A stretch of 64,000 nt of DNA from Alphaproteobacteria bacterium (GTDB lineage: Bacteria > Pseudomonadota > Alphaproteobacteria > Rhizobiales > Aestuariivirgaceae), in the NCBI GenBank assembly GCA_024279095.1, contig JAJRRY010000157.1, positions 2,040 to 66,039 on the forward strand, read 5' to 3'. Below, one piece after another: positions 1 through 64,000 of this stretch (its first letter is position 1; each line of letters opens with the position of its first letter). Made by a program: the position numbers and the translations under genes. The notes beneath the pieces are model-generated. The model worked only from the letters and a program-made list of their open reading frames with translations, was not told where the DNA came from and did no database searches.

Positions 1-194
1 TGCTCCACATCGTCACGGCGCACGAGAAGAAGCTGACGGCTCTCGTCCACGTCGCAGGCGGCAACGACCGCAATGCGTCCCTCCGGATCACGTCGGCGCG
101 CTTTCTTCCTGTACAGTTTCAGCAGCACAAGTGTCCCATAGATCGCAACAAGCAGGATCAGCGCGATTACCGCGTAGTAAACAAGATCGGACAT
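1..194 (-). CDS. partial CDS (first 64 codons, continues past window start): small single-pass membrane protein, FliO-like
   Basis: Not in ORF track because it runs off the window. ATG at 194-192 is preceded by a GAGGGGG Shine-Dalgarno. Translation is MSDLVYYAVIALILLVAIYGTLVLLKLYRKKARRRDPEGRIAVVAACDVDESRQLLLVRRDDVEH. That is one TM helix, a basic stretch, then a pattern resembling the FliO/MopB family. Confidence 0.35.
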   Translation of the reverse strand, partial: MSDLVYYAVIALILLVAIYGTLVLLKLYRKKARRRDPEGRIAVVAACDVDESRQLLLVRRDDVE

Positions 195-521
195 TCCGGA
201 TGCCCCCTCGATTTCAAACGTGAACGAATCCCCCGAGAACGCTTCCCGGCATAGTGACGACAAGCGAAAATACCGCGCCACTATACCCCAGCCGCAGCAT
301 GACGGCAAAGAATGGTGACGGTTTCTCTTGACCGGAAGGAATGGTATTCATCTGAAAGGAATGATTCGCTTGCGTTTGTCCGTATCCGGCAGTGCGTACC
401 CGCCCGCTGCTCCACCATGATGCGGGAGCTGCGAGGCGCCCGGAAAGATCGGAGAACCAACGCCACGGGAAAGGCCCGGAGAGGCCCTTTCTGCCGCGCG
501 CGACAACAACGATAGGCAGCC

Positions 522-3086
522 ATGACGGACACCTCGGCCATGACCGGATCTGTTGCAACGGACGTACCGCATGTGCGGACGGAGCGACGCAGAGGCGGAA
601 CGCTGCGCATTCTGGCCGGCATGCTGCTGGCCACCACTGCGGCAGTCGCGGCCGGAGGGCTCGCCTGGGCGACCATGCAAGGCATGCCGGAAGCACCACG
701 CTGGGCCGTTGCAGCAGGCGGCATTCTCGCCTTCGCCGGTGCCGGAGCCCTCTTCGGATGGACGGCAGGTCTATTGCACTTCGGTCCCGAAAACCGTCAT
801 CGGGCTTTCCTTGACGCTTTTTCCGAGGCACTGGAGGAGGCCTGCCTCATCACCGACAGGCGTGGGCGGCCGCTCTATGCAAATTCCGCCTACAGGGATC
901 TGATCGCACGGGCAGGACGCAGCCGGTTGGTGGGACTGGACAACCTCTATGCCGGCTTTCCGGAACCGGCGCAACAGATCTACCGTCTTTCGCTCAAGGC
1001 CCGGGACGGCGAAAGCGGAGAAGCGGAGTTCCACCTGGAAGCCGGACAGAACGCACCCGGCGCTCGCGAGGACGGCCATGCCTGGATCCGCATCCGCACT
1101 TCTCCCATGCGGCTGGAGGGACAGGATCTCACCCTGTGGCGCATCTCCGACGTCACCGGGGAACGGGCGCGACAGGACCGGGCCTTCGTCAATCTGCAGC
1201 ACATCATCGACTATCTGGACAACATGCCGGCGGGCCTCTTCTCCACCCTGCCGGATGGCCGTATCACCTATCTGAACGCCACGCTGGGCGAATGGCTGGG
1301 GCTGGATCTGGAGCGGATCATGAGCCAGTCCCTCACTCTGAACGACGTGCTGCCGGAAGAGATCGCCGCACAACTCGCCGCCATCGCCCCGGAGCCGGGC
1401 GTGCGCCGCGTGGAGACCTTTCACGCCGATCTGCGCAGTACATCCGGCGAAACCATTCCTGTGCGGATTATTCATCGTGTGGACCATGATGCCGCCGGGC
1501 ATCCGCGCCCGTCCCGTACGCTGGTACTCGACATGCGCGGCACGCGGCTGGATGCGGAGCGGCAGGCGCACAAGCTGGCCCGTTTCGTCAACAGCGCTCC
1601 GGTCGGGATTGCCATGGCCGATGCCGAGGGGCGCCTGACGATGCTCAACGCGGCGCTGGCGCAGATCACTTCCGAGGCGCATCTGGGAGACAGCATCTCG
1701 CGAATCGTGGCCCAGACCGATCGTGACCGACTCATGCGCCTCTTCCGTTCCGTGGCCTCCGGCGAGAGACTGCAGGCACAGGGCGATTTCAACATCGAAT
1801 CCGGATCGGAAACCCGTGCCCAGATCACCATTGCCGCGACGGAGACCGATCAGGACGGCGTGCGGGCTCTGACTCTCTACGTGATCGACACCACGCTTCA
1901 GCAGGGTCTCATGCAACAGCTCGAACAGGGCCAGAAGATGCAGGCCGTGGGCAAGCTGGTGAGCGGCATCGCCCATGACTTCAACAACATGCTCACCGCC
2001 ATCCTGGGCTTCTCCGACATGCTGCTGCAGAAGCACCGGCCGGAGGATCCCTCTTTCGAGCAGATCATGAACATCAAGCAGAACGCCAACCGGGCCGCCG
2101 CCATGGTGCGTCAGCTGCTGGCGTTCTCCCGCAAGCAGACGCTGCAACCGCGCGTCATATCGCTGACCGACCTGCTCTCCGACATGATCGCCATGCTGCG
2201 CCGCTCTATGGGCGAGAAGATCGAGCTGACGCTGGAGCACGGACGCGACCTGTGGCCTGTCTTCGCCGATCCCTCGCAGATCGACCGGGTCATCATGAAC
2301 CTGGCCGTCAACGCTCGCGACGCCATGCCCCGCGGAGGCAAGCTGACAGTACGCACCGCCAACGTACCCGCCGAAGAGGCCGCGCGCATCGCGCCCGACA
2401 TCATGCCCGACATGGATTACGTGCTGATCGAGGTGGCGGACACCGGCGAAGGCATACCTCCGGAGCTGCTGGACAAGATCTACGATCCCTTCTTCACGAC
2501 CAAGACCGTTGGCAAGGGCACGGGACTGGGACTCTCCACCGTCTACGGCATCGTCAAGCAGACCGGCGGCTACATCTTTTGCGACTCGAAGCCGGGAGAA
2601 GGAACGGCCTTCCGCATCTACCTGCCGCGACACGTGGAAACCGAGAGCGAGAAGGCGAAACGTCTGGAAGCTCGGCAGGCGGAAAGCGAGGGCCGCGAGG
2701 ATCTCACCGGTTCCGGCCGCATCCTGCTGGTGGAGGACGAGGACGCCGTCCGCGCCTTTGCCGTCCATGCCCTGAAGGCTCGCGGCTACGACGTCATCGA
2801 GGCCTCTTCAGGCGAGATCGCGCTCGACACCATGGAGGAGATGCTGGAGGACGGCGAAAACGTGGACCTGATCGTTTCCGACGTGGTGATGCCGGGAATG
2901 GACGGCCCCACAATGCTACGGGAACTGCGCAAGATGGGTGTTTCCGCACCGGTGGTGTTCATGTCCGGCCATGCAGAGGACGCCTTCGCCGAGAGCCTGG
3001 AGGAAGACGTGGAATTCACCTTCCTCGCCAAGCCCTTCAACTTGAAGCAGATCGCCGAAACGGTAAAACGCGCCATGCCCTCCTGA
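522..3086 (+). CDS. cckA: hybrid sensor histidine kinase / response regulator, CckA-like (2 TM, PAS domains, HisKA, HATPase, C-terminal REC)
   Basis: 854-aa ORF starting with ATG. Two N-terminal hydrophobic helices. H-box IAHDFNNMLTAILGFSDML, and G-boxes DTGEGIP and GTGLGLS. Receiver domain ILLVEDEDAV...DLIVSDVVMPGMDGP...FMSGHAEDAF...FLAKPFNLKQ resembles CckA C-termini as I recall them. Confidence 0.6.
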   Translation: MTDTSAMTGSVATDVPHVRTERRRGGTLRILAGMLLATTAAVAAGGLAWATMQGMPEAPRWAVAAGGILAFAGAGALFGWTAGLLHFGPENRHRAFLDAFSEALEEACLITDRRGRPLYANSAYRDLIARAGRSRLVGLDNLYAGFPEPAQQIYRLSLKARDGESGEAEFHLEAGQNAPGAREDGHAWIRIRTSPMRLEGQDLTLWRISDVTGERARQDRAFVNLQHIIDYLDNMPAGLFSTLPDGRITYLNATLGEWLGLDLERIMSQSLTLNDVLPEEIAAQLAAIAPEPGVRRVETFHADLRSTSGETIPVRIIHRVDHDAAGHPRPSRTLVLDMRGTRLDAERQAHKLARFVNSAPVGIAMADAEGRLTMLNAALAQITSEAHLGDSISRIVAQTDRDRLMRLFRSVASGERLQAQGDFNIESGSETRAQITIAATETDQDGVRALTLYVIDTTLQQGLMQQLEQGQKMQAVGKLVSGIAHDFNNMLTAILGFSDMLLQKHRPEDPSFEQIMNIKQNANRAAAMVRQLLAFSRKQTLQPRVISLTDLLSDMIAMLRRSMGEKIELTLEHGRDLWPVFADPSQIDRVIMNLAVNARDAMPRGGKLTVRTANVPAEEAARIAPDIMPDMDYVLIEVADTGEGIPPELLDKIYDPFFTTKTVGKGTGLGLSTVYGIVKQTGGYIFCDSKPGEGTAFRIYLPRHVETESEKAKRLEARQAESEGREDLTGSGRILLVEDEDAVRAFAVHALKARGYDVIEASSGEIALDTMEEMLEDGENVDLIVSDVVMPGMDGPTMLRELRKMGVSAPVVFMSGHAEDAFAESLEEDVEFTFLAKPFNLKQIAETVKRAMPS

Positions 3087-3144
3087 CCTCCACCTCGGCA
3101 TGGGACGCCATGCATGGCGGCACGGTGAAACAGGCTGCCGGAAG

Positions 3145-3486
3145 TCAGTGCCGCTCGCGCAGCGACCGGATGAAGGCGATGATGTTCGCGATATCCTTCT
3201 TTGACAGCACGAATCCCTTCATCGGATAGTGGGGCTGCCGCAGGAATGCGGCAATCTGGGCATCCGGATAGCGGGCCGGATTGTCCGCAATCTCCATAAA
3301 GGAAGGAGCTTTCACGGCAGGCTGCACCCTGTCCGTCGGAAATCCCGGCACGACATGGCATTTGATGCATTGTTCGGCAATGAGAGGCTTTGCCGCTTCC
3401 GCCCTGCCGGCCGGAAGAACCTCTCCCGCATGGGCAGTCCCCTGCAGCAACATCACCAGAACGAACCCTGCCAGTACTTTCATCAT
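3145..3486 (-). CDS. small periplasmic monoheme cytochrome c
   Basis: Inner ATG-ATG start (MMKVLAGFVLVMLLQGTAHA signal peptide) with AGGAGG 5-6 nt upstream. Single CIKCH heme-binding motif. The longer track ORF (to 3612) has an implausible Cys-rich leader. Confidence 0.7.
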   Translation of the reverse strand: MMKVLAGFVLVMLLQGTAHAGEVLPAGRAEAAKPLIAEQCIKCHVVPGFPTDRVQPAVKAPSFMEIADNPARYPDAQIAAFLRQPHYPMKGFVLSKKDIANIIAFIRSLRERH

Positions 3487-3652
3487 GACCCCTCCTTGCA
3501 GCCTTGCCTGCAGCCGGCATGCTCCGCAAAGGAACATCAGGCCGCAATTTCCATATGTGTCTCCTCCTGCTACATGACAAGGGTCAAGGCACCCCGGAAA
3601 CAACAGGGGCACAACACCGGAAGTTTCCGGCTACAGGATCGAGGCAGCAGAC

Positions 3653-4390
3653 ATGATCAGAACATTTCTTACCGGTTGCGCCGTTGCGTTGGCTCTCATT
3701 TCCAGCGCAGATTCCGCCACGCAGGCTGCGGATGGCAAGGCCATGCGCGAACCTGGACTGGACATCGTGGGCTTCAACGGCCGTGGATACTTCTTCGGCA
3801 TTGAGCAGTTCGGATTGCGTCCACGTACGAACATTCCCTACGCTGAAATCCGCATCTATGATCTCAGAACCGACAAGGAGATCGACCGTTCGCCCTTCGT
3901 CTACGACGAAACCGCGAAGATTCCCGCGGGCCACACCATCGAGGACGCCATAGACCGTGCGCGCCGCGCCGTCTATCTAGATGCCCGCCGGGTCATCAAA
4001 TACCTGACACTTGTGCCACGTGGACGCACCATCAAACCCAAGGACGGCAAACCTGCCAAGGCTCTGCAGATATCGGCTCCCGGCCTTTCCGGCCTGCTGA
4101 CTCTGGAGACCTTTCCTCTGGAGGCGCCGCACTGCAAGGGCGTCAGGACGGTGGGCTTCGTGCTCAAGCTGGCCGACGGAAAGGGCGTCACGGAAGTTCA
4201 TCGTGACAAGGTCATGCCCAAGGGGCGGGGCTGCCCCGTGGATTACGATATCCGGCAGGCATCCGTCTATCTGCCGCACCCCGAGGCCGACGCCCTGGCC
4301 GTGGTGATCGGGGCAAGACAGGGTGGACGTGACAAGGGCGATATCCACTACACCGTTGTCGGCCACTTCTATGATCACCGGAAGAAATAG
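3653..4390 (+). CDS. secreted hypothetical protein
   Basis: 245-aa ORF with ATG start and signal peptide MIRTFLTGCAVALALISSADSATQA. I recognise no catalytic motif. Confidence 0.6.
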   Translation: MIRTFLTGCAVALALISSADSATQAADGKAMREPGLDIVGFNGRGYFFGIEQFGLRPRTNIPYAEIRIYDLRTDKEIDRSPFVYDETAKIPAGHTIEDAIDRARRAVYLDARRVIKYLTLVPRGRTIKPKDGKPAKALQISAPGLSGLLTLETFPLEAPHCKGVRTVGFVLKLADGKGVTEVHRDKVMPKGRGCPVDYDIRQASVYLPHPEADALAVVIGARQGGRDKGDIHYTVVGHFYDHRKK

Positions 4391-5729
4391 CCGGAGCGAG
4401 ATACTCGCACTGGCCCGCGGCCTGGAGGACGGGGCCTGCTCTGCCCGTTCTCTCGTGGACGAAGCGCTGGAGCGTATTGCCGCTCCCTCGGGAGAAGGCG
4501 CAAGAAGTTTCGTGCTGGTAGACGTGAAAGGGGCCCGCAGGCTGGCGGACCACATCGACGTCCTGCGACGCACGGGGCGCGCTCCTTCTCCGTTTGCCGG
4601 CATCCCGTTTTCCGTCAAGGATCTGTTCGACGTGCACGGGCAGGTGACGACCGCCGGTTCGAAAGTGCTGCAAAACTCTCCACCCGCCAGGAAAGATGCA
4701 CCTGTCATTGCGCATCTGCGACAGACCGGATTCATCCCCGTGGGCCGGACGAACATGACGGAATTCGCCTATTCCGGCGTGGGGCTCAACCCCCACTACG
4801 GAACGCCCGCAAGCATATGGGACAGAAAGACACGCCGCATTCCCGGCGGCTCCTCATCCGGCGCAGCCGTATCCGTGGCGGAAGGGACAACTCCTTTGGC
4901 ACTGGGTACCGACACCGGTGGATCCTGCCGTGTCCCTGCCGCCTACAACGGCACGGTCGGCTTCAAGCCCACGCACGGCACTCTGCCTTCCGAAGGCATC
5001 TGGCCGCTGGCTCCCGGATTCGACGTGGCCGGGCCGTTCACCCGCACCGTGGCCGACGCTGCCCTTGCCTTCGACCTGATGGCCGGACGCGCACCGCAAC
5101 TGCCAGCGGAAAGGCCACTTTCCACCACGGTTCTGGGCATCCCGCAAGATCTGGTTCTGGAAGACCTGGATCCCCTCGTGGCCGAGGCATTCGAAAGGAC
5201 TCTTTCCGCCTTGTCCCGGGCCGGAGCGCAACTGATGGAGCTCCGCAACATCCCCATGCCTCGCATCCGCGAACACGGCATCATCGCCACCTCCGAAGCC
5301 TGGTCCGTGCATGCGGACATGCTGCGTCAATTCGGTAATTCCTATGATCCGCGAGTGCGCTGGCGTCTCTCCATGGGCGCAGACATCACCCCGGAACAGG
5401 TTTGCGAGATGCAACGCGTACGCAGAGAAATGATCGGGAGATTCACGGCCTCATGCGGCATCTGCGATGCCTGGGTCATGCCCACCGTGCCCAATCTGCC
5501 ACCCCCAATCGCCACCCTCGAGGCGGATGATGAAACCTACGCACGCCTCAACTTCTTGGCCTTGCGCAATACCTTCACCGCCAACTTCCTGAATGCTTGC
5601 GCCATCTCCCTGCCCGCTACAGCCGCCACCGAACCACCTGTCGGATTTTCCATCTTGGCCCCGGCGGGACGGGATCACGAGCTGCTGACGATCGCTGCCG
5701 CCATCGAACAAGCTATATCCGTATACTGA
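4371..5729 (+). CDS. amidase (amidase-signature family, GatA-like)
   Basis: Amidase signature GGSSSGAAVSVAEG and GTDTGGSCRVPAA. The internal ATG at 4371 (MITGRNSRSEILALARG...) fits the family N-terminus better than the track start at 4323. Confidence 0.8.
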   Translation: MITGRNSRSEILALARGLEDGACSARSLVDEALERIAAPSGEGARSFVLVDVKGARRLADHIDVLRRTGRAPSPFAGIPFSVKDLFDVHGQVTTAGSKVLQNSPPARKDAPVIAHLRQTGFIPVGRTNMTEFAYSGVGLNPHYGTPASIWDRKTRRIPGGSSSGAAVSVAEGTTPLALGTDTGGSCRVPAAYNGTVGFKPTHGTLPSEGIWPLAPGFDVAGPFTRTVADAALAFDLMAGRAPQLPAERPLSTTVLGIPQDLVLEDLDPLVAEAFERTLSALSRAGAQLMELRNIPMPRIREHGIIATSEAWSVHADMLRQFGNSYDPRVRWRLSMGADITPEQVCEMQRVRREMIGRFTASCGICDAWVMPTVPNLPPPIATLEADDETYARLNFLALRNTFTANFLNACAISLPATAATEPPVGFSILAPAGRDHELLTIAAAIEQAISVY

Positions 5730-6075
5730 TTGCAAAATTTTTCTCACCTGCATTCTGTTTCCGGCAATCGCCCGTGCAATGCGGCGCGGAGCACTATTCC
5801 GCTTACTGATCTTTACCCCCTATGGTTGTAAAGCTGGGGAAACAACCTGTAATAGGTGTTGATCGATAAATACAACGTATGATAGAGATAGCTCAGCTGA
5901 TTCAGGCGGGGCGCGAGTTTCCGGTTCGGAACCGGGCAGTCGCGAACCGGTAACGTCCCCGACTGGATCAGCCCTTTGCAGGCTGCGATGCCACCAGTGA
6001 GTGCAATGCGTAATGCGTCCCGTTGAAGATCAAGAACACGCAGGCTTTACGCGCTCCAATGGAGGGTAGAGGGGA

Positions 6076-7566
6076 ATGACAACAAGAACGGCACTGGCGC
6101 TGGTCACGGCGGCCGCACTCGCAGGTTGCACCATTTCACCGGAGTATCTGTCCGGAGAAGAAATGGTGGCCTTCACCGAAACGAACCTGAAGGAGGTCAC
6201 GGCAGGGCAGGAGCCCATCACCGGACCGGTCAATCTCTACGAGGCCATGGCTCGCGCACTGAAGTACAATTTGGACTTCCGCGTCGAACAGATGAACGAG
6301 GCCCTCGCCATGGGCAATCTGGACTTGAAAAGCTGGGACATGCTGCCGAAGCTGGTGGCCAGCTCCGAATGGTCTCGGCGCTCCAACGAACCGGGCGGGC
6401 GTTCACAGTCGTTGCTGACCGGCATCCAGTCCCTGGAGCCCTCCAAATCCACGGAAAAAACGACGCTGACGGCAGATCTCACCTTTTCCTGGAACATTCT
6501 CGATTTCGGCCTTTCCTATGTGCGGGCGCTGCAGGCAGCGGACAAGGTGCTGATCGCCGAGGAGCGCAGACGCAAGGTCGTGAACCGCATCTTCGAAGAT
6601 GTGCGCACGGCCTTCTGGCGTGCCGCTTCGGAGCAGCGCCTTTCCGCCGCCATGAACCGGCTGGAGCGCCGTGTGCGCAGAGCTCTTGCCAATTCCCGCA
6701 GACTGGCCCGCTCCGGTCAGACTTCACCGCTGACCGCGCTCACCTACGAGCGCGAACTGGTCGGCATCAAGAAGCAGCTTCAGGAACTGAGAAGCGAGCT
6801 GAAAACGGCGAAGATGCAGCTGGCGGCATTGATGAACGTGCCACCTGGAACCCGCTTTCGGCTGGCCATTCCGAAGCACCGCCCCTCCGTCCTGCATCTG
6901 AAGTGGGATACGCGGCAGATGATCCGCATCGCCCTGAAGAATCGTCCCGAGCTTCGCGAGGAAGCCTATCGCAGGCGCATCAACGAGAAAGAAGCGCAGG
7001 CCGCCCTGCTGGAGCTGTTGCCCGGCGCATCCCTGTATACGGCCTTCAACGTGGATGCCAACGACTTCCTCTACAACAACAACTGGGTCAGCTGGGGCGC
7101 CAAGGCGAGCTGGAACCTGATGAAGGTCTTCCGCTATCCGCTTCGCAAACGTCAGATTGCGGCGCGCAACGAGGTTCTCCATGCCAGGGCGCTGGCGCTG
7201 ACCATGACCATCATGACACAGGTCTGCGTCTCGCGAGTCCGCTACCTCTACCAGCGTCGCATCCTGCAATCGGCACGCGAATACCGCGATGTACAGTACC
7301 GCATCCTGCGGCAGGTCCGGGCCGCAGCCACTACCGACGCCGCCAGCGAGCAGACCCTCATCCGCGAACAGATGAATACGGTCCTCGCCGCTGCGCGCTA
7401 TGACGTGGCCTATGCGAACCTGCAGAACGCCATCGCCAACGTCTACGCCACCCTCGGGCTCGATCCCTATGGCGGGAACGTCAGCATCGACATGCCCGTG
7501 AAGGCCCTTGCGGAAAACCTGCGCCGAACCTGGAACAGGAGGAACATCACGAAGGGAATGATCTGA
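6076..7566 (+). CDS. TolC-family outer-membrane efflux lipoprotein (outer membrane factor)
   Basis: 496 aa with GGAGGG SD. Lipobox LAGC after a signal peptide. Two long coiled repeats typical of OMF proteins (NLDFRVEQ..., RYDVAYANLQNA). No adjacent pump genes. Confidence 0.75.
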   Translation: MTTRTALALVTAAALAGCTISPEYLSGEEMVAFTETNLKEVTAGQEPITGPVNLYEAMARALKYNLDFRVEQMNEALAMGNLDLKSWDMLPKLVASSEWSRRSNEPGGRSQSLLTGIQSLEPSKSTEKTTLTADLTFSWNILDFGLSYVRALQAADKVLIAEERRRKVVNRIFEDVRTAFWRAASEQRLSAAMNRLERRVRRALANSRRLARSGQTSPLTALTYERELVGIKKQLQELRSELKTAKMQLAALMNVPPGTRFRLAIPKHRPSVLHLKWDTRQMIRIALKNRPELREEAYRRRINEKEAQAALLELLPGASLYTAFNVDANDFLYNNNWVSWGAKASWNLMKVFRYPLRKRQIAARNEVLHARALALTMTIMTQVCVSRVRYLYQRRILQSAREYRDVQYRILRQVRAAATTDAASEQTLIREQMNTVLAAARYDVAYANLQNAIANVYATLGLDPYGGNVSIDMPVKALAENLRRTWNRRNITKGMI

Positions 7567-7783
7567 ATACCGGCCGCCACCATGCCGGAAAGCATGGCGG
7601 CGACACGCAAGACAGGGGCCGGTTCTTCCCGCTTGCCGGTCCCTTCCCCGGCCGGGTGCATGCACCTCTCTCTCCCCATCAGGCGGCTGATCTCAACCAG
7701 GCCCCTAGCAAGCATGCACCCGGCCAACCTACCTGGCCGCAAGGCCCAACTTCCCTGTGTTCACAACCGTTGAGCGCAAACTC

Positions 7784-7814
7784 GGCCCCGTCGCCCCCGG
7801 CGGGGCCTTTTTTT
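7784..7814 (+). terminator. intrinsic terminator, about 220 nt downstream of the OMF stop
   Basis: GGCCCCG-tcgcccc-CGGGGCC stem followed by TTTTTTT. Confidence 0.7.
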
Positions 7815-7883
7815 GCCGGCAATTGCCAACCGGGGGATTTCCACACCCGGAAAGATTTTTCTCCCACGACAGACTTGCAATAA

Positions 7884-7919
7884 GAACTTTTTGAGTACAT
7901 GATGTGTACATCAAGGAAC
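7884..7919. promoter_or_regulatory. candidate LexA (SOS) operator array upstream of recA
   Basis: GAAC(7884)-N7-GTAC(7895)-N7-GTAC(7906)-N6-GAAC(7916). The first pair matches 7 of 8 positions of the alphaproteobacterial GAAC-N7-GAAC box. It lies 53-88 nt upstream of the recA ATG. Confidence 0.45.
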
Positions 7920-7971
7920 GATTCGCGGCCGAATGATTTCTGCGGCCTTGCGGAACAAGGAGATTGAGGAT

Positions 7972-9045
7972 ATGTCGCAGGCGAAACTCAAACTGGTCGA
8001 GAACTCATCAATGGACAAGAAGAAAGCGCTCGAAGCCGCCCTAAGTCAGATCGACCGCGCCTTCGGCAAGGGCTCCGTCATGAAGCTGGGGCAGAACCGG
8101 GCCATCGAGGTAGAAGCCATTCCCACCGGCTCTCTCGGGCTCGACATCGCCCTCGGCATCGGCGGCCTACCCAAGGGCCGCATCATCGAGATCTTCGGCC
8201 CGGAATCCTCCGGCAAGACGACACTGGCTCTGCACGTGGTCGCCGAAGCCCAGAAGCGAGGCGGCATCTGCGCCTTCGTGGATGCGGAACACGCACTCGA
8301 CCCCATCTATGCCCAGCGGCTTGGCGTGGACATCGACGAACTGCTGATCTCCCAGCCGGACACTGGCGAGCAGGCTCTGGAAATCGCCGATACGCTGGTA
8401 CGTTCCGGAGCCATCGACGTGCTGGTCATCGACTCGGTGGCTGCTTTGACGCCCAAAGCCGAGCTGGAAGGCGAAATGGGCGATTCCCTCCCCGGCCTTC
8501 AGGCCCGGCTCATGAGTCAGGCCCTGCGCAAGCTGACGGCCTCGATCTCCCGCTCCAACTGCATGGTGATCTTCATCAACCAGATCCGCATGAAGATCGG
8601 CGTGATGTTCGGCAACCCGGAGACGACCACCGGGGGCAATGCCCTGAAGTTCTATTCCTCCGTCCGCCTCGACATCCGTCGCATCGGCTCCATCAAGAAC
8701 CGTGACGAAATCATTGGCAATCAGACCCGGGTCAAGGTGGTGAAGAACAAGGTTGCTCCGCCCTTCCGGCAGGTGGAGTTCGACATCATGTATGGCGAAG
8801 GCATTTCACGCACCGGCGAGCTGCTGGATCTGGGGGTGACCGCAGGCATTATCGAGAAATCCGGATCCTGGTATTCCTACAATTCCGAACGAATCGGACA
8901 GGGACGCGAAAACGCCAAGCGTTTTCTGGCGGAAAACCCCGACATGGCAGACCAGATCGAGCAGGCCATTCGTGCCAATGCGGGCATCGTGGCCGAACAG
9001 ATCATGAAACCTGCCGATGATGCCAAAGAGGGTGATTCCGACTGA
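7972..9045 (+). CDS. recA: recombinase RecA
   Basis: [40 protein letters not shown], Walker [10 protein letters not shown], and the full RecA core. The internal ATG at 7972 has an upstream AAGGAG. Confidence 0.97.
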
Positions 9046-9217
9046 TGGCCACAGCGTATTGCGAGCCACGACAACCCGATAATTCCTGATGAAGGGGGTG
9101 GAGCGATGAGCTCTGCCCTTTCATCGTATCTGCCATACCGGAGGAGAAGATAGTGCATCCTCCGGGAAAAGATGCAGAGCGATGCTTCCCCCGACCAGCT
9201 GGAAACAACTCCAAGGG

Positions 9218-9245
9218 AAAAAACCGGCTGCCGAATGGAAGCGGG
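9218..9245 (-). terminator. probable intrinsic terminator of the luxR-family gene
   Basis: On the minus strand an imperfect hairpin (CCCGCTTCC / GGCAGCCGG) is followed by TTTTTT, immediately after the stop at 9248. Confidence 0.4.
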
Positions 9246-9247
9246 AC

Positions 9248-9976
9248 TTACAGCAGACCCTTGCGGAAGGCGATGGCCACCGCCTGTGTCTTGTTGGCCG
9301 CCCCGAGCTTCTGCATGGCATTGGAAGTATAGAGCCTCACGGCGGAGACGGAGAGATTGAGGGCCTCGGCCATCTGCGGCCCTGTCTTGCCCTCGGCCGC
9401 CAGCATGAGAACCTCGCGCTCGCGGATGCTCAACTCCACCTCGTCTTCTTCCGCGACCGGAGCACCATCCATGATATTGCACACACGTTGATGAAAGTGG
9501 TGGGCAATCAGATGGAAATTGGCCGCCAGCTCACTGCGCACGGCATACCAGTCACGGTCTTCCATGTCCGTGTTGATGGAAAACAGGGCACGGGCTCCCG
9601 ACGGATCCACGATGGGAAAGGAGATGCCCCGCGGCACGATGCCGTAGGCCTGTGCGCCGCTGCAGATTTCGCGCGCCTTGGGGGTGGCCTCGTTCACCTC
9701 GTCCCAGTCCAGCGGCAGCATGCGCTCGAAGGACGCACGGAAGACGGGATCCACAGTGACGTAACCGCTCATGCGATAACGCCGCATCCAGTTCTCGTCA
9801 TATGTGGAAATCCAGCCTGCACGGCGTGTCGACTCGTTTTTCCCGAGCTTCCAGTAAGAGAGATTGGCGATCCCGTATTTGCGGCGCAGATCGTCCATGT
9901 AACCGTAAGCCTCGTCCATGGACCGAAAGGGGACCGTATCCGCCGAAAAAATATCGTATGCCGTCAACTTCATCAT
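9248..9976 (-). CDS. LuxR-family transcriptional regulator with autoinducer-binding domain (orphan / solo)
   Basis: N-terminal domain keeps W-x3-Y-x8-DP (WMRRYRMSGYVTVDP), PLDW and GISFP, which correspond to conserved AHL-pocket residues. C-terminal HTH is LSIREREVLMLAAEGKTGPQMAEALNLSVSAVRLYTSNAMQKLGA. Start taken at the ATG-ATG (MMKL). Confidence 0.8.
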   Translation of the reverse strand: MMKLTAYDIFSADTVPFRSMDEAYGYMDDLRRKYGIANLSYWKLGKNESTRRAGWISTYDENWMRRYRMSGYVTVDPVFRASFERMLPLDWDEVNEATPKAREICSGAQAYGIVPRGISFPIVDPSGARALFSINTDMEDRDWYAVRSELAANFHLIAHHFHQRVCNIMDGAPVAEEDEVELSIREREVLMLAAEGKTGPQMAEALNLSVSAVRLYTSNAMQKLGAANKTQAVAIAFRKGLL

Positions 9977-10236
9977 GAACTGCCACACCCGCCCGGCGAA
10001 CCCGCATGCCACCAGGCACCCCGTTGATTCTTTCGGAAATCTCTTTCCCCATCCCCTCTGGGAACGTCTATAACAAGGAAACGCTTCCAGCTGGTATACC
10101 TTTTAGGTGCATCCTATATATTGCAACAACTTTCTGGTTCCAAGCCCTTTGGTCAGTTGGTACCAGACGGACTTGCTCCCTGCTCCACAAGCGCATAAAT
10201 CTGGAGGATGAAGCAACATCCAGGGGCCACGGAAGC

Positions 10237-11169
10237 ATGCCGATCAAAATCCCCAACGACCTTCCCGCACGCACCACGCTGGAGCGCGAGGGTGTAATGG
10301 TCATGACGGAGGAAGACGCGATCCGGCAGGACATACGGCCCCTGCGCATCGCCTTGCTCAACCTCATGCCCAACAAGGTGCGAACCGAAACGCAGTTCGC
10401 CCGACTCATCGGTGCCACCCCGCTGCAAGTGGAGATGAGCCTGATTCGCATGAGCGATCACAAGCCGAAAAATACGCCACAGGCACACATGATCGCCTTC
10501 TATCGCTCTTTTCGTGAAGTGGAAAAGTCCGGCGAGAAGTTCGACGGTCTTATTGTCACCGGTGCTCCCGTGGAGCTGCTACCCTTCGAAAAGGTCACCT
10601 ATTGGAACGAACTGCGCCGCATATTCGACTGGACGCAGACACACGTCCATTCCACAATGTGTATCTGCTGGGGGGCGCAGGCTGCTCTGCACCATTTTCA
10701 CGGGGTTCCCAAGCACGCCCTGCCCCGCAAGGCTTTCGGCGTTTTCCGTCATCGCAACCTGAAACCGGCCTCACCGTACCTGCGCGGCTTCTCCGATGAT
10801 TTCTCCATCCCGGTTTCACGCTGGACGGAGGTGCGCATGGCCGACCTGCCGCGCAATCGCGGCCTGGAGGTGCTGATGGAGAGCGACGAGACCGGCCTCT
10901 GCCTGGTGGAGGATCCGGAACATCGCATGCTCTACATGTTCAATCATATCGAATACGATACGACCTCACTGGCCGAAGAGTACTGGCGCGACATGGAAGC
11001 CGGTCGCGACATCCAGATCCCGGCCAACTACTTTCCCGGCAACGACCCCCACGCCACCCCGGAAAATCACTGGCGCTCCCACGCTCATCTGCTGTTCGGC
11101 AACTGGATCAACGAAGTCTACCAGACCACACCCTTCGAGCTGGAAAAGATCGGCACGGGAGAGGCCTGA
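10237..11169 (+). CDS. metA: homoserine O-acyltransferase (MetA family)
   Basis: [47 protein letters not shown] is a canonical MetA N-terminus. Catalytic region CWGAQAAL. Internal ATG at 10237. Confidence 0.9.
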
Positions 11170-11696
11170 TGCGCCGTCTGCTGCTGATGCGGCATGCCAA
11201 ATCGAGCTGGGAGGATCCCGCACTGCCGGATCATGACCGCCCGCTGAACCCCCGTGGCTTGCGGGATGCTGCGCGCATGGGACGCTGGCTGACCCGCGAG
11301 AACTTCCTGCCCGACCGCATTCTGAGCTCTACCGCCAGGCGCGCCCGTCAGACTTGCGAAGTGATGTGCGCCGCACTCCCTTCCGTATCGCCGGAACCGC
11401 TCTTGCTGCCACAGATCTACGAATTCGGCCGCATCCACCCCCTGCTTGACGCCATCGCCAGCCATGGCGGAGAGGCCCGTGTACTGCTCGTTGTCGGCCA
11501 CAACGAGGCCCTGCATGACCTCGCACGACATCTGGCTGACACAGGCTCCGGAAGCGACATGAGCGAGTTGCATCGGAAATTCCCGACCGCCGCCATCGCC
11601 ATCCTGGAATTCGATTGCGAAGACTGGCCTTCCGCTGTGGCCCGGCGCGGCCGGCTCATCCGTTTCATGCGGCCGAAAAGGCTGCAGACAAGCTGA
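11169..11696 (+). CDS. histidine phosphatase family protein, SixA-like
   Basis: RHAKSSW...DHDRPLNPRG motif, 175 aa. Start overlaps the metA stop (TGATG). Confidence 0.7.
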   Translation: MRRLLLMRHAKSSWEDPALPDHDRPLNPRGLRDAARMGRWLTRENFLPDRILSSTARRARQTCEVMCAALPSVSPEPLLLPQIYEFGRIHPLLDAIASHGGEARVLLVVGHNEALHDLARHLADTGSGSDMSELHRKFPTAAIAILEFDCEDWPSAVARRGRLIRFMRPKRLQTS

Positions 11697-11807
11697 AGCC
11701 GTTTCTCGGCACAAGACAAAAATCGATTCCAGTTCCGGCACTTGCACAGAAGTGTTGAATCGTTTCGCCATCTTCCCGCTTCGGGTATAAGAGGGCAGCA
11801 GACAGAC

Positions 11808-13265
11808 ATGCGACGGAAATCCATGAAGAACGTTTCCATCCTTGACGAAGCCAGAAATGCCGCCATCACTCTTGGCGAGCGGATCGGAAACGTCTTCTCA
11901 CCAAGCATCCGTCTGGGCGTGACGGGCCTTTCACGGGCCGGCAAGACGGTCTTCATCACTTCGCTGGTGCACAACCTGCTGCATGACGGTGCCCTGCCCC
12001 TTTTCGAACCTGCACGATCGGGCCGATTGCGGCGTGCGTGGCTGGAACCCCAACCTGATGCTCACATTCCGCGATTTGCCTATGAAGATCACGTGGCGGC
12101 CCTCACTGCCGGCGAGGACCGCCACTGGCCGCAAAGCACCCGGCAGCTCTCGCAACTGCGCCTGACGCTGGAATATGAACCGGCAGGACTGACAGCACGC
12201 TATCTGCGCGGCGGAACCATCCATGTGGATGTCGTGGACTATCCCGGTGAATGGCTGCTCGACCTGCCACTGCTCGACATGGACTATGCGGAATGGTCGC
12301 GATCCGTCATCGAGACCGCCCATACGACCGGCCGCGACATGCATGCCGGCAAATGGCTGGAGCTGGCATCCTCGCTCGATCCGGCAGCTCCGCTGGAGGA
12401 GGAAACGGCCCGGCGGCTGTTCCAGCTCTACCGGGACTACCTCAAGGCCTGCAAGACGCACCCGGGACACTTCTCGGCACTTCAGCCGGGGCGCTTTCTC
12501 ATACCCGGAGACCTCGAGGGTTCACCACTGCTCACCTTCGCCCCCTTGCCACCACCGGAAGAGCGGCCACCGGCAGGCTCCCTGTGGCGCGAGATGGAAC
12601 GCCGCTATCAGGCTTATGTTGCACATGTCGCCCGCCCCTTCTTCTTCGACCATTTCGCCCGCATCGACCGCCAGGTCGTGCTCGTGGACACTCTTACTGC
12701 CCTCAATGCGGGCGCCGCAGCCGTTGCCGACCTGCGTTCGGCTCTTGCATCGGTCTTTGCCTGCTTTCGGACGGGCAGCTCCGGCCTCTTCACCCGCCGC
12801 GCCGGACGCATTCTCTTTGCCGCCACCAAGGCCGACCTCATCCACCACGCGAGTCACGACCGACTGCGCAGCATCCTAGCGCTTCTCGTGGAGGACGCCG
12901 CCAGACGCGCGGAGTATTCCGGAGCACGAATCCGCACCGAGGCCATGGCCGCAATTCGCGCCACGCGCGAAGGTACTGCCAGGCATGAGGGAGAGGAACT
13001 GCCGGTCATCATCGGCATTCCGGAGAAGGGAGAAGAGATTGCCGGCCAGGTTTTCGACGGCAGAACGGAAGCCGCCATTTTCCCCGGAGATCTGCCAGAG
13101 GATCCCCGCAAGGCGCTCGACGGCTCTCTGGAAGGACGCCTGAGGTTCGTACGCTTCCGCCCACCGAAAATCCACCCACCACGACCGCTGGAAAAGGCCG
13201 ATGCCTTCCCGCATGTACGGCTGGACGCAGCACTCCAGTTTCTCCTCGGAGAGGATCTTGCATGA
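11808..13265 (+). CDS. YcjX-like P-loop protein (DUF463)
   Basis: RLGVTGLSRAGKTVFITSLVHNLL matches the YcjX N-terminal Walker A region. Start could be ATG 11808 or 11823. Followed by the ycjF-like partner. Confidence 0.75.
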   Translation: MRRKSMKNVSILDEARNAAITLGERIGNVFSPSIRLGVTGLSRAGKTVFITSLVHNLLHDGALPLFEPARSGRLRRAWLEPQPDAHIPRFAYEDHVAALTAGEDRHWPQSTRQLSQLRLTLEYEPAGLTARYLRGGTIHVDVVDYPGEWLLDLPLLDMDYAEWSRSVIETAHTTGRDMHAGKWLELASSLDPAAPLEEETARRLFQLYRDYLKACKTHPGHFSALQPGRFLIPGDLEGSPLLTFAPLPPPEERPPAGSLWREMERRYQAYVAHVARPFFFDHFARIDRQVVLVDTLTALNAGAAAVADLRSALASVFACFRTGSSGLFTRRAGRILFAATKADLIHHASHDRLRSILALLVEDAARRAEYSGARIRTEAMAAIRATREGTARHEGEELPVIIGIPEKGEEIAGQVFDGRTEAAIFPGDLPEDPRKALDGSLEGRLRFVRFRPPKIHPPRPLEKADAFPHVRLDAALQFLLGEDLA

Positions 13266-14305
13266 CCCGCGCCCGCAAACCCAGAGCCTTCGTCATGGAA
13301 CCGGAGAAGGATGCCACCGGCAAGGAGGATGCGCGCGTGCGTGCACCGCAGGCCCTGCCCGCCGGGGTGGTCGTCCGGGAAACGCCGGAACCACCGGCGC
13401 AGATACCGGAAGCAGAGGACATGCGCAGGGCGGAAGGCGGCCTGCGCAGAGCATTCCGCTGGGGGAAAGTTCTGGTCGTCTCGCTGTCCGGACTTCTGGC
13501 CATGTGGAGCGGAACAGTGCTCTATGGCATGGTCGAAGAGCTCTTTGCCCGCTCGCCTGTGCTCGGCTGGGCGACAACCGGCCTGCTGGCACTGGCCGCC
13601 ATTTCTGCCCTGGCCATGGTGGCACGGGAATTGTTCGGACTCTTCCAGCTGTCGCGCATCACCCGGCTACACGAAGAAGCCGCGGCAGCCCTCACCGCCA
13701 ATGACGAGGCGACCATGCAAGAGGTGCTGGACCGGTTGCAAGCACTCTATGCGGGGCGTCCGGACATGCGCTGGCGACTGGAACAATTGCAGGCGCACGA
13801 GGAAACCATCATGCATCCGCAGGAGCGGCTGGCCTTGGCCGAACGCGAACTGTTGGAACCGCTGGATGCGGAAGCCGCACGCATCATCGCCACCACGTCG
13901 CGTCAGGTCGCCGTCATGACCGCTCTCATTCCCATGGCCACGCTGGACATGGCCCTTGTGGCGACGCGCAACCTCACCATGCTGCGCCGGCTTGCCACCC
14001 TGTACGGCGGCCGTCCCGGCCTGTTCGGCGGATTGAAGCTGGCCCGCCTGGTCATGACCCACATTGCCCTGACCGGTTCCCTGGCGCTGACGGATACGCT
14101 CGTCCAGAACGTGCTTGGCAAGGGACTCGCCGGGCGGCTTTCCGCACGCTTCGGGGAAGGCGCCGTGAATGGCATTCTTACCGCCCGGGTGGGTATTGCC
14201 ACCCTCGGGCTGGTCCGCCCCCTGCCCTTCCGTGCGGCTCCGGCTCCGAAACTCGCCGATTTCGCCCGCGGAATTTTTGAACGGGCGGAGAAGACGGTTT
14301 CCTGA
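13262..14305 (+). CDS. YcjF-family membrane protein (DUF697/TIGR01620-like)
   Basis: ATGA overlap with the ycjX-like gene. Two central TM helices, then a conserved C-terminal region (ATTSRQVAVMTALIPMATLDMALV...). Confidence 0.7.
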   Translation: MTRARKPRAFVMEPEKDATGKEDARVRAPQALPAGVVVRETPEPPAQIPEAEDMRRAEGGLRRAFRWGKVLVVSLSGLLAMWSGTVLYGMVEELFARSPVLGWATTGLLALAAISALAMVARELFGLFQLSRITRLHEEAAAALTANDEATMQEVLDRLQALYAGRPDMRWRLEQLQAHEETIMHPQERLALAERELLEPLDAEAARIIATTSRQVAVMTALIPMATLDMALVATRNLTMLRRLATLYGGRPGLFGGLKLARLVMTHIALTGSLALTDTLVQNVLGKGLAGRLSARFGEGAVNGILTARVGIATLGLVRPLPFRAAPAPKLADFARGIFERAEKTVS

Positions 14306-14329
14306 ACAGTTCCGCAGGATGCCCGGACC

Positions 14330-15550
14330 TCACTCCGCCGCATGAGGGGCCCGGCTCATGCCCAGCAAAGTCTCCCGCCCAGGCTCGGGTCGATGCGGAA
14401 TCAGCAGTGCCAGCAGCAGGGAAAGTCCGGCGATACCAGCACCGAGCAGGAAGACCATGGAAGGGTTTTGCAGCCAGATCAGACCGAAAATCACCGGAAT
14501 GACAACGGCGGCAATATGGTTGATCGAGAAGGCCACGCCTGCAGTAGGAGCAATGTCGCGCGGATCGGCGATCTTCTGGAAATAGGTCTTCAGTGCCAGA
14601 GCCCAGGAGAACAGGGCATGATCTGCGATGTAGAGGCCGGCCGCGATCCATGGATCCGTGACAAAGGCATAGGAGACGAAAACAAGGATCAGACCCGCAT
14701 ATTCGAAGATCAGAGCCCGGCGCTCGCCCCAGCGCCCCACAAGCGCCCCCACCTTGGGCATGATGAAGACGTTCATCAGGGCGTTGATCATGAACAGCGC
14801 GGCAATGCCAGCGACGGAGAAATGGAATTTCTCCACCATGAGAAAACCTGCGAAGACGATGAAAATCTGCCGTCTGGCGCCAGCTAGGAAAGTCAGCAGG
14901 TAATACAGCCAGTAACGTCGGCGCAAAAACAGATGCGTATGCTGCTTCACCTCGGCTTCGAAGCGGGGAAAGGCCAGCCACAGATAGATCACCAGAGCCA
15001 GCCCCAGACCACCACCGATCAGATAGACTCCCACGAAATCCAGTTTCAGCCATTTCCACAGCAGGAAAATCACGCCGTAGGAGACGATGGAAGCAGCGGA
15101 GCCGGCGGCGAATATTCTGCCCAGCAGCTGCGGGGCCCTGTCCTTCGGCAGCCACTGGAGGGACAGGGACTGGTTCATCGTCTCGTAGTAGTGAAAACCG
15201 AAGCTCATCAGCATGGTGATGGCGTAAAGTCCCAAGGTAAAGGGCACGAACCCAGTAAAGGCCACACCTGCGGTGAGAAACAGCAATGCCAGCAACGCGA
15301 AATTCTGCTCGCGAATGAACAGCAGCCAGCCCACCGCCGTAAAGGCCAGCAGGCCGGGCACTTCACGCAGGGACTGGAGAATTCCGATTTCGCGACCGGT
15401 GAAATTTGCCTGCTCGATTGCGAAATTGTTGAGAAGACTGCCCCACGTGGCGGCAGAAATGCCATTCACTACCGCCATGAGCATCAGGAAAATGACGGGA
15501 GAACGCCAACCGGCTGCGTCGGACAGTCTGATGGTGGTGCGTCTGCTCAT
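14330..15550 (-). CDS. MFS transporter
   Basis: 406 aa with about 12 hydrophobic helices and an ATG start. Confidence 0.7.
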   Translation of the reverse strand: MSRRTTIRLSDAAGWRSPVIFLMLMAVVNGISAATWGSLLNNFAIEQANFTGREIGILQSLREVPGLLAFTAVGWLLFIREQNFALLALLFLTAGVAFTGFVPFTLGLYAITMLMSFGFHYYETMNQSLSLQWLPKDRAPQLLGRIFAAGSAASIVSYGVIFLLWKWLKLDFVGVYLIGGGLGLALVIYLWLAFPRFEAEVKQHTHLFLRRRYWLYYLLTFLAGARRQIFIVFAGFLMVEKFHFSVAGIAALFMINALMNVFIMPKVGALVGRWGERRALIFEYAGLILVFVSYAFVTDPWIAAGLYIADHALFSWALALKTYFQKIADPRDIAPTAGVAFSINHIAAVVIPVIFGLIWLQNPSMVFLLGAGIAGLSLLLALLIPHRPEPGRETLLGMSRAPHAAE

Positions 15551-15621
15551 GATGTCATTCCCAAAGGACGTGAACGGGCATCATTAGCGCAGGACAGCGA
15601 GGGGCTCAAATCTCCGAAATG

Positions 15622-16047
15622 TCAGCGGACGCAAATCCACGCGCCGGACAGCGCCGCAGGAATGGCGCCGATGACCCAGAGCCACAGTGCCCAGCGAGGC
15701 AATACGGGCTGCCACCTTTCCATGAATACCGTGAACAGCAGGGACAGCAGCCCCATGATTCCGGCATTCAGCCAGGGAGCGGAAATGGTCGCGCAGGCAG
15801 TGACGTATCCGCCCAAGGCATTCACCAGCAGGGAGATCATCACAAGTCCGAACAGAAAATGGGTATCGGAGATATTTTCCAGATAATACCGGGCAAACTC
15901 TTCGTCAGACATGTCGCGCCCGGCCACTTCTTCGTCGGAAGCGATGGAAACGCCAGTCACTACCGCAAGAACGATACCTATAACGAAGCTGAGCCCCACG
16001 GAAACGGCAAGCCCCCAGAAAATCGCACTCACACTGATGGAATCCAT
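15622..16047 (-). CDS. small integral membrane protein, unknown function
   Basis: 141 aa with 4 predicted TM helices and an acidic loop. The opposite-strand ORF 15619-16050 looks like low-complexity junk. Confidence 0.5.
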   Translation of the reverse strand: MDSISVSAIFWGLAVSVGLSFVIGIVLAVVTGVSIASDEEVAGRDMSDEEFARYYLENISDTHFLFGLVMISLLVNALGGYVTACATISAPWLNAGIMGLLSLLFTVFMERWQPVLPRWALWLWVIGAIPAALSGAWICVR

Positions 16048-16178
16048 TGACCTGCCCGGTGCCGTTCGCTGATCGATTGCAGAAACCGCCCTGCTGCGTA
16101 GCTTGACAGAACCGCAACCTTTTCGGCAATGCGCGACATCGACAGCGGATTGTCAAGAGATCGCAGAGGATTTTTGCC

Positions 16179-17459
16179 TCAGAGGTGCAGATTCATGTCC
16201 GGTCGCCAACCGCCAGCCTTCACACGCAGACCTCTCGGCAACCTCTCCACTGTTCGGCGCAGCAGGGGGCGGAAATGGCAGAGATAGCTCTCGCCAAGGA
16301 TACGACCAGCCATCGTCAGCGGCAGGAAGTACTCGCGTACTGGCTCCACAGCAGAGCTCCAACTCTTTTTGTGATCCGCAACCGGAACCAGAAGATCGAA
16401 AACGTCCATGCCATCGCACAGCGCCTGTTTCTGCGAAAGGTCCATGTGCAGGCGCATGGGCGAAGAACGGGTCAGTGTCCGCTCGTGAGCGGTTATGTAG
16501 CCGTAATGCCGCCTCTTGAAGCGAAAGCCCAGCTCCCAGGAAATCCGGTGCTTTCCTGCCCGCATGCAGGAAATGACCATGCGCAGGCCTTCGCCCTCCC
16601 CGTCCGCAGGAAGGCGGGAAAGAAACTCCACGAAGCGGGGGCTGGCAAGCGGACGGGACATGAGTCCCTTTGCCGTCAGCCAGGCACGTTTCTCTTCGAC
16701 AAGCCTCTCGATATTCTCGCAGATCTCTTCGCCGGCTGACACAAAACCGAATGTCAGTTTCTCACCGAACGTCTTTTCGAGTGACTTGCGGATTCGCTTT
16801 CGCCGCCGACGCTGTTCCTTCGTATAACGTTTCTCGTAGGCCTCCACGGACGGAAATTGCGTCAGGTCCATCCATGGCGCCCCGTCCTGCCAGGCAGCCC
16901 GGCGAAAGAATGTCTCCAGAAACGGTGCAGCCCGCGCATCATCACGCACATGCCTCAGGCGGACAATATCTACCCGGCCGTGATCGCGAATGGCCTGAAA
17001 CGCCCGTTCCATGGCCACCTCCAGAGAGGCGCCCTCAAGTGCGGTCAGAACGTCACCGTACTGGGAGAAGGGATCCGAAAACCAGCTCAGGGCCCGCAGT
17101 GGCCCCAGCCGGCAACGCATCAACGGCCACAGCAGAACAAGCCGGCCGGCACGGCGGACAGCGATGATGAACGGTGTCACCCCATCGTCCCGCTCAAGGA
17201 ACGTTCGCCCCCACGCAAGACACCAGTCCACACTCTGAAAGGCATGTACATTATCACCATGCGTCTGCTCGAAGCACCGCCATTCCGCTTCCAGCCGCTC
17301 CATGCCGGCGAGGGATGTCACGATATCCACACCCCATCCATCCAACCCACTGTCCGGAACATCGCTGCTTTTCTCACCGGCCCCGGACAGAATCGGCGCA
17401 GCTCCGGAAAAGCCTTTCGGAGCCCCCTCGAGACCATGAATGATGGGATATGAGGTCAT
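16179..17459 (-). CDS. GNAT/CelD-like acetyltransferase (FemAB-type fold)
   Basis: 426 aa. General resemblance to the BioF2-like / cellulose-biosynthesis CelD family (WRCFEQ..., FVEFLSRL..., GFRFKRRHYGY). Recognition is moderate. Confidence 0.5.
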   Translation of the reverse strand: MTSYPIIHGLEGAPKGFSGAAPILSGAGEKSSDVPDSGLDGWGVDIVTSLAGMERLEAEWRCFEQTHGDNVHAFQSVDWCLAWGRTFLERDDGVTPFIIAVRRAGRLVLLWPLMRCRLGPLRALSWFSDPFSQYGDVLTALEGASLEVAMERAFQAIRDHGRVDIVRLRHVRDDARAAPFLETFFRRAAWQDGAPWMDLTQFPSVEAYEKRYTKEQRRRRKRIRKSLEKTFGEKLTFGFVSAGEEICENIERLVEEKRAWLTAKGLMSRPLASPRFVEFLSRLPADGEGEGLRMVISCMRAGKHRISWELGFRFKRRHYGYITAHERTLTRSSPMRLHMDLSQKQALCDGMDVFDLLVPVADHKKSWSSAVEPVREYFLPLTMAGRILGESYLCHFRPLLRRTVERLPRGLRVKAGGWRPDMNLHL

Positions 17460-17650
17460 GTCCAGTCCGTTAACCTGATGGGCGACGCTGCGGAAAGGTT
17501 GTGATCACGAAGCTGTCATATAATGATTGTCGTTTTCTTACCAAAAGCTCCGAAATGCCGCATGGCGGTACAGACATTCGTACTTTAATATATATTCGTA
17601 TGGGAATATGAGCGGATGTGCCCGTATTTTCAGCAATGGAGGGAACGACC

Positions 17651-18316
17651 ATGAGAAAGGCACTGGCTGCAGCAGGATGTCTGCTGCTCGCATTTGTCGC
17701 ACCCGCAGCTGCAGCAGAGGACGCAAAGGCCGCTTCAGAGCACAAGTTCGAGAAGGCTGCGAAGTATTATGCGGAATGCAAGAACGCATCGAAGAAGGAA
17801 TTCGACGAAATCCGTCCATATCTCAAGGCCTTCACGGATTCCGAAGTGATGGCGGAGACGATGAACGACCCGGAGCGTTTCTTCCGACTGATGGAGATCG
17901 TCAATGATCCACGCACGATCCACGTCATGATGAACTGCTCTCTGGAACCGGTGATGTGGGACACGTGGATGCGTGGCCTCACCGATTTTCCAAAGCTCTG
18001 GAACGCCAGCGTGAAACTGATGAACCCGCAGGGCATGGTGAAATGGATGATGGCGCCCATGAACCCGAAAATCTGGGGCTCGATGATGCGGCACATGGAA
18101 CCGCAGCGCTATGTCCGATGGGCTTCGGCATTTACCAATGAGGACTTCTACAAACCTCTTACCAGTTTCCTGGATACCGACTGGTACGAGCCACGGCTTG
18201 CCTGGCTCGTTGACCCTCAGTCCTATGCGCCGCTCTATCAGGCTCTTCAGGTTCCGGGATTGTCCGCGCCCACCGAAAGCGGCACGGACACGAAAGCGGA
18301 GACGCGAAACGACTGA
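17651..18316 (+). CDS. periplasmic Met/Trp-rich hypothetical protein
   Basis: GGAGGG SD and signal peptide MRKALAAAGCLLLAFVAPAAAAE. The mature part is unusually rich in M and W (MMNCSLEPVMWDTWMRG..., MNPQGMVKWMMAPMNPKIWGSMMRHMEPQRY). Confidence 0.6.
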   Translation: MRKALAAAGCLLLAFVAPAAAAEDAKAASEHKFEKAAKYYAECKNASKKEFDEIRPYLKAFTDSEVMAETMNDPERFFRLMEIVNDPRTIHVMMNCSLEPVMWDTWMRGLTDFPKLWNASVKLMNPQGMVKWMMAPMNPKIWGSMMRHMEPQRYVRWASAFTNEDFYKPLTSFLDTDWYEPRLAWLVDPQSYAPLYQALQVPGLSAPTESGTDTKAETRND

Positions 18317-18353
18317 TCCTCCCTGAGCAGACTTGCCCGCATGCAGCACACGT

Positions 18354-18375
18354 GCCCGCATGCGGGCCTTTTCTT
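18354..18375 (+). terminator. intrinsic terminator
   Basis: GCCCGCATGCGGGC palindrome followed by CTTTTCTT, 38 nt after the stop at 18316. Confidence 0.6.
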
Positions 18376-18408
18376 GACCAGCGTTATGCATGGTGACATA
18401 TTACGGTC

Positions 18409-18777
18409 ATGTCCGAAAACGACAGGGACAGCAGGAAGACCTCTCCCTACCGGCTGCACGGGCGGGTATGGATCGACGGTCCGGAAGGCACCTTTCTCGG
18501 GTACGGCCGCGTCGTCCTTCTGGAGCGCATCCGCGAGCACGGCTCCATATCCGCAGCGGCCCGGTCCATGAACATGTCCTACCGCCATGCCTGGGATCTC
18601 GTGGAATCCATGAACCGGCAGGCCCCTGCTCCTCTCGTGATCTCCCGTACAGGTGGCCGCGGGGGCGGCGGCGCTTCTCTCACGGAAGCCGGAGAGCGGG
18701 CGGTCCGGCTGTTCCGAAACGCATGGGACGCCTACAAGACCTTCGAGAAGGAATATTCACGAAATCTGCGGTTCTGA
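18409..18777 (+). CDS. ModE-like winged-helix regulator, N-terminal DNA-binding domain only
   Basis: 122 aa. GRVVLLERIREHGSISAAARSMNMSYRHAWDLVESMN...GGRGGGGASLTEAGE is the ModE N-domain signature. No Mop/TOBE domain. Sits directly upstream of modABC. Confidence 0.75.
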   Translation: MSENDRDSRKTSPYRLHGRVWIDGPEGTFLGYGRVVLLERIREHGSISAAARSMNMSYRHAWDLVESMNRQAPAPLVISRTGGRGGGGASLTEAGERAVRLFRNAWDAYKTFEKEYSRNLRF

Positions 18778-18778
18778 C

Positions 18779-19543
18779 ATGAGTAACCCCGTGCGCACCG
18801 CTTCCTGCATCCTCATTCTTGCACTGTCGGCTCTCATGGCTTCCACGGGAACGCGGGCTGATACCATACATGTCGCAGCAGCCAGCAACTTTCAGCGAAC
18901 CTTGAAGACACTGGCTCCGCTCTTCGAGAGCCGCACGGGACACCACCTCGTCATCTCTTGGGGAGCCACGGGGCGGCTTTATGCACAGATCCTCAATGGC
19001 GCTCCCCATCAGGTATTTCTTGCCGCCGATACTGCGCGTCCGGCCAGACTGGAAAGGATTGGACGCGCCGTGTCCGGAACCCGCTTCACCTATGCGGAGG
19101 GCCGACTGATGCTGTGCGGCAACATCCCCAGCCTGCACACGAAAGGCCTGCGGGTGCTGGCGGAAGGAAAGTTCAACCGTCTGGCCATGGCCAACCCCCG
19201 GCTGGCTCCCTATGGCCGTGCCGCTCGGGAAGTGCTGGAGCACCTCGGCCTTGCACAGGATCTCCGTTTCCGCATCGTCCGTGGGGAAAACATCGGACAG
19301 ACATTCCATTTCGTACGTTCCGGCGCAGCGGATCTCGGCCTCGTGGCACTCTCGCAGGTTCTTGCCCTGCCGGCAGACGAACGGCCATCATGCATTCCCG
19401 TGCCGAAAAAACTGCATGCGCCGATCCTGCAACAGGCCGTGCTCCTGAAGGATTCGCCGGCGGCCCGTGCCTTCCTCGCCTTCCTGCGCTCACCCGAAGC
19501 CCGGAAGATCATCCGTCACCATGGCTACAGACTACCACAATGA
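18779..19543 (+). CDS. modA: molybdate ABC transporter substrate-binding protein
   Basis: Internal ATG at 18779 with a signal peptide. VAAASNFQ...ISWGATGRLYAQILNGAP..VFLAAD is typical of ModA. Confidence 0.9.
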   Translation: MSNPVRTASCILILALSALMASTGTRADTIHVAAASNFQRTLKTLAPLFESRTGHHLVISWGATGRLYAQILNGAPHQVFLAADTARPARLERIGRAVSGTRFTYAEGRLMLCGNIPSLHTKGLRVLAEGKFNRLAMANPRLAPYGRAAREVLEHLGLAQDLRFRIVRGENIGQTFHFVRSGAADLGLVALSQVLALPADERPSCIPVPKKLHAPILQQAVLLKDSPAARAFLAFLRSPEARKIIRHHGYRLPQ

Positions 19544-20220
19544 TCAGTTCCGCCGACATATCCGCCCTGAAGGTGACACTGCTGCTGGCAGGCACGACCA
19601 CGATCATTCTGCTGCTTGCCGGCATCCCCCTCGCCTGGTGGCTGGCGCGCACCCGCTGTCGCCTCCGCCTGATGCTGGAAGCCGTCATAGCCCTGCCCCT
19701 TGTCCTGCCGCCTACGGTTCTCGGCTTCTATCTGCTGCTCATGCTGGGGCCGGATGGCCCCCTTGGCAGATTTTCGGAGATGCTCGGCTTTGGATCTCTG
19801 GCATTCACATTCACGGGGCTGGTGATCGGATCCTGCATCTACTCCCTGCCCTTCGCCGTGCAGCCGATGCGCGACGCCTTTGCGGCCATGGGTGACCGCC
19901 CGCTGGAGGCGGCAGCAACCTTGCGGGCCGGGCCTCTGGATCGCTTCCTGACGGTCACCCTGCCTCTTGCGACCCCCGGCATCCTGACCGCTACGGTCCT
20001 GACCTTCGCCCACACACTTGGCGAGTTCGGCGTCGTTCTGATGATTGGCGGCAACATTCCAGGCCGCACGCAGGTTCTTTCCATTGCCATCTACGATCAC
20101 GTGGAAGCGCTGGAATATGCCAACGCCCACATTCTCTCCGCCGGGCTGCTGATCTTCTCCTTCCTGCTCCTCCTGTTTACCTACGGTCTCGGCCACCGCA
20201 TGAGAATGATCCGCCCATGA
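19540..20220 (+). CDS. modB: molybdate ABC transporter permease
   Basis: ATGA overlap with modA. 5-6 TM helices and EAA-type loop (EAAATLRAGPLDRFLTVTLPLA). Confidence 0.9.
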   Translation: MISSADISALKVTLLLAGTTTIILLLAGIPLAWWLARTRCRLRLMLEAVIALPLVLPPTVLGFYLLLMLGPDGPLGRFSEMLGFGSLAFTFTGLVIGSCIYSLPFAVQPMRDAFAAMGDRPLEAAATLRAGPLDRFLTVTLPLATPGILTATVLTFAHTLGEFGVVLMIGGNIPGRTQVLSIAIYDHVEALEYANAHILSAGLLIFSFLLLLFTYGLGHRMRMIRP

Positions 20221-21278
20221 TCGAGAGCACCTTCACGCTGCAGCGCTCCGACTTCCGGCTGGAAGTGGACGAGGCTTTCCCCGGACGTGGCGTCACTGCC
20301 CTGTTTGGACCTTCCGGCTGCGGCAAGACCACATGGCTGCGTGTGATCGCCGGACTGGAAAGAATCCGGGATGCCGTGATCCGTTTCGATGGCAACTCCT
20401 GGCAGGATGGCCGAACTTTCCTGCCCGTCCATCGCCGCCCCATCGGCTACGTGTTTCAGGATGCCGCCCTGTTCCCGCACATGAACGTGGAAGCCTACCT
20501 GCGCTATGGCTGGCGGCGCAACGGCAGACGGGACGACGGCATTCCATGGGAAGAAGTCATTGGCCTTCTGGAGCTTGAACCTCTGCTCCATCGGCGCCCC
20601 GCTTCCCTTTCGGGTGGCGAAGCACAGCGAGTCGCCATTGGCCGTGCCCTGCTGTCCGCTCCGCGTCTGCTGCTCATGGACGAACCCCTTTCCGCCCTGG
20701 ATGCCGCAGCACGAAAACATATCCTTTCACTGCTGGAAAGGCTGAAGTGCGAACTGTCAATACCAGTCATCTACGTCTCGCACTCTCGCGACGAGGTGGC
20801 GAGGCTGACCGATCATCTCGTACTGATGGGTCGAGGCCATGTGCGCGCGTCCGGACCACTTGCGGAACTCTGGACGCGCCTCGACATTGCGGCGGAGCAT
20901 GGCGGGGCCGCATCCTCCGTGGTGGAGGCCCGCGTTGCCGGACATGACGAAGCCTGGAATCTGACTCTGCTCGACTTTCCCGGCGGGCGCTTCATGGTGG
21001 CCCGCGAAGCCCTGCCAACGGGCGCCGATGTGCGCCTGCGCATCATGGCGCGTGATGTCTCCATCACGCTGGAAAGACAGACCGGCACCTCGATTCTGAA
21101 CATTTTTCCGGCCACTGTGACCGGACTGGCCCCCACCGGCCCGGCACAGATGCTGGTGCGTCTGGACGTGGGCGGCGTGCCCCTGCTTTCGGGAGTCACC
21201 CGACGTTCAGCGCATGCGCTCGGGCTGAAGCCCGGCAGGAAAGTCCATGCACAGGTGAAGGCCGTGGCCCTGCTCTAG
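20217..21278 (+). CDS. modC: molybdate ABC transporter ATP-binding protein with C-terminal TOBE domain
   Basis: Walker A GPSGCGKTT, signature LSGGEAQRVAIGRAL, Walker B LLLMDEP. ATGA overlap with modB. Confidence 0.9.
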   Translation: MIESTFTLQRSDFRLEVDEAFPGRGVTALFGPSGCGKTTWLRVIAGLERIRDAVIRFDGNSWQDGRTFLPVHRRPIGYVFQDAALFPHMNVEAYLRYGWRRNGRRDDGIPWEEVIGLLELEPLLHRRPASLSGGEAQRVAIGRALLSAPRLLLMDEPLSALDAAARKHILSLLERLKCELSIPVIYVSHSRDEVARLTDHLVLMGRGHVRASGPLAELWTRLDIAAEHGGAASSVVEARVAGHDEAWNLTLLDFPGGRFMVAREALPTGADVRLRIMARDVSITLERQTGTSILNIFPATVTGLAPTGPAQMLVRLDVGGVPLLSGVTRRSAHALGLKPGRKVHAQVKAVALL

Positions 21279-21368
21279 CCGCTGCCGCCCGTTTGCCACA
21301 AGCCTTGACGGCAGACCTGCAAGCGGCAATAAACGTGCGCGGACGGGCCTTCCACCCGTCCCGCGCAT

Positions 21369-21455
21369 GCCCCTGTGGCGGAACTGGTAGACGCAGCAGA
21401 CTCAAAATCTGCCGGCCTTGCGGCCGTGCCCGTTCGAGTCGGGCCAGGGGCACCA
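21369..21455 (+). tRNA. tRNA-Leu (anticodon CAA)
   Basis: Hand-folded cloverleaf. Acceptor GCCCCTG/CAGGGGC, anticodon stem GCAGA/TCTGC with loop CTCAAAA. Long variable arm (type II) and T arm GCCCG-TTCGAGT-CGGGC. Discriminator A and encoded CCA. Confidence 0.9.
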
Positions 21456-21472
21456 GTTCACCCCATAAGCCG

Positions 21473-21504
21473 AAAACGGCCCGGAACACATGTCCCCGGG
21501 CCGT
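21473..21504 (-). terminator. intrinsic terminator (bidirectional position between tRNA-Leu and the BA14K gene)
   Basis: ACGGCCCGG-N11-CCGGGCCGT stem. On the minus strand it is followed by TTTTCGG. Confidence 0.6.
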
Positions 21505-21527
21505 CGGAATTCGAAATTTCTGCCAAG

Positions 21528-21857
21528 TCAGCGGCAGAAGCGATAGCGTCCGGAATATGTCCGATAATAACCGGTCTCCGGATTGAAGCTACGATACTTC
21601 GCGGCGCAGTAGTCATACCACTCGGGCGTCCACGGACGCGGCCGGTAGCGATAGACCTTGCGATACCTCTTGCGCTTCTTGTTGGCGTGGATGGCACTGG
21701 CAACGACAGCCGTCGTGGCGACGCCGGCGGCGAGACCCAGCAGGAAGTTTTCGGTCTTCGAGGCCGCATGCGCAGGCTGCGGTGCTCCTCCCATGACAGC
21801 GAGCGCCAGAGCGCCAGCAAAAGCCGCACCAATTCCGAACTTCATCTTGCTCGTCAT
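21528..21857 (-). CDS. BA14K-family secreted protein
   Basis: Signal peptide MTSKMKFGIGAAFAGALALAVMGGAPQPAHA with GGGAGA SD. C-terminal WYDYCAAKYRSFNPETGYYRTYSGRYRFCR is the BA14K signature. Confidence 0.7.
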   Translation of the reverse strand: MTSKMKFGIGAAFAGALALAVMGGAPQPAHAASKTENFLLGLAAGVATTAVVASAIHANKKRKRYRKVYRYRPRPWTPEWYDYCAAKYRSFNPETGYYRTYSGRYRFCR

Positions 21858-22182
21858 GTCCATTCTCCCATCAAGCTGGCATCCGCCTGTCCGATATCGC
21901 AGATGCAACTCCCTGGTTTTCCGCGATCGGGGGACGGGCCGCTCCGGCCGCCCCTTCCACATCCGGGTAGCGGGAAGATGCTTCGCCCGCCAACCTGTTT
22001 CCGGTGTATCAGGTTCAACCTGGATGTCTCATGAATGAATATTGGCACACTTGTGAAGGAATCCAATCCTCCGTGTGGCATGTTTTTCGGAAACGCCAGG
22101 CCGAAAAGACGAAAAGAGCGGCAGCCACATGCCGCCGCTCCCGCACTTCAGGCCTTCCCGAGCACCAGCCCGGTGGCTGCAT

Positions 22183-22521
22183 TCAGTAACCGCCTTTGCG
22201 CTTGCTCTCCGGAAGGCCGCCAATGCGGGCCGCCTGTTTGGACGGATCCAGCGGAAAAAGGTCATAGAGATCCTTCTGCTTGACCTTCTCGCCCCATTTC
22301 TCGCCCATCGCCTTGATGATGGTGCGGGTATTGGGCTGATTGCCACCGTTGTTGAAATATTCGTCGCGCAGATAGTTGATGACGTCCCAATGCTTGTCGG
22401 TCAACTCGATGCCTTCCGCCTTGGCCATGGCCTCCGCCAGTCCTTCGCTCCAGTCTGCCGTATTGGCGAGGAAGCCATTGGTGACGGTCTCGATCTCCTT
22501 GCCCTCATACATGAACCCCAT
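22183..22521 (-). CDS. DsrC/TusE-family protein lacking both conserved C-terminal cysteines
   Basis: GGAGGA SD. HWDVINYLRDEY... and LFPLDPSKQAARIGGLPESKRKGGY align to the DsrC ending LFPYGPAKQACRFAGLPKPTGCV, with Cys replaced by Ala and Gly. Confidence 0.75.
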   Translation of the reverse strand: MGFMYEGKEIETVTNGFLANTADWSEGLAEAMAKAEGIELTDKHWDVINYLRDEYFNNGGNQPNTRTIIKAMGEKWGEKVKQKDLYDLFPLDPSKQAARIGGLPESKRKGGY

Positions 22522-22581
22522 GATCTTTCCTCCACGATTTCAGGATGCTTCATCCAGATGCTGCATTTCCGGCAGACATTA

Positions 22582-23712
22582 TCAGGAACCCGTCATTTGC
22601 GAAATGCGGGCAATTGCCTCTTCCAGCTCCCTTTCCCGCAATGCGGAGACGGCGGACGGAAGGGCCTCCCCTGCATCCTCCGTCAGATAGCGGACCAGGC
22701 CTCGCGCCTCCAGCCGGTCGCAAAAGGCATCCATGTCACGCGGCGGAGAGAGAATACCCAATTCCACCAGCCTGCGCATGATGCCGCGCCGGGCGGACCA
22801 GCGTGGCGCCAGTGGACTGCGGGGCAGACGGTATATCAGCACCGGCTTGCCCGAACGTACGGCTTCGGCAATCATCGATGCAGAATCCGAAGTGACCACG
22901 AAGGCATCCGCCAGCGCGGGCAACGCGCGGTGCGGGTTGTCCTTTCGTCCCTCGCGCCAATAGTAGAAGTAGCCGGGCCTGCTCAGAACCTCATGCAGGG
23001 CGCGCGACTGACGAATACCCGTCCGTGGTGAAGTCGAGACAATCCAGGAACCACCAAGCCCACGCAGCAGGGCATTGACGGCCGCCCCCAGGCGGTGCGC
23101 TTCCTGCGCATCAAAGCGAATCGGCCAACGCTCCCCGCCGACCAGAACGGCGACCTGCGGACGAGGAAGATCCGAGAATTTGTCCCGCCAGTCCTCCAGA
23201 GATTCCGAAGCAGCGACGGGAGCGGCGGGTGGCAGATCCACCATGACGACATTGGAGCGTTCCGGCAGACCATATTGCGCCGTGGTGATTATGAGATCGA
23301 ACCAGTCCAGCGGAGCACGCGGTCGACCCAGCCAGACCAGACGCGCCCTCCCCCGGGAGGCCTTGCGAATCCACCGGGCAACGGGAACGGAACGCCGCCC
23401 CACGCCGATCACCAGATCCGGCAAGGGACCTTCCTCCACACGGCGGCGGGAATCGGTATCGAGAACGGCCGTGCCCGGCGGAAGCAGAATATTGGGAAGC
23501 AGCCGCAAGGCCCCGTAGGAAAGAGGCTTTTCCACCACTTCCGCATCACGGATCGCAGCCATGGCATGCGCAAGCGCCAGCACCTGCGCATTGTCCCCGG
23601 CCCGAGAACCGGTCAGTGCCCATATGAGAGGCCGTTTCGGCATGGCTTTTGCCATAGCGCGAAACCACGGTGTCACCAAGCGCAAAACGGATTGGATTGG
23701 GGAACGCCGCAA
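22582..23712 (-). CDS. ELM1/DUF1022-family protein (COG3660-like)
   Basis: IWALTGSRAGDNAQVLALA and the later conserved blocks resemble the ELM1 family. The track start is a TTG; alternative ATG starts are at 23655 and 23643. Confidence 0.5.
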   Translation of the reverse strand: MRRSPIQSVLRLVTPWFRAMAKAMPKRPLIWALTGSRAGDNAQVLALAHAMAAIRDAEVVEKPLSYGALRLLPNILLPPGTAVLDTDSRRRVEEGPLPDLVIGVGRRSVPVARWIRKASRGRARLVWLGRPRAPLDWFDLIITTAQYGLPERSNVVMVDLPPAAPVAASESLEDWRDKFSDLPRPQVAVLVGGERWPIRFDAQEAHRLGAAVNALLRGLGGSWIVSTSPRTGIRQSRALHEVLSRPGYFYYWREGRKDNPHRALPALADAFVVTSDSASMIAEAVRSGKPVLIYRLPRSPLAPRWSARRGIMRRLVELGILSPPRDMDAFCDRLEARGLVRYLTEDAGEALPSAVSALRERELEEAIARISQMTGS

Positions 23713-23786
23713 CCACAGCAGATTTCCATCCGCTCCCGGCCGTGCCGGTTACCGTCAGGCCTGACAAGAGATCCTCTCCGCCCCTA

Positions 23787-24410
23787 TTATCTCGGGATGG
23801 CGGATCCCACATACATGTAGCTGATGAATCGGGGACGAGCCATGGCATAGAACCGGTCGCAACGCTCCAGGCCGAAACCGGCCTGACGCAGCAGACTCTC
23901 GATGTCACGATTGAGATGGCATCCTCCAGCCAGCGAGCGCCAGACAGGATTGGCAAGATCCTGGAAACGGGCGACCCGGTGCTCGTGAGATCGGCCATGC
24001 TCACAGAAGAGGAGACGGCCGCCCGGCTTCAGCACACGGCGAAATTCTGACAGCGCCTTTGTGACATCGGGAATGGAGCACCCCGTAAAGGTCAGTACGA
24101 CCGTATCGACCGAAGCGTCCTCGATTGGCAGTTCCTCAGCGGAACGCTCCAGAATTTCAACCGGAAACGGAACCTCCTGCGCACGCTTTCGGGCAAGGCG
24201 CACGAGATCCCCGGAGGGATCCACGCCAATGACCTGACGCACTCGCTGCGGATCATAATATTGCAGGTTCAGCCCGGAGCCGATACCCGGTTCGAGAATC
24301 AGCCCTTCCGCGCCGGGAACGACCTTCCGCCGATTGCGGGAGAGCACCGGCAGGGAGCAGACGATATCGGTGAGCGGGGCCAGAAGGAGCTTCTCGTAGA
24401 TGTTCGTCAT
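23787..24410 (-). CDS. class I SAM-dependent methyltransferase
   Basis: Motif I LEPGIGSGLN and post-I VLKPGGRLLFCEHG. Internal ATG at 24410 (MTNIYEKL). Confidence 0.75.
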   Translation of the reverse strand: MTNIYEKLLLAPLTDIVCSLPVLSRNRRKVVPGAEGLILEPGIGSGLNLQYYDPQRVRQVIGVDPSGDLVRLARKRAQEVPFPVEILERSAEELPIEDASVDTVVLTFTGCSIPDVTKALSEFRRVLKPGGRLLFCEHGRSHEHRVARFQDLANPVWRSLAGGCHLNRDIESLLRQAGFGLERCDRFYAMARPRFISYMYVGSAIPR

Positions 24411-24654
24411 TCCGTCATCATATCCCGGAGAATCCTTTTCGCACATGCCCCTTTGCGATATCGGCATCACGCATGCAGGAAAGCGAAAGAGAAAAGGCCA
24501 TCGCCCGCCAGTGCCTTTTCACACCCGGCAGGCGATGACCCCAGTCTTTTGCAAGCACCAGATCTGAGGGGAAGGAGGAAGGGAATGCAAAAGACTGCTC
24601 GGCCGCTAAGCCGTCAACCGTCAACCCGTGACGACAGGAACCACCCCGAGCGGC

Positions 24655-24849
24655 CTAGCAATTCTTGCAAGTATTGATGCCCAGAATCGCATTGATGGCA
24701 CACCAGCCGACCGCCCCCGTCGCCAACGGCACTATGCCAATCCAGCCGATCCAGCTGTAGTCGCCCTTGCCAAGCAGGGCCCAAGCGATCAGAGCCAGTC
24801 CAGCCACCACCCAGATGGCCCGCTGCACGGCACCCATGTTCTTCTTCAT
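24655..24849 (-). CDS. DUF2892 (YgaP-like) small membrane protein
   Basis: 64 aa from the internal ATG with GGAGG SD: MKKNMGAVQRAIWVVAGLALIAWALLGKGDYSWIGWIGIVPLATGAVGWCAINAILGINTC. Confidence 0.65.
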   Translation of the reverse strand: MKKNMGAVQRAIWVVAGLALIAWALLGKGDYSWIGWIGIVPLATGAVGWCAINAILGINTCKNC

Positions 24850-24976
24850 GACGACCTCCTCGCCAATTCCCGCTCTTGCAGGAATCCTGCTGTAATAAAC
24901 GATCCGGCCCCCGTGACTTTCGACTGACAACATAACCCCACTGACGAAAGTCATCAGTGATCATGTCACACATAAG

Positions 24977-24989
24977 AATGATTATCATT
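24977..24989. promoter_or_regulatory. Fur-box-like palindrome in a divergent promoter region
   Basis: AATGAT-T-ATCATT is a perfect inverted repeat. It matches 12 of 13 positions of the Fur-box core AATGATAATCATT. Located between the DUF2892 and C_GCAxxG_C_C genes. Confidence 0.4.
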
Positions 24990-25035
24990 TAAATTCTTTT
25001 CCGAACCTCTCCCTTGCGCCGGGTGATGGAGCAGT

Positions 25036-25050
25036 ACATATTCAATATGT
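25036..25050. promoter_or_regulatory. second perfect palindrome (candidate operator)
   Basis: ACATATT-C-AATATGT, 58 nt upstream of the ATG at 25108. Confidence 0.3.
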
Positions 25051-25107
25051 TTCATATCCTCCCTTTTCTTGCCTGTCGCGACATCCAAAAACACGGGAGA
25101 GGTATCC

Positions 25108-25620
25108 ATGCACGGAAAGGCGGAACGCTCGCTGACAGAAAAGGAAGCGCTGGTCGAAGAAGCATGGCACAGGGCTCTGGACTATGAGCTGGAGTTTGGC
25201 TGCTGCCCCCAGTGCGTTCTTTCCGTCGTACAGGAGCTGCTCGGCGGAGTTTCGGATGAGCTCGTAAAGGCCTCGCATGGACTCTCCGGCGGCGGAGCAC
25301 TGGAAGGCAAGGGCACCTGCGGCGCTCTCACCGGCGGTCTGATTGCTCTTTCGACTCGAACCGGACGCGACAGAGACAAGCTGCACAAGGGGCGGGGAAT
25401 GAAGAATTTCCAGATCGGTAAAGAACTGGCGGAAGCTTTCGAGAAAGAGTTCGGAGGCTTCACCTGCGAGGACCTCCAGCAAGCCTTTACCGGACGCACC
25501 TATGACATGTGGAAGCCGGAGGAATACAAGGCGTTCTCGGACGCCCGCGGATCAAAATGCGCTATTGCCACCGCCTGGGTCACGAAATGGGTGGTACGCA
25601 AGCTGCTAGAGAGCGAGTGA
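25108..25620 (+). CDS. C_GCAxxG_C_C family protein
   Basis: FGCCPQCVLSVVQELLG ... GKGTCGALTGGLIAL matches the C-GCAxxG-C-C motif set. Internal ATG with GGGAGAGG SD. Confidence 0.75.
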   Translation: MHGKAERSLTEKEALVEEAWHRALDYELEFGCCPQCVLSVVQELLGGVSDELVKASHGLSGGGALEGKGTCGALTGGLIALSTRTGRDRDKLHKGRGMKNFQIGKELAEAFEKEFGGFTCEDLQQAFTGRTYDMWKPEEYKAFSDARGSKCAIATAWVTKWVVRKLLESE

Positions 25621-25710
25621 GCCGCATCCAGAAAGCCTCTCGTTTTTGCCGAAACTGGTGCCGAATGTGGCAAGCCGATGCTGCTCCCCGCCAACCTGCC
25701 CCGTGCATTC

Positions 25711-27144
25711 TCATCTTTCGGAAACCACCCGCAACCGTTTCTGCAGTAACGGGATCAGATCCCGTGTCATCGCGGCCAGAGGCTTTTCGCCCATGTCGAG
25801 GCGCAACCTGCGCACTGCCCGGCGCGTTTCCACCGTCACCACCCCGTCGACGGTGCCGGGCGCATAACCGGCACGCTGAAGCAGATATTCCAGCTCGAGA
25901 AGCTCCTCGCCCATCAGGGATTCGTGCGCCACGTGACGGCCTTCCCCGCCACGAGCAGGAGCAGGTCTTCCGCCCACCTCCAAAGGATGCGACGTCGCGG
26001 TAATTTCCTGATCGCGCCATCCCGGCCCGAACGCCCCGGCAAACTGAAGCCGCGCCGCCTCCTCTGCCAGCAGACGCAGCATGTAGGGCGTAGCCGTCGC
26101 CACGGGCATCAGACCGTTGCGACGGCGGAAGGCAAGGATGGCCTGACGTGTCCTGTGCCCCAGGATGCCGTCTACAGGCCCGGCATCATATCCGGCCCGA
26201 TTCAGCAGGAGCTGAAGCTGCCGGACCTTGACCTTTCCGGTGATGATCCGACTGCGGGCAAGGACGCGCGCCTCGCGGGCGAAGGCATTGGCTGGAACAC
26301 CTATGTTGGCGACATAGACGTTCTCTTTCCTGCTGCCGCCCGTCGCCGTGGCGCTCCGTTCCATCCGATGGCTTTGCGTGCCGACATTCATACCCACAAC
26401 GACCGGACCACGGGAAGTATCCATGAGCAAAGGCGCACCGGATGACCCCTTGTACGTGTCGCAGGTATAGTAGAGCACTTCGCCACCGGCCACGGCCTTG
26501 CGCATGCTGCGCGTATGGCTGTTGTCGACGATGCGGCAGTTGGGCGAGTAGAGCAGCCCATCGAGCTTGCGGTCACCATGCAGCCCCACGATGTAGAGAC
26601 GCCCTTCCCGTCCGGCTCTGCGCAGGGTTTCGCGTGAGACGCCGCGCACGGGCAGATGCCTGCCACAGACCGGTTGCGCCAGACGGATCAGCGCCCAGTC
26701 GTTGCCACCCGTCCGTGTTTCCATGACCGTCCGCCCGTTGAGACCACTGACGATCTGATTGCGGATGAGAGTATCGTCGTCACTGTTCCAGCCACGGAAC
26801 ACACCGGCCTTGCGCCTTACCCTGTGCCCCTTCCAGTAGCCCAGACGGAAAACTGCACCGCGAAGCACGGGCTCGGGATAACGATCGGGAACAGCGGAAA
26901 TGCAGTGGGCCGCCGTGGCAATGAGATCCCGCCCGACACAGAAGGCCGTGCAGTAATTGACCTTTCTCCTGCCATCAATATGGATTGGCAATGCCAGAAG
27001 ACCAATTACGTCGGCAAGCCGGCCATGGCTTTCCGGAAGCACAATCCGATCATCCCTGCCGAGAACGGTGGCCGACGCACTGCCGGAAAGCACCGTCATG
27101 AAGGCAAGAATGCCAGCAAAAACAGCCAGTTGCAGACCTCTCAT
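25711..27144 (-). CDS. secreted trypsin-like serine protease fused to two peptidoglycan-binding (PG_binding_1) domains
   Basis: Signal peptide. Catalytic triad motifs TAAHC, NDWALIRL and GSSGAPLL. Two C-terminal repeats: LQLLLNRAGYDAGPVDGILGHRTRQAILAFRRRNGL and LEYLLQRAGYAPGTVDGVVTVETRRAVRRL. Confidence 0.8.
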   Translation of the reverse strand: MRGLQLAVFAGILAFMTVLSGSASATVLGRDDRIVLPESHGRLADVIGLLALPIHIDGRRKVNYCTAFCVGRDLIATAAHCISAVPDRYPEPVLRGAVFRLGYWKGHRVRRKAGVFRGWNSDDDTLIRNQIVSGLNGRTVMETRTGGNDWALIRLAQPVCGRHLPVRGVSRETLRRAGREGRLYIVGLHGDRKLDGLLYSPNCRIVDNSHTRSMRKAVAGGEVLYYTCDTYKGSSGAPLLMDTSRGPVVVGMNVGTQSHRMERSATATGGSRKENVYVANIGVPANAFAREARVLARSRIITGKVKVRQLQLLLNRAGYDAGPVDGILGHRTRQAILAFRRRNGLMPVATATPYMLRLLAEEAARLQFAGAFGPGWRDQEITATSHPLEVGGRPAPARGGEGRHVAHESLMGEELLELEYLLQRAGYAPGTVDGVVTVETRRAVRRLRLDMGEKPLAAMTRDLIPLLQKRLRVVSER

Positions 27145-27391
27145 CTCCCCCTTACCCCGCTCAGAAAGTTTCTGCAGTCCCGGGGACGGAATGACGAATC
27201 ATTCACATACAACTCTCTACACCACTAAACGTTGGTGCTTCAAGGTCATATTCTATCATTGGATGTCAAAACATATGGTTGAGAAAAATATCCTGTCGAT
27301 TGCAACAGGAATACACCCATTGGGACGTGGACGCTTCGATCTGCAGCACTAAACTGCCATTTAGGCGACACATGAAAGACAAGAAGCAGCC

Positions 27392-28624
27392 ATGCCCCCG
27401 ACCCTCGATACGCATTTTGCCAGAAGCGCCTTTCCTGCCTTTTCCGTACCGGCACTCGAGAACCGCCCCTTTTTCGAAAACGCTGGGGGATCATATGCCT
27501 GCAGCACGGTCATCGACAGGCTGGAGCGGTTCTACCGAGAGCACAAGGTCCAGCCTTTCGGCCCCTTCCCGACCTCCGCCGAGGCCGGCCGACTGATGGA
27601 CGAGGGCCGCGCGCGTCTGGCGGCCCTCCTCAACGTGTCCGAGGAAGAGCTGAGCATCGGCCCTTCCACATCGCAGAACACCTATGTCCTGTCCTGTGCC
27701 CTGGCCCGCGATCTGCGACCGGGTGACGAGATCATCGTCACCAACCAGGATCACGAGGCGAATTCGGGCTGCTGGAGGCGGCTCGCCGAGCATGGAGCTG
27801 TCGTGCATGAATGGAAGATCGATCCGCAAACCGGATTGCTCGACATCGCCGGACTGGAAACCCTGCTGGGGCCGCGGACCCGCCTCGTGGCCTTTCCTCA
27901 CTGTTCCAACATCGTCGGGCAGTTCAACGATGTTGCACGCATCTGTGGCTTGGTGCACGATGCCGGCGCCCTGGCGGTGGTGGATGGTGTCTCCTGCGCT
28001 CCGCACGGCCTGCCCGACATCGCCGCCACCGGTGCGGACGTCTATCTTTTCTCGACCTACAAGACCTACGGCCCGCATCAGGGAATCATGGTCGTGCGAC
28101 GCAAGCTGCTGGAACGGCTCCCGAACCAGGGGCACTGGTTCAACAAGAGCCATCCGGACAAGCGCCTCGTGCCGGCTGGCCCCGACCATGCACAGGTGGC
28201 GGCTCTTGCCGGCATCGCCGACTACTGGGACATGCTGCATGCCCACCACTTCGGAGAAACGGAAACGCCCGCACCACAGAAATCCCGGAACGTGACGGCC
28301 TTGTTCCGCGCTCACGAGAGGCGACTCATGGAGCCCCTTCTGGAGTTCCTCGCGAACCATGGCGAGGCGCGCCTCATCGGCACCGCCACACCGGAAGAGC
28401 GTGCCCCGACCATCGCTCTGGATACGCGACGCCATCCGGCCGAGGTGGCCCAGGACTTGGCCGAACTCGGGATCATGGCCGGTGCCGGAGATTTCTATGC
28501 CGTCCGCACATTGCAGGCGCTCGGGATCGATCCGGAACGAGGTGTCCTCCGCCTCTCCTTCGTACATTATACGACGGAAGAGGAGATCGACCAGCTGATC
28601 GCGGCACTGGACACAGCGCTCTGA
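27392..28624 (+). CDS. class V aminotransferase-fold PLP enzyme (cysteine desulfurase-like)
   Basis: 410 aa. TNQDHEAN, and HCSNIVG...DGVSCAPH...FSTYKTYGP with the PLP-lysine context. Confidence 0.7.
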   Translation: MPPTLDTHFARSAFPAFSVPALENRPFFENAGGSYACSTVIDRLERFYREHKVQPFGPFPTSAEAGRLMDEGRARLAALLNVSEEELSIGPSTSQNTYVLSCALARDLRPGDEIIVTNQDHEANSGCWRRLAEHGAVVHEWKIDPQTGLLDIAGLETLLGPRTRLVAFPHCSNIVGQFNDVARICGLVHDAGALAVVDGVSCAPHGLPDIAATGADVYLFSTYKTYGPHQGIMVVRRKLLERLPNQGHWFNKSHPDKRLVPAGPDHAQVAALAGIADYWDMLHAHHFGETETPAPQKSRNVTALFRAHERRLMEPLLEFLANHGEARLIGTATPEERAPTIALDTRRHPAEVAQDLAELGIMAGAGDFYAVRTLQALGIDPERGVLRLSFVHYTTEEEIDQLIAALDTAL

Positions 28625-28639
28625 TCTCAAGGCGCGACT

Positions 28640-29329
28640 TCAGGCCATCTCCGCCATCCGCGAGAGCCGTTGCGGGTCGGCCAGCTCCACGACCCCCCGA
28701 CGCAGCCGCACAAGCCCCTCGCGTTCGAAGGACTTCAGCAGACGCGAGACCGCCTCTCGCGTGGAACCGACCTCTGCGGCGATCTCCTGATGCGTCATGA
28801 CCACTTCACCGGCATCCCCGCCCCGCTTGACAAGAAACGCGGCAAGCCGCCTGTCGAGCCGAGAGAAGGCCACTTCTCCCACCAGCCCTATCAGATCCTG
28901 CAACCGGATGGCGAAAGAAGAGAAGACGAATTTGCGGAACACGGTGGAAGCGGCCAGCAGCTCGGCAAACGCCGCCGAAGGGATGACCAGCGCCTCGACC
29001 TCCGTCTCCGTGGCTCCTTCTGCGTCATAGTCGCTCTCCGACATGAGCGCCGCAGTGGTGAGGACACAGGACTGGCCCGGCTCCACCCGGTAGAGCAGGA
29101 TCTCGCGCCCCGTCTCCGAGGTCAGCGTGATACGGGCGGCACCTTTCAACACCACCAGATAGTTTTCGCACAGGTCACCCGGCCGGAACAGGGTTGCCCC
29201 TGCCGGCATGTGCACCACTCGCGCCGTCTCCTCCAGACGCCGGCGCGCATCCGGCTCCATGCCGGCCAGCGCCTCGGCGGCCGGTGGGCACTGCGCGATT
29301 TTCTCGAACAGGTTTTCCGTCATGCTCAT
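28640..29329 (-). CDS. Crp/Fnr-family transcriptional regulator (no FNR-type N-terminal Cys cluster)
   Basis: cNMP-binding-like beta-roll followed by HTH THQEIAAEVGSTREAVSRLLKSFEREG. Only one Cys near the N-terminus. Confidence 0.85.
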   Translation of the reverse strand: MSMTENLFEKIAQCPPAAEALAGMEPDARRRLEETARVVHMPAGATLFRPGDLCENYLVVLKGAARITLTSETGREILLYRVEPGQSCVLTTAALMSESDYDAEGATETEVEALVIPSAAFAELLAASTVFRKFVFSSFAIRLQDLIGLVGEVAFSRLDRRLAAFLVKRGGDAGEVVMTHQEIAAEVGSTREAVSRLLKSFEREGLVRLRRGVVELADPQRLSRMAEMA

Positions 29330-29398
29330 GATGATGGACGCTCACCTGCGCAGACGCAAGGATCTTCCATCCCTTCCCCTCAGGTTCCCTTCCGTGGC

Positions 29399-30430
29399 TC
29401 AAGCCTGCTTTCGCCCGAGCCTCTCCGCCAGAATTTCCGACGAGGTGCTGTGGACGAACGCATGATGCTCGTGCGGATGCACGTAGCGCACCGCTTTCTG
29501 CGCCATGAGAGCCGCCTCGTGAAATCCGGAAAGAATGAGCTTCAGCTTGCCCGGATAGACGCAGACATCCCCGATGGCAAAGACGCCCGGCCGGCTCGTC
29601 TCGAAGGCTTCCGTATCGACGCGAATACGCCCGCCCTCCATGTCCAGCCCCCATTCCGCGATTGCCCCCAGCTTTCCGGACAGTCCGAAGAAAAGCAGCA
29701 GGACATCCGCCGGCAGTTCGAAGGTTTCGCCATCGTGGGCCGCATGCACCGCATGCAGCATCCCGTTCTCGCCCGACAGCCCGCGGATCTGTCCCAACCG
29801 GAAGTCCAGCTCTCCAGCTTCGGCCATTTCCTTCATCCGGCGCACGCTCTCCGGTGCCGCACGAAACTCCGGCCGTCGATGCAGGAGAGTCAGCCGCTCC
29901 GCCAGAGGCGCCAGCTCGATGGCCCAGTCAAGAGCGGAATCCCCACCGCCGGCAACCACGATACGCCGGCCGCGCAAAGCCTCGACATCCTTCACGGAAT
30001 AAAAGACGGAATGCCCCTCGTAGGCATCCAACCCCTTCAGAGGCGGCCTTTTCGGCTCGATGGAACCACCGCCGGCGGCAATCACCACCACACGTGCCAG
30101 GAACGTGAGCCCCGAGGCCATACGGACGCGGTATCCCCCATCGTCCAGCTGCTCCAGTTCCCTAGCCGCTTCCTCGAAATGGAAGACCGGTTCGAAAGGC
30201 GCCGACTGTTCCAGCAGGCGTTCAGCCAGTTCGCGACCGGTAATGCGCGGATGCGCGGGAATGTCGTAGATGGGCTTCTGGGGATAGAGTTCCACGCATT
30301 GCCCGCCGGCATGGGGGAGCACGTCCACCAGATGGGCCTGCACGCCCGTCATGCCCAGCTGGAAAGCGGCGAACAACCCTGCCGGCCCTGCTCCGATGAT
30401 GAGGGCTTCCGTCTCGACCTGACGCGTCAT
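29399..30430 (-). CDS. thioredoxin-reductase-type ferredoxin-NADP(+) reductase
   Basis: ALIIGAGPAGLFAAFQLGMTG...GGQCVELYPQKPIYDIPAHP and a second GGGDSALDWA dinucleotide motif are typical of YumC-type FNR. Confidence 0.8.
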   Translation of the reverse strand: MTRQVETEALIIGAGPAGLFAAFQLGMTGVQAHLVDVLPHAGGQCVELYPQKPIYDIPAHPRITGRELAERLLEQSAPFEPVFHFEEAARELEQLDDGGYRVRMASGLTFLARVVVIAAGGGSIEPKRPPLKGLDAYEGHSVFYSVKDVEALRGRRIVVAGGGDSALDWAIELAPLAERLTLLHRRPEFRAAPESVRRMKEMAEAGELDFRLGQIRGLSGENGMLHAVHAAHDGETFELPADVLLLFFGLSGKLGAIAEWGLDMEGGRIRVDTEAFETSRPGVFAIGDVCVYPGKLKLILSGFHEAALMAQKAVRYVHPHEHHAFVHSTSSEILAERLGRKQA

Positions 30431-30431
30431 C

Positions 30432-30761
30432 TCACCCCTGCTGCTCGGGAACGCGCACCGTCATGCCGTCCATCTCCGGAACGATCTTCACCTGACAGGA
30501 GAGGCGCGAATTCTCACGGACGTCAAAGGCGAAGTCCAGCATGTCTTCCTCCGTTTCCGAACGGGAAGACAGCCCCGGGATCTTCTCCAGCCAGACGGGA
30601 TCGATGTAGACATGGCAGGTGGCGCAGGCACATGCGCCACCGCAATCGGCATCGATACCCGGCACCATGTTCCTGATGGCCGCCTCCATGAGGGTCATGC
30701 CCTCCTCCGCCTCGACCTCGTGGCTCTTGCCCTCCGGATCGATGAAAACGATCTTCACCAT
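30432..30761 (-). CDS. 2Fe-2S ferredoxin (adrenodoxin/putidaredoxin type)
   Basis: 109 aa. CGGACACATCHV ... C pattern. One nt upstream of the reductase gene start. Confidence 0.85.
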   Translation of the reverse strand: MVKIVFIDPEGKSHEVEAEEGMTLMEAAIRNMVPGIDADCGGACACATCHVYIDPVWLEKIPGLSSRSETEEDMLDFAFDVRENSRLSCQVKIVPEMDGMTVRVPEQQG

Positions 30762-30789
30762 GAGCGGTTCCCCTCATTTGCAGAACGTG

Positions 30790-30819
30790 AAAAGGCGTAT
30801 GGGCGAACCATACGCCTTT
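30790..30819 (-). terminator. intrinsic terminator after the Hpt gene
   Basis: 12-bp perfect stem AAAGGCGTATGG / CCATACGCCTTT. On the minus strand it is followed by TTTTCAC. Confidence 0.7.
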
Positions 30820-30870
30820 GTCAATCTGTACGGCGTCCGCCTTTCCGGCCTGTGCAAGCGCAGAACCTCT

Positions 30871-31260
30871 TCAACCCGCCCGGCGCAGATCACCGGAATG
30901 TGCCTGCCGCCAGTGTGCCCAGGCCTTCCGGAAATCCCCCGCCTGTCGTCTGAGACGTTCCATCAGCGGATCCGGAACGGACGGCCCTTCCTTCTCCAAA
31001 GCAAGCGCCGTTTCGGCAAGGGAGAAGGCGCCTACGGCCCGCGCGGCCCCCTTGAGCGTATGCGCCGCCAGCTTCCATTTGCGGACGTCCCCGCGAGCGG
31101 CTTCCAGGGCGGCCAGAAGCTCTTCCAGCTGGGTATCGAACATGCTCAGAAGCTCACGCTCGAGTTTCACGTCGCCCATCGTGTAGCGCGCCAGATGGGC
31201 TGTATCGATGACATCGGACAGAGCCGGCGCGTGCGTGCTGTCGTTTCCGGTCAAGGTCAT
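30871..31260 (-). CDS. stand-alone Hpt (histidine phosphotransfer) domain protein
   Basis: Internal ATG at 31260 (MTLTGND...). Phosphorylatable His context AAHTLKGAARAVGA. 129 aa. The long track ORF upstream of this ATG looks non-coding. Confidence 0.7.
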   Translation of the reverse strand: MTLTGNDSTHAPALSDVIDTAHLARYTMGDVKLERELLSMFDTQLEELLAALEAARGDVRKWKLAAHTLKGAARAVGAFSLAETALALEKEGPSVPDPLMERLRRQAGDFRKAWAHWRQAHSGDLRRAG

Positions 31261-31679
31261 GGCGGCCCTCCCGTTTCTGACGTTTCCCCCGGAACTATCC
31301 CCAGCCTGTCCGCCTTTTCGTAAAATTGGGTTTACGCCTGCGGGGTTTCCGGCAAGAATAGTTGACGGATGGTGAATTGTGACGACAAGTTGACTCAAAA
31401 CGGGCCACGAAATTAACCAAACTTTGAAATAAACGCCGTCGACATTCCGGCAAAGGTTAATAATGAGCCGGATTGCGGGGACTGCCCCTGCCATCAAGCG
31501 GGATTTTTGCGAAAGGCGGTCTCTCCGCATTCCGGGTGAGCCGCCTCCGCCAGCAAATGGCGGTGCCGCATGCCTGCGGGCCATGCATTCACATTCGTGG
31601 GTGCATCGCAATATCAAGGGACATGGGGCGGTTCTGACGAACCAGTCAGCAAAGGGCATAAAAGCAGGGCAACGGAAAC

Positions 31680-34600
31680 ATGGCGAAACCGACAGCAGAC
31701 AAGGCCGCCAAGACGGAAAGGCAGCAGGCTCGCGAGACCGCATCCGCGAAAGCCCGGCAGCAGAAGCCGGCGCGGAGGAAGGGGCTGCGCGTGCGCCCCG
31801 CCAATCAGAACGACGCCATGGCGGCCGCGCTCATAGCCCGCATGCGCCGCCGCCCGTCCACGGCGCCATTCTGGTTCGCCTTCGTCATCTCCCTGTTCTG
31901 GGTGTTTGCCATTGCGGCCATCTACGGTCCGACCATTGCCGCCATGAGCAATCCCGTGGCACCCCGCAACCTGCCCACGACGGCCACGGCGCTGATCGCG
32001 CTGTTCCTGCCCATCTTTCTGGTCTGGTCCACCGCCTATCTGCTGTGGCGCGCCCAGCACATGCGCCAGGTCTCCGAGGCCTTGGTGCACACGGCCTTGC
32101 GCCTCGTGCAGCCCGACCAGATCGTCAGCGACGGCCTGACCACCGTGGCCCGGCGCGTGCGCGGCGAGATCGACCATCTGGTGGGCGGCATGGAGCAGGC
32201 CATCAAGCGCGCCGGAGAGCTGGAAGCCGTCGTCCACAAGGAAATGGCCTCGCTGGAGCGCGCCTTCGGTGCCAACGAAGAGCGAATCCGCACCCTGCTG
32301 GCCGGCCTGGAGCATCAGCGCAACGCACTGGCTGAAATCGGAAAGAGCCTCAATGCGGATGCCGCCCCGGTCATTCAGCAGCTGGAAGAACGCATCACTC
32401 AGCTCAATGGCCTTGTCGGTTCCGCCACCGGCACGCTCTCCACCCTCGAACAGGAGCTCAAGGGCACGGCCACGCAGTTCACCACGGCACTGGAGGAAGT
32501 TTCCGGCCGTACCTCCCTGACCGTCAACGAGATCGGAGGGCAGGTGGCCCGGCTGGAGCAGATGTCCGGCATGCTGCTCGGCGAGACCAGGAGCTTCACC
32601 GAGAAACTGGGTGAGCAGTTCCAGATCCTGGGCAGCGCCACCGCCACCCTGAAGGACGAGTCCACCCGCTTCGGCACGCAGGTGAAGGAGATGGAGAAAT
32701 CTGTCGTCGAGACCCTGCGCACCTCCGCAGACGAACTGTCCCGGACCAATGCCGACGTGGCCCGCAATGTGGAGGCCATGACCTCCACGCTCTCCGAGCA
32801 GTTGCGCGAGACTTCGCAGCAGGCCACGGAGCTGCTGCGCACGTCCGGCGAAAACATCACCTATCATCTGAAGTCGGTAGCCTCCGACCTCTCCGATCGT
32901 ATCGTCAATGCCGGCGGCGAGGTATCCTCCAAGATCGAGGAGGCGGCTACCATGATGAGCGACCGGCTGCTGTCCATGTCCGGCGAGTTCGTTCACAATG
33001 TCGCCGCGGCCCGTGACGAACTGCACACCTATCTCCAGAAGGCCACCGACGACATGGCCTCCCGCCTGGAGGAAACCACTTCGCAACTCTTTGCCCGCGC
33101 CGAAGAGGTCACCGGCCACATGAACGCCCGCCTGGAGGAAACCACGGAGCGTCTGTTCGGCCGTGTCGACGAGGCCACGGGCCGCATGTCCGGCAAGGTG
33201 GAGGAGACGGCCACGCTGCTCTTCGGCCGCGTCGCCGAAGCTACGGGCCAGATCGGCCAGTATCTGGACGAGTCCACCGCCATCATCGACAAGCGCATTG
33301 CCGAAACATCCGAAAAGGCCGAGGCGCGGCTGCGCAATGCCACCGGCACGCTGGCGAAGAATCTGGAAGCCATCGCCACCGAAATGACCGATAAGGCGGA
33401 ATCCGCCGCCACGCGCATCGCCAGCAACGCCAGCGAGACCACCGAGCGCATGACCCGCCTCATGGACGAGACGGCAGATCGCCTTTCCGGCCACTTCGAG
33501 AAGCGGGCCACGGTATTGTTCTCCCAGGCCGCGGAAGCCTCTTCGCAGATTGCCGGCTTCTTCGACGAGAGCACGGAAAAGCTGGAGAACCGAATCCTCG
33601 GCACTTCCATGAAGGTGGTGAAGAAGCTGGGCGATGCCACCGAAGGGCTGGAGAGCCTGCTTACCGAGAACGCCGATGCCATGGCTGCGAAGCTCGAGGA
33701 GTCCGCCGCCACCTACTTCACGCGAGTGACCGAGGCCACGGCCCAGATGACCCAGCATCTGGAAACCTCCACCGAAGGCATTACCCAGCGCATCGAGAAT
33801 GTGGCCGACGGCATGGCTGGTCGCCTGGAGAAGGCGACAGGCCGCATGTCCGAACTGCTCGATGTCGCATCGGCGGATCTCACCAACCGCCTGGAGGACA
33901 CCACCGAGAAACTCGCCACCCGTCTGGAGAGCACCTCCCTGGAGCTCACCGGCCGCCTGGACAATGTTTCGGCCACAGTCACCGAACGGCTGGATGAAAC
34001 CTCCCGCACCCTGCTCGGCAGGCTCGAACATGTCTCCTCCGACGTCACCGGCCGTCTGGCGGAGACCGCGGAGAACCTCACGACCCGTCTCGATACCATC
34101 TCCGTGGAAGTCACCGGCAAACTCTCGGAAACGTCCGAGACGCTGGCAGAACGTCTCGAACGTTCGACACTGGAGCTGACCGGACGCCTGCGCAATGCCA
34201 ACGAGGCCATGGCCGAACGTCTCGAGGCCACCTCCTCCGACCTGGCCAAGCGCCTGGACTCCACGGCCAGCGACATTGCCGAGCAGCTGGATACCACTTC
34301 CAGCCAGCTCACCAGCCGTCTGGTGGAGACTTCGGACGCCGTCTCCCGCCGCCTGGAGAGTGCCACCACGGAGGTTTCCTCCCGGCTGGAACAGACCACA
34401 ACGAACCTGCATGCCGAGCTGGAAACCATCTCCGGGCAGATGTTCGCCCGCCTGGAGCAGACCTCCGGCGAGCTCGTCGGCAAGCTGGATCTCACGGCCA
34501 ACGCCCTGCGCGAACACCTGGACGAAACCACCTCGACCATGTTCGAACGCATCGAGGCATCGGCCCGCGAGCTGGGTGGCCGCTTCGACGCCGCCAACGC

Positions 34601-36293
34601 CTTGCTCACGGAGATCTCCACGGACCTTACCGAACAGCTCAACCAGACCGGCAAGTCCTTTGTGGAGACGCTCGACGGAGCCACGGGTCGTATACTGGAA
34701 GACCTCGGAAAGGCCACCGAAGCCTTTGACGAGGGCCTGAAGACCACCGCCCGCGGCATCTTGGGCAATCTCAAGGACACCTCTCAGTCCTTCGCCCGCG
34801 AACTCGGCGAGAGCACGCAGGGTATCGCCGCACAGTTCGAGGAAACCGCTGGTCGCATCGTCTCCCGGATCGATGAAGCCACGCGCGAACTGGAGCAGAA
34901 GACTGCCGTCACCGCACGCCGTCTCGACGAAAGCTCTCTGCGCTTCTCCGGCCACATGCAGCAGGCCTCCGAAGCCCTTGCCCAGCAGCTCGAGGAAACC
35001 TTCGGCACCATGGACGAAAAGCTGGAAGGCACTTCGCTCCGGCTCACCGGACGGTTGGAGAACGTGTCGGAGCGCATCTCCGAAAGGCTGCAGGAAGTTT
35101 CCGGCATCGTCGAGCGCGCCACCGACCGCTTCGACGAGCGGATCACCGAGGTGCTCACCCGCCGCGAGGATCTTTTCGGCGATCTGATCGAGCAGCTTTC
35201 CGGCCGCGTATCGGAGGTTGACACCCTCATGAAGGCCTACATGACCCGCATCACCTCCTCGCTCGACGGCGCGCAGGAGAAGGCCGAGGAGATCGGCCGT
35301 CTCATCACTGCCCAGACAAGCGCGGCCGCGGAAACGCTGGCACAGGAGATCACCAGACTGGAACAGATCTCCGACACCCAGATCGCCCGCGCCGCCCGCA
35401 CCATCCGCGAACAGCACGAACGCCTGGTGGCATCCATCAACGAGATGCTCGGCGCTTCCACCGAGGAATTCACCGAGACGGCCGAGCATCTGCGCCGCAC
35501 CGCCCAGCAGGTGATCCGCGAGATCGAGGCCGTTCGCGCCGAGTTGCGTGAAGCAATCGTGGAGCTGCCCGAGGAGACTCGTGTCAATGCCGACAACATG
35601 CGTCGCGTCGTGGCAGATCAGATTACTGCACTGAATGCCTTGGCCGACGTGGTGAAGCGGCAGGCCGCTTCGCTCGAGCTGACCGGATCCGGGGTGCAGC
35701 CCCCGGAGCAGGAAAAGCCTGCTTCCGCCCTGAGTTTCACATCCGGCATGCGCGAAAAACCAAAGCACAAGGAGCATGCAGCCTCGGACAAGGTGCATGG
35801 ACGTTCCATCAGTGCCCTGCTCCGCCGCAAGACGGAGCCGGAAGGAGAAACCTCCGGCCTTGCCGGTTCCCTCCGCAAGGTGGCGGCCACCGTTACCGGC
35901 AACGGACGTACGGGCAAACCCTCTGCCGTCCGCAAGACGGAAGAGCTGGTCAAGGCCCTGAACTCCGCCAGCCGTGACCTTGTCCTGGCGCTGGAGAAAA
36001 CCCTGCCTCAGGATCTCGAAACCCGGTGGAAGAAGGGCGAAAGGTCCGTCTACACGCATCACCTTTACCTGAAGCGCGGCAAGCATCTCGACGAGGCGAT
36101 CGCCACCCGTTACGGCACGGACGAAGCGGTGCGCGAGCGTGTGGATACCTTCATCCAGTTGTTCGAGAAGCTGCTGGACACGGTGTCCGAATCCCCGCGC
36201 GGTGACGAGCTGGTCGACTCATGTCTGGCCTCCGAATCAGGCAAGCTCTATCTGGTGCTGGCCCAGGCCACTGGCAGGATCGGCAACGCCTGA
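31680..36293 (+). CDS. giant membrane-anchored coiled-coil protein with apolipoprotein-like 11-residue repeats (GPR/RgsE-like)
   Basis: 1537 aa. Basic N-terminus, then two TM helices (TAPFWFAFVISLFWVFAIAAIYG and TATALIALFLPIFLVWSTAYLLW). About 68 hendecad repeats follow, then a non-repetitive C-terminal domain. Strong terminator downstream. Confidence 0.8.
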   Translation: MAKPTADKAAKTERQQARETASAKARQQKPARRKGLRVRPANQNDAMAAALIARMRRRPSTAPFWFAFVISLFWVFAIAAIYGPTIAAMSNPVAPRNLPTTATALIALFLPIFLVWSTAYLLWRAQHMRQVSEALVHTALRLVQPDQIVSDGLTTVARRVRGEIDHLVGGMEQAIKRAGELEAVVHKEMASLERAFGANEERIRTLLAGLEHQRNALAEIGKSLNADAAPVIQQLEERITQLNGLVGSATGTLSTLEQELKGTATQFTTALEEVSGRTSLTVNEIGGQVARLEQMSGMLLGETRSFTEKLGEQFQILGSATATLKDESTRFGTQVKEMEKSVVETLRTSADELSRTNADVARNVEAMTSTLSEQLRETSQQATELLRTSGENITYHLKSVASDLSDRIVNAGGEVSSKIEEAATMMSDRLLSMSGEFVHNVAAARDELHTYLQKATDDMASRLEETTSQLFARAEEVTGHMNARLEETTERLFGRVDEATGRMSGKVEETATLLFGRVAEATGQIGQYLDESTAIIDKRIAETSEKAEARLRNATGTLAKNLEAIATEMTDKAESAATRIASNASETTERMTRLMDETADRLSGHFEKRATVLFSQAAEASSQIAGFFDESTEKLENRILGTSMKVVKKLGDATEGLESLLTENADAMAAKLEESAATYFTRVTEATAQMTQHLETSTEGITQRIENVADGMAGRLEKATGRMSELLDVASADLTNRLEDTTEKLATRLESTSLELTGRLDNVSATVTERLDETSRTLLGRLEHVSSDVTGRLAETAENLTTRLDTISVEVTGKLSETSETLAERLERSTLELTGRLRNANEAMAERLEATSSDLAKRLDSTASDIAEQLDTTSSQLTSRLVETSDAVSRRLESATTEVSSRLEQTTTNLHAELETISGQMFARLEQTSGELVGKLDLTANALREHLDETTSTMFERIEASARELGGRFDAANALLTEISTDLTEQLNQTGKSFVETLDGATGRILEDLGKATEAFDEGLKTTARGILGNLKDTSQSFARELGESTQGIAAQFEETAGRIVSRIDEATRELEQKTAVTARRLDESSLRFSGHMQQASEALAQQLEETFGTMDEKLEGTSLRLTGRLENVSERISERLQEVSGIVERATDRFDERITEVLTRREDLFGDLIEQLSGRVSEVDTLMKAYMTRITSSLDGAQEKAEEIGRLITAQTSAAAETLAQEITRLEQISDTQIARAARTIREQHERLVASINEMLGASTEEFTETAEHLRRTAQQVIREIEAVRAELREAIVELPEETRVNADNMRRVVADQITALNALADVVKRQAASLELTGSGVQPPEQEKPASALSFTSGMREKPKHKEHAASDKVHGRSISALLRRKTEPEGETSGLAGSLRKVAATVTGNGRTGKPSAVRKTEELVKALNSASRDLVLALEKTLPQDLETRWKKGERSVYTHHLYLKRGKHLDEAIATRYGTDEAVRERVDTFIQLFEKLLDTVSESPRGDELVDSCLASESGKLYLVLAQATGRIGNA
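32658..34901 (+). repeat. 33-nt (11-codon) periodic coding repeat array inside the giant gene
   Basis: Counted by hand. From aa 327 to 1074 every 11th residue is hydrophobic (L/M/V/I/F) in one unbroken register. The most regular block is aa 734-953 (nt 33879-34538): LTNRLEDTTEK LATRLESTSLE LTGRLDNVSAT VTERLDETSRT and so on. Confidence 0.85.
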
Positions 36294-36322
36294 CAGGGTA
36301 TTTTCAGACTACGACTTGCTGG

Positions 36323-36349
36323 AAAAGGGCGGGATTTTCCCGCCCTTTT
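36323..36349 (+). terminator. intrinsic terminator of the giant gene
   Basis: AAAAGGGCGGG-atttt-CCCGCCCTTTT. Confidence 0.8.
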
Positions 36350-36545
36350 CGTATGTGACAGAACGTGAAGCCATTTCCCGCACCCGTGCAAAAAATGCCG
36401 CACTGGCCGTTTGCATCTTGAACTGCCTGCCCCGAAGCGTTAGCGAGAGCCTCCTTATTCGTCCTTTTCAAGGGCGGCCCGAAGTGGAAGCCCCCTCGCA
36501 GGGAAACTTCTTCGTGTTGGCGACAGCTTTGAAAGGAATCTGCCA

Positions 36546-37067
36546 ATGAATCTACAGCTCTCTCCCGGTATCTCCGCCGCGACCGTCGAAACCCTTGCCA
36601 GCCGGGCCCTCTACGCCCCGCAGGCCTATTTCCTCGTCTCTGGAACCGGAGACGCAGAACGCCGGCTCGTCGCTTTCGATCTGGCGCTGATGCGTGCCGG
36701 CATCGCCGACGTCAATCTCATACGCCTGTCCTCCATCGTCGGGCCGAAGGCCGAGCGCATCGAGCCCGTGAAGCTTGCCCCCGGTGTGCTCGTGCCTACC
36801 GCCTATGCGCAGATCTGCTGCGATCAGGCCGGAGAACGCGTGGCGGCAGCCGTCGCAGTAGCCCATCCGGATGACCCGGAACGCGCCGGTGTCATCATGG
36901 AATATTCCGCACACTGCTCTGCCGGAGAAGCCGAACGAATCGTTCGTGGCATGGCGGAAGAAGCCATCGCCAACCGCGGCCTCGGGGTGGATCGCATCGA
37001 AAGCATTTCCGCCGAGCACGTCGTTGCAAAAAACGGTTGCGCATTCGCCGGCGTCGTACAGCTCTGA
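36546..37067 (+). CDS. pdaD: pyruvoyl-dependent arginine decarboxylase
   Basis: 173 aa. RLVAFDLALMRAGIADVNLIRLSSIVGP contains the family self-cleavage Ser-Ser context. Confidence 0.7.
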   Translation: MNLQLSPGISAATVETLASRALYAPQAYFLVSGTGDAERRLVAFDLALMRAGIADVNLIRLSSIVGPKAERIEPVKLAPGVLVPTAYAQICCDQAGERVAAAVAVAHPDDPERAGVIMEYSAHCSAGEAERIVRGMAEEAIANRGLGVDRIESISAEHVVAKNGCAFAGVVQL

Positions 37068-37217
37068 TCCGACGGAAGAAACCCGCCGAGACCTGTCGTT
37101 GCGGAGCCCGTGACTCCTGGAGTTGCGGGCTCCTGCCGTTGTGACGCGGCTTGCCTTGCCCCTCCCCAGCCGCATACGATGGTCACGCCCTTTGACCGCC
37201 CCCCTGAAGAGAGGCAC

Positions 37218-38207
37218 ATGCTGGAAATCACCGTTGAGGAACGCGCCTGGCCGCTCCTGCGCCCGTTCACCATTTCGCGTGGCACACGCGACGTGGCACG
37301 TACCGTCATTGTGACGCTGAGCGACGGGAAAGGACGAACGGGCACCGGCGAGGCGGTGCCCTACCCCCGCTACGGCGAGGCCGTGGAAGACACTGTCGCG
37401 GAACTGGAAGCTGCCGCGCCCTCCATTGCCAGCGGCATTTCCCATGACGACATTCCCCGCCTGCTGTCCGGCAAGGCGGCCCGCAATGCACTTGATTGCG
37501 CCCTCTGGGATCTCGAGGCGGCACAGACGGAAAAGCCCGTCTGGAAGCTGGCGGGCCTGCCCCGTCCAGCGCCACTGGTCACCGCCTATACCATCAGCCT
37601 TGGCAGCCCCGAGGACATGGCGGATCAGGCACGGCACAACGCCGGGCGCCCTCTCCTGAAACTGAAATTGGGAGCCGATGCCGCCGGCGACATCATGCGC
37701 CTGCGCGCGGTACGCATGGCTGCGCCACACAGCCGCATCATCGTCGACGCCAACGAGGGATGGCAGCCAGACAGCCTTCCAACGCTATTCGCCGTCTGTG
37801 CAGATTGCGGTGTGGAGCTGATCGAGCAGCCGCTGCCGGCAGACGCAGACGAGGCCCTCTCGCGCATCATCCGCCCGGTACCTGTCTGTGCGGACGAATC
37901 CGTCCATGACATCGAGGACCTTCCCGCGCTCCGATCACGTTACGATGCTGTCAACATAAAGCTCGACAAGACCGGCGGTCTGACGCCCGCCCTGCGCCTT
38001 GCCTCCACGGCCCGGGAACAGGATTTCGAGATCATGGTCGGATGCATGCTGGCCTCCTCCCTTGCCATGGCTCCGGCCTTTCTGGTAGCCCAGCTGGCAC
38101 GCTGGACCGACCTTGACGGCCCCCTGCTGCTGGCCGAGGATTTCGCCCCCTCGATGCAGCATGAAAATTCCGTCATCCAGCCGCCGGAGCCTGCTCTCTG
38201 GGGCTGA
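37218..38207 (+). CDS. dipeptide epimerase (enolase superfamily, L-Ala-D/L-Glu epimerase-like)
   Basis: Internal ATG at 37218 (MLEITVEERAWPLLRPFTISRG). KLKLG, DANEGW, IEQPL and the CADES motif series of the MLE subgroup. Confidence 0.75.
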   Translation: MLEITVEERAWPLLRPFTISRGTRDVARTVIVTLSDGKGRTGTGEAVPYPRYGEAVEDTVAELEAAAPSIASGISHDDIPRLLSGKAARNALDCALWDLEAAQTEKPVWKLAGLPRPAPLVTAYTISLGSPEDMADQARHNAGRPLLKLKLGADAAGDIMRLRAVRMAAPHSRIIVDANEGWQPDSLPTLFAVCADCGVELIEQPLPADADEALSRIIRPVPVCADESVHDIEDLPALRSRYDAVNIKLDKTGGLTPALRLASTAREQDFEIMVGCMLASSLAMAPAFLVAQLARWTDLDGPLLLAEDFAPSMQHENSVIQPPEPALWG

Positions 38208-39363
38208 TGACGCGATTCAACACCAGCACCAGAAGCAGCGCGGTTGCTGACATGCCTGCCATGACGAGCCATGCACCGGCACCATGCGCCCTGTAAAGCA
38301 GACCCGAGGCCCAGGTTGCGATGGTCATGAAAATGCCGCCGGCCACGGCCCCGTATACCGCCTGCGCCGTCGCAGATCTGTCCTGAGGCGTATACCTGCG
38401 AATGAACTCGATGGCACCAAGGTGCGCCGCCCCGAAGCTGAAGCCGTGCAGCATCTGAAGCAGGAACAGGAAGACGAGCGGCGGGTCATAGGCCAGCCCC
38501 GTCCACCGCACACATCCGGCAATGCCAGCCATCCCCAGCAGACGCACCGCTCCGAGCCTGGTCATGACCGTTCTGGAAAACCAGAACAGTATGATTTCGG
38601 CAACCACGCCCACGCCCCACAACAGGCCGACGACCGTGCCGGAATATCCCAGAGACTTCCAATGCAGAGCGGAAAATCCGTAAACCAGCGCATGCGAGCT
38701 CTGCAACAGCGCCGCACTCAGCAGGAAAAGAACAAATCCCGCCGACAGAAAGCTCAGACTTCCATCCGTCCCGGAACCGGATATCTGCATTCCGTCGGAA
38801 TGCCCTTCTCCCCGAGGAGGCAGCGACATGAGCACGAGAAAGAGAACGGCCTGGGCAATGACAAGCAGCCACACCAGCCGGCCGGCGGAGAAGATGTCCA
38901 GCATCAGGCCTGCAAAAAGATTGCCGGCAATGAAGAGAATCGATCCCCACAAGCGCATCCGCCCGTAGTCCAGGCCGTGCCTTCTGCCCGCCGTAACGGC
39001 ATAGGCCTCTGTCAGCGGCATCAGAGGAGCAAAGGCGGTGAAGGTGACGGCGACCATGATCATTATGGCCTGAAAACCGTCGACCATCTCCAGCCACAGG
39101 AAGCCCGCCAGGGCGCCGGCGGCACAGACCAGCATCACGGGCCGCAGCCTGCCCAGTCTGTCGGCAAGATGCGAGACGGCAGGCGAGGCCACCATCCGCG
39201 TGCCGCTCTGTACGGCCAGAACCCAGGCCACCTGCACGTCATCCAGCCCCTGCGATTTCAGCCATACCGGAAAGAAGGGCATGAACATGCCGACACTGAA
39301 GAACAGAGCGCCATAGACCATGGCGATCCGCGCAAACAGGGACATGTCATGGGCTTTCGCCAC
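38173..39363 (-). CDS. MFS transporter (MFS_1_like / HcaT-like)
   Basis: 12 TM helices. The track start is GTG at 39363; alternative ATG at 39345. The 3-prime end overlaps the epimerase gene convergently by 35 nt. Confidence 0.7.
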   Translation of the reverse strand: MAKAHDMSLFARIAMVYGALFFSVGMFMPFFPVWLKSQGLDDVQVAWVLAVQSGTRMVASPAVSHLADRLGRLRPVMLVCAAGALAGFLWLEMVDGFQAIMIMVAVTFTAFAPLMPLTEAYAVTAGRRHGLDYGRMRLWGSILFIAGNLFAGLMLDIFSAGRLVWLLVIAQAVLFLVLMSLPPRGEGHSDGMQISGSGTDGSLSFLSAGFVLFLLSAALLQSSHALVYGFSALHWKSLGYSGTVVGLLWGVGVVAEIILFWFSRTVMTRLGAVRLLGMAGIAGCVRWTGLAYDPPLVFLFLLQMLHGFSFGAAHLGAIEFIRRYTPQDRSATAQAVYGAVAGGIFMTIATWASGLLYRAHGAGAWLVMAGMSATALLLVLVLNRVISPREQAPAAG

Positions 39364-39459
39364 CGCCGCAACCTTTCGCTAACCATTCGGGAAGATACTG
39401 AAGGCGCCCGGACAACGAGCATTTACCGTTTACGTCAGTTTGTGTCGAGTAGGAAGGCC

Positions 39460-40290
39460 ATGAACAAGACTCCCTCCCCAAACGTCAACGAGGATTTCGA
39501 AGCCATCGAGGCCGCCGTTCTGGAAACCGCCCGCGGTCGCTGGTTCCTGGCCGAATATCTGCGGCGCCATCAGGCGGCGGAAACACGTGCGCTGCTGGAT
39601 GCCATCCGGAAGCTGGAGAACGCCCTGGGGGCGGATGGTCAGCGTTCTCGCGACATTCTCGCCATCATGGAACGGACAGCCGGCCAGCTGGCCGAGATCG
39701 GGCACGAGCCCTTCGCCTCCGCCCTGCCGGAAGCCGTTCTGCAGATGGCAGAGGAAGCCGCCGCCATAGCCACCCGCATGGAGAAGCTGGGAGAAAAGGA
39801 CGGAGATCCCGAAAGCACACTGCCTGCCCAGCTTTCCGCGCAGCAGCACCTCATGGCCCGCAAGCTGGAAGCCGTCGCCGGCTGTCTGAGAGAAATCTCC
39901 ACCATCTGCGGTGCGGAAACCCCGCAGCAGACCGAGGAGCCCAGCATCAGGCCCGAACAGGCCCGTTGGTTCGCTTCCGATGCCGAACTCTTCGAAGAGG
40001 AAACCCGTGCCGTCGAATCCGGAGCTGCTTCCGGTGCGGAACTGCCGGAAGATGATACCGGCGCAAACGAGCGCACGGGACATCTCTCCATCATCATCGA
40101 ACCGGGTCAGCCGAAGAAGGTGCACAGGGAAACCCGCATCACGGACGTCGAGGAAGCGGACCGCCCCCGTATCATCATCACCCGCAAACGTTCTTCCAAC
40201 GAGGTCGACATCCCCATGGCCGGCCACGAAGAGGAAGACGGAACAACAGAAACGACAGCCATCCGGAAGCCCGAGAAAAGCGAAGCCTGA
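39460..40290 (+). CDS. acidic hypothetical protein
   Basis: Only the part of track ORF 38284-40290 after the ATG at 39460 does not overlap the MFS gene on the opposite strand. MNKTPSPNVNEDFEAIEAAVLETARGRWFLAEYLRR..., with a Glu/Asp-rich C-terminal half. Family not recognised. Confidence 0.5.
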   Translation: MNKTPSPNVNEDFEAIEAAVLETARGRWFLAEYLRRHQAAETRALLDAIRKLENALGADGQRSRDILAIMERTAGQLAEIGHEPFASALPEAVLQMAEEAAAIATRMEKLGEKDGDPESTLPAQLSAQQHLMARKLEAVAGCLREISTICGAETPQQTEEPSIRPEQARWFASDAELFEEETRAVESGAASGAELPEDDTGANERTGHLSIIIEPGQPKKVHRETRITDVEEADRPRIIITRKRSSNEVDIPMAGHEEEDGTTETTAIRKPEKSEA

Positions 40291-40537
40291 GGCATCCCTC
40301 CCAGTTTCGGAGCAAGAGGACGGGCGCAGGCGGAAATGCATGCGCCCTTGCGGAATGCCAACAGGTTCCCTTCCCTTGGAGCCTTTGCTTTCCTGTTTTT
40401 AATGTTGATAACAAGGCATTGAAAAGGCTTGAAAAAGCTCTGAAACTGAATCCGCATTCCAAACTGCGGTGCTTGACCGGATGCAACCTGCGCCCCACAT
40501 TTCAGGAGTATCTTCAACGACCGGAGGGCACAATCTC

Positions 40538-40951
40538 ATGAATACCGTCACCGCAAGTTCCGGACGCGGCAGCCGCTGGACGCCTCTCGGCATCGCGGCG
40601 CTGGTTCTGGGCTTCATGGTCTGGTGGCCGCTCGGCATGGCCGTGCTGGCCTACATCCTCTGGGGCGGCTCGGTGGACGAGCTGGCCGCACGGACCATCG
40701 AGAGGATCCGGGACATTATCCATCATTCAGGCGGAGGTCTGCGTCCAGGCGGCAGCCTGCGTCCGACCGGCAATGCCGCCTTCGACGCCTATCGCGAGGA
40801 GACGCTCCGCCGTCTGGAAGAGGAGCAGCGCGAATTCGAGGAATTCGTCACGAAGTTGCGGCAGGCCCGCGACCGCGAGGAATTCGAGCGTTTCATGGCA
40901 GAACGCAATGCAGCTGGATCCCCCGCCGGAAAGGGCCGCAGGAAGAAGTGA
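40538..40951 (+). CDS. DUF2852 domain membrane protein
   Basis: GGAGGG SD. TM segment IAALVLGFMVWWPLGMAVLAYILWGG, then NAAFDAYREETLRRLEEEQREFEEFVTKLRQARDREEFERFM. Confidence 0.65.
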   Translation: MNTVTASSGRGSRWTPLGIAALVLGFMVWWPLGMAVLAYILWGGSVDELAARTIERIRDIIHHSGGGLRPGGSLRPTGNAAFDAYREETLRRLEEEQREFEEFVTKLRQARDREEFERFMAERNAAGSPAGKGRRKK

Positions 40952-41915
40952 TCTCCTGACCGACGGTCTCCCTTTTCTGAAAGTCTGCAGGGCCCGCCAT
41001 CAGGCGGGCCCCTTTCATGCATGCGGCAACGGGATGATGGCCCCGGTTGCAGGAAGAGACGCCCTGCCGCTGTCTTTGCGCCAGCAGCCAGGCGATGAAC
41101 AGCGCGGCGGTCACGTTCATGACCAGGGCATAGGTAATGGAAGGCGTCATCATCGCCGGGTTGTTCAGCAGGTTCGCGGCCACGAAAATGCCCAGCGCCC
41201 CGTTCTGCAAACCGCCCTCGATGGCGATGGCCACACCCTGCGCCCGCGGCAGCAGCAGCACCGACGCCAGCCCGAAACCGATGGCCATGATGAGCACGTT
41301 CAGGGCAATCACCACCGGCCCGATCTCCGCCATGTTCTCCATCATCACCCGCCACTGGCTGGCAAAGGCCCAGATCACGATCAACGCGAAAATGATCAGC
41401 GACAGGGGCCGCGCCACCCGCTCCACGGCTTCCGCCACGCGCGGCGCAAAGTGATGAATCAGCATGCCAACGAGCACCGGCAGCGTCGATACCAGAAAGA
41501 CCTTGATCGCCATCTGTCCTACCGGCAGGGAACCGGACACCGTCTGCCCCATGAACTGCGCCATGGCGAAAGCCACGATCACGGGCACCGTCACCATCCC
41601 GGCCAGCGAAGTGATTGCCGTCAGCGTGATGGACAACGCCGTATCTCCGCGCGCAATGTGGGTGATCATGTTGGAGGTGATGCCACCCGGACATGCCGCG
41701 AGAATCATTACGCCGACGGCAAATTCCGGTCTGATGGGAAAGATCATGAGCAGGGCGAAGGCAATCAGCGGCAGGAGGATCATCTGCACGAACAGCCCCA
41801 GCCCCACGGCCAGCGGATGCCGGACCAGTTTCGTGAAGTCCGAAAAATGCAGTGTGAGCCCCATGGCGAACATGATGAATGCAAGCCCCAGGGGCAGCAG
41901 CTTGGCAATGATCAT
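40893..41915 (-). CDS. bile acid:sodium symporter (BASS) family transporter
   Basis: Internal ATG at 41915 with GAGGG SD. MIIAKLLPLGLAFIMFAMGLTLHFSDF... plus a PGGITSNM motif. Confidence 0.8.
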   Translation of the reverse strand: MIIAKLLPLGLAFIMFAMGLTLHFSDFTKLVRHPLAVGLGLFVQMILLPLIAFALLMIFPIRPEFAVGVMILAACPGGITSNMITHIARGDTALSITLTAITSLAGMVTVPVIVAFAMAQFMGQTVSGSLPVGQMAIKVFLVSTLPVLVGMLIHHFAPRVAEAVERVARPLSLIIFALIVIWAFASQWRVMMENMAEIGPVVIALNVLIMAIGFGLASVLLLPRAQGVAIAIEGGLQNGALGIFVAANLLNNPAMMTPSITYALVMNVTAALFIAWLLAQRQRQGVSSCNRGHHPVAACMKGARLMAGPADFQKRETVGQEITSSCGPFRRGIQLHCVLP

Positions 41916-41941
41916 GACATGACCCTCGAATTCGTTGTTCC

Positions 41942-42853
41942 CTACTGGACGAGTGACAGACACATGAGTGCGGCAATGGCGAATTGCAGCTTGGCGGTAT
42001 TGACCAGCAGCAGATTGAAATAGCCCACCGGCTTCTTCCGGAACTGCATCACCAGCCAGATGGCATAGGGCAGAGTGATGAAGACGGGCCACAGCAATCG
42101 CCCGGACAGGCTGTGGTATCCCGGCCAGGGAAGAGCCAGCAGCAGATAGGGGGTCAGCAACAGAAAGGCGTAGACGATGGCAGCCCGCGTCTTGCCGATA
42201 CGAATGGCCAGCGTCAGACGTCCCGCCGCCATGTCCTGCAACACGTCACGGGTATTGTTCACCAGCAGCACCGCACCGGCCGGCAGTCCGACGATGAGGC
42301 CGGCCACCATCGCCCGCGGCGACACCGTACCCGTCTGCAGATAGTAGGTGCCAGCCACGGCGGCCAGTCCGAAGAAGGCGACGACGAACACCTCGCCGAA
42401 TGGCGTGTGTGAAATCGGACGGGGGCCGGAAGAATATGCGGCTCCCGCCAGGATGGACGCCACACCGATGACCAGTATCGGCCAGCCCCCTTGCCAGACC
42501 AGCCACAGACCGAGCAGGGCCGCCAGTCCGAAGGAGATCCATGCCGCCAGCCGCACGTCCTCCGCTGACAGAAGCCCCAGCGCACTGACACGAGGTGGCC
42601 CGAGACGCACCCCGGCATCGGCCTCCACGTCCGCGGCATCGTTGTGCAGGTTCGTGCCGGCCTGAATGAGCACCGCCGCCAGCATGATGACGACAAACAG
42701 CCACACGTCCACCCGCCCGGCTTCCGTCCAGGCGAGCGTCGTGCCCACCAGCACCGGAGCCAGCGCAATGGTCAGGGTGCGCGGTCGTATGGCCATGAGC
42801 CACAGACGCAGCCCCTCCCCCATCCGCATCATGCTTGCCACGATCTGGTTCAT
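41942..42853 (-). CDS. menA: 1,4-dihydroxy-2-naphthoate polyprenyltransferase (UbiA superfamily)
   Basis: About 8 TM helices and first Asp-rich motif NLHNDAADVEAD (MenA-type N-x-x-N-D-x-x-D). ATGA overlap with the upstream methyltransferase gene. Confidence 0.65.
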   Translation of the reverse strand: MNQIVASMMRMGEGLRLWLMAIRPRTLTIALAPVLVGTTLAWTEAGRVDVWLFVVIMLAAVLIQAGTNLHNDAADVEADAGVRLGPPRVSALGLLSAEDVRLAAWISFGLAALLGLWLVWQGGWPILVIGVASILAGAAYSSGPRPISHTPFGEVFVVAFFGLAAVAGTYYLQTGTVSPRAMVAGLIVGLPAGAVLLVNNTRDVLQDMAAGRLTLAIRIGKTRAAIVYAFLLLTPYLLLALPWPGYHSLSGRLLWPVFITLPYAIWLVMQFRKKPVGYFNLLLVNTAKLQFAIAALMCLSLVQ

Positions 42854-43629
42854 GACGCCGTCCCCCCTGCCCGGGGTGAAGGAGCACCTGCCCTGCGCGC
42901 CGAATGGATGGCGGCAATGCCGAACGACAGATTGCGCCAGCGAACATCGGAAAAACCGGCATGGCGCATCTTGGCGGTGAGTGCCTTCTGGCCGGGAAAG
43001 CGCCGAATGGATTCGATCAGGTACCGGTAAGCCGAAGGCTCACCCGCTACCCAGGCGCCCAGCCGGGGGATGACGAAAAAGGAATAGAGGTCGTAGAACG
43101 GCTTCAGCCACCATTGCGGTCGGGAAAATTCGAGACAGAAGAAGCGCCCGCCGGGTTTCAGGACGCGCAACGCCTCCTCCAGCGCCATGTCCGGATCCGA
43201 CATGTTGCGCAGACCGAAAGCCACCGTCAGCACGTCCACCGATCGATCCGGCAGCGGCAGCCGCTCGCCCTCCGCCGCCACCCACTTCAGGGACACCGAA
43301 CACCGGGGATGGTCACGCCGCCCCGCCAGCATCATTTCCACGGAAGGGTCCATGACGATCACCTCCCGTGCCGGATCATCACGCAGGAGAAGCCGCGCCA
43401 CGTCCCCGGTTCCCCCGGCAAGATCGACGAACAGACGCGCGTCCGGAACCTCACGGGCGATCATCCGCACCAATGTGCGCTTCCAGAGCCGGTGGATACC
43501 GAAGCTCATGAGATCGTTCATCAGGTCATAGCGCGCGGCCACGGCATCGAACAGCCTGCGTATCCGTCGCCGGCGCTCCTCCACGTCCACCTGCTCGAAC
43601 CCGAACGTATGTTTCAGATCGGCATTCAT
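42850..43629 (-). CDS. ubiE: demethylmenaquinone / ubiquinone C-methyltransferase (UbiE/MenG)
   Basis: LFDAVAARYDLMNDLMSFGIHRLWK, DLAGGTGD and LKPGGRFFCLEFS are canonical UbiE blocks. Internal ATG at 43629. Confidence 0.85.
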   Translation of the reverse strand: MNADLKHTFGFEQVDVEERRRRIRRLFDAVAARYDLMNDLMSFGIHRLWKRTLVRMIAREVPDARLFVDLAGGTGDVARLLLRDDPAREVIVMDPSVEMMLAGRRDHPRCSVSLKWVAAEGERLPLPDRSVDVLTVAFGLRNMSDPDMALEEALRVLKPGGRFFCLEFSRPQWWLKPFYDLYSFFVIPRLGAWVAGEPSAYRYLIESIRRFPGQKALTAKMRHAGFSDVRWRNLSFGIAAIHSARRAGAPSPRAGGTAS

Positions 43630-43933
43630 GTTCCATCCATAACTTCCCGGCTCCGTTCGGCAAAACGGTTTCACCGATTTAGACGGACTGCAAGCCGCCG
43701 ATATTGACAACGGTCAATCTCCCAGGCGCTTTCTCCCGGCAGTTGAAGGTCTTGTTGCTGAAAAGTCACAGCACGGACGAAATATGGCCGGAAGGTGACA
43801 AATTATTCAGCCGCGCACTTGCATGCCATGAATCGAATCTGGATGAATACCTGCGTTTGGGACATTCCACCCATGCGGCACACGCATGTGATACTGCCCC
43901 ACGGTCCGGAAGAATTGCAGGAGGAGTTCGCGC

Positions 43934-45193
43934 ATGGCCGGCATGAGCAGGAAAATCTGCTTGGGCATTCTGCTCGGCACAACGACTCTCGTTTCGGCTA
44001 CCTTCGCTCATGCAGGCGGTTTCGCCATTCGCGAACAGTCCGCGGAATTTCAGGGCATGTCCTTTGCCGGCGCCGCCGCTGGAGGCAGCGGCCTCTCCTC
44101 CATGTTCTGGAACCCTGCCACCATCACGCAGCACGAGGGCATGAAGGGCGACTACAACGGCGCCTTGGTCATGCCCTACGGACGCGCCAAGGATGAAACC
44201 GGCGGCCTCGGGGGCACCACGGATTCCGGCAACATCGGCAAGACCGCCTTCGTGCCGGCCACCTACAGCTCCTACCAGATCAACGACATGTTCTGGGTAG
44301 GACTTGGCATGACCGCTCCCTTCGGCATGAAGACAGAAAACGATCCGAATTCGATTGGCGCTCTCTACGGCTACAAGTCGAAGATCTTCACCCTGAACAT
44401 CAACCCCGTGGTGGGTGTGAAACTGAACGACCTCGTCTCCGTGGGCGCCGGTCTCCAGATCAATTACATGAAGGGCGATCTGTCGAATGCACTTGCAGGC
44501 GTGGGAGAAATCGCCCGCGTCGAAGGCGATGACTGGGGTGTGGGTTTCACCGCCGGCATCACCATTACGCCCACCGACATGACCACCATCGGCATCGGCT
44601 ACCGCTCACGTGTCAAGCACAAGCTGAAGGGCAGCTTCTACAATAATCTAGGAGCTATTCTCGGTATTCCTGCTCTCACCACCCCCTATGGCCCTGCCAC
44701 CGTCGATCACACCCTCCCGGACATGCTGACCTTCTCGGTTCGTCAGCAAATCACGGACAGTCTTGCACTTACGGGTTCCGTTGAATGGACGAACTGGAGT
44801 CTCTTCAAGGACTTCACCATCGAATATTCCGGGGGAACGGAATCCATAGCCTATGACTGGGAAGATTCCTGGTTGTTCGCGGTAGGGGCGGAGTACAAGT
44901 ATTCCGATGCGCTCACTTTTCGTGCCGGCTATGCCTATGAGGACAGCCCCGTACCGGATTCCACCCGGGGCGTCCGTGTCCCCGACAACAACCGGCACTG
45001 GATTTCCATTGGTGCTTCCTGGGTCGCGGGTGACTGGCTGACCCTGCATGCCGGTTACAGCCACCTGTTCGTGAAGGACGGTGACGTGAACATCACCACG
45101 CCTGTTCCATTCACTGCCACCTACAAGAACCATGTGAACATCGTTGCGGTTTCGGCCACGGTCGATACCGGCAAGCTTTTCTTCGGCCGCTGA
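43934..45193 (+). CDS. outer-membrane transport protein, FadL/OmpP1/TodX family
   Basis: Signal peptide ending AHAGGFAIREQSA and C-terminal beta-barrel ending F. GGAGGAG SD. Confidence 0.8.
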   Translation: MAGMSRKICLGILLGTTTLVSATFAHAGGFAIREQSAEFQGMSFAGAAAGGSGLSSMFWNPATITQHEGMKGDYNGALVMPYGRAKDETGGLGGTTDSGNIGKTAFVPATYSSYQINDMFWVGLGMTAPFGMKTENDPNSIGALYGYKSKIFTLNINPVVGVKLNDLVSVGAGLQINYMKGDLSNALAGVGEIARVEGDDWGVGFTAGITITPTDMTTIGIGYRSRVKHKLKGSFYNNLGAILGIPALTTPYGPATVDHTLPDMLTFSVRQQITDSLALTGSVEWTNWSLFKDFTIEYSGGTESIAYDWEDSWLFAVGAEYKYSDALTFRAGYAYEDSPVPDSTRGVRVPDNNRHWISIGASWVAGDWLTLHAGYSHLFVKDGDVNITTPVPFTATYKNHVNIVAVSATVDTGKLFFGR

Positions 45194-45236
45194 GACGGCC
45201 ACCGGAATGAGGGGAAGCTGGGGGGCTTCCTGACAG

Positions 45237-45274
45237 GGGGGCCGACCTGCGGGGGGTCGGCCCCCTTGCTCTTT
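45237..45274 (+). terminator. intrinsic terminator
   Basis: GGGGGCCGACC-tgcgggg-GGTCGGCCCCC followed by a T-rich tail. Confidence 0.6.
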
Positions 45275-45340
45275 CCGACGCCCCCCCTTGCAAGCTATGC
45301 TGAGCATCGTTCGACGAGTCTTCTCCCGGAGCAGGTCCCC

Positions 45341-46204
45341 ATGACGGATATTCCCGAGAACCTCTGGTCCCTGGATTTCGATGAGCTGCCTCCCCCTATT
45401 GCTGCCCTCGCATTCCCTGACGGCCCCGGCTATCCCTACGGGGAGAAACTGAAGCGCAAGAAGTACGAACGCCAACTGAAGGCCCTGCAGGCCGAACTCG
45501 TGAAGCTGCAGAAATGGGTGCGCGAGAGGGGCAAGCGACTGGTGCTCGTCTTCGAGGGACGCGACGCCGCCGGAAAGGGCGGCACCATACGGCGCTTCAC
45601 GTGGTACCTCAACCCGCGCGCCGCACGCGTCGTCGCTCTGCCCAAGCCCTCCGAGGTGGAACGCGGGCAATGGTATTTTCAGCGTTACGTGGCGCACATG
45701 CCCACCGCAGGAGAAATGGTCTTCTTCGACCGCTCCTGGTACAATCGCGCCGGTGTGGAGCGCGTCATGGGCTTCTGCACGGAAGAGCAGTGGCGTGCCT
45801 TCTTCGACGAGGCCCCGCGCTTCGAGGCCATGCTGAAGCATGACGGCATCCATCTGTTCAAGTTCTGGCTGACCGTCTCGCGTGCCGAACAGCTCAAGCG
45901 CTTCTATGAACGCAAGAACAACATCCTGAAAAGCTGGAAGCTTTCGCCCATCGATCATGCCGCCGTGGGCAAGTGGGACGAGTATACCCGCGCCATATCC
46001 GACATCTTTCGCCATACCGACACGCAAGACTGTCCGTGGACGGTGATCGATTCCAACGATCAGCGCCGCGCCCGGCTGGAGGCCATCAAGGTCGTGCTGA
46101 CGCATTTCGACTATCCGGACAAGGATGCGGAAGCCGTGGGCGACATCGATCCGAAGATCGTGCAGAGCGCCGCCCAGTGGCTGGAACGGGAGGGCGCAAC
46201 CTGA
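45341..46204 (+). CDS. ppk2: polyphosphate kinase 2
   Basis: VFEGRDAAGKGG (Walker A) and YFQRYVAHMPTAGEMVFFDRSWYNRAGVERVMGF are PPK2 hallmarks. Internal ATG at 45341. Confidence 0.9.
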   Translation: MTDIPENLWSLDFDELPPPIAALAFPDGPGYPYGEKLKRKKYERQLKALQAELVKLQKWVRERGKRLVLVFEGRDAAGKGGTIRRFTWYLNPRAARVVALPKPSEVERGQWYFQRYVAHMPTAGEMVFFDRSWYNRAGVERVMGFCTEEQWRAFFDEAPRFEAMLKHDGIHLFKFWLTVSRAEQLKRFYERKNNILKSWKLSPIDHAAVGKWDEYTRAISDIFRHTDTQDCPWTVIDSNDQRRARLEAIKVVLTHFDYPDKDAEAVGDIDPKIVQSAAQWLEREGAT

Positions 46205-46522
46205 ACCGTGCCCAGTAACGGCAACCGCCTGCTACCGAGGCAACTGCTTGCTCCTTCCGCCATGCAAGAAATGCCGATCTCCCCGGGAGGGTCCGGCTTG
46301 ATGAACGGCACGAAACCGGCAAGGGGCGGCCCCCCAGAACTTCCGAAATGCCGGAAATACCATTCATCGACCGGACGCGGAAAGTTGGAATACGTCCGTT
46401 TCATTTTTCGGAATTTCATACGGCAGAATGAGATATCCTTGATCTCCGTCATATCTTTCGGCCGCTTCCGGGCGCATAAGTGAGTCGCGAAATTCAAGCA
46501 TCATTTCATCCGGGATGCGGCC

Positions 46523-48238
46523 ATGTCCGATTTGCTCAAGACCATCGGTTCCATGGTGGTGGCTGCGGGCCTCACGCTGGTGTCCGCCAGCATGCCGGCC
46601 ACTGCGGCGGAAAAGGAAAAGGCGGAAGACGGAAGCCGGATCGAGTTTGGCATCAATGAATATTCCGATCTGCCCGCACGTCCGCACATGGTGAGCGCTT
46701 TCACGCTCAAGGAGCTCTCGACCACCGCCGACCACTCGAAGTTCAAGGAGCTGCAGGGGCCATTCAAGTCTGGTCCGGAGGTCACGAAGGCCTGTCTGTC
46801 CTGCCACAACAAGGCCGGACAGCAGTTGCGGAACAACGTTCACTGGACATGGGAATACACCCATCCGGTCACCGGCCAGAAGCTGGGCAAGGAACGCCTG
46901 ATCAACAACTTCTGCACCAACGCCCGCGGCAACGAGGGCATGTGCGCCCAGTGTCACGCCGGTTTCGGTCGCACATCGCCCGACTATGACCTGGACAAGG
47001 TGGAGAACATCGACTGCCTCGCCTGCCACGAATCCACAGGCAAGTACTACAAGCTGCCGCCGACCCGCGGCAACAAGGCCTGCGCCGTCATGTTCGAGGG
47101 CAAGAAGCCCATCGACTGGGCAAAGACCGCACAGAGCGTCAAGATGCCGGGCCGCAACAACTGCGGCATGTGTCACTTCTACGGCGGCGGCGGCGACAAC
47201 GTGAAACATGGCGACCTGTCTTCCGTCCTCTACGACCCGCCGAAGGACGTGGACGTGCACATGAGCCGGGATGGTGCCAAGCTGGTCTGCATCGATTGCC
47301 ATGTCGGCTCGGGCCACAAGTGGGCCGGTTCCCGCTACAACATGACCGTCGGCGATTCCGGAAAACGCCCCGCCGGCGCGCCGCGCACAAAGGCCACCTG
47401 CACCAGCTGTCATACCGACAGCCCGCACAACAGCACCTCCATCACCGGCATCAAGCTCAATGGTCATGTGGACAAGGTGGCCTGCGAAAGCTGCCACATC
47501 CCGGCATTCGCCCGGGGCGGCGTGGCCACCAAGATCTTCTGGGACTGGCGCACGGCCGGCCGTCTCAAGAACGGCGAGGGCTATCGCGAAGAGGGATACA
47601 TTCAGGGCAACGGGAAACCCCGCCACACCTACAAGTCCATCAAGGGCTCCTTCAAGTATGGCGAGAACATCCGCCCTGTCTATCGCTGGTTCAACGGGGT
47701 CATGCGCTATACCACCATCGACACCCGCTTCGACCCCTCCAAGCCGGTACAGATCAACTACTTTTCCGGCTCCTATGACGACCCGAAGTCGCGCATCTAC
47801 CCATTCAAGAAGATGCGGACCTTCCAGCCCTACGACAAGGGGAACAACACCCTCGTCTACATGCATCTGTGGGGCGACGACAAGGATGCCTTCTGGGGCA
47901 ACTACAATTTCGCCCGGGCCATCGCGCGGGGCATGAAGGACAACGGCATTCCCTACTCCGGCGAATACGGCTTTGTCGAAACCTGGTCCTGGTGGCCCAT
48001 CAACCACATGGTGGCACCGAAGGAAAAGGCCGTGCAGTGCGAGGAGTGCCACACCCGCGAGAACGGCCGGCTGGCGGATCTCGGCGGCTTCTACATGCCC
48101 GGCCGCGACAGGTGGTGGTGGCTGGACCTCCTGGGATGGCTGGCCATCTTCGGCGCCCTCGCGCTAGTCGTCGTCCACACCATCGCCCGCATCGTCATGA
48201 AGAACCGGTACGGCGCCGCGCCCGAAGGGAAGGAGTGA
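46523..48238 (+). CDS. octaheme c-type cytochrome, tetrathionate reductase (Otr) family, with C-terminal membrane anchor
   Basis: Signal peptide. Eight CxxCH motifs counted: CLSCH, CAQCH, CLACH, CGMCH, CIDCH, CTSCH, CESCH, CEECH. C-terminal helix WLDLLGWLAIFGALALVVVHTIARIV. Confidence 0.85.
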   Translation: MSDLLKTIGSMVVAAGLTLVSASMPATAAEKEKAEDGSRIEFGINEYSDLPARPHMVSAFTLKELSTTADHSKFKELQGPFKSGPEVTKACLSCHNKAGQQLRNNVHWTWEYTHPVTGQKLGKERLINNFCTNARGNEGMCAQCHAGFGRTSPDYDLDKVENIDCLACHESTGKYYKLPPTRGNKACAVMFEGKKPIDWAKTAQSVKMPGRNNCGMCHFYGGGGDNVKHGDLSSVLYDPPKDVDVHMSRDGAKLVCIDCHVGSGHKWAGSRYNMTVGDSGKRPAGAPRTKATCTSCHTDSPHNSTSITGIKLNGHVDKVACESCHIPAFARGGVATKIFWDWRTAGRLKNGEGYREEGYIQGNGKPRHTYKSIKGSFKYGENIRPVYRWFNGVMRYTTIDTRFDPSKPVQINYFSGSYDDPKSRIYPFKKMRTFQPYDKGNNTLVYMHLWGDDKDAFWGNYNFARAIARGMKDNGIPYSGEYGFVETWSWWPINHMVAPKEKAVQCEECHTRENGRLADLGGFYMPGRDRWWWLDLLGWLAIFGALALVVVHTIARIVMKNRYGAAPEGKE

Positions 48239-48242
48239 TCCC

Positions 48243-48995
48243 ATGCCCCTCAGGAAAAGGAAAGACGACGGAAAGCTCTGCGCCCACGTGGTGATCTACA
48301 CCCGTTACGAGCGCTTCTGGCACTGGACGCAGGCGGCCCTGATCTTTACGCTCGCCTTCACCGGTCTGAACATCCACGGCGTCTATCATGTCATGTCCAT
48401 GGAGACGGCCGTTGTCACCCATGACATTGCCGCCACGCTGCTCATTCTGCTGTGGATCTTCACCACGTTCTGGAACTTCACCACCGGCAACTGGAAGCAG
48501 TTCCTCCCCTTCCTGCAGGTCCATCCGGAGGACGGCCGTTTCGTCACCGGACTGAAAATCTTCATAAACCGCCTGTGGGCCGTGGTACGCTACTACGCAT
48601 GGGGCATCCTGAAGGGCGAGCCGCACCCCCACAAGAAAACCCTGCAACGCAAGCAGAATCCCCTGCAGGCACTGGCCTATCTGACCTTCATGATCGTCAT
48701 CGGTCCGGCCCTGTGGATCTCGGGCATATTCTACATCCTCTACGACCTGTGGAACGACTTCGCCGGATCGCAGATGTGGTTCCAGGCCACCGTCTTCGTC
48801 CACACGGCAGCCGCCTTCGCCATGATCGCCTTCGTGATCATTCATGTCTACATGACCACCACCGGAAAGACCCCCCTGCACTACATCAAGGGCATGATCA
48901 CCGGCGTGGAGGAAGTGGAACTCTCCGAGATCGAAAAGGAATACCTCGAAACTCATGCTCCGGATCTCCTGAAGGACGAGAACGCAAGCTGCTGA
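48243..48995 (+). CDS. membrane b-type cytochrome (FdnI / Ni-Fe hydrogenase cytochrome b family)
   Basis: Starts 5 nt after the Otr stop. YERFWHWTQAALIFTLAFTGLNIHG, with 4-5 TM helices bearing conserved His. Confidence 0.75.
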   Translation: MPLRKRKDDGKLCAHVVIYTRYERFWHWTQAALIFTLAFTGLNIHGVYHVMSMETAVVTHDIAATLLILLWIFTTFWNFTTGNWKQFLPFLQVHPEDGRFVTGLKIFINRLWAVVRYYAWGILKGEPHPHKKTLQRKQNPLQALAYLTFMIVIGPALWISGIFYILYDLWNDFAGSQMWFQATVFVHTAAAFAMIAFVIIHVYMTTTGKTPLHYIKGMITGVEEVELSEIEKEYLETHAPDLLKDENASC

Positions 48996-49075
48996 GCCCC
49001 CTCGCCCCTTGAAACCGGCACCGGGCGCCCCCTTATCAGGTAGAGGAACACGCACGGGAAGGGCCGGCAAACCTG

Positions 49076-49663
49076 ATGAACGAAGGTATCCGGAAGAATG
49101 CGACGGAACAGGAGGGAATGGCGCGGAGCACCCTGCGCGACTGGTGGCAGGCGCGTCACCGCATCGCCATGGAAGCCCTCTTCCTGAGCGTCGTCGTGAT
49201 GACCGTCATCGGTATCGCCCTGACCAACATCGCACCGGCAGCCAGCTACCGCTACTGGCTCTTCACGGTCGGCCTGTTCGCCATCGCCGGTGTCCTGACG
49301 GGCAATCTCCGCGCCTGGGAGGAACATCGCTCCCTGTTCCACGTCACGCTGGAACAGACGGTCCACTGGACGGTGACCCTGCTGGCGGTCCTCATCGTGC
49401 ATCTGATGCTGCTCAGCGGCCGCCTGACCTTCGAGGCTACGGGACTGATCCTCATGCTCCTGCTCGGACAGGCGGTGGCTTTGGACGGTTTCTACCGCAC
49501 CGGCTGGCGCTTCGCCGTGCTCGGCCTGACCATCATGGCCATGGCCCTGTTTGCGGCCTGGTTTGCCGCCTACGTCTGGATGATTGTCGCTGGCGGCCTG
49601 CTGCTGTGGCTGATCGCCATGCTTCTCGACATCTATCTGCCGCACCCGGCGGAGAGGCGTTGA
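49076..49663 (+). CDS. integral membrane protein, unknown function
   Basis: 195 aa with 5-6 hydrophobic helices. Ends 12 nt from the nosY stop (convergent). Confidence 0.5.
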   Translation: MNEGIRKNATEQEGMARSTLRDWWQARHRIAMEALFLSVVVMTVIGIALTNIAPAASYRYWLFTVGLFAIAGVLTGNLRAWEEHRSLFHVTLEQTVHWTVTLLAVLIVHLMLLSGRLTFEATGLILMLLLGQAVALDGFYRTGWRFAVLGLTIMAMALFAAWFAAYVWMIVAGGLLLWLIAMLLDIYLPHPAERR

Positions 49664-49675
49664 ATGCGCGTCCCC

Positions 49676-50506
49676 TCAGGGCAGATCCGTGCGGCGAAAG
49701 ATCAGGAAGCCGATACCCGCCAGCAGGAAACCCAGCAGCAGCGGATAGAGCAGCGCATAGGCCATGAAGCCGGCATTGCCAAAGAAATCGAGGATGATGT
49801 AGGCCGCCGGCCCCAGAAGGATGAGCTGCGGATCGAAAAGCATCATGGCCCCGATGCGGAAGACTTCCAGCGGATTGGAGAGTGCCAGCCCGACGACCAC
49901 CTCCGCCGGCGTCTGGAACTGGATCAGCAGACCGATCAGGATCAGGTCCAGGAACATCAGCATCACCAGCCACAGGAAGAAGGCCACCGACTGCGCCACG
50001 TCGGAGGTACGCGACATGGCCGAGATCAGGAAGGAGATGCCGAGAAAGCAGAAGGCCAGCGATACCAGCAACGCCGAATACCAGGCGAAGTCCCGCCACG
50101 GGATCTCCTCCGCTCCCATGAACAGGCCAACCACGAGGGAGATTCCCATCGCCGCGAACACCGGAATGAACACCACGATGAACCGCCCGATGAAGCGGCC
50201 CCAGTACCAGCTGGAGAGCGAGACCGGAAACGAAAGCATGTACTCGTAGACGCCCGCCTCGCGGTCACCGGCCAGCGAGCGGACCGTGGACAGCAGCACG
50301 AAGATCGGCAGAATGGCCATGGTCAGCTGAATGAAAGTCACCAGCATGCGTGACAAGCCGGTGAACCCCATGACGCGGGACTCCGTCAGGCCGAACACGA
50401 AAAGCGTGGCGATCAGCCCCCCGAAGACCAGCGCATAGAGCGCAAACCACTTCGAGCGGATGGACTCGGAAATGTCGAGCCGCGCCGTCTGCCAGAACGA
50501 ATACAT
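49676..50506 (-). CDS. nosY: ABC-2 type permease NosY
   Basis: 6 TM helices and an AGDREAGVYEYMLSFPV block. Position in the nos cluster. Confidence 0.8.
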   Translation of the reverse strand: MYSFWQTARLDISESIRSKWFALYALVFGGLIATLFVFGLTESRVMGFTGLSRMLVTFIQLTMAILPIFVLLSTVRSLAGDREAGVYEYMLSFPVSLSSWYWGRFIGRFIVVFIPVFAAMGISLVVGLFMGAEEIPWRDFAWYSALLVSLAFCFLGISFLISAMSRTSDVAQSVAFFLWLVMLMFLDLILIGLLIQFQTPAEVVVGLALSNPLEVFRIGAMMLFDPQLILLGPAAYIILDFFGNAGFMAYALLYPLLLGFLLAGIGFLIFRRTDLP

Positions 50507-50515
50507 CCTGATACC

Positions 50516-51019
50516 TCACCTCTGTGCCGCCGGATCGTCCGGACCAAGCAGATCGTGATTCTCGCACCGCGAACTCAGGCCGCGCGCGATCACCTGCTTC
50601 TTCATCTCCTCGTAATCCACTGCGCCTTCGCGTTTCTCCGTGATGGCACCGAAACCGTAGTCCATCGGCGTGGTCTGGCCGGGCAGATACCAGGCCTTGC
50701 GGGCATCCAGCCACTTGCGACCGGTCTTCATGTCCGCCACCCAGATCTCCTTTGCCCGACGGCCGTCCTTGTACCATTTCTGGCGGATCATCCAGTGAAT
50801 GGCATCGCCGATGTCATCGAACTTGTGGATTTTTCCGTCCGGATCACGAATTTCAGCCGCAAAGCGTGGATCGGAAATGATCATGTTGCAGATTTCGCAG
50901 GTCTCCCGGTCGTAGCGGATTTTCTCCGGCCCCGTCTTCTCCTTGCACGCGGAGAGACCGCCCGCCGCGATGACGCAGCAGGACAGCACGATCAGCCGCC
51001 TGCGGGAAAGCTCAGGCAT
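50516..51019 (-). CDS. nosL: copper-chaperone lipoprotein NosL
   Basis: Lipobox GLSAC. CEICNMIISDPRFAAEI ... KFDDIGDAIHW is typical of NosL. Confidence 0.8.
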   Translation of the reverse strand: MPELSRRRLIVLSCCVIAAGGLSACKEKTGPEKIRYDRETCEICNMIISDPRFAAEIRDPDGKIHKFDDIGDAIHWMIRQKWYKDGRRAKEIWVADMKTGRKWLDARKAWYLPGQTTPMDYGFGAITEKREGAVDYEEMKKQVIARGLSSRCENHDLLGPDDPAAQR

Positions 51020-51881
51020 CCGCCTTCTCCCTGCTCAGGTCATGCATGTTCAGATCGGCGATGACGCCGACATAGCGCGCCAGCATGCCGAGGAAACGCA
51101 ACCGGTCCGGACCGGCCACGATACCCGTCCAAGTGATACCTCCATCCGCGCTCTCGAAGCCCCATTCGCCGATGGCTCGCGCAAAGGCCTCTTCCGGCTT
51201 GCGCAAAACGATGCGCACCTCCTGCCGAAGTCCGGGATCGATGGCGTCCTCGACACGGTCATCCAGCACCACCTTGCCGCGATCCATCTCGATCACCCGG
51301 TTGACCAGCATGGCCACTTCCTCAAGTCGGTGTGAGGAGATGATCATCGACTTGTCCAGCCGCTCGGCCAGCAGGTCGAAAAGGATCTGCCGGGCCGCAG
51401 GATCCAGATTGGCCGTCGGCTCATCCATGATGAGCACATCGGCGTCCCGTCCCATGGCAATGGCGATCAGCAGCTTCTGTTTCTGGCCGCCGGACAGCTT
51501 CATGAAAGGACGCTTGCGCACCTCGCCGATGTCCAGACCCATGCGCTCGGCAATACTGCCGATGCGTTCTTCCGTGGTGTGGCAGAGCCGCGAGGCGAAA
51601 TTCACCAGCTCGCCAACGGGCATGCGCAGCGGCGGCGGCATCTGGGGGACGAAGGCGATCTTCTGCAATACGCTGGTACGCGCCGAACGGGGCGAGACGC
51701 CATCCACCAGCACTTCGCCATCATAGACGTATTCGCCCAGAATGCAGCGGATCATGGTGGTTTTTCCGGCACCATTCGATCCAATCAGCGCAATCCGGTC
51801 TCCGGCGTCGATTCTCAGGGACAGTCCGTCGAGCACGCGCGTGCGCCGGAACGTCTTGGATACGTTTTTCAGTTCGATCAT
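51012..51881 (-). CDS. nosF: ABC transporter ATP-binding protein NosF
   Basis: Internal ATG at 51881 (MIELKNVSKTF). Walker A GSNGAGKTT, LSGGQKQK, Walker B VLIMDEP. Confidence 0.85.
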   Translation of the reverse strand: MIELKNVSKTFRRTRVLDGLSLRIDAGDRIALIGSNGAGKTTMIRCILGEYVYDGEVLVDGVSPRSARTSVLQKIAFVPQMPPPLRMPVGELVNFASRLCHTTEERIGSIAERMGLDIGEVRKRPFMKLSGGQKQKLLIAIAMGRDADVLIMDEPTANLDPAARQILFDLLAERLDKSMIISSHRLEEVAMLVNRVIEMDRGKVVLDDRVEDAIDPGLRQEVRIVLRKPEEAFARAIGEWGFESADGGITWTGIVAGPDRLRFLGMLARYVGVIADLNMHDLSREKADA

Positions 51882-52078
51882 CTGCCGCCTTCCGTTCCCC
51901 ATGAGGCCGGGGCACGATGTCCCGGCATGAGCCGCGGGAAGTCTCGTTGCGAACCGCTTCCCTGCGGCATGCATCGTCGGGCCCGGCCATGCCGTTTCCG
52001 GAGCCCTCGGCAGCAAGCCACGCTCACGTCGGCATGTCCTTGACCATGCTCAAGCGTTCAGCCCCCTGAAGAGCAGCC

Positions 52079-53056
52079 TCAGAGCAGTTTGTCCAGCCCT
52101 TTCACGCGGAATGTGAGCGCGCCCGTGGGGCAGGCTTCGATGCACATCGCGCAGCGCGTGCAGTCGGCGCCGATATCGATATGCGGACGTGTCGCCCTGC
52201 CCTTCTTGGTGATCTCCAGCACGTGCGGAACCAGGCAGACCTTGCGGCATTCGCCCTCGTGCAGGCACTTGGAGAGATCATAATGCACCGTCGTCGGCGA
52301 GACCGATCCCACGAAAGCATAGGTCATGCCGATGGGGCACATGTAGCGGCACCAGAAGCGGCGGATGAAGAACAGCTCGATGAAAAGCAGCACGCCCACC
52401 CAGATCATGCCGGCAAGTGTTCCATAGATCAGGGCGCGGGATGTGATTCCCACCGGCGAGATCCATTCGAACACCGTATAACCAGTGACGAAGGCAAGAA
52501 GCGCGAAGACGACGTAGAGCACGGTACGCACGCCGCGATGAAGTTGATAGTCCTTCGCCCAGCCCTTTTCGGCCAGCCGCACATGCAGCATCTCCACCCA
52601 TTCGGAAAGCAGATGGTAGGGGCACGTCCAGGCGCAGAAGGAGCGCCCGCCGACCAGCCACCACAACACTGCCACTGTCGCCGTGCCGATCACCAGGTTG
52701 ATCAGCATTTCCTTGAAAGCCAGCGTCACCTGCAGGGAAGAGTTGAGGTCGGCAAAATGGAAGCCGATGACGCGTGAGGCGGTCAGAGCACCCTCCACGA
52801 GCTGCACGTCGAAGTGATAGGAGATGACGAACAGCAGGTTCACGAAGATGATCGTCGGCCAGCGCCATTTGCGCCAGGAGAAGCTTTCCTTCTTGTGCGC
52901 CAGCTCCTCGGCAATCAGCCGGCGGCGCTCGGCGCGCTGCTCCGGCGTGTTCTTGAACTCGTGGAGCTTGCGCGCCTCTTCGGTGAAGTCTTCCTTGCCC
53001 GGCTTGCGCGGCTCCGCGCCGAACATCTGCCGAAGGCTCTCGACATAGAGGTTCAT
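52079..53056 (-). CDS. nosH: NapH-like membrane iron-sulfur protein NosH
   Basis: 4 TM helices. Cys motifs CAWTCPYH and CRYMCPIG, plus two ferredoxin-type clusters: CLHEGECRKVC and CTRCAMCIEACP. Confidence 0.7.
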   Translation of the reverse strand: MNLYVESLRQMFGAEPRKPGKEDFTEEARKLHEFKNTPEQRAERRRLIAEELAHKKESFSWRKWRWPTIIFVNLLFVISYHFDVQLVEGALTASRVIGFHFADLNSSLQVTLAFKEMLINLVIGTATVAVLWWLVGGRSFCAWTCPYHLLSEWVEMLHVRLAEKGWAKDYQLHRGVRTVLYVVFALLAFVTGYTVFEWISPVGITSRALIYGTLAGMIWVGVLLFIELFFIRRFWCRYMCPIGMTYAFVGSVSPTTVHYDLSKCLHEGECRKVCLVPHVLEITKKGRATRPHIDIGADCTRCAMCIEACPTGALTFRVKGLDKLL

Positions 53057-53059
53057 GGC

Positions 53060-53848
53060 TCAGGCCTCCCCGTACTTCTTGCGCGGAATGATCTCGATGC
53101 TTGGCGGATCCACTGGGCAGATCATCTCGCACATGCCGCATCCCACGCACTTGTCCGTCACCACGGGCGTTTTCCGTTTGTCGTTCGGGTCATCGCTCAT
53201 CGGCTCCAGCCGGATGGCGTCCTTGATAGGACACTCGCGAACGCACAGGTCGCACAGCTCCAGATCGTAGGGATGATCCGCAATGCGGATGGGGTTCCAT
53301 CGGTCCACTTCGATGTAACGGTGCAGGCCGGGAAAGTCGTCACCGCGTGCCGTACCCTTGAAGCCCAGCCCCTTGCGCGCAAGACAGGTGTCCGGACGGG
53401 TGAGCACGGCCAGGCCCATGCGCACCTGTTCCTTCTTGTCGATCTCGTGGGTCAGAGCTCCCGTCGGGCAGGCCAGGATGCACTGCACGGCATCACAGGA
53501 AAAGTCGCAGGCCTGATCCCGCGCCACGATGTGCGGTACGCCATTGCCGAATCCATCCTCGAAGTCGGCAAGGATGATCGCCTCCACGGGACAGACCTGC
53601 ACGCACTGCCCGCACTTGATGCAGGCTGCCAGGAATTCCCGTTCCTCGATGGCGCCCGGCGGCCGCAGTCTGTCTTCCGCCTTGGCATACGTCATGACGG
53701 GATAGTAGCCCGCCAGTCCCAGTCCCACGACCGCACCGCCGGTCAGGATGGAAAGCACCAGCGCCCTGCGGCGCTCGCGCTCCCGTCGGCTCATGCGCTT
53801 TTTCGGCTTCTTCGCCGGCGCATTGCCCTTGCTTGCTTCATCACTCAT
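53060..53848 (-). CDS. nosG: NapG-like periplasmic poly-ferredoxin NosG
   Basis: Tat-like N-terminus RRERERRRALVLSILTGG. Four Cys clusters, including CIKCGQCVQVCP, CDLCVRECP and CVGCGMCEMICP. Confidence 0.7.
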   Translation of the reverse strand: MSDEASKGNAPAKKPKKRMSRRERERRRALVLSILTGGAVVGLGLAGYYPVMTYAKAEDRLRPPGAIEEREFLAACIKCGQCVQVCPVEAIILADFEDGFGNGVPHIVARDQACDFSCDAVQCILACPTGALTHEIDKKEQVRMGLAVLTRPDTCLARKGLGFKGTARGDDFPGLHRYIEVDRWNPIRIADHPYDLELCDLCVRECPIKDAIRLEPMSDDPNDKRKTPVVTDKCVGCGMCEMICPVDPPSIEIIPRKKYGEA

Positions 53849-53988
53849 GATCGCACCCGTTCCATGCCGTGGTCAGCCATTTCCAACACCCTCCGCAATC
53901 GGCCACCGTTCTCCCCCTCGCCGTCGCGGTCCGCCGACCTCGCATTTCCCAATCGTCCATTCCGCCTCCTCATTCCGTGAAGGACGGA

Positions 53989-55416
53989 TCATTTCTTCTT
54001 CAATCCGAACGGATCGAAGTCCTCCAGACTTGTCCCGGCCTTCGACTCGCCCGTGGTCAGACCAAAGGTGGTCGTCTGCCTGCCCCTGTTGCCGCCACCG
54101 CCGACATAGTCCTTGGTGAGCGGTTCGAAATCCGGGCTGATACGCGGTTTCCGATCCTCCAGCATCAGCAGTGGATCAGTGAAAGGTGCCAAGCGCTCCA
54201 GAAAATCGAGCATGGTCAGCACAGGCGTGCCCTTGAAGAAGGCAGCCGGCTTGACGTCCATCCAGATGCGGTCCGCATAGACAAAAAGGCGATAGGGCTT
54301 GTCGCCGAAACCGTCGCCATCCCTATCGTAGCCTTCGTAGGTATCCCAGTAGTTCGCCTCCCAGACGTTGCGCTTCGCCGTCTCGAAAGCCGAAACGGAG
54401 ACATGCCGGATGTTGTTCATGAACCGGTTGTCCTTGAAGATGTTGCCCGACCAGTTGGTCAGGAAGCGCACGCCCATGTCATTGAAAGCAATGGTGTTGC
54501 GGTATATGCGTACCGTGGTATCCGGCTGAAAGGGCGAGGAATCCAGATACATCCCCACCGAATTGTAGAGTACCTCGTTGTCGAGGATGTCGATATTGCT
54601 TGCTTCCTTGAAACCGATACCGATGCCAGCGGCGCCGACCGCCTGCACGACACGGTTGCCGCGCACCACCACGGAATCGGAATACATCAGATAGATGCCG
54701 ACGGAATTACGCAGGTAGCTGTTGTTCTCCACCAGATTGTAGCGCGAATACATGAAGTGCAGACCGTAACGGCCATCGGTCGTCCGGTTGCCGGAAATGA
54801 TATTGTCGGCGGAATACCAGATGACAAAATCCCGTACATGATGAAGCGTGTTGTCCCGGATGCGGTTGTTCTTGGAATACCAGAGACGAATTCCATCACC
54901 ACGCAAGCCGAGACCAAGATTCTTGAAAGAAGAAATCTCGTTGCGTTTGATGATGTTGTTGTTCGACTGCTGCATGTCGATGCCGAACAGCACGTTGCGG
55001 ATGCGATTGTCTTTTACGACATTGAAATTGCCCCGCACCTGAATGCCGGCATCGAGTTCGTTGTAGTCGTCGCCTGAATTCTCGATGGTCAGGTTGCGCA
55101 CCGTGGCGCCATCCGTCTTCAGCACGATGACCGTGCCATCACCGCCACCATCGATGACGATCTTCTCGCGCGGACCGTCGCCAATCAGGGAGATTGCCTT
55201 GTCGACTACCACGTTGCCCTTGTAGCGGCCGGGTTTGAGCAGGATCATGTCGCCCGGCTTGGCGGCATCGATCAGCGGCTGAAGAGGCTTCAGCTCCTCC
55301 GCCAGCCCCTCTGCCGGGCGCACCGCCACCAGCACCAGCGCCATGAACAGCAGCAGAACTGCCGGCACGAGAAATGCGCTGCGCCGCGCTCCATATCTGC
55401 CCGAGGCGTGAATCAT
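53989..55416 (-). CDS. nosD: periplasmic beta-helix copper-maturation protein NosD
   Basis: Signal-anchor, then repeated right-handed beta-helix units (GIRLWYS.NN.I..N...). Start chosen at ATG 55416; the track ORF extends to 55476. Confidence 0.8.
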   Translation of the reverse strand: MIHASGRYGARRSAFLVPAVLLLFMALVLVAVRPAEGLAEELKPLQPLIDAAKPGDMILLKPGRYKGNVVVDKAISLIGDGPREKIVIDGGGDGTVIVLKTDGATVRNLTIENSGDDYNELDAGIQVRGNFNVVKDNRIRNVLFGIDMQQSNNNIIKRNEISSFKNLGLGLRGDGIRLWYSKNNRIRDNTLHHVRDFVIWYSADNIISGNRTTDGRYGLHFMYSRYNLVENNSYLRNSVGIYLMYSDSVVVRGNRVVQAVGAAGIGIGFKEASNIDILDNEVLYNSVGMYLDSSPFQPDTTVRIYRNTIAFNDMGVRFLTNWSGNIFKDNRFMNNIRHVSVSAFETAKRNVWEANYWDTYEGYDRDGDGFGDKPYRLFVYADRIWMDVKPAAFFKGTPVLTMLDFLERLAPFTDPLLMLEDRKPRISPDFEPLTKDYVGGGGNRGRQTTTFGLTTGESKAGTSLEDFDPFGLKKK

Positions 55417-55648
55417 GCCGAAATCCCGTCTGTCCTGAAACATGACCGCGACAATGTTTGGCCCCGAAAATCCCATGTTCGCACAATGGCTTGTCCGGGC
55501 ATATGCGGAACCAGCACCATTATCCGGTATAGTCCCGGCAAGGCTGCCGAAAATTGATCAAAGTCATGCTTGAGCCTGTTCCCCCGGAGGGCTTTCCGCG
55601 ATGCGGGAGCACGGGACACCCCGTGCTCCCGAAACATTGCGTAAGCCT

Positions 55649-56944
55649 TCAGACCTGCTCCGCCTGAGTCTTCAGCTGCTTGCGGCGGATCAGCACCATC
55701 AGCAGCATGATGACCGAGAAGATCAGCATCAGGCCGAAGCCATAGTGCGGATAGGAATGGGTGGAGAACTGCGCCACCTTGCCCTGTCCGAACACCGTGG
55801 GCATGAACGGCTTGAGCGTGAAGGCGCCCATGGAGCTCATGTTGTGGCCGAACCAGTAGAGCCATGCGGCGTATTCCACCACGAAGGCCACCGGCAGAAT
55901 GGCGGGAATGAGCCCCATCAGCCAGTAGAAGAAGCGCGGACCGAACGACCCCAGGAAGAACAGGATCGGCGGAATGATGATGAGGCCCCAGAACACGGCC
56001 CACGCCGCAATGGTGACCTTTTCCACCAGAGGATTGATGCGGGCTGGATTATTGAACCAGCGCGCCAACGTCTTGTGATAATGCCACAACAGCACCTGCA
56101 TGCCGCTTCCGGTCCACTTCTGGCGCTTCTCCTTCGGCAGGCGTGCCTGATCGGTCAGGAAGGCCTGATGAAGAATCTCGATGTTGGTGGCCTTCATGTC
56201 GCCGCCCTTTTCCTTCGCCTCCTCGAGAATCTGCTTCAGGGATTTCACCTGCACGCCCTCGCCACCCCGGTTCAGGTTGGCCAGAATGTCGGAGAGCTCC
56301 TTCTGACCGGTTTTTTCAAGCTGCGAGCGGACCTCTTCCGTCTTCACGAACTTGCTGCCGCTCTTCTTCAGCTCCTCCTGCAGCTTGGCAATGATCGGCG
56401 AAAGCTCCTCGCCTGCCTCTTCCTTGCCCTCGCCCAGTGCGGTCACCAGCGACTTGATGTAGGAGGCTGGCTGATATTTTATTCCACCTTCGGTCATCAT
56501 GGTCATGTACATCCACCCGGCCATGACCGCCCAGCCCGCCATCGTGACGGCAAAACGGACCTTGGGCTGCGGAATGGCAAACCCGATCACAAGGAGAGCA
56601 AGGAACGTCAGCAGGAACGGCGAGAAGGCTTTCTCGACAACACCGCCGGCACCCGTCGGATACATGCCCACGAAATGGTTGATGGCGTCCATCTCGTGCA
56701 CGCAGTCCAGGACGATCTTCTCCTCGATCTCCGCTTTCTTCACCTTCGGGCAGCCGTTGAAGACGCCATTCATGTGAAAATGGATGCGGATGCCCTCGGG
56801 AAAGGCCGTCTTGGGATACTGCGGTGCCGTAAGAGACACCCACCATATGGGCACGAAGTAGATCACCACCAGAAGCGCCACCGCACTGGCCGCCAGGACG
56901 GCGACGATGGCGTTCTGCTTCTTCTGTGCAGCCACGTCAGTCAT
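55649..56944 (-). CDS. nosB: NosB-like integral membrane protein of clade II nos clusters
   Basis: 431 aa with several TM helices flanking a Lys/Glu-rich soluble insert of about 130 aa. It sits between the cytochrome c genes (downstream of nosZ) and nosD. Assigned by context. Confidence 0.5.
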   Translation of the reverse strand: MTDVAAQKKQNAIVAVLAASAVALLVVIYFVPIWWVSLTAPQYPKTAFPEGIRIHFHMNGVFNGCPKVKKAEIEEKIVLDCVHEMDAINHFVGMYPTGAGGVVEKAFSPFLLTFLALLVIGFAIPQPKVRFAVTMAGWAVMAGWMYMTMMTEGGIKYQPASYIKSLVTALGEGKEEAGEELSPIIAKLQEELKKSGSKFVKTEEVRSQLEKTGQKELSDILANLNRGGEGVQVKSLKQILEEAKEKGGDMKATNIEILHQAFLTDQARLPKEKRQKWTGSGMQVLLWHYHKTLARWFNNPARINPLVEKVTIAAWAVFWGLIIIPPILFFLGSFGPRFFYWLMGLIPAILPVAFVVEYAAWLYWFGHNMSSMGAFTLKPFMPTVFGQGKVAQFSTHSYPHYGFGLMLIFSVIMLLMVLIRRKQLKTQAEQV

Positions 56945-57161
56945 TGTTCAACCCTCAGATAAGCGTCCGGTCGGGCCCCCGTCTCCGAAATGGAATATCC
57001 GCTCATCCGGCGTCTCCGCCAGTAACACGGACACAAAACCTTCCGTGGCAGGATGACTTATCTACCCTGCGGGTGGGAGCGAGCAGCCGCACGGTGCGGC
57101 CGTCCGGTCGCCTTCCGGCCGTCTTCCGGATCTCCCGGAAACGACCCTTTCCGTTGCGGAT

Positions 57162-57188
57162 CCGCCCGCTCCAGTCCGGAGCGGGCGG
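57162..57188 (-). other. intercistronic stem-loop (nos operon)
   Basis: CCGCCCGCTCC-N5-GGAGCGGGCGG, an 11-bp perfect stem in the 268-nt gap between the second cytochrome c gene and nosB. No U tract. Confidence 0.5.
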
Positions 57189-57212
57189 AAGTTGTCGGTC
57201 AGAGGGACGGGA

Positions 57213-57986
57213 TCAGTCGAAGTCCGGATTGATCCAGTCCTTGCTCGGTGCCAGTTTCTCCTTCGGCACCGGAATGCGCGACACGTAGTTGATCACGGCC
57301 CGCATGTCGTCGTCGGTGAAGTTCTTGATCTGCTTCACCATGTCGGGGTTGGCATTGCGGCGCTTGCCGTCACGGATCCACTCGAACTGGCGCAGCATGT
57401 AGAGATAGTGCTGTCCCTGGATCTTCGGGAAGAACTTTTCCTCGTGACCTTCGCCATGCTCGCCATGACAGCGCACGCAGTTGTCCTTGAACAGTTTCTC
57501 GCCCTTCTTCAGATCGAGATCGTCCGGACCCTTGCCGTTGTCCGGGTTCATGGGCAGGTTGGCGATGTAGTTGGCCACCACCGCGATGGCATAGGGGCCG
57601 CCGCCCACTTCCGGAGCCGCATTCTTGATCTCCTGCGGCAGAGCAAACGGATACATGGTCGGGTTGTCGCGGTTGCCGGCACGGATATCGGCAAGCTGCT
57701 TGATGATCACCGTGTCATGCTGGCCGGCAAGCTGCGGGAAGGTGCCGTCCTTCGTGCCCCACCCTTCCGTGGTGTGGCAGGCCGAGCAGACCTCGAAGAC
57801 CGCGATGCCGTCCTTGCGGACTTTCTCCTTCAGCTTGGGGTCGTTCGGCATCTTCTTCTTCAGATCGAACAGGATCTTCGTCGCCTCGTCCTGCTCGCCA
57901 CCGCCTTCGTTCCAGGCCAGAACAGTCGGGGCGGCAACAGCGATGCCCAGACCCAGCGCACCGATGAAAGCAAGGGTTTTCTTCAT
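57213..57986 (-). CDS. periplasmic diheme cytochrome c (NosC-type electron donor candidate)
   Basis: Internal ATG with GGAGAG SD and signal peptide MKKTLAFIGALGLGIAVAAPTVLA. Two heme motifs: CSACH and CVRCH. Confidence 0.75.
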   Translation of the reverse strand: MKKTLAFIGALGLGIAVAAPTVLAWNEGGGEQDEATKILFDLKKKMPNDPKLKEKVRKDGIAVFEVCSACHTTEGWGTKDGTFPQLAGQHDTVIIKQLADIRAGNRDNPTMYPFALPQEIKNAAPEVGGGPYAIAVVANYIANLPMNPDNGKGPDDLDLKKGEKLFKDNCVRCHGEHGEGHEEKFFPKIQGQHYLYMLRQFEWIRDGKRRNANPDMVKQIKNFTDDDMRAVINYVSRIPVPKEKLAPSKDWINPDFD

Positions 57987-58102
57987 GTTTCTCTCCACTC
58001 GTGGGGTTGATCCTTTCCGCCGTTCACGATGCCGCCGGATCCTGTCCCTGTCATGCTCGCCTGCAGGAGGCCGACGGACCGAAAACCACGGATAACGCTA
58101 GT

Positions 58103-58819
58103 TCACTTCTTCGTCCGGTCAATAGTGGACAGATATGCGGCAATCTGACGGATTTCCTCGTCTTTCAGCTTCTTGACGAAGGTGTACATCGTCTTGATCT
58201 TGCCGTTGGCGCGTTTCTTGTCACGCACATCCACCATCTGGTTGAAGATGTAGGAGGCCTTCTGGCCGGCAATATAGGGATAGCCCTTGAGCGGCTTCTT
58301 GCCCTCCTTGCCGTGACAAGTACGACAACGCTTCTTCTTGTACAGCTTCGCACCGGCCTTGACATCCTCCGGTTTCAGGTCGGCCGCCGGTTTCGGCTTC
58401 GCCGGCTCCAGACCGGCCAGCCAGTCGGCGATCTGCTCGATGTCGGCCTTGCTGACCCGGACCTTGCCCTGCGGATCCACCAAGGAACCCCGCATGGCCT
58501 CGGCACGCGGCTTGTTCTGGGCGTTCATGCCACCCTTGCGCTTGCCGCTGATGATGTCCATCGTCTGGTTGATGAGGTACTTCTTGTTCTGCCCGGCCAG
58601 GTTCGGGTAGTCCTGAATGGCACGCTTGCCATCCCTGCCATGGCAGGCAATGCAGGTCATGCGCCGATAGAGGCGCTTGCCCGGATGTTTCTTCTTTTTC
58701 TCCTCGGCCACCGCGGGACCAGCCGCGAGAGGCCCCTTCACGACCGTCCCGCCTACGCCCGTTGCCAGAAAGGCTCCAACGACAAGCGCCAGGGAGGTCC
58801 GTGCAATCCTTTTGTTCAT
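58103..58819 (-). CDS. periplasmic diheme cytochrome c (c4-like, NosC-type electron donor candidate)
   Basis: Internal ATG at 58819 with AGGAGA SD and a signal peptide. Two heme motifs: CIACH and CRTCH. Confidence 0.75.
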   Translation of the reverse strand: MNKRIARTSLALVVGAFLATGVGGTVVKGPLAAGPAVAEEKKKKHPGKRLYRRMTCIACHGRDGKRAIQDYPNLAGQNKKYLINQTMDIISGKRKGGMNAQNKPRAEAMRGSLVDPQGKVRVSKADIEQIADWLAGLEPAKPKPAADLKPEDVKAGAKLYKKKRCRTCHGKEGKKPLKGYPYIAGQKASYIFNQMVDVRDKKRANGKIKTMYTFVKKLKDEEIRQIAAYLSTIDRTKK

Positions 58820-58888
58820 CGGTAGGTCTCCTGCTCTCCACACTCCCTGCCGTTCCACAATATGGAACGACCATGTCCCCTCATGGGA

Positions 58889-58918
58889 GGCGGGGGGTGC
58901 CTTTTCGCACCCCCCGCC
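58889..58918 (-). other. intercistronic stem-loop immediately downstream of nosZ
   Basis: GGCGGGGGGTGC / GCACCCCCCGCC, a 12-bp stem with no U tract, 45 nt after the nosZ stop. Confidence 0.55.
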
Positions 58919-58962
58919 TGATCTCGTGTCAGATCAAAAGCGATCCATTTACGCAGGCCGGA

Positions 58963-61269
58963 TCACTTCTTGATGACCTTGGCGCCATGCTGCTCCAGAT
59001 AGGTCTTGGCGCGCAGGCCGATGTCGGCCGCCTTGACCTGATACTGGAACCACTGCTGGGCCCACAGCGTGGCGTTCTGCCAATCCTTCTTCTTGGCGTA
59101 GTCCTCGGCCTTCTTCTTGGCGTCGGCCGCGAACTTCAGCTGGTCGGTGGCGTCCTCGACCAGTCCGACGACGGTCGGGAAGTCCTTGAAGTTGCGCGAC
59201 ACGATGAAGTTCACGACGCTGTCGATGACCTTCTGCACGCCAAGGTTCTGCTCATACTGCTTCTTGTAGTCCGCTTCGGTGTACTTCACACCTTCGGAGA
59301 CGGCAGCCTCCTCGGCCTTCATGCCTTTCGGACGGACAAGCAGGATGCCTTCCATCTCCAGATGCAGGGCCGAGCAGAACTCGGTGCAGTAGTACGGGAA
59401 CACGCCGGGCTTGTCGGCCACGAAGGTGGCGGACACGGTCTTGCCGGGCTCGATCGACAGGTTGACGTTGGTGCCCGAGATGGCGAAGCCATGGGTCTCG
59501 TCCTCGGCGCGCTCCACGTTGGTCAGGTGGATGGATACCGTGGTGCCTTCCTCGACCTCGATGATCTCAGGCGTGATGTGTGAGCGGATCACCGTGCCGT
59601 AGACATGCACGACGCCGTTCTCGTCCGTCACGATCTTCTCGCGGCCCGGACGGGTGCGGAACTCGGACTTCTTGTCCTCACGCGAGTTCCAGCCGAGCTT
59701 GTAGCGGACGATCGGCTTCAGCTTGCTGGCACGAATGGCCACCGCATAGTGCGGCTCGCCCAGCGGCACCGGCATGTCGTAGGTCAGGATCATCTTGTCG
59801 CCGGTGATGTCGATCAGCTGGTGGTTCTGCGGATGCAGCGGGCCGACCGGGTTGAAGCGGTCGATGGCCAGCTTGTTCAGCGACACCAGCCACTTGCCCT
59901 GCGGGGTGACCGAGTCGCCTTCCATCGTCATCAGGTGACCGATGTTGTAGTGGATGTGCAGCTGGTCGAGCACCTTGCCCTTGCAGTAGTCCCACTTGGT
60001 GACCATCGAGTCCACGTAGATGGACGTGTAGACCACGCAGGGCTTGGAGTCGTACTGCGTATGCAGCGGACCCAGACCCACTTCGACCTGCGTATGCAGG
60101 GACTTCTTCAGATCCAGGATCGGCAGGCCATACGGATCCTTGCCGGCGAAGTCCTTGTTCTTGATCAGGTTCTGGATCTTGGCCCAATCATACACGGAGG
60201 CGTGGGTGTCCAGCTTGCCGGACACGATGATGTACTTGCCGTCCGGCGAGAAGTCCACGCCGTGCGGAGATTTCGGCTCCGGGATCAGATAGAGCAGACC
60301 TTCCTTGATCGAGGTCTCCATCATGATCACGCGATGGCCGTTGATTTCCTTGTACTTGCCGGCCTTGACGACTTCCTCGCCCTTCTTCCAGTAGGTCAGA
60401 TGCAGGAAGTCGGTATCCTTCTGTGAACAGCCGGCCTCGAAGGGCGGACGGCCACGCTCGATACCACCTACATAACGCTCGGAACAGAACGAGTTGGTGG
60501 CACCCCAGCCATAGGATACCAGCTTGCCGGCGTCGGAGAGGTCCTGCGAATACGGCGGCAGCTCGAAGGAGAAGGATTCCTCGGGCTTGATCCGCCCTTC
60601 CTTGCGGTCGAACTTCCAGTAGGTGACCGCACCGCGGAACTTCTCGTTGAACTTGGAAAGCGGGACGTAGCCGGCATTCTTGCCAAGAGGTGCCGGATAC
60701 TGGGTCGCCTCCATGATGTATTCGGTGTTTGGCGTGACGAAGGCACCGCCATGCTCCGACATCATGATCGGGTTCACGACGATCTGCTTCGTCTCGAAGT
60801 CCTTCAGGTCGATGACGGCCACGCGCGGGTTGTTCTTGTCGTTGATGAACAGATACTCGCCGTCATACTCGCCCTTGGTCTCCGAAATCGCAGGATGGTG
60901 CGTGTCGCCGAACAGAATGTCCTTGCCGTTTATGCGACCCTGCGCCAGCACTTTCTTGGACTCGTCGTCGAAGCCGTAACCCTGCCAAGGCTCCGGCGTG
61001 AACACGCCGATGAACTTCAGGATGCGCATCGACGGAATGGCGTACACCATGATCTGACCCGACTGACCACCGGACGAGAACACGATGAACTCATCGCGCT
61101 TGCCCGTCGGGACATAGGTCTTGGCAGCGGCGAGCACGTCCTTCTCGGTGAGGCCGCGCGCCTTCATGATTGCCTCGAGCTGCCCCTGGGCCTGAGCCGC
61201 ACTGGAAAGCGCAAGCCCGAACCCTGCAGCTGTCGAGAGCAACAAGGCCTTCTTCAGCAGTGATTTCAT
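58963..61269 (-). CDS. nosZ: nitrous-oxide reductase NosZ, clade II (atypical, Sec-dependent)
   Basis: 768 aa. Sec-type signal MKSLLKKALLLSTAAGFGLALSSAAQA with no twin-arginine. CuZ region GDTHHPAISE and CuA motif YCTEFCSALHLEMEG. The neighbouring nosB/G/H genes are typical of clade II. Confidence 0.92.
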   Translation of the reverse strand: MKSLLKKALLLSTAAGFGLALSSAAQAQGQLEAIMKARGLTEKDVLAAAKTYVPTGKRDEFIVFSSGGQSGQIMVYAIPSMRILKFIGVFTPEPWQGYGFDDESKKVLAQGRINGKDILFGDTHHPAISETKGEYDGEYLFINDKNNPRVAVIDLKDFETKQIVVNPIMMSEHGGAFVTPNTEYIMEATQYPAPLGKNAGYVPLSKFNEKFRGAVTYWKFDRKEGRIKPEESFSFELPPYSQDLSDAGKLVSYGWGATNSFCSERYVGGIERGRPPFEAGCSQKDTDFLHLTYWKKGEEVVKAGKYKEINGHRVIMMETSIKEGLLYLIPEPKSPHGVDFSPDGKYIIVSGKLDTHASVYDWAKIQNLIKNKDFAGKDPYGLPILDLKKSLHTQVEVGLGPLHTQYDSKPCVVYTSIYVDSMVTKWDYCKGKVLDQLHIHYNIGHLMTMEGDSVTPQGKWLVSLNKLAIDRFNPVGPLHPQNHQLIDITGDKMILTYDMPVPLGEPHYAVAIRASKLKPIVRYKLGWNSREDKKSEFRTRPGREKIVTDENGVVHVYGTVIRSHITPEIIEVEEGTTVSIHLTNVERAEDETHGFAISGTNVNLSIEPGKTVSATFVADKPGVFPYYCTEFCSALHLEMEGILLVRPKGMKAEEAAVSEGVKYTEADYKKQYEQNLGVQKVIDSVVNFIVSRNFKDFPTVVGLVEDATDQLKFAADAKKKAEDYAKKKDWQNATLWAQQWFQYQVKAADIGLRAKTYLEQHGAKVIKK

Positions 61270-61409
61270 TTCAGTCCCCTTGGAAAGTATTTTCCCTCGT
61301 GCGTCAGGGAACGGCTCCGCCCCGGGAGCAGTCCCCTTTCGCCATCATTCGGGAAAGGTTGACCGCCTTTTCCCACGGCAACGCTATTACAAAGTCCGCA
61401 AAAGGATCA

Positions 61410-61423
61410 TTGACATGTGTCAA
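61410..61423. promoter_or_regulatory. FNR/Dnr/NnrR-type palindrome upstream of nosZ
   Basis: TTGAC-ATGT-GTCAA, a perfect dyad with the TTGAT-N4-ATCAA architecture. Its centre lies about 147 nt upstream of the nosZ ATG. Confidence 0.5.
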
Positions 61424-62025
61424 GAAGGGCTCACAAAAACTTGAGAAACACTGGAAAAATTGTGATATGCATCAACCTGGAGACGTGACGCCGGGTATAC
61501 TTGTACGGTCAGAAAACCGCTCAACTGGCCCGACTCCGCAAACGACTCGCACTACACGCAGAAATTCACCCTGAAAGTACGGGATTCTACTTCTGGTCAG
61601 GTCGGCAGGAACACTTTTACTCAAAATGCTCCATCCCCCAATACCCTCCCAACCGGACCGGAGGCCCGAAGGAATTACGCTCCACCACTGCCTGCCACAC
61701 TGAACCGGCGGCGAGCCGGAGAGAGGGTGAGGCCGTGCCCCATGTGCGTGCCCCATGTGCCAGCCCAAGCTCGGCGATGAGGCAAAGGGAAGCTAAGGTG
61801 GCACCGCACACACTGGCTCATGCCCGGGCTTGTCCCAGGTATTCACGCGGAGGTGCCATCCACTCCGTCACTGCCTGTCGCCTTGGCTTGCCGGGACAAG
61901 GTCCGGCAGTCAGCCGAAGAGGGAGCGCAGGGCCATGCCATGCAAGACGGTCGGTGACATACGTGCTGACCGGCCCTTTCAAGCGGCTTCAGAAGGGCAC
62001 GTCATCATCAAGGTCACGGGCGAAA

Positions 62026-62502
62026 TCACGGGGCTGCGGAGCCCCCCCCGCCCGAATTCATCGGCCCCGTCTGCCCGAAACCGCTGCCGGCAGGCTCGCC
62101 GTAGCTTGCCGAGGCCGCAGGCCCGCCGGGCTCGGCTGGTGCGCCACCACCACGCGAATCCAGCATGGTCAGGGCGGAATTGAAGCCCTGGAGCACCACT
62201 TCCGTGGTGTAGCGCTCCTGCCCGTTCTGGTCTGTCCACTTGCGGGTCTGAAGCTGCCCCTCGACATAGATCTTGGAGCCCTTCCGCAGATACTGCTCGG
62301 CGATGCGCGCAAGGCCCTCGTTGAAGATGACCACGCGGTGCCATTCGGTACGCTCCCGGCGCTCGCCGGTGGTACGGTCCTTCCACGTCTCCGTGGTCGC
62401 CACGCGCAGGTTGACCACCGGCCGGCCGTCCTGCATGTGCCGCACCTCCGGATCCGCTCCGAGATTGCCGATCAGGATGACCTTGTTGACCGAACCCGCC
62501 AT
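62026..62502 (-). CDS. ssb: single-stranded DNA-binding protein (as read, truncated before the acidic tail; see finding)
   Basis: [43 protein letters not shown]...WHRVVIF is a canonical OB fold, followed by a Gly-rich linker. The expected ending DLDDDVPF-stop is present in another frame, ending at 61989. Confidence 0.85.
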
Positions 62503-62701
62503 CTTCTTCACTCCTTCCACCGACCTGCCCGGCCATGTCGGCAGCCGGCAGCCCTGCTCTGCGCATTTCGTTCCTGCCCGCAGCCATGGCCGCAGCAGCC
62601 CCGACACACTAGCCTGCCCGACTATCCCGTGCCAGCCTGAAGAGCGGTTCTCCACAAACCATCCCGCCTCCAACGGCACCGACAGCCGGCCATGTCAATA
62701 T

Positions 62702-62716
62702 GTTCGCTTAATGTTC
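62702..62716. promoter_or_regulatory. LexA (SOS) box, alphaproteobacterial type
   Basis: GTTC-GCTTAAT-GTTC, an exact match to GTTC-N7-GTTC, in the ssb-lexA divergent intergenic region. Confidence 0.7.
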
Positions 62717-62787
62717 TATATTCTCCGATCATTTTCTGTCAAGAGTGGCCGAAGCGACATGCGCGGGATACGGAAAAAACTCTTGCC

Positions 62788-62802
62788 GAACATTGTGGGA
62801 AC
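62788..62802. promoter_or_regulatory. LexA (SOS) box, opposite orientation
   Basis: GAAC-ATTGTGG-GAAC, an exact match, 70 nt upstream of the lexA ATG. Confidence 0.7.
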
Positions 62803-62871
62803 GGATATGTAAAGTTCAGGATTTGTTTCGAATCACTTGCGGATGTTCCCGCCGTATCCCGGAGAGGCGCC

Positions 62872-63579
62872 ATGCTGACGCGCAAGCAGTACGAGCTGCT
62901 GATGTTCATCCACCAGCGGATGAAGGAGACGGGCATTCCGCCCTCCTTCGAGGAGATGAAGGAGGCACTGGGACTACGCTCGAAATCCGGCATCCACCGC
63001 CTGATCACGGCCTTGGAGGAGCGCGGTTTCATCCGCCGCCTGCCACACAGGGCACGGGCGCTGGAGGTCATTCGCCTGCCGGAGACCATGGCGCCGCGCA
63101 TCGGTGGGCGACGCACCTTCGCCCCGGAGGTAATCGAAGGCTCGCTCGGGCGCGCCGCTCCGGAACCTCGAGAGGAGGACGGAACGGATGCCCCACGTGC
63201 GGTCGTCGTGCCCGTCATGGGCCGCATCGCGGCGGGCGTGCCCATCGAGGCCATCCAGGACCACACCCATGACGTGACCGTCCCGCCGGAGCTGCTGGGC
63301 TCCGGCGAGCACTACGCTCTGGAGGTCAGGGGCGATTCCATGATCGAAGCGGGCATACTGGATGGTGACACGGTCATCATCCGCCGCACCGACACCGCAC
63401 ACAACGGAGACATTGTGGTGGCGCTGGTGGATGACGAGGAAGCCACACTGAAGCGCCTGCGCAGAAAAGGTGCCTCCATCGCTCTGGAGGCTGCCAATCC
63501 GGCCTATGAGACGCGGATCTTCGGCCCTGACCGCGTGAAGATCCAGGGACGCCTCGTCGGTCTGCTTCGCCGATACTGA
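62872..63579 (+). CDS. lexA: LexA repressor
   Basis: Internal ATG at 62872. [56 protein letters not shown]. Cleavage and catalytic region [11 protein letters not shown] ... GDSM ... [14 protein letters not shown]. Confidence 0.95.
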
Positions 63580-63723
63580 AACGGCCCGGCTGGTGCATGT
63601 CGCCTCGGACACCCGGGGGCGGCCCCGGCACACAGGTGGCAGATGCGTCATTTGCGCAAAATATCAATGTTCTTTCGTTCGCAGGGAATACCTGAAGCTA
63701 TTTCCAAGGGCGAAGGGACATTG

Positions 63724-63758
63724 AGATGCAGTGCAAATGGCGCAGATGCAGTGCAAAT
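63724..63758. repeat. 15-bp direct repeat, two copies, 20-bp period
   Basis: AGATGCAGTGCAAAT at 63724-63738 and at 63744-63758. Confidence 0.8.
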
Positions 63759-63773
63759 TTATGGGTCCTGAGC

Positions 63774-64000
63774 CTAGAATCCGCTCTCGCGCAGGAGAAC
63801 GGAGAGGACGCGGCGGGCAATGCGCCCCGCCAGACTTTCGCGACGGGCTTCCACCATGATCCTGCCTGTACAGGTCATCGGGCAGAGCCGTTCCACCTCC
63901 TTTTCCCTCACACCATCCCGGCGCGCGAGGAACCGGACCGGGAACATTCCCTTCAGGGTATGAATCTCTCCCCGCGCATCGCGCTCGGCCGGCACGGGCC
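63774..64000 (-). CDS. partial CDS (C-terminal end; continues past window end), unknown function
   Basis: The open frame runs to the window edge; the track start at 63995 is a GTG that is probably internal. Product not recognised. Confidence 0.35.
   Translation of the reverse strand, partial: PVPAERDARGEIHTLKGMFPVRFLARRDGVREKEVERLCPMTCTGRIMVEARRESLAGRIARRVLSVLLRESGF

Follow-up and report, generated by a model that had tools for sequence, protein, structure and literature searches.

Does a 1537-aa membrane-anchored protein with tens of consecutive 11-residue repeats represent a new kind of protein, and what could such a repeat do in the cell? The question is raised by a gene at positions 31680–36293 (plus strand) of a 64-kb stretch of DNA from an uncultured Hyphomicrobiales bacterium. 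We refer to this whole stretch as the window. The first-pass annotation had named the Agrobacterium growth-pole-ring protein GPR (Atu1348) and Sinorhizobium RgsE as the closest analogues, as giant proteins with N-terminal transmembrane (TM) segments and apolipoprotein-like repeats.

Localisation of this family to the new pole has been shown in A. tumefaciens, S. meliloti and B. abortus (PMC8262873, PMC7327166, PMC9938171). Six foci arranged in a ring, and cells that turn round or branched upon depletion or overproduction, are likewise known from these three species only. RgsE of Sinorhizobium meliloti (SMc00190) has 2089 aa, is 42% identical to GPR and shares its predicted topology, with up to ten apolipoprotein domains (PMC7327166). 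RgsE interacts with RgsA, RgsS and TolQ (PMC7327166; PMC9938171).

Layout of the window protein

The open reading frame starts with ATG and consists of 1537 codons and a stop codon. Homologues begin similarly (MAKNSS...), which supports the annotated start. An antisense ORF of 1490 aa (31614–36086, minus strand) was discarded as a shadow ORF, since it translates into a low-complexity sequence rich in G, A and L and fails the codon-position GC filter, while the plus frame passes with a GC3 of 0.82.

The protein begins with a basic cytoplasmic tail (aa 1–61, 31680–31862; 17 K+R against 4 D+E), followed by a TM hairpin at 31863–32051 with TM1 at approximately aa 62–88, a short loop and TM2 at approximately aa 98–124 (hydropathy windows >1.6). 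Residue counts and hydropathy thus bear out the basic N-terminus and the two TM helices that had been read from the sequence at first pass. After the hairpin come about 1200 residues of proline-free helix, then a disordered linker and a compact C-terminal domain; not a single proline occurs between aa 231 and 1296 (1066 aa). The helical part starts with a conserved juxtamembrane module (aa 125–326, 32052–32657) with a hydrophobicity period of about 3.6 (z=13.9, Fourier analysis) and an advancing phase. It continues with the hendecad core (aa 327–1074, 32658–34901) and a distal region of drifting phase (aa 1075–1329, 34902–35666). The distal region contains the conserved motif ELPEETRxNAxxMRxVVADQIxALNAL, with invariant columns in two homologue alignments. 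The linker (aa 1330–1414, 35667–35921) is of low complexity, rich in S, G, A, E, K and P, and predicted to be disordered by AlphaFold2 (AF2; pLDDT <50). The C-terminal domain (aa 1415–1537, 35922–36290) is helical, family-specific and predicted with a pLDDT >90. It was matched by 1099 cluster representatives, and among the matches listed it lies at or near the protein C-terminus.

The AF2 models agree with a mainly helical protein, with a difference in confidence along the chain. Residues 1181–1329 are predicted as one single helix with a pLDDT >90. The hendecad core is likewise all-helical by DSSP, at a low pLDDT of 55.6. Both AF2 models are thus helical, but confidence in the core was low. 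With the C-terminal model as query, Foldseek found no PDB structure at E<=1e-3; the long helix included in the model may mask weak domain matches. An Rfam scan of the 64-kb window gave no match either.

A single hendecad register spans 68 repeats

The core was written out in rows of 11 residues over aa 327–1074, which gave 68 rows in a single register. Position 1 is occupied by L, I, V, M, F, W or Y in 94% of the rows, and 81% have a hydrophobic residue at position 5. K, R or H is found at position 4 in 62% and D or E at position 6 in 54%. The most regular block comprises 20 hendecads (aa 734–953, 33879–34538). Here, position 1 is always hydrophobic, position 5 is L in all 20 rows, position 4 is R or K in 17 and position 6 is E or D in 16, with S or T at position 8 in 70% and at position 9 in 80%. 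These counts agree with the consensus [LVM]xx[RK]L[ED]x[TS][ST]x[ED] that had been drawn by eye for this block.

Fourier analysis of the hydrophobicity of aa 327–1074 resulted in a sharp peak at a period of 11/3 (z=153 against shuffled sequences). Only 3.667 and its relative 5.5 exceeded z=3 in the spectrum, and thus the core has no heptad peak at 3.5. The proposal of 68 in-register hendecads, and of a hendecad rather than a heptad repeat, was therefore confirmed by row phasing as well as by periodicity. When the 11/3 phase was tracked along the protein, it remained within some 20 degrees between aa 339 and aa 955. It was shifted by about +35 degrees over aa 977–1060 and by about 100 degrees at aa 1131. 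A slip of one residue, as initially suggested for the sequence after aa 1075, corresponds to 98 degrees. The size of the shift was thus correctly predicted, but it builds up as a gradual drift and not as a clean break. Tandem Repeats Finder detected no 33- or 66-nt DNA repeat in the gene. The lack of a tandem repeat at the DNA level indicates that the hendecads are old and diverged.

The core carries a net charge of −52 over 748 aa, and its hydrophobic stripe is narrow, covering about 2–3 of the 11 positions.

The window protein is a relative of Agrobacterium GPR

Looked up by its exact sequence, the window protein had no database record, and a word-indexed search with the whole protein returned only 12 matches at 22–40% identity. 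With a GPR sequence obtained by optical character recognition (OCR) of Fig. S3 in PMC8262873 as query, the same type of search missed both GPR and RgsE and gave only distant relatives, among them proteins of Liberibacter crescens and Bartonella. A second source for GPR was a metagenome contig (L083), which carries a clean copy of 2115 aa. Direct BLASTP comparison gave E-values of 7e-37 and 4e-33 with the OCR sequence, and of 1.7e-42 and 2.1e-42 with the clean copy.

The similarity includes the parts of the protein outside the repeat. The N-terminal TM/juxtamembrane module alone matched GPR with E=3e-23; the TM region aligns with GPR aa 102–161 and the juxtamembrane part is 27% identical to GPR aa 162–280. 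The C-terminal module alone matched the last ~120 aa of GPR with E=1e-27, and the alignment reaches both C-termini. The non-repeat modules are colinear in the two proteins. In addition, both contain ten PF01442 stretches, with 191 bits for the window protein (cut-off 90) and 172.9 bits for the clean GPR. In both, a continuous proline-free helix of more than 1000 aa is built of constant-phase hendecads (68–73 in the window protein and about 79 in GPR), and a disordered linker precedes the terminal compact domain, its GPR counterpart being a Pro-rich low-complexity sequence (PMC8262873). The predicted topology, with a basic N-terminus and two TM helices, is as in RgsE and GPR. S. meliloti RgsE (PMC7327166) and Brucella abortus RgsE (PMC9938171) belong to the same family by transitivity through GPR.

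There are also differences. At 1537 aa, the window protein is about 580 aa shorter than GPR, and it lacks the long acidic N-terminal extension of about 90 aa that precedes the TM region in GPR. Identity is about 22% overall and 27–30% in the end modules. Nevertheless, the BLASTP match at E~2e-42 together with the matches of both end modules substantiates the proposed likeness to GPR, and the alignments identify the window protein as a clear relative of Agrobacterium GPR. It is thus a new representative of a known family and not a new kind of protein. Krol et al. (2020, PMC7327166) described RgsE homologues from every Rhizobiales family, which makes the window gene an expected orthologue.

Rod length varies in steps of 11 residues

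The first-pass annotation had considered an unbroken register of this length unusual. Within the family it is not: constant-phase runs comprise about 79 hendecads in GPR and 60–93 in other homologues. The hendecad register is therefore a trait of the GPR family and not special to the window gene. The length of the core between two conserved anchors ranges from 110 to 748 aa among homologues. In 37 of 55 homologues, the difference in core length from the query is a multiple of 11. Rod length thus appears to evolve in 11-residue quanta, by which the register would be preserved.

A divergent Hpt gene and a CtrA-type box accompany the locus

A stand-alone Hpt protein of 129 aa with an HTLKGAA motif is encoded divergently upstream (30871–31260, minus strand). 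It matched PF01627 with 44 bits (cut-off 24.6), which verifies the divergent arrangement described at first pass, and it is 45% identical to the Hpt protein upstream of Agrobacterium-type GPR. The neighbours of the window gene are Hpt, ferredoxin, PvlArgDC and DgcA. Of 80 Hyphomicrobiales loci, about 60 have a divergent ferredoxin-Hpt pair upstream, and the pair is also present at Agrobacterium-type and other Rhizobiaceae GPR loci. The closest loci are from uncultured Hyphomicrobiales metagenome-assembled genomes, one of which (L001) displays full synteny at 82–85% nucleotide identity. It is from these nearest loci that the host is placed in Hyphomicrobiales. The synteny with Hpt is lost in Liberibacter crescens and Bartonella. 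Conservation throughout the order, including the Agrobacterium-type GPR locus, makes this link stronger than was apparent at first pass. However, unrelated neighbours (ferredoxin, reductase) are conserved to the same degree as Hpt, and hence synteny alone does not prove a functional link with Hpt. A literature search on the neighbours of the GPR/RgsE locus (Atu1347/1349, SMc00189/00191) found nothing relevant.

The intergenic region shared by the Hpt and GPR-family genes contains a CtrA-box-like motif, TTAACCAAACTTTGA (31413–31427, plus strand). Nowhere else in the 64-kb window is TTAA-N7-TTAA matched with one mismatch or none. Among 65 related loci, 46 have TTAACCA at the corresponding position, compared with 0.016 expected, and 64 of 65 Rhizobiaceae loci contain it as the reverse complement. 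The GPR locus thus shares with the window locus the divergent ferredoxin-Hpt pair as well as a CtrA-like TTAACCA in the intergenic region, but the motif is on the opposite strand. A GANTC site (GACTC, 31392–31396) is located 21 nt upstream of the TTAACCA motif. In related upstream regions, GANTC was found at −21 in 23 of 45 and at −26 in 22 of 45, at a background of 0.002 per nt; this placement of GANTC sites beside the TTAACCA motif is a feature of the window's clade. A scan for sigma-70 promoters and terminators found nothing, as did a literature search for regulation of GPR or SMc00190 by CtrA. Given the conserved CtrA-type box and the GANTC sites, expression of the window gene is probably cell-cycle controlled, as judged from motif resemblance and conservation only.

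Discussion

GPR is known by its localisation, ring and phenotype, and the window protein by its sequence. Its homology makes it very probable that the gene encodes a GPR/RgsE-family protein acting as a membrane-attached scaffold for polar growth at the new pole of this Hyphomicrobiales bacterium. The protein would gather at the new, growing pole and self-assemble there, as its relatives do in A. tumefaciens, S. meliloti and B. abortus, and the membrane-attached scaffold would organise polar peptidoglycan and membrane synthesis. With an 11/3 repeat, positions 1, 5 and partly 8 would form a narrow hydrophobic stripe that runs straight down the helix. Even very long helices could then pack laterally or rest on a surface with no need to supercoil. 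The stripe would be bordered by Arg at position 4, and the other side of the helix would be covered with acidic residues. Given this strongly acidic face and the narrow stripe, helix-helix bundling or oligomerisation is favoured over direct binding to an anionic membrane.

A true family member could still have departed from polar growth and act as a different membrane-associated tether or cytoskeletal element, perhaps in budding, in the morphogenesis of stalks or hyphae, or in organising the envelope. The low identity to GPR and the large variation of the anchor-to-anchor core length (110 to 748 aa) are in line with such a change, and Krol et al. (PMC7327166) raised the possibility that RgsE homologues play a different role in lineages without the other Rgs proteins. 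Yet the end modules have been retained between the window's clade and Agrobacterium, as have the neighbouring genes and the motif upstream, which argues for a conserved role, and localisation to the new pole is conserved in three distant genera. We therefore regard a diverged role as unlikely. Some matches direct attention away from the family altogether. NCBIfam subfamilies of the anti-phage, motor-associated protein ZorA match the protein below threshold, and some homologues are named "kinesin-like protein" in databases, as would fit a ZorA-like coiled-coil tail or a generic SMC-type or kinesin-like heptad coiled coil. The chance that either description applies is negligible. The best ZorA score is 99 bits against a cut-off of 190, every such score is far under its cut-off and located in the repeat region, and the protein has no MotA-like domain and no zorB-like neighbour next to Hpt, ferredoxin, PvlArgDC and DgcA. 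The kinesin-like names are automatic annotations, and a canonical heptad coiled coil is rejected by the absence of a signal at 3.5.

The protein also resembles lipid-binding proteins. Human apolipoproteins A-IV and A-I (PF01442) are likewise made of amphipathic helical repeats of 11/22 residues, and ApoA-IV was the only match in a PDB sequence search of the window protein (E=6.9e-9); an ApoA-IV match in the PDB was reported for GPR too (PMC8262873). A coat of 11-mer helices lying flat on a lipid surface, in the manner of apolipoproteins, perilipins and alpha-synuclein, would agree with the PF01442 and ApoLp-III matches and with the reported presence of bacterial PF01442 proteins on lipid droplets. 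It would also agree with the 11/3 periodicity, in which Arg marks the border between the polar and non-polar faces and the polar face is acidic. The surface could be that of lipid droplets, of PHA granules or of the inner membrane. A coat of this kind is nevertheless highly improbable: the stripe of about 2–3 in 11 positions and the charge of −52 are unfavourable for anionic bacterial lipids, the protein has a TM hairpin anchor and non-repeat N- and C-terminal modules in common with GPR, and the proline punctuation typical of exchangeable apolipoproteins is missing. A-IV and A-I are secreted, proline-punctuated lipid carriers of 250–400 aa, whereas the window protein is membrane-anchored, cytoplasmic and 1537 aa long. 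A free, exchangeable apolipoprotein was thus rejected, given the TM anchor, this length and the 1066 aa without proline. Binding to a lipid surface could, on the other hand, describe a contact of the rod with the membrane within a GPR-type function.

The polar-growth scaffold that we prefer resembles, by description only, Scy and FilP of Streptomyces, which are likewise very long helical proteins of non-heptad periodicity tied to polar growth. These two proteins are soluble and actinobacterial, and their repeat differs from the hendecads of the window protein.

We also considered a more specific proposal, in which the rod would act as a quantised ruler, changing in length only by steps of 11 residues (about 1.6 nm) that keep the stripe in phase, and its length would set the geometry of the growth-pole assembly. 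In addition, the family would be wired to the cell cycle throughout the order, by a shared CtrA/CcrM-type promoter region and by a dedicated stand-alone Hpt protein that connects a phosphorelay with polar growth. At present this combination is doubtful. Neither the ruler nor the cell-cycle/Hpt wiring was found in the literature searched, nor was RgsE mentioned there together with hendecads.

For the family, these observations redefine the "apolipoprotein-like" region as a single hendecad register over 60–90 repeats, kept while the length changed, in most cases by multiples of 11. Throughout the order, the GPR locus is accompanied by a conserved partner gene for a stand-alone Hpt protein, and its shared upstream region carries a CtrA-type box. 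GPR is an essential morphogenetic protein of plant and animal pathogens, and the value of the window gene is comparative. The register, the Hpt partner and the CtrA-type box would offer testable handles on the assembly of GPR and on the coupling of polar growth to the cell cycle.

Membrane anchor and hendecad core

The ORF at 31680–36293 (+), which begins with an ATG codon, encodes a protein of 1537 amino acids. Hydropathy analysis placed two membrane-spanning segments at approximately aa 62–88 and 98–124, preceded by a strongly basic N-terminal tail (aa 1–61; 17 K+R vs. 4 D+E). The core (aa 327–1074) fills 68 rows when written with 11 residues per row. Large hydrophobic residues fill position 1 in 94% of the rows, and position 5 holds a hydrophobic residue in 81%; basic residues account for 62% at position 4 and acidic ones for 54% at position 6, and T, S or A predominate at positions 8 and 9. 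The 20 rows spanning aa 734–953 match the consensus proposed in the first-pass annotation near-perfectly. Fourier analysis of hydrophobicity over aa 327–1074 resulted in a sharp peak at a period of 11/3, with a power 153 standard deviations over shuffles, and in no peak at the heptad period of 3.5. The repeat is thus a hendecad, a heptad coiled coil is ruled out, and chance does not explain the pattern. No proline occurs between aa 231 and 1296, and no tandem repeat of this gene was found at the DNA level. The membrane-anchored hendecad architecture that had been read from the sequence by eye was therefore borne out throughout by ORF, hydropathy, row phasing and periodicity.

In a sliding-window track, the 11/3 phase stays flat to within ~20 degrees across aa 339–955, takes a step to ~+35 degrees in aa 977–1060 and has drifted to ~100 degrees at aa 1131. 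The one-residue slip described earlier after aa 1075 is thus real, but gradual rather than abrupt. A 1490-aa antisense ORF (31614–36086, −) was rejected as the shadow of a GC3-rich coding frame, because its translation is G/A/L-rich and it failed the codon-position GC test.

Homology to GPR

The Pfam model PF01442 (Apolipoprotein A1/A4/E) matched the protein in 10 stretches with 191 bits (cut-off 90), ApoLp-III was a further Pfam match, and the only solved structures with a sequence match were those of ApoA-IV. Matches to PF01442 and ApoA-IV are properties published for GPR, the Agrobacterium growth-pole-ring protein (Atu1348, 2115 aa), and RgsE, its Sinorhizobium/Brucella counterpart. The GPR query was read by OCR from Fig. 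S3 of PMC8262873, which recovered 2099 of the 2115 residues. Full-length BLASTP against it gave E-values of 7e-37 and 4e-33. The N-terminal TM/juxtamembrane module matched by itself (E=3e-23, 27% identity), as did the C-terminal 278 aa (E=1e-27, 30% identity), in an alignment that reaches the C-terminus of both proteins. A clean GPR was then obtained from L083, a contig found in a metagenome scan with GPR residues 90–450, whose 2115-aa product is 97.8% identical to the OCR sequence, the mismatches being mostly OCR gaps; here the E-values were 1.7e-42 and 2.1e-42. GPR had no second match in the rest of the window. Since the end modules match GPR separately as well as within the full-length comparison, the protein is, as judged by sequence, a colinear member of the GPR/RgsE family with a repeat core shorter than that of GPR. 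A known family thus gains a further member: the initial observation is confirmed, and the proposed kinship with GPR and RgsE is supported.

The closest database proteins share just 34–40% identity with this GPR-like protein. In a scan of a genome collection that used the C-terminal alignment as query, the nearest relative was a locus in an uncultured MAG (L001), whose neighbourhood shares 88–96% amino-acid and 82–85% nucleotide identity with that of the window. It was followed by Hyphomicrobiales, Aestuariivirgaceae, Anderseniella, Parvibaculaceae and Rhodobiaceae MAGs and, farther away, by Xanthobacteraceae, Microvirga and Rhodoblastus. The 138-aa C-terminal domain matched 1099 cluster representatives and, among the matches listed, is found at the C-terminal end of the protein or close to it. 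AF2, with an input alignment of 70 sequences, predicted one long helix (aa 1181–1329, pLDDT >90), a disordered linker (aa 1330–1414) and a compact helical domain (aa 1415–1530, pLDDT >90). Foldseek found no PDB analogue of this model at E≤1e-3.

Repeat register across the family

The same 11/3 phase analysis was applied to homologues. The protein encoded in the window has 73 hendecads in constant phase, compared with 79 in clean GPR (11/3 z=64, heptad peak absent, proline-free stretch of 1255 aa), 66 in the Liberibacter crescens homologue, and 85 and 93 in two further homologues (P0012 and P0167). The unbroken register, initially regarded as unusual, is remarkable as protein architecture but not peculiar to this gene, because long constant-phase runs occur throughout the family.

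As a measure of core length, we took the spacing of two distinctive conserved anchors, FVHNVAAARDELHTYL (aa 437) and MFERIEASARELGGRFDAANAL (aa 954), which between them enclose most of the core. The anchor-to-anchor distance among homologues ranges from 110 to 748 aa, and its offset from the window protein (for example −407, −264, −176, −121, +121 or +231 aa) is divisible by 11 for 37 of 55 homologues, against 9% expected by chance; this fraction is an upper estimate, since weak anchor matches in periodic sequence favour in-phase positions. Unambiguous cases are P0002–P0010, L001, L002, L004 and L022. As the offsets are mostly multiples of 11, rod length grows and shrinks in hendecad quanta.

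Gene neighbourhood

Divergent from the GPR-like gene lies a gene for a stand-alone Hpt protein of 129 aa (30871–31260, −; PF01627 44 bits, HTLKGAA motif), as the first-pass annotation had stated. Beyond it are a 2Fe-2S ferredoxin (30432–30761, −) and a thioredoxin-reductase-like flavoprotein (29399–30430, −). On the other side, directly downstream, a gene of the DgcA-type N-acetyl-D-Glu racemase/L-Ala-D/L-Glu epimerase family (37110–38207, +; NCBIfam 447 bits, cut-off 400) shares synteny with the GPR-like gene in the majority of related loci; a tie to D-amino-acid or murein-peptide metabolism is possible. A pyruvoyl-dependent arginine decarboxylase (36546–37067, +) is inserted between the two genes in the window and L001 only. 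Further downstream are an MFS transporter, a DUF2852 protein and an ORF (39460–40290, +) with no Pfam or NCBIfam match, whose N-terminal ~50 aa are both conserved and syntenic in the majority of related loci.

About 60 of 80 Hyphomicrobiales loci retain the order reductase–ferredoxin–Hpt, divergent from GPR-like gene and epimerase. Among the longer Agrobacterium-type and other Rhizobiaceae contigs, most likewise have ferredoxin and Hpt in divergent orientation upstream of GPR, with a reductase match in one only (L152). The Hpt of L083 (122 aa, PF01627 38.8 bits) is 45% identical to that of the window. The ferredoxin–Hpt arrangement was not found in Liberibacter crescens or a Bartonella species. 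A hybrid histidine kinase (PAS-HisKA-HATPase-REC; 522–3086, +), which would need an Hpt partner, is encoded 28 kb from the stand-alone Hpt.

Elsewhere, positions 46523–61269 contain genes for a multihaem cytochrome c and cytochrome b and, after these, a nos cluster. The cluster encodes NosD, ABC-type NosF/NosY-like components, a 4Fe-4S membrane protein and a NosZ-like protein of 768 aa that has nos propeller and cupredoxin domains, a set of genes that points to a capacity for reducing N2O. That recA and lexA are encoded here (7933–9045, + and 62692–63579, +) indicates that the window is chromosomal and not mobile-element DNA.

Intergenic motifs

In Alphaproteobacteria, CtrA recognizes TTAA-N7-TTAA and TTAACCAT, and CcrM recognizes GANTC. 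The 419-bp region between the Hpt and GPR-like genes (31261–31679) contains TTAACCAAACTTTGA (31413–31427), the only place in the 64-kb window that matches TTAA-N7-TTAA with no more than one mismatch. We surveyed this region (footprint 31392–31427) together with the upstream regions of L001–L080 and L083–L161. Of 65 related regions, 46 have TTAACCA at the corresponding position (0.016 expected), several of them as a full TTAA-N7-TTAA site, and in the clade of the window the motif is accompanied by GANTC at −21 and −26 relative to it. Upstream of Rhizobiaceae GPR, the reverse complement TGGTTAA is found in 64 of 65 regions (background 0.10), ~360 nt before the start codon. A CtrA-box-like TTAACCA(A/T) is kept across Hyphomicrobiales, on the opposite strand in Rhizobiaceae. 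Because the motifs resemble CtrA boxes and CcrM sites, we infer from these motifs that the divergent pair is probably under cell-cycle control; a literature search found no published report of such control.

Proposed role of the rod

The helical angles of positions 1, 5 and 8 in an 11/3 helix are 0, +33 and −33 degrees; these positions form a straight narrow stripe, bordered by Arg of position 4 at −65 degrees; acidic residues occupy the far face. Large hydrophobics make up only ~24% of the core, whose 748 aa sum to a net charge of −52. The stripe probably mediates helix–helix packing, whether in bundles formed by one chain folding back on itself, like those of lipid-free ApoA-IV, or in bundles between subunits, and such packing would permit very long straight assemblies. 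A core lying flat on the anionic inner membrane is less likely. AF2 modelled aa 300–1100 as four long helices (DSSP), at a pLDDT of 55.6, so their arrangement is not trustworthy. Fully extended, the core would measure ~112 nm and the entire helical part ~180 nm, similar in order of magnitude to the ring formed by GPR (200 nm).

The reading as a free lipid coat of apolipoprotein type conflicts with the TM anchor, with end modules of the GPR kind, and with a core that is acidic and lacks prolines as punctuation. A ZorA-like protein was ruled out by scores and neighbours. That this family member has diverged in function is improbable. By homology to proteins studied in three genera, we propose instead that it would act as a membrane-anchored scaffold at the growing pole, organising peptidoglycan and membrane synthesis. 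Three results are modestly new and testable leads on the construction and regulation of GPR-type scaffolds: hendecad quantisation throughout the family, an Hpt partner shared across the order, and the conservation of a CtrA-type box.
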